From the IMG/VR virus record IMGVR_UViG_3300037484_000944, positions 1-24,621 of that record: DNA of 24,621 nt, one strand, 5' to 3'. The notes beneath the pieces were generated by a model. It made no database searches. It saw only the letters and a program-made list of their open reading frames with translations, and was not told the DNA's origin. This stretch comes from a virus (Duplodnaviria; Caudoviricetes). The position numbers and the translations under genes are program-made. Shown piece after piece: positions 1 to 24,621 of this stretch. The number at the start of each line of letters is the position of its first letter. Positions within the stretch are counted from its first letter, which is position 1.

Positions 1-11
1 TCATTGGGCCT

Positions 12-40
12 ATTGTGCTACCAGTCGGCCGGAGTGTCAA
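12..40 (-). promoter_or_regulatory. Sigma70-like promoter, probably leaderless
   Basis: Minus strand TTGACA-17 nt-CACAAT, followed 7 nt later by ATG at 4-2. Confidence 0.65.
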
Positions 41-393
41 GCGGGGCGCCAGGTCCACCACCGGATGGCGCCGTCGCCAACTTGGTAGTGGTGCTCCTCG
101 GCGACGAACTGGACAGGTAATACCCTGTAGTCTCTAATGTCGCTGTAGTCCGCCGGACGGACTCGCATGCGCGCGGGTGGCAGGACCCGGATCGTGTCGT
201 ACTGTGGGCGCTCCCCGATTGAGACAACTCCGTCTTCTCTCTCCGGTCCGACCCGCCGCGTGTATTGCGCCTCGCGGTGCGCTTCGCCGAGTCGGTACTG
301 GGCAGCGTCGCGGGCGGCTTGGGCGCGGCGAGCCGCCTGCTGCAGGGTCGCTCGTCGGGCAAAGCGGGCTTTCGATTTGCGGAGTAGGTTCAT
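37..393 (-). CDS. Hypothetical phage protein
   Basis: 118 aa ORF with GGAGG RBS, co-oriented with the left operon. Confidence 0.7.
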   Translation of the reverse strand: MNLLRKSKARFARRATLQQAARRAQAARDAAQYRLGEAHREAQYTRRVGPEREDGVVSIGERPQYDTIRVLPPARMRVRPADYSDIRDYRVLPVQFVAEEHHYQVGDGAIRWWTWRPA

Positions 394-416
394 GGTGTTT
401 CTTCCTCCGAAACTGG

Positions 417-502
417 AGCCACCCAGGGCTTACGCCCACCGACGTCTCGCGTCCCGACATCACGAAGGGCCTGGGGACCTCCGGCCCGGATGGTGGGTGG
501 CT
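417..502 (-). ncRNA. Candidate structured intergenic/leader RNA
   Basis: 9-bp inverted repeat (417-425/494-502) enclosing three short hairpins, including GGGC-GUAA-GCCC. Confidence 0.35.
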
Positions 503-564
503 TCACCGCCCCAAGCCCCCGGGCTCATTCGCGAGCGCGGGGGCGGGACGGGGAAAGAGAAGAA

Positions 565-786
565 TCACTCGCCGGGCGAGGGGCAGCGCCGCTCGATGGC
601 ACGCCTCAGCACGTCGGGCCCGTAGTACCACAGGCCCTTGTACGTCCATCGCCCTGCAGGGTAACGCCCGCGACCGTACTTGGCGACGTAGTACAGATCT
701 GACCCGAGCGCGTGAAGACCGTGGTATCGCGCCAGCGGCGCTCTCTCAAGCAGGCACGACAAGGCAAACAACAGCTTGGACATCAC
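565..786 (-). CDS. Hypothetical protein
   Basis: 73 aa; start overlaps the upstream stop codon. Confidence 0.65.
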   Translation of the reverse strand: MMSKLLFALSCLLERAPLARYHGLHALGSDLYYVAKYGRGRYPAGRWTYKGLWYYGPDVLRRAIERRCPSPGE

Positions 787-1454
787 TTCACCAGCTCCAG
801 AATCGCATCAAGCTTCTCAGCCCTGGCCCGGGCGGCCTTCGCCTTCTCGGGCGCCTTGCCCGTCAGCTGCTGGCGCAGGGACCCAGCGAGCGACTCGAGC
901 AACCCGGAGAGCTCGTACTCGTCCATCGCTTCGCGGGGCGTGACTGGTCGCTCCTCGTAGTCGAGGCGGTCCCACGATCCCTGCCAGAGCGACCACGAGC
1001 CAGAGGCCTCGAGTCGAGACAGCGTCCCGTCTGCCCAGAGCACGAGCTTGTCACCCAAGTAGTGGCCCGAGTTTCCGGTCTCGTCGCGGACACGCTTGAT
1101 CCCGGTGTAGAGCGCGATTCCCTGGCGATCGAAGTGCTCGACGATCTCGACACGGTGGCAGCCGTCGCGGCCGCTGGTGTCGTGGTCCTTCCGGACGACC
1201 CTCGAGCAGACAGCCTTGAGCGCCGGCTTCGCGAGCGTGATGGCCCTCTCGAGTACTGCTGCCTCGGCGCTGCGCTCGGCGTCGATTGCTGACTCGAGCT
1301 CCGCGGACTGCTCGGCCACCTGCGGTGCAAGCTTCTCGATCGTGGCGAGGTCGGGGTGCTCTCGTGCCGCGATTGACTCGACCATCGCGCTCGGGTGCTC
1401 GGAGCAATATTCGGTGACCTGTATTCCGCAATCAGAGCAATGGTGTGTGAACAT
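783..1454 (-). CDS. Hypothetical protein with N-terminal Cys/His motif
   Basis: 223 aa, GAGGAG RBS within repeated leader, HCSDC...CSEH motif. Confidence 0.8.
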   Translation of the reverse strand: MFTHHCSDCGIQVTEYCSEHPSAMVESIAAREHPDLATIEKLAPQVAEQSAELESAIDAERSAEAAVLERAITLAKPALKAVCSRVVRKDHDTSGRDGCHRVEIVEHFDRQGIALYTGIKRVRDETGNSGHYLGDKLVLWADGTLSRLEASGSWSLWQGSWDRLDYEERPVTPREAMDEYELSGLLESLAGSLRQQLTGKAPEKAKAARARAEKLDAILELVK

Positions 1455-1545
1455 GGTGACTCTCCTCGAGTTTCGGCCCGGTCCTCCCGGGTCGGCTGAA
1501 TCCCAGCGCTCAGCCCCCAGTGAGGGGCTGGCCGCCGGGCGTCAG
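1452..1545 (-). repeat. Repeated intergenic leader element, copy 1
   Basis: Near-identical to 2423-2517; hairpins followed by GAGGAG and ATG. Confidence 0.9.
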
Positions 1546-1724
1546 TACTGAGCTGAGCGCTGTGCTGCCCTGGCATCAGCACGGGTGGCATAGGGTCCGA
1601 GCACGCGAGCCTGGGTCGGTCCGACGAACCATCTCTGCGACCAGGCGTGCGCGGCTCGCTCAGCCTGGTGCCTGAGACGCATTGGCTGCGGCAGAGCAGG
1701 TGCCGGCTCGTCACGTGCTGGCAT
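1542..1724 (-). CDS. Hypothetical protein
   Basis: 60 aa ORF fills the gap in the operon. Confidence 0.5.
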   Translation of the reverse strand: MPARDEPAPALPQPMRLRHQAERAAHAWSQRWFVGPTQARVLGPYATRADARAAQRSAQY

Positions 1725-1733
1725 GTGTCTGTC

Positions 1734-1979
1734 CTATGGTAGCGGGGAAGGTGGCCCCGCGAGTCCCAGCACGCGATGTCGCTGCACTACTGCAGAATTC
1801 GCCAGCCAATACGGGTCGTGCTCAGACCCGTCCGACGTCCAGTCCCAGGTGATCCGGTCAGCAACCACTACCCGATCCCTCTCGCTGGCTATCGTGGCGA
1901 GCGACGGCGCGCCCACCCACCCGGCAGACTCGGAGATGTGATCTGGATGTAGAGAATCGAACTGTGGAGCATAGCGCAT
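1734..1979 (-). CDS. Hypothetical protein
   Basis: 81 aa, co-oriented. Confidence 0.6.
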   Translation of the reverse strand: MRYAPQFDSLHPDHISESAGWVGAPSLATIASERDRVVVADRITWDWTSDGSEHDPYWLANSAVVQRHRVLGLAGPPSPLP

Positions 1980-1999
1980 GATGTTATGACTTACTCGCC

Positions 2000-2022
2000 G
2001 AGGGGCCCCGCGAGGCCCCAGG
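2000..2022. repeat. 23-nt intergenic hairpin repeat, copy 1
   Basis: GAGGGGCCCCGCGAGGCCCCAGG, identical at 2799-2821. Confidence 0.85.
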
Positions 2023-2050
2023 TGTGTGCCATGTCGTTGATCCGCCTAAC

Positions 2051-2425
2051 TCAGACGAGCTCGACCCTCCACGTGCGGCCAGACGAGTCGGTCCCGATGT
2101 ATACGCCGTCATCGTAGGAATCAGTGCACTCGGACTCGAGTGCTGCTGCCAGCGCCGCTGAGTATTCGTCCGTGTAGGTCTCGCCGGTGGCGGCTGAGCA
2201 CGCGATCAGGTAGGCGGCGCGCGAGCGAGCGGCCTGACTCTCCTCGACGCTCGGGAGCACGGGGACCGTCAGCTCGACCTCGTCTCGGTCGTCGTCTGTC
2301 CACCGGGGGCGGAGGTCCCAGCCGGCGGCCTCGGGATGCTCAGCGACGTACTGGTCGGCAGCTGCCTGGAGGCAGTCGTCGGAATCGGGGTCAGCGGGTA
2401 CGGTGATCGTGATTTGATTCGACAT
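2051..2425 (-). CDS. Acidic hypothetical protein
   Basis: 124 aa, GAGGAG RBS within repeated leader. Confidence 0.8.
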   Translation of the reverse strand: MSNQITITVPADPDSDDCLQAAADQYVAEHPEAAGWDLRPRWTDDDRDEVELTVPVLPSVEESQAARSRAAYLIACSAATGETYTDEYSAALAAALESECTDSYDDGVYIGTDSSGRTWRVELV

Positions 2426-2517
2426 GGTGACTCTCCTCGAGTTTGCGGCCCAGTCCTCCCGGGCTGGCTGAATCCCAGCGCTCAGCCCCCCGCGAGGGGC
2501 TGGCCGGCGTGCGTCAG
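2423..2517 (-). repeat. Repeated intergenic leader element, copy 2
   Basis: Near-identical to 1452-1545; a partial third copy lies at 2734-2757. Confidence 0.9.
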
Positions 2518-2520
2518 GCG

Positions 2521-2736
2521 TCAGAGTACAACCCGATAATTTGCTTCAGCCGGCGCGGCAATCGGACCGCGGCGGCTGTCTGTCGGGTGATTCTGGACGA
2601 GCTCTCCGGACTCGTCGAGCCAAACGGAGTGGTGGTCGAACCACTCTCCGGTGGTGTCGCGCTGCGCGTACTCTGCGCGGGCTTCGGGGTGCTCAGTGAG
2701 ATAGATCTGGACCTGAGATGCGGCTGTGAATTTCAT
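2521..2736 (-). CDS. Hypothetical protein
   Basis: 71 aa, same RBS block (GAAACTCGAGGAGAGT) as the repeats. Confidence 0.75.
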   Translation of the reverse strand: MKFTAASQVQIYLTEHPEARAEYAQRDTTGEWFDHHSVWLDESGELVQNHPTDSRRGPIAAPAEANYRVVL

Positions 2737-2798
2737 GATACTCTCCTCGAGTTTCGGTGGCGCTCCTAGCGTCCCGTCAGGCAGATGCGGCGCTGAGT

Positions 2799-2821
2799 GA
2801 GGGGCCCCGCGAGGCCCCAGG
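2799..2821. repeat. 23-nt intergenic hairpin repeat, copy 2
   Basis: Identical to 2000-2022. Confidence 0.85.
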
Positions 2822-2833
2822 CTCAGGGTCGGA

Positions 2834-3085
2834 TCAGATCGAGTATTCCTCCCGCGTGTGGTACCGATCGTTGCGGACCTCGTACACCGACTCGGCGAAC
2901 TCGTCAGCCGTGTAACCGCGCATCGCGCGAACTGGCAGCTCGCCGATCATCTGTCTCCACGCCTGATGGGTCTCGCCCCATCCGCCTACGGGGAGTCCGT
3001 CGAGGAGGTTGGCGGCGATTCGGAGCGAGCGCGACTGCCCGCTACGGAGGAGGTAGAGGGCTTTTTTTAGGGTCTGTTGTGCCAT
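2834..3085 (-). CDS. Hypothetical protein
   Basis: 83 aa, AAAGGA RBS, first gene after the promoter. Confidence 0.75.
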   Translation of the reverse strand: MAQQTLKKALYLLRSGQSRSLRIAANLLDGLPVGGWGETHQAWRQMIGELPVRAMRGYTADEFAESVYEVRNDRYHTREEYSI

Positions 3086-3141
3086 GGATCGTGTCCTTTC
3101 TTGGGGCCACGTGGGCCCCGTTTTCCGTGACTGATAGATAG

Positions 3142-3170
3142 AGTATGTACGGACATAGCCATCGGGTCAA
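3142..3170 (-). promoter_or_regulatory. Sigma70-like promoter driving the accessory gene cluster
   Basis: TTGACC-17 nt-CATACT with an upstream A-tract (3185-3191). Confidence 0.7.
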
Positions 3171-3391
3171 GTGCCCGACGTCGCTTTTTTTCGACCCCTG
3201 TCGCTTTTCCTCGATCCAGCACGTTTCACGCTCCGACCCGCGGCCCGGAGTAACAGGTCCCTGGCCCAGCTGCCGAGGTAGGCCGCGCCGTCTGCTGCTG
3301 CACCTGCCTCGAGCTGAGCGAGCTCCTCCGCGGACAGGCGGAGCTCGAGGCGAAGGGTTCGGTCGTGGGCATCATTGGGGCGGCGGGGCAT
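3167..3391 (-). CDS. Probable ribbon-helix-helix DNA-binding protein
   Basis: Restarted at MPRRPN; LRLELRLSAEELAQLEAGAAA...LGSWARDLLL resembles an RHH/MobC-like pattern. Confidence 0.55.
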   Translation of the reverse strand: MPRRPNDAHDRTLRLELRLSAEELAQLEAGAAADGAAYLGSWARDLLLRAAGRSVKRAGSRKSDRGRKKATSGT

Positions 3392-3881
3392 CGTCGGATC
3401 CTTCCTCGGATGCTGGCCGCGCGCTAGGAAACAGCGTCTCCACGCTGCCAGACCATCGGCGCTCGGCCTCGGCGCGAGCAGCGTCGCGTCTCGCGCTGTT
3501 GGTGAGCCGATCGAAGAACACGTCTCCTGTCGATTGCAGACCACCGACCACGATCCAGCACAGCTGACGTCGGGCCTCGTCCCGCTCCTTGATTGCCGCG
3601 TCCCTCTCATCCATGAGCCGAGGCAGCTCGACGCGAGCCAACCGCCAGTTGCCGTCAAGTACTCTACTGATGGTGACCGCTGACTCGACGGCCTTCTTCT
3701 CGAGTTGCGCGATCCGATCCTCCAGATCTTTGATGATCGCGACGGCCTGATCCCGGTCGCAGTGGTCGCCGGGCGCGTCCAGTGTGCCGGGCACGCGATT
3801 GTCTCGCCAGCACCCCTCACACCCGCAGTCAACCGGTGGAAAGTTGTAGGTCTTCAGTTCGTTGGATCGACTCACGGACAC
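3372..3881 (-). CDS. Hypothetical coiled-coil protein
   Basis: 169 aa, CGCEGC motif and heptad pattern. Confidence 0.7.
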   Translation of the reverse strand: MSVSRSNELKTYNFPPVDCGCEGCWRDNRVPGTLDAPGDHCDRDQAVAIIKDLEDRIAQLEKKAVESAVTISRVLDGNWRLARVELPRLMDERDAAIKERDEARRQLCWIVVGGLQSTGDVFFDRLTNSARRDAARAEAERRWSGSVETLFPSARPASEEGSDDAPPPQ

Positions 3882-4195
3882 GGGCGGCCTCCATCTACAC
3901 GTTCAAGTGTGGTCTCAAGTCTATTGACTTGGCGATTCAAGTCGACCACTACAGATTCAGATCGGTCAAGCTTGGTCTCAAGCTGCGCGATCCGCGCGAG
4001 TGCATCGTCCCGCTCCCGCTCGATCCGCTGAACGACATCGCACTGCGCCGAACGCTCTTCATCCACTTCGCTGAGCTGGCCGATTGCATCGGTTAGCTTC
4101 GTCTCCAGTTCCACGATCCTTGCGTCGCGAGCAGCGATGATCTCGTCGGCCTCAGCCAGGGAGCAGACCAGCGGGGTCTTGGTGCCTTGAGTCAT
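3872..4195 (-). CDS. Coiled-coil hypothetical protein
   Basis: 107 aa with recurring ARIxxLETKL. Confidence 0.75.
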   Translation of the reverse strand: MTQGTKTPLVCSLAEADEIIAARDARIVELETKLTDAIGQLSEVDEERSAQCDVVQRIERERDDALARIAQLETKLDRSESVVVDLNRQVNRLETTLERVDGGRPCP

Positions 4196-4335
4196 CAGTT
4201 CATCGCCTTTCTGGCGAGAACCAGTAGGAGTCTGTCGAGTTTCCTGCGCACCACCATGGGCAGCATTCCGCGGTCGCGTTGCCGAATGAGTTCTGCCAGA
4301 ATCTCGTAGAGCATTCGCTTGGGCCGCGGGTTCAC
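4195..4335 (-). CDS. Small hypothetical protein (46 aa, below the ORF-track cutoff)
   Basis: GTG start overlaps the upstream stop; its stop overlaps the next ATG. Confidence 0.55.
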   Translation of the reverse strand: MNPRPKRMLYEILAELIRQRDRGMLPMVVRRKLDRLLLVLARKAMN

Positions 4336-5108
4336 GACTCCACCTCGATTCCGAGCGCGCGAAGTGTGACTGAGCTCACGTACACGCCAATGCCTGCAGC
4401 AGTCTTCACTGCTCCAGCTACCTGCTTCACCTGCTCCGAGCTGAGCACGACGTCGCCGTCGCGGATCTCGACCATGCGCACGGCCTCGCCGCCAAAGTCG
4501 GCGACGTGGCTCTCAATGTAGTCTCTGCCGCCGACTCCTTGGGGGTATCGGTTGACGTACCTGACCCAGATCTCCCTCCGCTCCGGTGTTGGCTGCCCGA
4601 GCGGGTGCCCCGGCGGCCTCACGATGTCCGCAGCGTCTCGGGCGCACACGGCGTCAAGCTTCTCTGCTTCAACGCATCGAACACATTTCGTCGGACCTCC
4701 GGCGACAAGACATCCGCATACTCGGCACACCCGAATCGTTCCGAATGGTGGGGCGTATGCAGAGTCATCGTCGGTCGGACGCCATTGCCAACCTGACTCG
4801 TGGACGTCAGCAGGGACGGAGCCGGGTCCGTCCTTGACCGTGGCCGCCGACTCTTCGAGTTTTCTGCGACAGTCGTGGGTTGGCCCGATGGGTTGGTCAC
4901 GAGACCCCAGGGCGGCGACGCGAGTCCTCAGTCCTTCGAAGTCAGCAGCCAGGGACGCGACGCGGTCGGATGTGTCCAGTGCCCGGATGCGGGAAGCGAT
5001 GTCCCGGAGCAGGGAGCAGTCATTCTGTTGATACTGGCCAGGCCTTACTAGAGCCTGCATCGCCAGAACTTTCAGAGCCTCGAGTTCGAGCATCGTCGCG
5101 TCATTCAT
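4332..5108 (-). CDS. Hypothetical protein with Zn-finger-like motif
   Basis: 258 aa, CRVCGC...CVRC motif, AGGAG RBS. Confidence 0.75.
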   Translation of the reverse strand: MNDATMLELEALKVLAMQALVRPGQYQQNDCSLLRDIASRIRALDTSDRVASLAADFEGLRTRVAALGSRDQPIGPTHDCRRKLEESAATVKDGPGSVPADVHESGWQWRPTDDDSAYAPPFGTIRVCRVCGCLVAGGPTKCVRCVEAEKLDAVCARDAADIVRPPGHPLGQPTPERREIWVRYVNRYPQGVGGRDYIESHVADFGGEAVRMVEIRDGDVVLSSEQVKQVAGAVKTAAGIGVYVSSVTLRALGIEVES

Positions 5109-5290
5109 GCTGTACTCCTGTGGTCATGACCACGAGCAGAGCTGTCAACGGGCACGGTCGAGGGGGAGGACGCCCGGTGCTCTCGCTGATAGCTCTGCGC
5201 GCAGGTCATGGCCCATGCGCTCCCCCGCAGAGGCAGAGCACCAAGCACAGCCGGAGAGGCAGACTGGAGGCTCAGGTGCTCTGGTTCCAC
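5105..5290 (-). CDS. Possible small hypothetical protein
   Basis: Stop overlaps the next ATG; reading frame is uncertain. Confidence 0.3.
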   Translation of the reverse strand: MEPEHLSLQSASPAVLGALPLRGSAWAMTCAQSYQREHRASSPSTVPVDSSARGHDHRSTA

Positions 5291-5314
5291 GGGGGAGGGT
5301 CATGGGGGGTGGGG

Positions 5315-5857
5315 TTACAGAGGAATGTCGTCGTCTAGCTCGTTGGCGCCGTAGTCGAACGAGTCATCGTCAAAGGCGCGGCTGGCCTGTAGCTTGGTGG
5401 CTTGTTTCGGTGCCTGGCGTGGCGCCTGGTTTTTTCTGCTGGATTTCCAGGCCAACAGGTCACCCTTCAGCGACCGGTCCAGTGTCAGCACGTCGGCTTG
5501 CGAGAGCTCTTCTTTGAGCGCTAGCCCTCCGATTCTGTTCACCCAGCGGACACGCTCCCGCAGCATGCCCTCCTGGTCCTCCTCGTGAGCCACGACAATC
5601 GCACATTCGCACGACCCGAGACCGGACATATCGGCGAGCGCTTCCCCGCTCCACCCTGCCGCCTCGAGGCTCTCGAACGTCCGGTCCTTGGTCTTGTCGG
5701 TGAAGTATCCATACCAGGTTAGCCGGCGCCCCTTGGCTGGCCCGTCCTGCGTGATCTCGAAGCGGACCGCGACCTGGTCCTTGCCGCCGCTGGTACGGCC
5801 GAATGCGTGCTCGACTGCTCGAGCCGTGTAGGTGCCTTGTTCGGTGAGAAGAGCCAT
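5315..5857 (-). CDS. Phage single-stranded DNA-binding protein (DUF669-like)
   Basis: Start MALLTEQGTY after AAGGA; acidic tail ending DDDIPL; directly follows the AAA ATPase. Confidence 0.75.
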   Translation of the reverse strand: MALLTEQGTYTARAVEHAFGRTSGGKDQVAVRFEITQDGPAKGRRLTWYGYFTDKTKDRTFESLEAAGWSGEALADMSGLGSCECAIVVAHEEDQEGMLRERVRWVNRIGGLALKEELSQADVLTLDRSLKGDLLAWKSSRKNQAPRQAPKQATKLQASRAFDDDSFDYGANELDDDIPL

Positions 5858-5886
5858 GTCTGTTTTCCTTTCGTGTTGCGTGAGTC

Positions 5887-7497
5887 CTATGCGGCCGCGC
5901 GCGTCTTGGCGCGCAGCCTGTCGGCAATCTTGGCTAGCTGCTTGGTGTTGTCGCCAGCCTTTTCGATCATGGCCGTTGCCTTGACTTTGGTCTCGTCGTC
6001 GAGCTTCGCTACGAGCTCGGCGCATTCTTCGAGCAGCGCCTTTGCGGATGAAGGCCGCGCGTTCTTCACTGCTGCCGCGAATTCCTCCCACGAAAGGGGC
6101 AGCTCCTCGGGGAGCGAGTAGCGATTCCCCGCGTCCCACGCCGGACGGTGCTCGGTGTGCAGTACCCGAGACCCTGTTCCGACACCACGGATGCGACCGC
6201 TCGAGTCCTTCGAAGTCAGGGTTTCATAGTTGGCGAACAGGACCGCAGAGGGCCACTCCTTGAGCAGAGCGGCGGCTTTTCCGTGGACTTTCAGCTCGTA
6301 CCGGTCGAAGTCGTCCCCGGCTGGATTGCGGAACGTCTTGACCTGGGAGTGAGCGATGACGACGACGTTCATTTGCCGCTTGGCTCGAATCTCATCTAGC
6401 CGTTGGAGTAGGTCGCGCCAGACCGTGAGAGCATCACCGAATCCTTTGCCATAGCCGAAATCTTCGATCGACTTCTTGCCTCCGCGCTTGCAGACGTCGT
6501 CCCAGATAAGGGGCTCGATCCAGTCTGCGGTATCGACGACCACAGTCTTGAACTCGTGGTCCCCAGAGAGCAGAGTTTGCAGCGCCTCGAGCACGTCGTC
6601 CCACGACTGCGGGACGGGGAACCTGTCAACGTCAAGGTGGTTGGTCCCCTCGGGCTCACTGATGTAGATCGGGTTGGGTGCGTCTGCCGCGAACGAGGAC
6701 TTGCCGACCTTCTCTGGACCGTACAGGACGCAGCAGATCGGGGCGGCTACGACACCTTTCGTGATGGATGCAATCGTCATACGTGACATGGTTGTGTTCT
6801 CCTTTTTTGAGTCTTGTCTGGGAGCGACCCGCCCTCGCTGGAGCTCCGGGCAGACGTTGCGCGCTGGACACCACAGTCTTCCGCAGTGCTCGCCGACGCG
6901 GGGTTTGTTGTCGCGTTGCATGATGCGGATTAGGCGGTCTCGGACGCGAACAAGTTCGTGGATCCCGAGCAGCGACTGCCGTGGTGTCACCCGCTTATCC
7001 CCCAGGTACTGGTACGTCACAGTCGCGTTGCGACAACCCATCGCCTTGCACGCGCAGTACGCCGCGAACCCGAGCTGGAGAGACTCCGATGGATCGCCAG
7101 CGCTCGTCTTGCCGGACTTCCAGTCGTTCACGTGCACATAGTCGTCGGTCACGATGACGAGGTCCGCCGTTCCAACGATGGAACCTTCCGGTGCTTGCGA
7201 GTAGTCACGGTGTCCGCCTGTGATCGGCAGAGCGATGACGTTCGCGGATTCATCGAATGAGAAGGCCTGCTCGATGAGATAGTCTCCCTCGGGCAAGGCA
7301 CGCTCGCAATGCTTTCGCCAGGTCTCGAACCACGACTCATCACACTCGACGGGGTCTCCCCGGAGATAGGTCTCGATGAGCTTGTGACGGCGAGTCCCCT
7401 CAATCCCGGCTGGACCTGACTCGTCTTCCCAGTCTAGCGTTAGCCAGTACTTGCACTGATCGGCAAGCTGAAGCTTCGATGCTGAGAGCTGATGCAT
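5887..7497 (-). CDS. Fusion of PD-(D/E)XK (Cas4/RecB-like) nuclease and AAA_24/Sak4-like ATPase
   Basis: N-half: LSASKL..C, GTADL...DWKSG, CGRLWCPARNVC. C-half: Walker A GPEKVGKS, Walker B VVVD, IAHSQ. Internal RBS and ATG at 6789. Confidence 0.85.
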   Translation of the reverse strand: MHQLSASKLQLADQCKYWLTLDWEDESGPAGIEGTRRHKLIETYLRGDPVECDESWFETWRKHCERALPEGDYLIEQAFSFDESANVIALPITGGHRDYSQAPEGSIVGTADLVIVTDDYVHVNDWKSGKTSAGDPSESLQLGFAAYCACKAMGCRNATVTYQYLGDKRVTPRQSLLGIHELVRVRDRLIRIMQRDNKPRVGEHCGRLWCPARNVCPELQRGRVAPRQDSKKENTTMSRMTIASITKGVVAAPICCVLYGPEKVGKSSFAADAPNPIYISEPEGTNHLDVDRFPVPQSWDDVLEALQTLLSGDHEFKTVVVDTADWIEPLIWDDVCKRGGKKSIEDFGYGKGFGDALTVWRDLLQRLDEIRAKRQMNVVVIAHSQVKTFRNPAGDDFDRYELKVHGKAAALLKEWPSAVLFANYETLTSKDSSGRIRGVGTGSRVLHTEHRPAWDAGNRYSLPEELPLSWEEFAAAVKNARPSSAKALLEECAELVAKLDDETKVKATAMIEKAGDNTKQLAKIADRLRAKTRAAA

Positions 7498-7739
7498 TAT
7501 CTCCCCCGGTGCTCAAACTGAAACAGCAGCTTCTCGGCCTCGCGACTGATGGGAGCGATCGCGGAACTCCGACGATCCGGAACCGTCGACGACAGCAGGG
7601 TTGGCCAGCTGCTAGATCTGACGCCGGAGTCGGTGTTTTGCTCAAGCAGCCTGCCTGCCCACGGGCAGCCCGGGAGCGTGACGCTGCATCTCAGAGACCA
7701 GTTGCGGGCACGCTGGGCCCAGGTGAGTTGATCGGTCAC
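7497..7739 (-). CDS. Hypothetical protein
   Basis: 80 aa, coupled at both ends. Confidence 0.55.
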   Translation of the reverse strand: MTDQLTWAQRARNWSLRCSVTLPGCPWAGRLLEQNTDSGVRSSSWPTLLSSTVPDRRSSAIAPISREAEKLLFQFEHRGR

Positions 7740-7957
7740 TTGTCGGCTCCAGGATCGACTGAGCTGTTACGCGGCCACTGCGTGCTCAGGATGCTCGACC
7801 GCTTGATCGACTGGAGCTTCGTGAGACCAGCCTGCGCCCGAGCGACGTCCAGTGGCGCGGACCACACGAAGTGGTACAGGCTCTTTCCCTGCCGCTTGGC
7901 CTCGACTTCGAGCTCAGCGTGCTCGGCATCGGTGTACTGGAGCGTGATGGTCGGCAT
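7736..7957 (-). CDS. Probable ribbon-helix-helix protein
   Basis: Restarted at MPTITLQYTDAEHAELEVEAKRQGKSLYHFV. Confidence 0.6.
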   Translation of the reverse strand: MPTITLQYTDAEHAELEVEAKRQGKSLYHFVWSAPLDVARAQAGLTKLQSIKRSSILSTQWPRNSSVDPGADK

Positions 7958-8115
7958 CAGCAGGACTCCGTAGCTGGCGTCATGGCCAGCGTCTCGAGCA
8001 TGGCGTGATGGAGCGTGTCCGCGTCCAGGCCGCCGAGCATCGCGAGAGAGATGCGCGCCCACCAGTAGCGGGAGCAGTGGGGACATGGGGCGATGTGCAG
8101 GTGGACGATGCTCAT
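7957..8115 (-). CDS. Small hypothetical protein (52 aa)
   Basis: MSIVHLHIAPCPHC...; TGATG overlaps at both ends. Confidence 0.5.
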   Translation of the reverse strand: MSIVHLHIAPCPHCSRYWWARISLAMLGGLDADTLHHAMLETLAMTPATESC

Positions 8116-8348
8116 CAGGATGCCTCCCTGTCCAGCTCGTAGTTCGTGACAGCCTGTTCTGATGGCTCCTCGGCGAGCCTATCGATCATCCTGTCGATCG
8201 AGTCGCGGAGCTGAACAGCTTGCGCCAACGTGCAGAAGACCCTCAGGTCGTCGTCCAGATCGAGCACGCCGCCGTCGACCGGGTCCACCCAAGCCTCTGG
8301 CTCCTGCCTCGGGTCGAGCGTGACTTGGAGACCGCCTGGGATCAGCAC
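8115..8348 (-). CDS. Hypothetical protein
   Basis: 77 aa, GGAGG RBS. Confidence 0.7.
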   Translation of the reverse strand: MLIPGGLQVTLDPRQEPEAWVDPVDGGVLDLDDDLRVFCTLAQAVQLRDSIDRMIDRLAEEPSEQAVTNYELDREAS

Positions 8349-8614
8349 GTCGCCCTCCGCGGTTCCTTCTCGAGCTTCTCGAGCAGCTTGATTTGCTTCT
8401 TGAGGCTAGCGATCTTGCGAGATGCCATTGAAGCGGCCTCCTCGAATGCAGCCCCCTCGGTGAGAAAGCAGTCGTGTCCAAGGAGGCCGAAAAATCCGTG
8501 TATGCTATAAGGCTGCTCGATGACACGGTCTGAACTGTGGTCGTCGCCGACCTTGGCAAGGATCTTGTAGATCCCGCGAGTTAAAGCGTATTTTGTGACG
8601 TAGACAGTTTTCAC
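8342..8614 (-). CDS. Conserved-looking phage hypothetical protein
   Basis: GTG start; VYVTKYALTRGI...RKIASLKKQIKLLEKL. Confidence 0.75.
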   Translation of the reverse strand: MKTVYVTKYALTRGIYKILAKVGDDHSSDRVIEQPYSIHGFFGLLGHDCFLTEGAAFEEAASMASRKIASLKKQIKLLEKLEKEPRRATC

Positions 8615-8817
8615 AGCTGCCTCTCCCACGGCTGGCACCGCACCTGCTCGCACAGCACCTGGCACTCGCCAGACGGGTGGTAGACGACCAGAACGTCACG
8701 GACGAGCTCAGCTCGGCACTCGCGGATGTCGACGCCGGGCCACACGTCGGCGAGGTCACAGGCCTGGCGCGGGGATAGCAGCGTGCCGTCTGACGTTTCG
8801 CGGGTGCTGATGATCAT
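8611..8817 (-). CDS. Hypothetical protein
   Basis: Restarted at MIISTRE with GGAGG RBS and ATGA overlap. Confidence 0.65.
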   Translation of the reverse strand: MIISTRETSDGTLLSPRQACDLADVWPGVDIRECRAELVRDVLVVYHPSGECQVLCEQVRCQPWERQL

Positions 8818-9026
8818 CTTGGTCCCTCCAGCGATACTAGATATGCTGCGCGCATCATGATGTGTGGCTTCCACGACACGCCCGGAAGCCAAGCGGCGAG
8901 GAAGACGTCGAATCCGCGCCTGGCCAGCTGCTCAGAAGCGAACGCTTGATCCTCACAGTCAACGCCGAGCCCTCGAAGCTCGCGTGTACGTTGCCGGTGC
9001 CGTCGCTTTGCTCCGTGGGATCTCAT
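8814..9026 (-). CDS. Hypothetical protein
   Basis: 70 aa, ATGA overlaps. Confidence 0.65.
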   Translation of the reverse strand: MRSHGAKRRHRQRTRELRGLGVDCEDQAFASEQLARRGFDVFLAAWLPGVSWKPHIMMRAAYLVSLEGPR

Positions 9027-9250
9027 TTGTCCTCAGGTGGATCGCTTGGTCGAACGTCTCTCTCGCTCGACAGGATCGATTCGGCGTCAGCCTTCAGCCG
9101 CTCGAGCACCGGATTGTCCAGGTCGTAGCTCTGGTCGCCGATCGTCGTCCGGTGAGACTCCTGCGGCCACGACTCGACCGTCTCGAGCGGGAACCCGAAG
9201 CGCGCTGAAACAGTGAGCGCTTGCAGGCGGAGGGCTTGAGCGGCAGTCAC
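9023..9250 (-). CDS. Hypothetical protein
   Basis: Restarted at GTG (VTAAQALR), overlapping the upstream stop. Confidence 0.6.
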   Translation of the reverse strand: MTAAQALRLQALTVSARFGFPLETVESWPQESHRTTIGDQSYDLDNPVLERLKADAESILSSERDVRPSDPPEDK

Positions 9251-9525
9251 GGCACGCCCTCGAGCGCGTCGAGCAGCATGTGGGCCTCGACGGTCGGGAC
9301 GAGTCGGAGAACGCGGATGGTCTTTCTGACCTTGTTCGCGAGCCGGTCGTCTCCGTCCTTCGGGTGAAGCTGACTGACGACCCGCGCTACCCTGGCCGCG
9401 GTCCCGGGGTAGTCCGAGCACCAGCGGCTCAGCTCGTCCCAGCCGTCCAGGGCTAGGCACAGAGCCACGATGGCCCGATGACCCTCGGAGCGGGGCGCGG
9501 GGAGCTGGACCGCATCGGGCATCAT
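9247..9525 (-). CDS. Hypothetical protein
   Basis: Restarted at MMPDAV with GGAGG RBS and ATGA overlap. Confidence 0.65.
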   Translation of the reverse strand: MMPDAVQLPAPRSEGHRAIVALCLALDGWDELSRWCSDYPGTAARVARVVSQLHPKDGDDRLANKVRKTIRVLRLVPTVEAHMLLDALEGVP

Positions 9526-9833
9526 GCTGCCCTCCGGAGCTCGAGCACGCGGCAGGGCTCGTGGACGTCCTCGCCCGTCGTGTCGAGGAAGGGGCGGGGT
9601 GGCGGCGAACTGACGCGGGTGATGGTGACGGTGGTGATCTCGACGCCTCCGGGGATTCTGCGGGCGATCGTCGTCGTCGTGATGGACACGGTTGGGTCCT
9701 CCTGTCGGTGGTACGTGGTGGGCCCCTCGACCGCTCGAGCCGCCGCGTCCTGGCGCTGGTGCCAGCCAGCCGGTATCGGCGAGTCCCCAGGCATGGCGGT
9801 GGCGCTGGGTGAGCTCGGTGTGTTTTGGGCCAT
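9522..9833 (-). CDS. Hypothetical protein, first gene of the left operon
   Basis: 103 aa; ATG lies 6 nt after the -10 box. Confidence 0.55.
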   Translation of the reverse strand: MAQNTPSSPSATAMPGDSPIPAGWHQRQDAAARAVEGPTTYHRQEDPTVSITTTTIARRIPGGVEITTVTITRVSSPPPRPFLDTTGEDVHEPCRVLELRRAA

Positions 9834-9839
9834 ACACGG

Positions 9840-9868
9840 ACGTTAGCGCTGCTCACGGGCATACGCAA
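9840..9868 (-). promoter_or_regulatory. Leftward early promoter (PL-like)
   Basis: TTGCGT-17 nt-TAACGT; overlaps the AACGTCCGTGT motif. Confidence 0.55.
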
Positions 9869-10016
9869 TACAAAAACGACAGGGCCACCCCAAAGGGTGA
9901 TGCGCAACGCCTCACCAGGGCGCTATCCTCCCCGGATGCTGGCGCTGATGTCGCGGGGGGAGCTCAAGATCTATGGTCGCAGAGCAGGAGCGGAGCGTGC
10001 GTGCAGCACGTACACG

Positions 10017-10484
10017 TCACCGTGGCCGTTGGCCGCGACGGAGCGGGCCGCCGCGCTTGCCGCTGGCTGGCTGGACGGGCAGCACATCAGCGGATGCCGC
10101 CGCATCTATCAATCGGAACCAGTAGCGGGCCCCGGGGTCTACAGCCGGGTGCTGGGCAGAGACAGAAACCACGGCTGATTCCGGATAGCGCAGCAAACGA
10201 GCTGCCGCGACGGCCTGTGCCCGGGATGGGTACTCATCATCTGGCAGGTGCAGGGGGTCTGCGCCTATCAGATCTTCGATGCTCAGCCCTAATTCCCTAG
10301 CCATCCGGTGCGCTGACTCGACATTGAGACCAGCCTGGTCGCCAATCGCTCGGCACCGAGAACGGAACTGCGACAGGTACGCCTCGGAAATCCCGCACGT
10401 GCGCAGAAACTGCCGCTCGCTCTGGTAGCGCCCGGTCGCGCGCCAGAGGCGATCGATTCTGTCAGGGAGGGATTCGACGGCCAT
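10017..10484 (-). CDS. Repressor-like HTH protein (no S24 peptidase domain evident)
   Basis: SERQFLRTCGISEAYLSQF...RMARELGLSIEDLIG; divergent from the Cro-like gene. Confidence 0.75.
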   Translation of the reverse strand: MAVESLPDRIDRLWRATGRYQSERQFLRTCGISEAYLSQFRSRCRAIGDQAGLNVESAHRMARELGLSIEDLIGADPLHLPDDEYPSRAQAVAAARLLRYPESAVVSVSAQHPAVDPGARYWFRLIDAAASADVLPVQPASGKRGGPLRRGQRPR

Positions 10485-10538
10485 ACAGCATGACTACCGC
10501 GTCCAAGACACTTGGTGCAGATGGACGTGCGTGCAGGC

Positions 10539-10567
10539 TTGCAAACGTCCGTGTCGGCGCGTATGGT
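10539..10567 (+). promoter_or_regulatory. Rightward early promoter (PR-like)
   Basis: TTGCAA-17 nt-TATGGT, 8 nt before the Cro-like ATG. Confidence 0.65.
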
Positions 10568-10575
10568 TGTGTGCG

Positions 10576-10818
10576 ATGACTGAGCAGCGCAGTTGGGACG
10601 CCGTTGGCGCCCGAATCCGTGATGAGAGACTGGTCCGAGGTTGGAGCCAACGCGAGATGGCCCGTATCGCTGGGGTCAGCGGGGTGTGGATCTCCAAGAT
10701 CGAAGCCGGACACGCGGCCAACCCCTGCGTCGAGCAGGTGGCTCTGTGCGCCAGGGCCCTCGGAGTCACCGAGCAGTGGCTCATGTTCGGCGTGAAGCCG
10801 AAGAGGGCCGCCGCGTGA
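10576..10818 (+). CDS. Cro-like XRE/HTH_3 regulator
   Basis: GARIRDERLVRGWSQREMARIAGVSGVWISKIEAG...ARALGVTEQWLMFG. Confidence 0.9.
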   Translation: MTEQRSWDAVGARIRDERLVRGWSQREMARIAGVSGVWISKIEAGHAANPCVEQVALCARALGVTEQWLMFGVKPKRAAA

Positions 10819-11003
10819 CGCACCAGGTCGTCCCCGCAGTCCTCGCCCTAACCTCGACGCACGACGCGCTCTTGACCGAGCTCGCCGAGGCCCGCGCGGC
10901 CCGGACCGGCGAGGATGTCGAGCGTGCACGCCGGGCCGTTGAGATCGACGCACTACGGGCTGGAATCGAGGAGTTGCAGGAGTTGGAAAGGCGAGAGTCA
11001 TGA
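10815..11003 (+). CDS. Hypothetical protein
   Basis: GTGA overlap start, 62 aa. Confidence 0.65.
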   Translation: MTHQVVPAVLALTSTHDALLTELAEARAARTGEDVERARRAVEIDALRAGIEELQELERRES

Positions 11004-11236
11004 TTGGCAAGCTGCGTCTCCTGCCGCCCCCGTCCACCGTCGATCGTCGGAGTCTCGAGGCTCAGGCCCGGGTGGCGTTCCGCCGGTGGCGCTGCACGGC
11101 CGAGCTCTCACAGGAGCAGGCCGCGGCGTGGCTCGGTGTGTCGTCTGACTCCGTCTCGGCCTGGGAACGTGGCGTCAAGCGGCTGCCAGCGTGGGTGCTG
11201 GTGGCGACGAGTGTCGAGAGGAGCGAGGCAGCGTGA
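11000..11236 (+). CDS. XRE-family HTH protein
   Basis: LSQEQAAAWLGVSSDSVSAWERG. Confidence 0.85.
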   Translation: MIGKLRLLPPPSTVDRRSLEAQARVAFRRWRCTAELSQEQAAAWLGVSSDSVSAWERGVKRLPAWVLVATSVERSEAA

Positions 11237-11565
11237 TGGAGGCCGTGCTTCCAGACGGAATGGACCCCGGCATCGCGCCATTCGTGCGTGCTCTCGCTAG
11301 CCGAGGGATCGAAACGTTCGAGTCATGCCAGGGAGGTGACGGGCACACTTTCCACAGTCCCACGATCCGATTCCACGGATCCGAAGGCGCCGGGCACATC
11401 GCGGTCGGCATCGCCATCGAGTTGGGAATGCCGGTGCGGTCGCTCCGCAGGACATGGGACGTGATAGACGATGTCGTCACTGGTCCGCACTGGGAGCTTG
11501 TGTTCTGTCGCGCGGCCGACGAGGGTCTGACGGTTGAAGCGTGGACAAGCGGGAGGGCTGCGTGA
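11236..11565 (+). CDS. Conserved-looking phage hypothetical protein
   Basis: DPGIAPFVRALASRGIETFESCQG motif. Confidence 0.75.
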   Translation: MEAVLPDGMDPGIAPFVRALASRGIETFESCQGGDGHTFHSPTIRFHGSEGAGHIAVGIAIELGMPVRSLRRTWDVIDDVVTGPHWELVFCRAADEGLTVEAWTSGRAA

Positions 11566-11732
11566 TGACCCGCGCCTACCACTGGCTCGCCCTCAGGCTT
11601 TGGTGCGTCGCTGCGGACTGCGTGCCGTACAGGCTCTGGCGTCTGAAGTGGCAGTTCATCCTCCGAGCCAACGAGCATGTCGACTACGCCGCGAGCCATG
11701 GAGCAACCGGCAATGGGGAGTCACCATGGTGA
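11565..11732 (+). CDS. Hypothetical protein
   Basis: 55 aa, TGATG coupling. Confidence 0.55.
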   Translation: MTRAYHWLALRLWCVAADCVPYRLWRLKWQFILRANEHVDYAASHGATGNGESPW

Positions 11733-11941
11733 CCTTCCGCCGCCGCCCCGAGGCCGAGCAGGCCTGCTCCCACGAGCACTACCGCATCGTGGCTGTGCAC
11801 ACAGGCCAGGTCCCGATCGAGGTCCACCGGTGCACCCAGCGCCCCGGCTGCCGGCACACCTGGCTGGTCGTTGGTGAGCAGCCACCCGGATACGAGATCG
11901 CGATGATGGTCAGGCACGTGCTCCGAGCGAGGTGTGCGTGA
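11726..11941 (+). CDS. Cys/His-rich hypothetical protein
   Basis: GGGGAG RBS; CSHEH...C...C motif. Confidence 0.6.
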   Translation: MVTFRRRPEAEQACSHEHYRIVAVHTGQVPIEVHRCTQRPGCRHTWLVVGEQPPGYEIAMMVRHVLRARCA

Positions 11942-12042
11942 CGTTTCTCGAGTTCCTCGATAAGCACTTCACCGGTTGCGCCATCGTGCTGCTGATCGTG
12001 GTGTGGTGGTGCACCGAGACTCTGGCGAAGAGGCGCTCATGA
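11938..12042 (+). CDS. Small hydrophobic peptide (34 aa)
   Basis: GTGA/ATGA overlaps; CAIVLLIVVWWC. Confidence 0.5.
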   Translation: MTFLEFLDKHFTGCAIVLLIVVWWCTETLAKRRS

Positions 12043-12386
12043 CGGACCCCGAGGTCTACGACGTCGGCGACGTGGCCCGCATCCTGAAGTGCACCCGCAG
12101 GATGGCGGCGACCCTGATGCGCGAAGCGGGGGCGTTCGAACTTGGCGAGAGCAACTGGCGGATTCCTAGAGCGAGGTTGGAGCGATGGCTGAGCGCGACG
12201 GGTTCTACAGGCGCGGGCGGTTCTGGTGGGTTCGGACGGATCCGGTCACGAGGAAAGCGCGGACGACCCACTGCACGAGCCTTGCAGCGGCTCGGGCCTG
12301 GCGAGGACGCCGAGAGCTCGAGGCCGTTGATCCGAGCCACGCAGCCGCGGAAGCGGCGACCCTCGGTGAATGGATCGGAAGACTGA
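12039..12386 (+). CDS. xis: Excisionase-like winged HTH protein
   Basis: VYDVGDVARILKC...WRIPRARLERWL, directly upstream of the integrase. Confidence 0.75.
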   Translation: MTDPEVYDVGDVARILKCTRRMAATLMREAGAFELGESNWRIPRARLERWLSATGSTGAGGSGGFGRIRSRGKRGRPTARALQRLGPGEDAESSRPLIRATQPRKRRPSVNGSED

Positions 12387-13444
12387 TCGAGGCCAAGACG
12401 CCGGTCCGCTCGGAAGCTACGATGCAGATCTACCGGCAGAAGCTCGGGCACTTCGTGCGCCTGTGGGGCAACGACTGTCGGCTCGCCGAGGTCGGCCCCG
12501 ACTTGGTCGACGCCTACGTTCGCCAGCGGCGCTCGGAGGACGTCACCGACCAGACCATCGGCAAGGAGCTCTCCCACCTGAAGGGTCTGCTCCGGCTCGC
12601 GAAGCGGTCGAAGGTTTGGGCTGGAGACCTCGAGACAATCCGCCCGGACCTGAATGCCACCTACGTGCCCCGCAAGCGGGCCCTGACGCGCGAGGATGTC
12701 ATCAGGCTCCTGGCGCAGCTTCCGCCGAACCGCGGCGCCCTGGTGGCCATCTGCGTGGCCCTGGGGGTCCGCCTGAGCGAGGCCTACCGGCTACTCCCGA
12801 CCGATGTCGACCTCGCTGCCGGACGCGTGTTCGTCGGTGGAACCAAGACGCAGGGCTCCCGCCGGTGGATTCCGATCCTCTCCGTCTACCGGCCGCTGCT
12901 CGAGGGGGCCGTCGAGTACCTTCCGCTCTGCCCGTGGAAGCACGTCCACGAGTCGCTGGACTCCGCGTGCCGGCGGGCAGGGATCGAACACTGCTCACCG
13001 AACGACCTCCGCCGGACCCATTCGACCCTGCTGGTCGAGTCCGGGGTCGACAGGGACGTGGTCCGCCGGCTCCTGGGCCACACAACCTCGGCGCTCGTGG
13101 ACAGGGTCTACGGACAGCCAACCCCCGAGGCCCTCGGGCTCCTGGCCGAGGCCAAACTGGCACGGGTCAGTCCGATACGCCAACGCTACAGTGTTGCCGA
13201 CACAGACCCACTTCCTGCCGCAACTACCGTCAACCAGATCGGCCAACATAGCCGTGGCGACCATCAGCAGATAGCCTGGAATACCCTCGATCGTCGGAGC
13301 AAATGCCAGTCGTGGCCCGGTGAGACCTGGGGCCCGGGAGGGAGACTCGGCGCAGGAACGCGACAGTCGACGGAGGGCGTTGGGCTGTCGCTCGAGCAGT
13401 GGTCCCTCGCCTATTCGGCCCACCGGTTGGCGGTGCTGGCGTGA
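12185..13444 (+). CDS. int: Tyrosine recombinase/integrase
   Basis: GVRLSEA (R), GTKT (K), NDLRRT, LGHT...Y catalytic motifs. Confidence 0.93.
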   Translation: MAERDGFYRRGRFWWVRTDPVTRKARTTHCTSLAAARAWRGRRELEAVDPSHAAAEAATLGEWIGRLIEAKTPVRSEATMQIYRQKLGHFVRLWGNDCRLAEVGPDLVDAYVRQRRSEDVTDQTIGKELSHLKGLLRLAKRSKVWAGDLETIRPDLNATYVPRKRALTREDVIRLLAQLPPNRGALVAICVALGVRLSEAYRLLPTDVDLAAGRVFVGGTKTQGSRRWIPILSVYRPLLEGAVEYLPLCPWKHVHESLDSACRRAGIEHCSPNDLRRTHSTLLVESGVDRDVVRRLLGHTTSALVDRVYGQPTPEALGLLAEAKLARVSPIRQRYSVADTDPLPAATTVNQIGQHSRGDHQQIAWNTLDRRSKCQSWPGETWGPGGRLGAGTRQSTEGVGLSLEQWSLAYSAHRLAVLA

Positions 13445-13689
13445 CCCCGATCTCCTACACCGAGCACACCAGGGCTGCCCCTGTCCCGTGTCCGGTCTGT
13501 CACCCAGACGGAGAGGGGCGAGACGAGTGCTCATGGGACGACGAGTACTGGTGCCCCGGGTGCCACCAGTGGGTGTGCTTCCACAGCGGAGGCGGCGACG
13601 AAGACGATCCAGGGTCGCTCCCGAACCTGTGTGACGACTGCTGGTTTGCTCTGCAGGAAGAGCGTTGGCCTGCCGAGGTGCTGGCATGA
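13441..13689 (+). CDS. Zn-finger-like hypothetical protein
   Basis: CPVC, CPGC and CDDC motifs; GTGA overlap. Confidence 0.65.
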   Translation: MTPISYTEHTRAAPVPCPVCHPDGEGRDECSWDDEYWCPGCHQWVCFHSGGGDEDDPGSLPNLCDDCWFALQEERWPAEVLA

Positions 13690-14180
13690 CCCGAGCCAGA
13701 GTCTACGTCGCCAGCAAGGCCGAGCACGGACCGCTCTGGCGCGAGCTGCGGGCAGCCGGGGAGCCCATCATCAGCACCTGGATCGACGAGTCCGGTCCGG
13801 GGCAGACCGCGGACTGGCCAGGGCTGTGGTGGAGGTGCATCCAAGAGGCGTCAACGGCCACCGCGCTGGTCTGCTACTGCCGCGAGGGTGAGCGACCACT
13901 GAAGGGAGCCCTAGTCGAGGTCGGGGCAGCTCTCGCTCACGGTGTGCCGGTGTACTGGGTAGGCCCGGAGCAATCGGTGACGAGGCATCCGCTCGTGACC
14001 GTGTGCCTGACCCTGCTCGATGCGCTCAACCAAGCAGCAGTCTACCAGTCTGACCCAGGGCAGGAGAGGCCTTTGGTCGACCTCGGTACTCGGGAGGTGG
14101 CTCGACGAGTCCAGTTCGTGGAAGCAACGGAGGAGCGCAGACGTCGCGAGAGAGGCCGCGCTCATGTTCGCGGAGGGTGA
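13686..14180 (+). CDS. Nucleoside 2-deoxyribosyltransferase-like protein
   Basis: VYVAS...STWID...GALVEVGAALAHGVPVYWVG. Confidence 0.7.
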   Translation: MTRARVYVASKAEHGPLWRELRAAGEPIISTWIDESGPGQTADWPGLWWRCIQEASTATALVCYCREGERPLKGALVEVGAALAHGVPVYWVGPEQSVTRHPLVTVCLTLLDALNQAAVYQSDPGQERPLVDLGTREVARRVQFVEATEERRRRERGRAHVRGG

Positions 14181-14183
14181 CCA

Positions 14184-14375
14184 ATGACCGACAGGCCGCT
14201 GATCTTATCCGACGAATCCGTGCGGGGAATCCTCGCGGGAACCAAGACGATGACCCAGCGGCTCATGGGTAAGAATCCGGTCAAGTGGGCTGTTGGGGAT
14301 CGCATCTGGGTCAAGGAGGCGTGGGCAATCTACGATCTCCTGCTGGCCATCACGTTCCGGAGGATCAATGCCTGA
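14184..14375 (+). CDS. Short ASCH-like phage protein, probably internally deleted
   Basis: RPLILSDESVRGILAGTKTMTQR...VGDRIWVKEAW...ITFRRI in only 63 aa. Confidence 0.6.
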   Translation: MTDRPLILSDESVRGILAGTKTMTQRLMGKNPVKWAVGDRIWVKEAWAIYDLLLAITFRRINA

Positions 14376-14586
14376 CCAGGCCATCACGCTGACCGACGGC
14401 ACGCGCACGGTGGAGTGTCGAGTCACGCACCGAAGCAGGCGGTTCATCGAAATCCAGTGGAACGGCCAGGGCGTGCGCTTCGTGCACCGACTCGCGCCGC
14501 ACCGTGGTCGGCTCAAGGACGCCGAGGTCAACAGCCCGTGGCACGTCACTGAGGGCGAGCTGCGGGGAGCGGAGGTCGACAGATGA
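14368..14586 (+). CDS. Hypothetical protein
   Basis: GGAGG RBS, start MPDQAITL. Confidence 0.65.
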   Translation: MPDQAITLTDGTRTVECRVTHRSRRFIEIQWNGQGVRFVHRLAPHRGRLKDAEVNSPWHVTEGELRGAEVDR

Positions 14587-14870
14587 GGCTTGTCGTTGCA
14601 TTCGTAGCCGCTATCAGCGCGGTGATACTCGCTATCGCGCTGTCGTCCGTCGCAGAAATGCTCGATTGGTGTGTGGTCGGCGCCGAATCAGGCCCCGGTC
14701 GTCGACCATGCCGTCTCGAGTGGATCGAGTCGATCGTCGAGCAGTGTCGTGGGGCTCACGTGCCAGTCCACGTGAAGCAGATCGATCTCAACGGCCGCGT
14801 ATCACACGACATGACGGAGTGGCCAGAATCACTGCGCATCCGCCAGTACCCGAAGGTCTTCAATGTCTGA
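14583..14870 (+). CDS. DUF5131 (Gp37/Gp68) C-terminal fragment with hydrophobic N-terminus
   Basis: LDWCVVGAESGPGRRP...W...VKQ...EWPESLRIRQYP. Confidence 0.7.
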   Translation: MRLVVAFVAAISAVILAIALSSVAEMLDWCVVGAESGPGRRPCRLEWIESIVEQCRGAHVPVHVKQIDLNGRVSHDMTEWPESLRIRQYPKVFNV

Positions 14871-15207
14871 TCATGCCAAGTGCTCGGTGTGCGGCAGCAA
14901 CTCGGAACTCCTCACTTGGCCCGGTAGATACGTGAGGGTAGCGTGCGCTACCAGCTTGTGTGTGACTGGGCCTCTGCGCACCAGTGTTGATGACGCATGG
15001 GACGCATGGGATACGCTACACGGGCCTCGTATCCCGGACGAGGTCAAGGAGATTGTCCTCTCTGCGTGGGCTCTCCTAGGAGAAGACGCTGACGAGGAAC
15101 GCTGGTGCCATGCGACACTCAAGGAAGCTGTCGAGGCTTGCCCGAGTGTGATTCTGATCGCCTGCGGATGCGTCGCGGGCGGCCCAACGGAGTACGAAGA
15201 GCGATGA
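14863..15207 (+). CDS. Zn-ribbon protein, Lar-like N-terminus
   Basis: CSVCG...VACATSLC...AWDAWD. Confidence 0.55.
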   Translation: MSDHAKCSVCGSNSELLTWPGRYVRVACATSLCVTGPLRTSVDDAWDAWDTLHGPRIPDEVKEIVLSAWALLGEDADEERWCHATLKEAVEACPSVILIACGCVAGGPTEYEER

Positions 15208-15506
15208 CCGACTACCTCGGCCACCCCACTGTCGCAGCAACCCGCCAGGCTCGGCAAGTCTGCAGAAACAGCATCCGCAAGGCGCAAGCGGACATCGCGA
15301 TCCTGGCTGTCGTCGTGCGCGAGCACCCGGGCCTCGCGCTGAAGGAACTCGCCCCACTGCTGCTCGGACGAACGTCGTGGACCAACCCGGTCGATACGAT
15401 CAAGCAGCAGATCGGAAGCGGATTGAACCGCCTCGGCAAGGCTGGTATTCGGGTCGAGCATGGCAGGGACGGAAATCCTACGCGGCTTTGGCCGGAGGAC
15501 GCATGA
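15204..15506 (+). CDS. Hypothetical protein, possible winged HTH
   Basis: ATGA overlap; VVREHPGLALKELAPLL. Confidence 0.65.
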   Translation: MTDYLGHPTVAATRQARQVCRNSIRKAQADIAILAVVVREHPGLALKELAPLLLGRTSWTNPVDTIKQQIGSGLNRLGKAGIRVEHGRDGNPTRLWPEDA

Positions 15507-15838
15507 CCGAATCCAAACCGTTCGCAGTCGGCGACATTGTGTGCGTGACCGGAGGGTGGACTCCGTCTGCCCCGCGCAATGTGATTAAGGTGATGAAGAA
15601 GTACGTGGTGCTCGACGACAAATCCAAGTGGACGCAGTGGGGGGCGCCCTACCCGCGTGCTCATTATGCGAGAGAGCGTCTCGTGCACGACACGCCAGAG
15701 CTGCGCGAACAATACAGACGCTACCTGTATCGATCGAAGCTGGATGCGGCCCTCAAGGATGCGAGGCTGGACGCGGCAACGCTAAACGCTGCGCTGCTCG
15801 TACTGCAGACGGCGCTGTCGGCAACGGAGGACGCATGA
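15503..15838 (+). CDS. Hypothetical protein
   Basis: GGAGG RBS; start MTESKPFAVGDIV. Confidence 0.75.
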   Translation: MTESKPFAVGDIVCVTGGWTPSAPRNVIKVMKKYVVLDDKSKWTQWGAPYPRAHYARERLVHDTPELREQYRRYLYRSKLDAALKDARLDAATLNAALLVLQTALSATEDA

Positions 15839-17349
15839 CCTCGATCTCCGACGTCCTCGAGGGCAGTGAGCGTTGGTGCGTGGTGCACTCGGAGGCGCTG
15901 GCTGCTCTGCGGGAGATGCCGGACTGCTCGGTTGACTCGGTTGTGACGGATCCTCCGGCTGGAATTTCGTTCATGGGGTCTGATTGGGACAAGGACAAGG
16001 GCGGCGCCGAGCAGTGGGTCGCGTGGCTCACCGAGGTGATGGGCGAGGTGTTTCGCGTTCTCAAACCCGGTGGCCATGCGTTCGTGTGGGCTTTGCCTAG
16101 AACGTCGCACTGGACTGGCACCGCGCTTGAGCGTGCTGGATTCGAGATCCGTGAAGTCGTCACACAGTTGTTCGGCAGCGGCATGCCAAAAAGTCTCAAC
16201 GTTTCCAAGGGGATTGACCAGAAGAACGGCACAACTGACCAGCGCGTTGTCTTGCACACGTACACGGCCGGCGGGAACGCGGGCACTCCGACTGCAGAGA
16301 AGGGCGGGACGTACTCGGTTGGATGTGAGAACTCTGCGCCGATCGAACTCACGGTCACGTCCGGCGGGTGCGAAGAGGCGAAGCGTTGGGATGGGTTTGG
16401 AACGGGGCTGAAACCGAGCGCTGAATTTTGGTGGCTCGCACGCAAGCCGTTCAAGGGAACGTTGGTCGACAACGTTCTAGCCCACGGCTGTGGCTGCCTC
16501 AACGTTGACGCCTGCCGCGTGTCTACCGATTGGACCGAGCGTCCCCCGTCGTGGCACGCAAGCGGTCACAGCGCCAAGCCAGAGGCCGACAAGATAGCAG
16601 CCCCGCCTGGAATCGGAATCCAGTGCCATCCTGCGGGGAGGTGGCCAGCTAATCTAGTTCTGGTCCACGCTGAGGGGTGCGGAGAACGGTGCATGGTGGG
16701 GTGTCCGGTTCGAGTGCTCGGCACACAGAGTGGGGAATCTTTGTCTAGCGGTGGGAAGCCAGCAAAAGTTGAGAGTAGAGATGCTTTCATGTGGGGTAAT
16801 TCTCCTGGTCCAACCACTGGCGGTCTGGGAGACACTGGTACAGCGTCCAGATATTTCCCTCAGTTCCGCCCCCACCCGCTCGACGACGTCACTCCGTTTT
16901 TGTACCAGGCCAAGCCGTCACGCCGCGAGCGTGAGATTGGTTGCGAGCACCTGCCGAAGGTGAGCCGCGGAAAGGCCACGAAGCGGAAGGATGGATCTGC
17001 TGCACTGGCCTGCCCGCGATCCGGAGCGGGGCGAAGCGGTGGCGCTCGCAACGTCCACACGACGGTCAAGAGCGTCGAGTTTATGAGATGGCTGGTGAGA
17101 CTTGTGACACCCCCGGGTGGCCTCTGCCTCGACCCATTCTGCGGAAGCGGAACGACGGGCGTTGCCTGCATTCTCGAGGGCTTCCGCTTCATCGGGCTCG
17201 AGATGAACGACAACACGGACGTGGAGTCCGACGACTACGCGCCGTACGTCACGATCGCCAGGGCTCGCATCTCGCACGCCGCGTCGTGGAAGCCGCCTGT
17301 CGTGACGGACAAGGCGCGAGAGCCGAAGCAAAGGAGTCTGTTCGGATGA
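15835..17349 (+). CDS. DNA amino-methyltransferase (N6A/N4C, beta-class order)
   Basis: SVDSVVTDPPA motif IV variant, RVLKPGG, HTTVKS, LDPFCGSGTTG motif I. Confidence 0.92.
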   Translation: MTSISDVLEGSERWCVVHSEALAALREMPDCSVDSVVTDPPAGISFMGSDWDKDKGGAEQWVAWLTEVMGEVFRVLKPGGHAFVWALPRTSHWTGTALERAGFEIREVVTQLFGSGMPKSLNVSKGIDQKNGTTDQRVVLHTYTAGGNAGTPTAEKGGTYSVGCENSAPIELTVTSGGCEEAKRWDGFGTGLKPSAEFWWLARKPFKGTLVDNVLAHGCGCLNVDACRVSTDWTERPPSWHASGHSAKPEADKIAAPPGIGIQCHPAGRWPANLVLVHAEGCGERCMVGCPVRVLGTQSGESLSSGGKPAKVESRDAFMWGNSPGPTTGGLGDTGTASRYFPQFRPHPLDDVTPFLYQAKPSRREREIGCEHLPKVSRGKATKRKDGSAALACPRSGAGRSGGARNVHTTVKSVEFMRWLVRLVTPPGGLCLDPFCGSGTTGVACILEGFRFIGLEMNDNTDVESDDYAPYVTIARARISHAASWKPPVVTDKAREPKQRSLFG

Positions 17350-17386
17350 CCACGGCCAGCCCATACTCGGAATTCGGGGTGATCGG

Positions 17387-17824
17387 ATGACCAACTTCGA
17401 CTCATGCGACTTCTACTCCTGCGACCCAGACGCCGAGCAGCTAGACTTTTCTGATCCAGAAGAGGCACTCGATGCGATCGTTGAGTCGCCGGTCTCGGAA
17501 TGGATCTCCGAGAACTCACCCGTCACGGTCCACGGGTGGCGGAGACGACCGCTCGCGCAAGCCGATATCGACCACGTGTTCGAGCGGTTACTCAGCGCCG
17601 CGGTCGAGGAACTCGACGAAGAGTGCGGCGACCCCGAAGGAGACCACGAGCCGCTATCTCCCGACGACTTCGAGCGCGTCCTGACCGAGATGGGCTCAGC
17701 GAAGCTGATTCTGGCTGATTTGTGGTCCTCTTGGGCGTGTGACCAGGTCGCGAAACGCGAATACTCCGCGGAGGAGCTGCGGGAGGTGTTTGCTGATGAG
17801 ATTGCAGAGGAGTCCGGACAGTGA
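17387..17824 (+). CDS. Acidic hypothetical protein
   Basis: 145 aa, coupled to the next gene. Confidence 0.75.
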   Translation: MTNFDSCDFYSCDPDAEQLDFSDPEEALDAIVESPVSEWISENSPVTVHGWRRRPLAQADIDHVFERLLSAAVEELDEECGDPEGDHEPLSPDDFERVLTEMGSAKLILADLWSSWACDQVAKREYSAEELREVFADEIAEESGQ

Positions 17825-18165
17825 CCCCCGAATACCGCAAGCGCTTCGTTCGCGAGGACACCGACCACTACGGCACATGGTGTCCTGTCTCGCATCACCC
17901 TTACAGTCCACGGTCCCCGCGCTTCTGCGACCCATGGACGGACAATCTCAGTACTCCGCTCTGGGTAAGGATCGAGGGCTGCAAGCACGCCGCGGTGCTG
18001 TCGCTGCTCAAAGGTCCAGTTCCGGCAGACAGGGCTCGGGCAATCCGTCTCGAGGCGATCCGGATCGCTGGAGCGACCGGCAACCGTCGAGCCTACTCGT
18101 CATGGTCGGAGAGAGACCAGGTTGATCGGAGCCTGGCAAAGTGGATGAGGAGGCACGGGCTGTGA
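17821..18165 (+). CDS. Hypothetical protein
   Basis: GAGGAG RBS, GTGA overlaps. Confidence 0.65.
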   Translation: MTPEYRKRFVREDTDHYGTWCPVSHHPYSPRSPRFCDPWTDNLSTPLWVRIEGCKHAAVLSLLKGPVPADRARAIRLEAIRIAGATGNRRAYSSWSERDQVDRSLAKWMRRHGL

Positions 18166-18650
18166 CCGCCCTCGGCGTTGACCCGGGTCTGCGGTGCACC
18201 GGCTGGTCCCTGCTCGATAGGCGCGAGGTGCTGGACAGCGGCTCTATCCGGATACCGAATGGCTTCCGTGGGGACACAGTATTCGAGATGACGGCGCGGT
18301 TCGCAGACGTCTTGCTGCGCCTCGTTCGGCCATGGCCCACGCTCGCCGTCGTCGAGCGGTACGTCGACCAGGGTCCGGAGCGCCGCGGGAACCCGGCTGG
18401 ATTTCTGGTAGCGGAGCTCGCCGGAGCCCTGGCTGATGAGTGCCGTCACGCCGGAATCGAACCCGTCATGGTCACCCGCAACGAGGCACTGCGCGCTGTC
18501 GTGATGGGTCGCCGGGGACGGGGCGCGCCCAGCGAGAAAGACGCAAACAAGGCGCTGGAGCTACTAGGAATACACCTTCCAAACCAGCACACCCGCGATG
18601 CGGCGATGGCGGCTATCTGCGGAAGCAAAACGAAAGGACGCCTCTGGTGA
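18162..18650 (+). CDS. ruvC: RuvC-like Holliday junction resolvase
   Basis: LGVDPGLRCTGW, VVE, HTRDAA acidic catalytic pattern. Confidence 0.88.
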   Translation: MTALGVDPGLRCTGWSLLDRREVLDSGSIRIPNGFRGDTVFEMTARFADVLLRLVRPWPTLAVVERYVDQGPERRGNPAGFLVAELAGALADECRHAGIEPVMVTRNEALRAVVMGRRGRGAPSEKDANKALELLGIHLPNQHTRDAAMAAICGSKTKGRLW

Positions 18651-18991
18651 TCAACCTGAACGACCTCGCTCAACAGCTGCACGAACAGGCGAAACGCTCT
18701 GGCTTCTACGACCGCGGCATCGACTACCCAGATCGGATCGCGTGCATGCATGAGGAGCTGAGCGAGTTGTTCCACGCCTATCGCAAGGGAACGCTGACCG
18801 ACCTCTGCGACAAGCGCGGCTGTCCAATGACGAACGAGGCCGAGGAGCTCGCTGACCTGGTCATCAGGGCACTGGACCTCGCGGCTGCGCGTGGCGTCGA
18901 CATCGACCGAGCTGTGATGCTCAAGGCCGAGTACAACGCAACCAGGCCTCGACTGCACGGTGATGCTCAGGCTCCAGGAGAACGTGCATGA
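18647..18991 (+). CDS. MazG-like nucleotide pyrophosphohydrolase
   Basis: MHEELSE...EELADLVIRALD...KAEYNATRPRLHG. Confidence 0.88.
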   Translation: MINLNDLAQQLHEQAKRSGFYDRGIDYPDRIACMHEELSELFHAYRKGTLTDLCDKRGCPMTNEAEELADLVIRALDLAAARGVDIDRAVMLKAEYNATRPRLHGDAQAPGERA

Positions 18992-19173
18992 TGAGCCATG
19001 ACCCGCTCGAGATCATGCACGTACTGGCCGCCATAGGCGTCCTGACGCGCTCCGGACTCGGGGAGGCTCTGCTCTTCGCGTCTGCTGACGGGCGCCTCTG
19101 GGGCGCAGTGGTGGGCCCACAAGAGCAGGACCTTGGGGTTCGGCTGCTGCTGAGTCAGAGGGAGACGCCATGA
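18988..19173 (+). CDS. Hypothetical protein
   Basis: 61 aa, ATGA overlaps. Confidence 0.6.
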   Translation: MMSHDPLEIMHVLAAIGVLTRSGLGEALLFASADGRLWGAVVGPQEQDLGVRLLLSQRETP

Positions 19174-19355
19174 TTATAATTCAGATTTGGTCGCTCGGAG
19201 CAGTGTTTCACTTGATCCTGGCCGTATCTACCGTGCTGCTGAGCGAGCATCACGGAGGCTGGCATTTCACAGGAAGCGATGCGCTGAGGAGTATGAGAGG
19301 GGTCTCAGGGATGGCCGGCTGTGTCCCACCCAAGACTCAAACCAGGGGCGGGTGA
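19170..19355 (+). CDS. Small hydrophobic hypothetical protein
   Basis: 61 aa, hydrophobic N-terminus. Confidence 0.45.
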   Translation: MIIIQIWSLGAVFHLILAVSTVLLSEHHGGWHFTGSDALRSMRGVSGMAGCVPPKTQTRGG

Positions 19356-19359
19356 TTCC

Positions 19360-20346
19360 ATGAGGAAGTACGCCCAGATCCGACCGACTTTCTGGACACG
19401 CGGGAGCGGGAAGCTGCTACGCGGCAACCGAGATGCTCAGGTATTGGCGCTCTACCTCATGACGGCCCCGTCCTCGAGCAGAACCGGGCTCTACTACGCA
19501 CCCATGGTAGGGATACTGCACGACACCGGACTCTCCGAGGGTGCGTTCATGGGAGCACTCTCTGCCATCGCTGAGATTGCTCAGTACGACTTCAGTGAGG
19601 AGCTGGTCTGGCTTCCCAACGGGTGTCGCGAGCAGATGGGACTCGGTGATGGTGAGAGGATCCGGCCAAACGACAAAGCTCTCAAGTCGGTCCTCACTGA
19701 GCTTGAGGCCTTCGGATCACATCCGTTCGTGCTGGAATTCAGGACTCGTTACCTTCCTGGTTATGAAGCCCCTTCGAAGGGGGATGTTGTGGTCCACGGA
19801 AGGGGCATCCGTGACCATGGTATGCCCCCGGTTCCTGTTCCTGTTCCTGTTCCTGTTCCTCCGGATCCGGAAGGGGAGTGTGAGGGGAAACCAGGACCAG
19901 ACGGCCGGTCCAATTCTCTGATCGTGTGTCCAGGTCCGAACCTGGCTCTGGGCCAGTCGCAGATCGCGACCCTCGAGACGAACATGATGATCCCCAGGTG
20001 GGCGATCGACGTGATGCTCACCGAATGGTGTCTGGCACGCCAGGCGCGGGGAGACCTCCAGACCCTGAGAGCGTGGCGCACGTACGCCGGTAAGGACCTG
20101 CGGGAGCGGTGGAACAATCCGGCAATGCGCCCAAAGCGCCCAGAGACCCCCGAGGCCATCGCGGCACGCAAGGCAGCCCTCGAGGAGCGAGAGCGCCGGT
20201 GGATGGCCCGGGCACAAGCGGAGGGAGACGCCGAGCTCCGAGCGTGGGCGGTGGCACACCCAGACTCGACGCCTGCGGACAAGGCGCCCCCGAGCAAAGC
20301 GGAATTTCAACGGCGCCTGAGCGCGATAGGCGGACATGACGACTGA
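19360..20346 (+). CDS. Phage replication initiator-like protein
   Basis: MRKYAQIRPTFWT...LALYLMTAP...GLYY N-terminus, low-complexity linker, directly upstream of DnaB. Confidence 0.8.
   Translation: MRKYAQIRPTFWTRGSGKLLRGNRDAQVLALYLMTAPSSSRTGLYYAPMVGILHDTGLSEGAFMGALSAIAEIAQYDFSEELVWLPNGCREQMGLGDGERIRPNDKALKSVLTELEAFGSHPFVLEFRTRYLPGYEAPSKGDVVVHGRGIRDHGMPPVPVPVPVPVPPDPEGECEGKPGPDGRSNSLIVCPGPNLALGQSQIATLETNMMIPRWAIDVMLTEWCLARQARGDLQTLRAWRTYAGKDLRERWNNPAMRPKRPETPEAIAARKAALEERERRWMARAQAEGDAELRAWAVAHPDSTPADKAPPSKAEFQRRLSAIGGHDD
19831..19860 (+). repeat. (GTTCCT)5 microsatellite encoding VPVPVPVPVP
   Basis: Five exact 6-nt units. Confidence 0.95.
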
Positions 20347-21754
20347 CGCCATTCCCGGAACCGTCATCGAGTCCGAACACGCCGTCGCGTCAGCCGTGCT
20401 GACCAACCCATCCGTGCTGGACGTCGTGCGGGATCTGCTTGAGCCATTTGATTGCTTCGATCTTCTGACCCGACGTGTCCTTGAGTCCGCGTACAGGATT
20501 GACGACTCCGGCGAAGCCGTCGACCCGGTGTCGGTGATGACGGACCTTCAGGGCCGAGGTCACCTGTCATCGATGGGTGGGTCTCCCGCGATTGCCGAGC
20601 TGACCGACGGCTACCCGTACGTAACGGACGTTGCGAGCCACTGCCGAGCTGTGGCGGACAAGGCTCGTCTGCGGCGCATCGTGGATGCTGCCCGGATCAT
20701 CACCGGCGAGGGGGCTGGTCAGATAGACGACGTCGAAGCGTGGGCGCAGCGGTCCGAGCAACGGCTCTTCGACGCCTCTGCCGACCGATGTCGGAACTCC
20801 AGTGCGACCGAGACGCTCGCGCAACTCCTGCCGCGTGTCGCGCAAGACATGCAGGATCGGTGCGACGGCGGCGAGGCGTATCACGACGCTCACTACGTGC
20901 CGGTGCCGTGGCGAGCCGTGAAGCAAATCTTTCCAGCCGGACTCATGAGACCGAAGTTTCACGTTGTAGCCGGAAGACCCGGCATGGGGAAATCGGTGTT
21001 CTGCTCAGAACTCATGCGACAGGTGTGCGGCCCGCAGTGCGGGGGTCTGCTGTTCTCGCTCGAGATGACCAAGCTTGAATTGACTCAGCGCATGCTAGCA
21101 GCAGAAAGCAAGCGCCCGCTCGAGACTATTATGACTGGAGAGCCGGACTCAGATGACTGGCGGCTCATCACGACAGCGACCGAGAGGCTATCGATGTTAC
21201 CGATCGCGATCCGATACCGACCAGGCGCGACGGTCGCCACCATTCGGTCAACGATCCGCCGGGAAGCGGCTCGAATGCGACGCGAACAAGGCGTTGACCT
21301 TTCGCTCGTGGTGGTCGACTACCTGCAGCTCGTGAACCACGCTCGACAGCGGGGAGATACGCAGGAGACGGCAGTCGCGAATACGAGCAAGGCCCTGATG
21401 ACGATGGCGGGAGAGTTCGACGTTGCACTCGTCGGCGTGTCGCAGCTGAATCGCTCGCTCGAGGGACGCCCAAACAAGCACCCGGTGTTGAGTGATCTCC
21501 GCGAGTCGGGCGCCATCGAACAAGACGCCTACTCGGTTAACTTCCTTTACCGCGACGAGTACTACCGAGAGGACTCTCCGGACAAGGGGATCTGCGAGGT
21601 CATCACGGCCAAGCACCGCAACGGCCGAACTGGAACCGCGCGGCTGAAGTTCACGGGACAGTGGGGGCGCTTCGACAACATTGGAGGAGACGACGGCGAC
21701 TTCACCGACCTCGACGCCCCGACGAACTACCAGGACGTGGATGGCCCGTACTGA
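20336..21754 (+). CDS. dnaB: Replicative DNA helicase, DnaB family
   Basis: AGRPGMGKS, FSLEM, VVVDYLQL, SQLNR, SDLRESGAIEQDA, AKHRNG. Confidence 0.97.
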   Translation: MTTDAIPGTVIESEHAVASAVLTNPSVLDVVRDLLEPFDCFDLLTRRVLESAYRIDDSGEAVDPVSVMTDLQGRGHLSSMGGSPAIAELTDGYPYVTDVASHCRAVADKARLRRIVDAARIITGEGAGQIDDVEAWAQRSEQRLFDASADRCRNSSATETLAQLLPRVAQDMQDRCDGGEAYHDAHYVPVPWRAVKQIFPAGLMRPKFHVVAGRPGMGKSVFCSELMRQVCGPQCGGLLFSLEMTKLELTQRMLAAESKRPLETIMTGEPDSDDWRLITTATERLSMLPIAIRYRPGATVATIRSTIRREAARMRREQGVDLSLVVVDYLQLVNHARQRGDTQETAVANTSKALMTMAGEFDVALVGVSQLNRSLEGRPNKHPVLSDLRESGAIEQDAYSVNFLYRDEYYREDSPDKGICEVITAKHRNGRTGTARLKFTGQWGRFDNIGGDDGDFTDLDAPTNYQDVDGPY

Positions 21755-21779
21755 TCAACCAAACCAAGGAGAAAACATC

Positions 21780-22259
21780 ATGAAAGACATCATCGTACCA
21801 AGGAGTAGGAACATGAAGATCCAATTCGTAGACAAGGTAAGCAGCTGGGCAGAGGCACTCACGACGGCGCTGGAGAAGTGCTCCGGCTACTTCGGAGACG
21901 ACTCAACCGATTGGCATGATGCCTCCGAGGAACTACAGGAGCTTGCCGAGACAGGAGAGCTGCTGCGCGTGGTCGATTCAGATGACGGTCACGACGCACT
22001 GGTCGTGACTGTGGGCCCTACGTTCTTGGCACGGCAGGTGCTGCGTGGCCTCCAGGGTCAGATCGCCAATCAGGCATGCGAGAAGCTATTCCACGTGGAC
22101 GGCGCTAGGTTGAAGTCGGGCGGGCCGAAGATGAAGCTGGTTCACACCGATAAAGGGCGGGCGTACTGCAAATGGACGACCGACACTGGTGATGAGCGGC
22201 GGGAGTGGTTCGATGCTGAAGAGCTCGAGCCGTGGAAGGAAGACGCAAGTGTCAGCTGA
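21780..22259 (+). CDS. Hypothetical protein with C-terminal DUF2158/YodC-like domain
   Basis: AAGGAG RBS; RLKSGGPKM...CKW...F..EELE. Confidence 0.7.
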   Translation: MKDIIVPRSRNMKIQFVDKVSSWAEALTTALEKCSGYFGDDSTDWHDASEELQELAETGELLRVVDSDDGHDALVVTVGPTFLARQVLRGLQGQIANQACEKLFHVDGARLKSGGPKMKLVHTDKGRAYCKWTTDTGDERREWFDAEELEPWKEDASVS

Positions 22260-22755
22260 ACAACGAGCAGGAATCAACCTGCACGAACTGGCGACACGCC
22301 TCAAGAACGCTGTCACGACAGGCGCAACGGCTCCGCTCGTCGTTGCGGGAGACGTCGCTCGGCTTGCCGAGAACTGGGAGGACTACCGACTGGAGGCCGG
22401 AAAGGTCGAGTGCACGACCTGGCTCCAGGCTATCTGCGGAGGAGGCCGAAACCTGGACTGGTGGCTCAAGCGGCACGAGGCTGTCGAGAAGCTGGGCGAG
22501 GCATCGCGGCGTGTTGTCGACCACCAGGTAGCCGTGTGGATCACGAGGCTCAAAGCCGCTCCTGACCTACAGCGCGTCATGTTCGTTCTGCGGCGCGAGC
22601 AAAAAAAGAACCACGGGATTCCGCTCACGAAAGAGATGGCGGTCCGAGCTCTGCGAGCCGAGGAGCTTATCGAGCGCGCGAAGCACGAGACGTGCGGGAG
22701 GTGCAGAATTCTCGAGAGGGTCATCCGGGAACTCGGAGGCGAGGTTCCGGAGTGA
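22249..22755 (+). CDS. Hypothetical protein directly upstream of the array
   Basis: GTG start after GGAAGGA; 168 aa; C-terminal CGRC. Confidence 0.75.
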   Translation: MSAEQRAGINLHELATRLKNAVTTGATAPLVVAGDVARLAENWEDYRLEAGKVECTTWLQAICGGGRNLDWWLKRHEAVEKLGEASRRVVDHQVAVWITRLKAAPDLQRVMFVLRREQKKNHGIPLTKEMAVRALRAEELIERAKHETCGRCRILERVIRELGGEVPE

Positions 22756-22926
22756 ATGATCAGCAACGAAGCGATGGTCTTGCAACGAGCGAGTGCATGT
22801 CAACGAAGCGAGGCGCCACCAACGAGCGACCAATGCGCAACGAAGCGACGACCGGCCAACGGAAAAGCGCCCCCGGTTTCACCGAGTGACCAAAAGCCAA
22901 CGAAGAGAGAGCGTCCCAACGAACGA
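22756..22926 (+). repeat. Dual-repeat TIGR-like array (upstream)
   Basis: CAACGAAGCGA at 22764/22801/22838 alternating with CAACGAGCGA at 22783/22820, unique 8-nt gaps, 37-nt period; degenerate copies at 22857, 22880, 22898, 22917. Confidence 0.88.
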
Positions 22927-22945
22927 ACGAAACGAGGCAACCCCA

Positions 22946-23878
22946 ATGACTGAACCAACGAAGCAACTGAAAGCCATCGAGCGAAAACTGAAACGCAAGC
23001 AGCCCTTGGCTCCGCCTTCGGAAGATCCGAGGACGGAGCTCAAGCGGCTCGTCAGGACGCATAGTGCTCTGACGAAGGCCAGCGTGGCCCTGCACCACAT
23101 GGCAAGCGACCGAACCAACCTGGAGACCGGAGAGATCATCCCGTGCCTGCTGCCAGCAGATGATCAAGCCGACATGCTCGAGGCGTCGAAGCGTCGAAGC
23201 AAGTCGGCTGCGACGCTGGAGGGGGTCCACTGTGCCGATGGAAAGCCAGGCATGCTGCACGAACTCAGGAAGCTGGACGTCTACAACCTGTTCCTGAAGC
23301 AGGCCTTCGGCTTTGGCCCCGTGGTGTGCGCGTATCTTTGCGCCATGGTCGATATCCACCGGGCCGAGAAACCAAGCCAGCTGATCCGGTACTGTGGGTA
23401 TGCCTGCATCGACGGCAAGGCTGAGCGGAGACAGGAAGGATTCGCCCCACGGACCGGAGCGACGGGCAATCCAGAGGCGCGGGGGACGTACAACGCGGCG
23501 CTGAAGACCCGCATCTGGCAGGCCATGGGATCACTCTGGAAGAACGCAGCCAAGTCAGGGTGTACGACCAAGTACCTCACGCGGTGGCAACAGGTGAAAG
23601 CGCGCAAGCTGCTCCAGGGTCAGACGAAGGGCAAGGCGCATGACGCCGGACGTCGAGCAGCCACGGACCTGTTCATCTACGATCTGTACCTGGTCTGGAG
23701 AGCCATTGAGGGCTTGCCGTCATGGGTGACGTGGTACGACTGGACCAGGGGATACGAACACGGGCGTGGTCCACTGCCGCGCGAGAACGCGCCCCGTATG
23801 CTGACCGTCGAGGAAGCGCTTGAGTTGGTTGGCAATGTCGGGGCGAAGGAATCAACTGCCGCGATAGCGGCGGAGTGA
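22946..23878 (+). CDS. tasA: TasA-like Nop/IS110-related RNA-binding protein without a nuclease domain
   Basis: Coiled coil ELKRLVRTHSALTK; GFGPVVCAYLCAMVDIHRAEKPSQLIRYCG; YNAALKTRIW; KGKAHDAGRR...FIYDLYLVWR. No DEDD/HNH domain. Flanked by dual-repeat arrays. Confidence 0.8.
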   Translation: MTEPTKQLKAIERKLKRKQPLAPPSEDPRTELKRLVRTHSALTKASVALHHMASDRTNLETGEIIPCLLPADDQADMLEASKRRSKSAATLEGVHCADGKPGMLHELRKLDVYNLFLKQAFGFGPVVCAYLCAMVDIHRAEKPSQLIRYCGYACIDGKAERRQEGFAPRTGATGNPEARGTYNAALKTRIWQAMGSLWKNAAKSGCTTKYLTRWQQVKARKLLQGQTKGKAHDAGRRAATDLFIYDLYLVWRAIEGLPSWVTWYDWTRGYEHGRGPLPRENAPRMLTVEEALELVGNVGAKESTAAIAAE

Positions 23879-23880
23879 TA

Positions 23881-24106
23881 GCGAAAGTCGAGCAGCGAAG
23901 CGAACCTTGCGCAACGAGCGAAAGACGATCAACGAAGTGATGCTGTGACAACGAGCGAGCGCCCCGCAACGAAGCAATTGATCGGGAACGAGCGAAGCCA
24001 CTTCAACGAAGTGACCGAAGCGCATCGAGCGAATGGCGCTAAACGAAGAGAGAACGACACATCGAGCGATCGCGTAACAACGAAGCGACTACCCTAGAAC
24101 GTGAAA
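23881..24106 (+). repeat. Dual-repeat TIGR-like array (downstream)
   Basis: 11-nt repeats at 23893, 23930, 23967, 24004, 24041, 24078 and 10-nt repeats at 23912, 23949, 23986, 24023, 24060; strict 37-nt period; 12 unique spacers. Confidence 0.92.
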
Positions 24107-24107
24107 A

Positions 24108-24146
24108 CCCCCGGCTGGACTGCACATCCGACCGGGGGGAATTTCT
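24108..24146 (+). terminator. Hairpin closing the array; possible terminator or 3' stabilising stem
   Basis: CCCCCGG (24108-24114) pairs with CCGGGGG (24132-24138), followed by AATTTCT. Confidence 0.5.
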
Positions 24147-24184
24147 GACCTGACCTAAAGGGACCCTCGAAAGGTACCCCCAAA

Positions 24185-24621
24185 GTGATCAACCAACAAG
24201 TTCTCCAGGTGATCCAACAATCTACCACAGCCCCCGTCGCACCCCGCCCGCGGCCTCGCCCGCAGGGCATCCCATACAGCCACGAGCTCGCCTGGTTCAT
24301 CGGCGAGGCCCCGGCGGCCCTCGGGGCGAAGGGGACGCTCGGCAGCACCATCGCGTCGCTCGAACGCGGCGGCGGCCAGTCGTACCCGGAGCCGCGCCTC
24401 CCTGGAGGACCCGGGTACCGGGAGGGCGACGGAGCCAGGTACCGGCTGCTCGAGGCCCGTTGGCGGCAGATCGACCCAACAACGCGTTGTTGCCTGATGG
24501 CCCACTACAGCCCACCGCCGCGGGAGCCACGGGTCAAGTCACCGGGCCACGCAGGGGGCCAGCCCGTGGGGGCGGCCCTCGAGGTGCACGTCGGGCACGT
24601 CGCTGGAGCGGTGGCCCTGGT
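24185..24621 (+). CDS. Hypothetical protein, truncated by the window end
   Basis: GTG-initiated frame (MINQQVLQV...HELAWFIGE...) open to the window end; absent from the ORF track. Confidence 0.6.
   Translation, partial: MINQQVLQVIQQSTTAPVAPRPRPRPQGIPYSHELAWFIGEAPAALGAKGTLGSTIASLERGGGQSYPEPRLPGGPGYREGDGARYRLLEARWRQIDPTTRCCLMAHYSPPPREPRVKSPGHAGGQPVGAALEVHVGHVAGAVAL

Follow-up and report, generated by a model that had tools for sequence, protein, structure and literature searches.

Organization of the locus

The DNA analysed here, referred to as the window, is 24,621 bp long and constitutes the whole of its IMG/VR record, for which CheckV gives a completeness of 34%. Its GC content is ca. 63–64%. 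In addition to a tyrosine-type integrase and a DnaB helicase, the phage genes recognized with Pfam and PHROGs include a DNA methyltransferase, a RuvC-like resolvase, a pyrophosphatase and a DnaD-like loader, and on the strength of this gene complement the window is a fragment of a temperate phage. A megablast search with positions 12000–22000 returned zero matches among the GenBank phages, and the window contains no tRNA genes. The features to which the text refers are as follows:

12185–13441, tyrosine-type integrase
20336–21751, DnaB helicase
22249–22755, + strand, partner gene, ca. 168 amino acids from a GTG at 22249, with an SD-like GGAAGGAAG at 22234–22242
22747–22862, + strand, upstream array (predicted TIGR array), three units with a 37-nt period and six unique spacers
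22747 (truncated, CCGGAGTGA), 22784, 22821 and 22858 (truncated, AACGG), + strand, edge-register elements of the upstream array
22765, 22802 and 22839, + strand, loop repeats of the upstream array
22881–22926, + strand, fourth unit, degenerate and not in register with the preceding three, reading ACCGAGTGA - CCAAAAGCC - AACGAAGAGA - GAGCGTCCC - AACGAACGA
22946–23878, + strand, tasA, 310 amino acids, coiled coil and Nop domain, with GAGG 8 nt before the ATG
22957–22984, + strand, loop-like AACGAAGCAA, 9 nt, and edge-like ATCGAGCGA, within tasA codons 4–13
23876–24106, + strand, downstream array (predicted TIGR array), six head-to-tail units of edge (9 nt), spacer A, loop (10 nt) and spacer B with a strict 37-nt period
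23876, + strand, 5'-truncated edge repeat of the downstream array, TGATAGCGA, with AGCGA alone kept, overlapping the tasA stop codon
23913, 23950, 23987, 24024 and 24061, + strand, full edge-type repeats AACGAGCGA (or ATCGAGCGA), from the register table
23894, 23931, 23968, 24005, 24042 and 24079, + strand, loop-type repeats AACGAAGYGA
24098, + strand, 3'-truncated edge repeat of the downstream array, AACGTGAAA, with AACG alone kept
24108–24146, + strand, terminator-like hairpin CCCCCGG...CCGGGGG followed by GAAUUUCU, from the RNA fold

The arrays sit just past the replication module, which consists of the DnaD-like loader and the DnaB helicase. No adaptation genes are found near them, a PHROGs scan of 30 ORFs gave no Cas family, and Rfam matched no family over 22000–24621 at E values up to 1.

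The repeat arrays

In the downstream array two types of repeat, the 9-nt AACGAGCGA and the 10-nt AACGAAGYGA, alternate with one spacer after each, and every step from a repeat to the next of its type is exactly 37 nt. The two types begin alike (AACGA) and finish alike (GCGA), CGAGCGA is kept in all five internal edge repeats, and the only position in the repeats that varies freely is position 8 of the loop repeat (C, T or A). The 37-nt period and the 12 unique spacers re-read exactly as in the first-pass annotation, as do its two repeats with common ends and a difference of one A (9 versus 10 nt). Its extent for the array holds as far as the block of repeats is concerned, which is real, and is corrected at the left end: the start is at 23876 or 23880, overlapping the stop codon of tas, and not at 23881.

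The periodicity is well separated from background. Allowing up to one mismatch, the motif CGAGCGA-N9-AACGAAG occurs eight times in the window, always on the + strand and always in one of the two arrays that flank tas; in 100 dinucleotide shuffles it had a mean of 0.02 copies and eight were never reached. Sequence identity at a lag of 37 is 63% over 148 nt, versus 43% for the next-best lag between 30 and 45. Tandem Repeats Finder detected a piece of the array only (23880–23937, period 19, score 60).

As RNA the downstream array is without structure of its own (z +0.71). It is closed by the hairpin at 24108–24146, which the rule of the terminator scan missed; the segment 24098–24150 folds with -21.3 kcal/mol (z -2.79), and 3 of 200 shuffles fold as well. 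The U-tract 3' of the hairpin is weak (UUU).

The upstream array has the same two repeat types and the same period as the downstream one. Its start overlaps the stop codon of the gene before it (22249–22755), and it ends in AACGG, after which no significant hairpin was found (z 0.06). A scan for sigma-70 promoters found none. Since there is no upstream hairpin comparable to the downstream one, the simplest reading would be a single transcript that takes in the partner gene, the upstream array, tasA and the downstream array. Between the upstream array and tasA lies the degenerate unit at 22881–22926, which was detected by a fuzzy repeat chain and by one motif match with a single mismatch. Repeat-like sequence extends into the 5' end of tasA itself, and the corresponding N-terminal residues 1–20 are modelled with low confidence (pLDDT 56–57).

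Assignment of the repeats and length of the spacers

Which of the two repeats is the edge and which the loop had been held in the first-pass annotation not to be decidable by eye. We can now assign them. According to the rule given by Faure et al. (PMC12045711), a TIGR array carries a truncated edge repeat at both ends and is then followed by a terminator, and in the window each of the four ends of the arrays is in the register of AACGAGCGA. Because it is AACGAGCGA that the array ends truncate, and because the longer repeat is the one that varies, the sequence identifies AACGAGCGA as the edge repeat and AACGAAGYGA as the loop repeat. Two related loci (L005 and L006) have a GAGCGAGCCA-type repeat, the counterpart of AACGAGCGA, as the truncated one, ahead of a strong T-tract terminator. 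The 10-nt repeat is the A-richer of the two and carries the extra A plus the sole freely varying position, both of which fit a loop that makes no base-specific contacts.

The base that follows the 8-mer spacer is C in 9, G in 2 and A in 1 of the 12 cases in the downstream array, and C in 15 of the 18 spacers when both arrays of the window are taken together. Counted by hand, it is C in 17 of 18 cases in locus L035 and in 20 of 23 in L036. The next clade (L003 and L015) has homologous repeats of 10 and 11 nt with 8-nt spacers and keeps the 37-nt period. These repeat lengths, together with the C bias, make it most likely that the mostly-C ninth base is the start of the next repeat, which would leave 8+8 variable bases as in SpTIGR. 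The earlier suggestion of a 9-nt spacer with a biased last position was thus right about the bias (9 of 12), while a base of the next repeat is the likelier account of it. With the leading C counted as repeat, the repeats are 10 and 11 nt long and the spacers 8 nt; otherwise the values are 9, 10 and 9 nt. In relatives with CCA-ending repeats it is the CCA that adjoins the spacer when the tas strand is read, as it does in the solved TaTasR guide, which establishes the + strand as the RNA strand.

The TasA protein

For the 310-amino acid product of the gene between the arrays, Pfam yields only a sub-threshold match to the IS110-family C-terminal domain, and the PHROGs match is to a 'transposase' family. 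Against PDB sequences (phmmer) the single best match is TaTasR [E 3.4e-7; 9MTY], the TasR-tigRNA-DNA model of Faure et al. (PMC12045711). A profile of 30 homologues (A1) finds 9MTY with an E value of 1.7e-23 and the SpTasH entries with 2.9e-15. When searched with tblastn against the GenBank phages, TasA found only three distant records with 27–30% identity, namely two of Ralstonia phage phiRSL1 and one of a Microcystis phage.

The AlphaFold model of TasA (pLDDT 85, pTM 0.80) gave TasH or TasR chains at all of the first ten ranks in Foldseek, followed by IS621 recombinases. By VIA, residues 25–300 superimpose on TasH 64–307 (Z 20.1, rmsd 2.4, 218 residues aligned) and on TasR 112–321 (Z 18.7); the scores are Z ca. 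14 for IS621 and Z 6.3 for archaeal Nop5. Sequence identity to the solved Tas proteins is ca. 20%. Ahead of the coiled coil there are some 24 low-confidence residues, and the HNH and RuvC domains are without counterpart. As the aligned range starts after the nuclease domain in both cases (HNH in TasH, RuvC in TasR), the model identifies the 310-amino acid protein as a nuclease-less TasA.

SpTasH is reported to process its own precursor through Y289 and H296, which lie in a flexible C-terminal loop (PMC13421893). In TasA, H272 is invariant in 30 of 30 homologues and Y264 is conserved in at least 90%; both lie in a loop of low confidence (pLDDT 60–66) that aligns 1–2 residues off the SpTasH pair. 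With this offset, the alignment makes Y264 and H272 likely counterparts of Y289 and H296, and by analogy TasA would likely process its own precursor. In a relative from a soil metagenome that is ca. 90% identical, 23 of the 26 listed differences in tasA fall at third codon positions, a distribution which indicates that the gene is intact and under purifying selection.

The upstream partner gene

The partner protein is all-helical with a C-terminal CxxC, and its model has a pLDDT of 86. The gene's stop codon is contained in the truncated edge repeat with which the upstream array opens. In 11 of 19 related loci, a homologous ORF immediately precedes tas on the same strand (alignment A2). The protein has no sequence match in Pfam, PHROG or the PDB, and Foldseek and the protein atlas also yield no family.

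Its model resembles the DNA-binding domains of the ParB family weakly: ParB [Z 6.3; 6s6h], Spo0J [Z 6.3; 1vz0], KorB [Z 5.6; 1r71], a second KorB score of Z 4.9, SopB (Z 4.6) and VirB (Z 4.2), with Noc at Foldseek rank 5. All of these values are under Z 8, below which scores between helical models are at chance level, and Raf1 chains score as high (Z 6.9). The partner has neither the CTPase-type N-terminal domain of ParB nor a detectable ParB sequence signature. In the tasParB-tasA operons described by Faure et al. (PMC12045711), arrays are carried upstream, downstream and between both genes.

Related loci and variation of the spacers

A profile search for Tas found 14 loci in IMG/VR and two in MAG contigs. 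In 13 of these 16 a periodic array with a lag of 36–38 nt adjoins tas; repeat copies could be seen by eye in a further two (L002 and L009), and none by eye in L010. The same layout of gene plus array is thus present in relatives, and the sequences of the repeats change from clade to clade. According to Faure et al. (PMC12045711), the box next to the spacer covaries between edge repeats and loop repeats of a locus. In 13 of the 14 loci that were parsed, edge and loop repeats finish in the same two bases, GA/GA in eight and CA/CA in five, and this agreement is the expected covariation of the spacer-adjacent box. The one disagreeing locus is L008, the register of which is uncertain.

The 18 spacers of the two arrays differ from one another by a mean Hamming distance of 5.9 of 8 positions, as random 8-mers do, and their GC content (59%) tracks that of the genome (ca. 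64%). Three loci, L001 (with a Tas 65% identical to that of the window), L035 and L036, have the two repeats of the window and their spacing, with entirely different spacers. The pattern scan also recovered locus L034, whose repeats mostly follow a different pattern. Identical spacers across distant homologous loci, which the first-pass annotation had named as evidence against guides, were not seen above chance: among 313 spacers from 14 loci, 44,333 between-locus pairs included one shared 8-mer, with 0.68 expected. Near-duplicate spacers exist within the arrays of relatives.

None of the sequencing runs listed for the locus is an RNA run, and contigs of three DNA runs cover parts of the locus only. 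One of them, a 151-nt contig of a soil run, matches 24097–24211 (115 nt) with three substitutions and two gaps, that is, the flank is ca. 96% identical. Further to the left, the same contig has an identical loop repeat between two spacers unlike the last pair of the window.

Searches for targets

The cut geometry that has been published leaves 8-nt 3' overhangs (PMC12045711), and from it one strand of the target is expected to carry spacer A and then the reverse complement of spacer B. This order and the opposite one were searched, with gaps; in the window the bipartite patterns were A8+N0-4+rc(B8) and rc(B8)+N0-2+A8. An arrangement in which the halves overlap by one base was rejected, since 9-nt spacers that both end in C need a middle base that is C and G at once.

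The first-pass annotation had proposed a check for an enrichment of paired matches, and none rose above controls in the window, in six phage genomes or, for one unit (D2), in IMG/VR. Self-targets in the window with up to three mismatches numbered 17, the best having two mismatches, versus ca. 13 estimated by hand; a repeat of the window search gave 14 hits at up to three mismatches versus a mean of 19.1 with shuffled spacers. Three units of the upstream array with hits clustered within 500 bp (5410–5886) were dismissed as candidates, an equally dense cluster being present in 37% of shuffles. For 62 units of five phages, six phage genomes (289 kb) contained not one exact bipartite match, and at up to one mismatch the true register gave 7 hits versus 12 for a shifted-register control. 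Five related records gave no hit to the exact pattern of unit D1.

The scan of IMG/VR with unit D2 found 72 loci, 13 with a gap of 0, 18 with a gap of 1 and 41 with a gap of 2; none of these hits had the CG middle that 9-nt spacers demand. The excess at gap 2 was set aside as a source of targets, as it proved to be one conserved coding motif of phages with 30–55% GC, the rest being background-like. The background in IMG/VR is ca. 15 hits per 16-mer and the short spacers leave bipartite searches little power; because of this background the D2 scan yielded nothing. The same difficulty in finding targets is reported in the literature (PMC12045711; preprint 10.64898/2026.09.09.750476).

Comparison with known systems

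The description of TIGR-Tas systems dates from 2025 (Faure et al., PMC12045711). The dual-repeat type is characterized there by two alternating repeats of 8–12 nt, spacers of ca. 9 nt and a 'uniform 36 nt' unit. Dual-repeat TIGR-TasA systems, with FpTIGR of Flavonifractor plautii as prototype, share with the locus two alternating repeats and two spacers per unit, arrays that flank a gene for a solo coiled coil plus Nop protein, truncated edges, a terminator, carriage by a phage and a lack of adaptation genes nearby (PMC12045711). The differences are small: the period of the DNA is 37 nt here (36–38 nt in relatives) against the published 36 nt, the repeats end in CGA rather than CCA, and a spacer most likely consists of 8 nt, with a ninth base that is mostly C.

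The best structural match is SpTasH of Salicola phage CGphi29 (9W03, 9W04, 9VZX, 21KL; PMC13421893), with Z 20.1 and likewise phage-borne. Its guide has 16 nt of variable sequence in total (PMC12045711), like the 8+8 here, and its C-terminal flexible-loop Tyr and His lie within 1–2 residues of Y264 and H272. SpTasH differs in having an N-terminal HNH domain of its own (residues 1–63) and in cutting DNA, where TasA of the window has ca. 24 disordered residues before the coiled coil. TaTasR (9MTY) also combines Nop and coiled coil (Z 18.7, E 1.7e-23) and uses pseudo-symmetric repeats with common start and end motifs; unlike TasA, it possesses its own RuvC nuclease (residues 1–111), 9-nt spacers and UG/CCA boxes.

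The tasParB-tasA operons resemble the locus in the order of upstream gene, array, tasA and array, in repeats of ca. 10 nt, and in an upstream protein that is weakly ParB-like here. They differ in that the upstream protein of the window is without a detectable ParB sequence signature or CTPase-type N-terminal domain. IS110/IS621 bridge-RNA recombinases and box C/D sRNPs (Nop5) likewise have a Nop-type RNA-binding fold and a guide with two target-pairing segments; unlike in these, there is no DEDD/RuvC-like or Tnp domain, fibrillarin or L7Ae here, and the guides lie in a regular array. CRISPR arrays share the interspaced repeats and the unique, guide-encoding spacers, and differ in a single repeat type of 25–36 nt, one long spacer per guide, and the need for Cas and adaptation genes. 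All of the defining sequence-level features of dual-repeat TIGR-TasA systems that could be checked are present in the window.

Interpretation

We regard it as highly probable that 23876–24106 is a dual-repeat TIGR array behind a nuclease-less tasA, whose predicted tigRNAs would guide a TasA dimer to bind DNA sites that fit both spacers, be they in rival phages, the host or the phage itself. The preference for guides over slippage expressed in the first-pass annotation is borne out by family membership, the adjoining gene being a Tas gene by sequence and by fold, and not by a target that has been found. Likewise, the pseudo-symmetric guide with two spacers on a protein dimer, put forward there as an inference, equals the published TIGR-Tas design (PMC12045711).

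The following mechanism is taken from what has been described for the family (PMC12045711; PMC13421893; preprint 10.64898/2026.09.09.750476), and for this locus we infer every step beyond an array that adjoins a TasA gene. The partner gene, the upstream array, tasA and the downstream array would be transcribed as one. TasA would cleave the precursor inside each edge repeat AACGAGCGA by means of the flexible C-terminal Y264/H272 loop, giving a 37-nt tigRNA composed of half an edge repeat, spacer A, the AACGAAGYGA loop, spacer B and the other half edge. In a TasA dimer, the edge halves, joined together, would be bound by one protomer and the loop repeat by its counterpart. Base pairing would then take place between spacer A and one DNA strand, and between spacer B and the opposite strand of the adjoining 8–9 bp. 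Being nuclease-less, the complex would bind, likely without cutting, and act as a roadblock to, or repressor of, transcription or replication; such a block is reported for another TasA by Xu et al. (preprint 10.64898/2026.09.09.750476).

Some part of this picture would change if the conserved helical partner, likely ParB-like, were loaded or tethered at the guided sites, so that the outcome would be silencing, condensation or segregation of DNA instead of a plain roadblock. The partner is found with tasA in 11 of 19 loci, in each case upstream and on the same strand, with the upstream array starting in its stop codon; its model leans towards ParB-family DNA-binding domains, Noc included, and tasParB-tasA operons with a comparable placement of arrays have been described by Faure et al. 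(PMC12045711). Against this, every one of its structural scores is under the chance level for helical models, Raf1 scores as high, and both a match in Pfam, PHROG or the PDB and the CTPase-type domain are missing. We consider a role of this kind for the partner doubtful, if worth keeping in mind. Iterons, bound as double-stranded DNA by replication or ParB-like proteins at a replication origin or partition site, are typically short repeats at 18–19-bp spacing. The position of the arrays just after a DnaD-like loader, a DnaB helicase and possibly a ParB-like gene would suit them. However, all eight motif copies lie on the tas strand, a terminator hairpin closes the array, two distinct repeats alternate strictly, and arrays accompany Tas in 13 of 16 loci despite differing repeats; moreover, in the solved structures (9MTY and the TasH entries) it is as RNA that repeats of this kind are bound. 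An iteron function is therefore very improbable.

A minisatellite that arose through slippage during replication or through unequal recombination, or a decaying array now out of use, would explain the degenerate units at 22881–22926 and in the 5' end of tasA and the near-duplicate spacers within the arrays of relatives. Slippage, however, copies whole units, and here the 12 spacers all differ like random 8-mers while their length is invariant; a relic is at odds with an intact tasA under purifying selection and with CGAGCGA being kept in five of five internal edge repeats. We consider either origin most unlikely. As interspaced repeats with unique spacers, the arrays could also be taken for a miniature CRISPR-like or some other unrelated guide array. 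Two alternating repeats of 9–10 nt with spacers of 8–9 nt are far below the length of a CRISPR unit, though, no Cas protein (30 ORFs, PHROGs) and no Rfam match in 22000–24621 accompany them, and the neighbouring gene is a Tas, so that we give this reading next to no credence.

With the TIGR-TasA reading, the array as such is no discovery, since thousands of TIGR arrays have been catalogued since 2025. The locus is of interest as a compact and clean example of the TasA type, with two arrays, ten guides and a 310-amino acid effector in a temperate phage of high GC content. It shows diverged repeat boxes (CGA for CCA), a 37-nt unit and a conserved partner gene without a known family. The main questions of the field are the natural targets of the guides and the origin of new spacers, neither of which the window alone answers; what it does provide is a direct view of spacers replaced among close relatives. 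A more elaborate proposal is that the clade has a fixed two-gene TIGR-TasA module (partner, array, tasA, second array) in which the small CxxC partner, with a ParB-like DNA-binding fold, would clamp or spread at sites on rival or host DNA to which the guide RNAs bring it, and in which the arrays would be renewed by duplication of units and subsequent rapid replacement of spacers, quickly enough for strains with ca. 96% identical flanks to carry different terminal guides already. We think this combination unlikely.

Spacer recurrence and a possible source of guides

Spacers recur within single arrays, identically or with one mismatch, in the records of two related loci (G003 and G004, which hold L004 and L006, respectively) and in a third locus, L008. 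The recurrences are:

G003, 14761-14870, reverse strand: recurring spacers
G004, 4949/5025 and 5272/5310: recurring spacers
L008, 1390/1465: recurring spacers

Among these cases are two whole units which are identical and adjacent. Spacer pairs differing at ≤1 position make up 15 of the 4,495 within-locus and 27 of the 44,333 between-locus comparisons (Fisher p 2.5e-6); at ≤2 mismatches, with G003 and G004 excluded, the within/between difference is weak (p 0.08). This recurrence within arrays suggests that new guides arise in part from the duplication of units, followed by divergence. In the window, the A spacers of the first two units of the downstream array (AAGTCGAG, 23885-23892, and AAGACGAT, 23922-23929) differ at two of eight positions, and the B spacers with which they are paired are unrelated to each other. 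Approximately 0.65 pairs this close are expected among all 153 pairs, and the closeness may reflect either a past duplication or chance.

The end of the upstream array (22858-22880, AACGGAAAAGCGCCCCCGG...) is similar to 24098-24120 (AACGTGAAAACCCCCGG...), which comprises the end of the downstream array and the first arm of the terminator. An array-plus-terminator module may have been duplicated, with decay of the upstream copy.

Gene ends and a repeat-like stretch within tasA

The sequence GGAGTGA terminates both the upstream gene (22750-22755) and tasA (23872-23878), with an array directly following each. Gene ends of this type are also present in the related loci L001 (2675-2681 and 4024-4030) and L009 (ca. 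666-672), and AAE are the terminal residues of many TasA homologs. It therefore looks as if the truncated edge repeat that opens the array constrains how these genes end, or as if the gene ends constrain the repeat.

Near the start of tasA lies a further repeat-like element:

22957-22984, codons 4-13 of tasA: loop-like repeat, 9 nt and edge-like repeat

These codons specify an N-terminus which was modelled at low confidence. The stretch is consistent with the “intragenic” units that the TIGRFinder preprint reports; alternatively, it may be a decayed unit co-opted as coding sequence.

The upstream partner protein

22249-22755: upstream partner gene, conserved, with an all-helical product of ca. 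165 aa

This helical partner gene precedes tasA in 11 of the 19 loci of the clade, always in that order (L001, L003, L004, L006, L007, L010, L015, L016, L034, L035 and L036). In the aligned proteins W49 and W64 are invariant, and 8 of 10 members possess a CxxC near the C-terminus. No known family was matched in Pfam, PHROGs or PDB sequences, the sole apparent resemblance being a weak one to the DNA-binding domains of ParB, KorB, SopB and Noc.

Match of guide D2 and other features

Guide D2 (array unit D2) matches GCAAGACGATTNTCACAGCA with a 2-nt gap between the halves. This is a conserved coding motif common to about 35 low-GC phage contigs among the IMG/VR matches L037-L108, and appears to encode a Cys-rich protein motif conserved in an unrelated phage group; the match is very probably coincidental.

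Elsewhere the window contains:

5887-7494, - strand: 535-aa ORF, phrog_69 and phrog_124 halves fused
19831-19860: GTTCCT x5, a perfect tandem repeat within the DnaD-like loader gene (19321-20343)

The N-terminal half of the 535-aa product is exonuclease-like (phrog_69), and the other half is a Sak4-like ssDNA-annealing ATPase (phrog_124).
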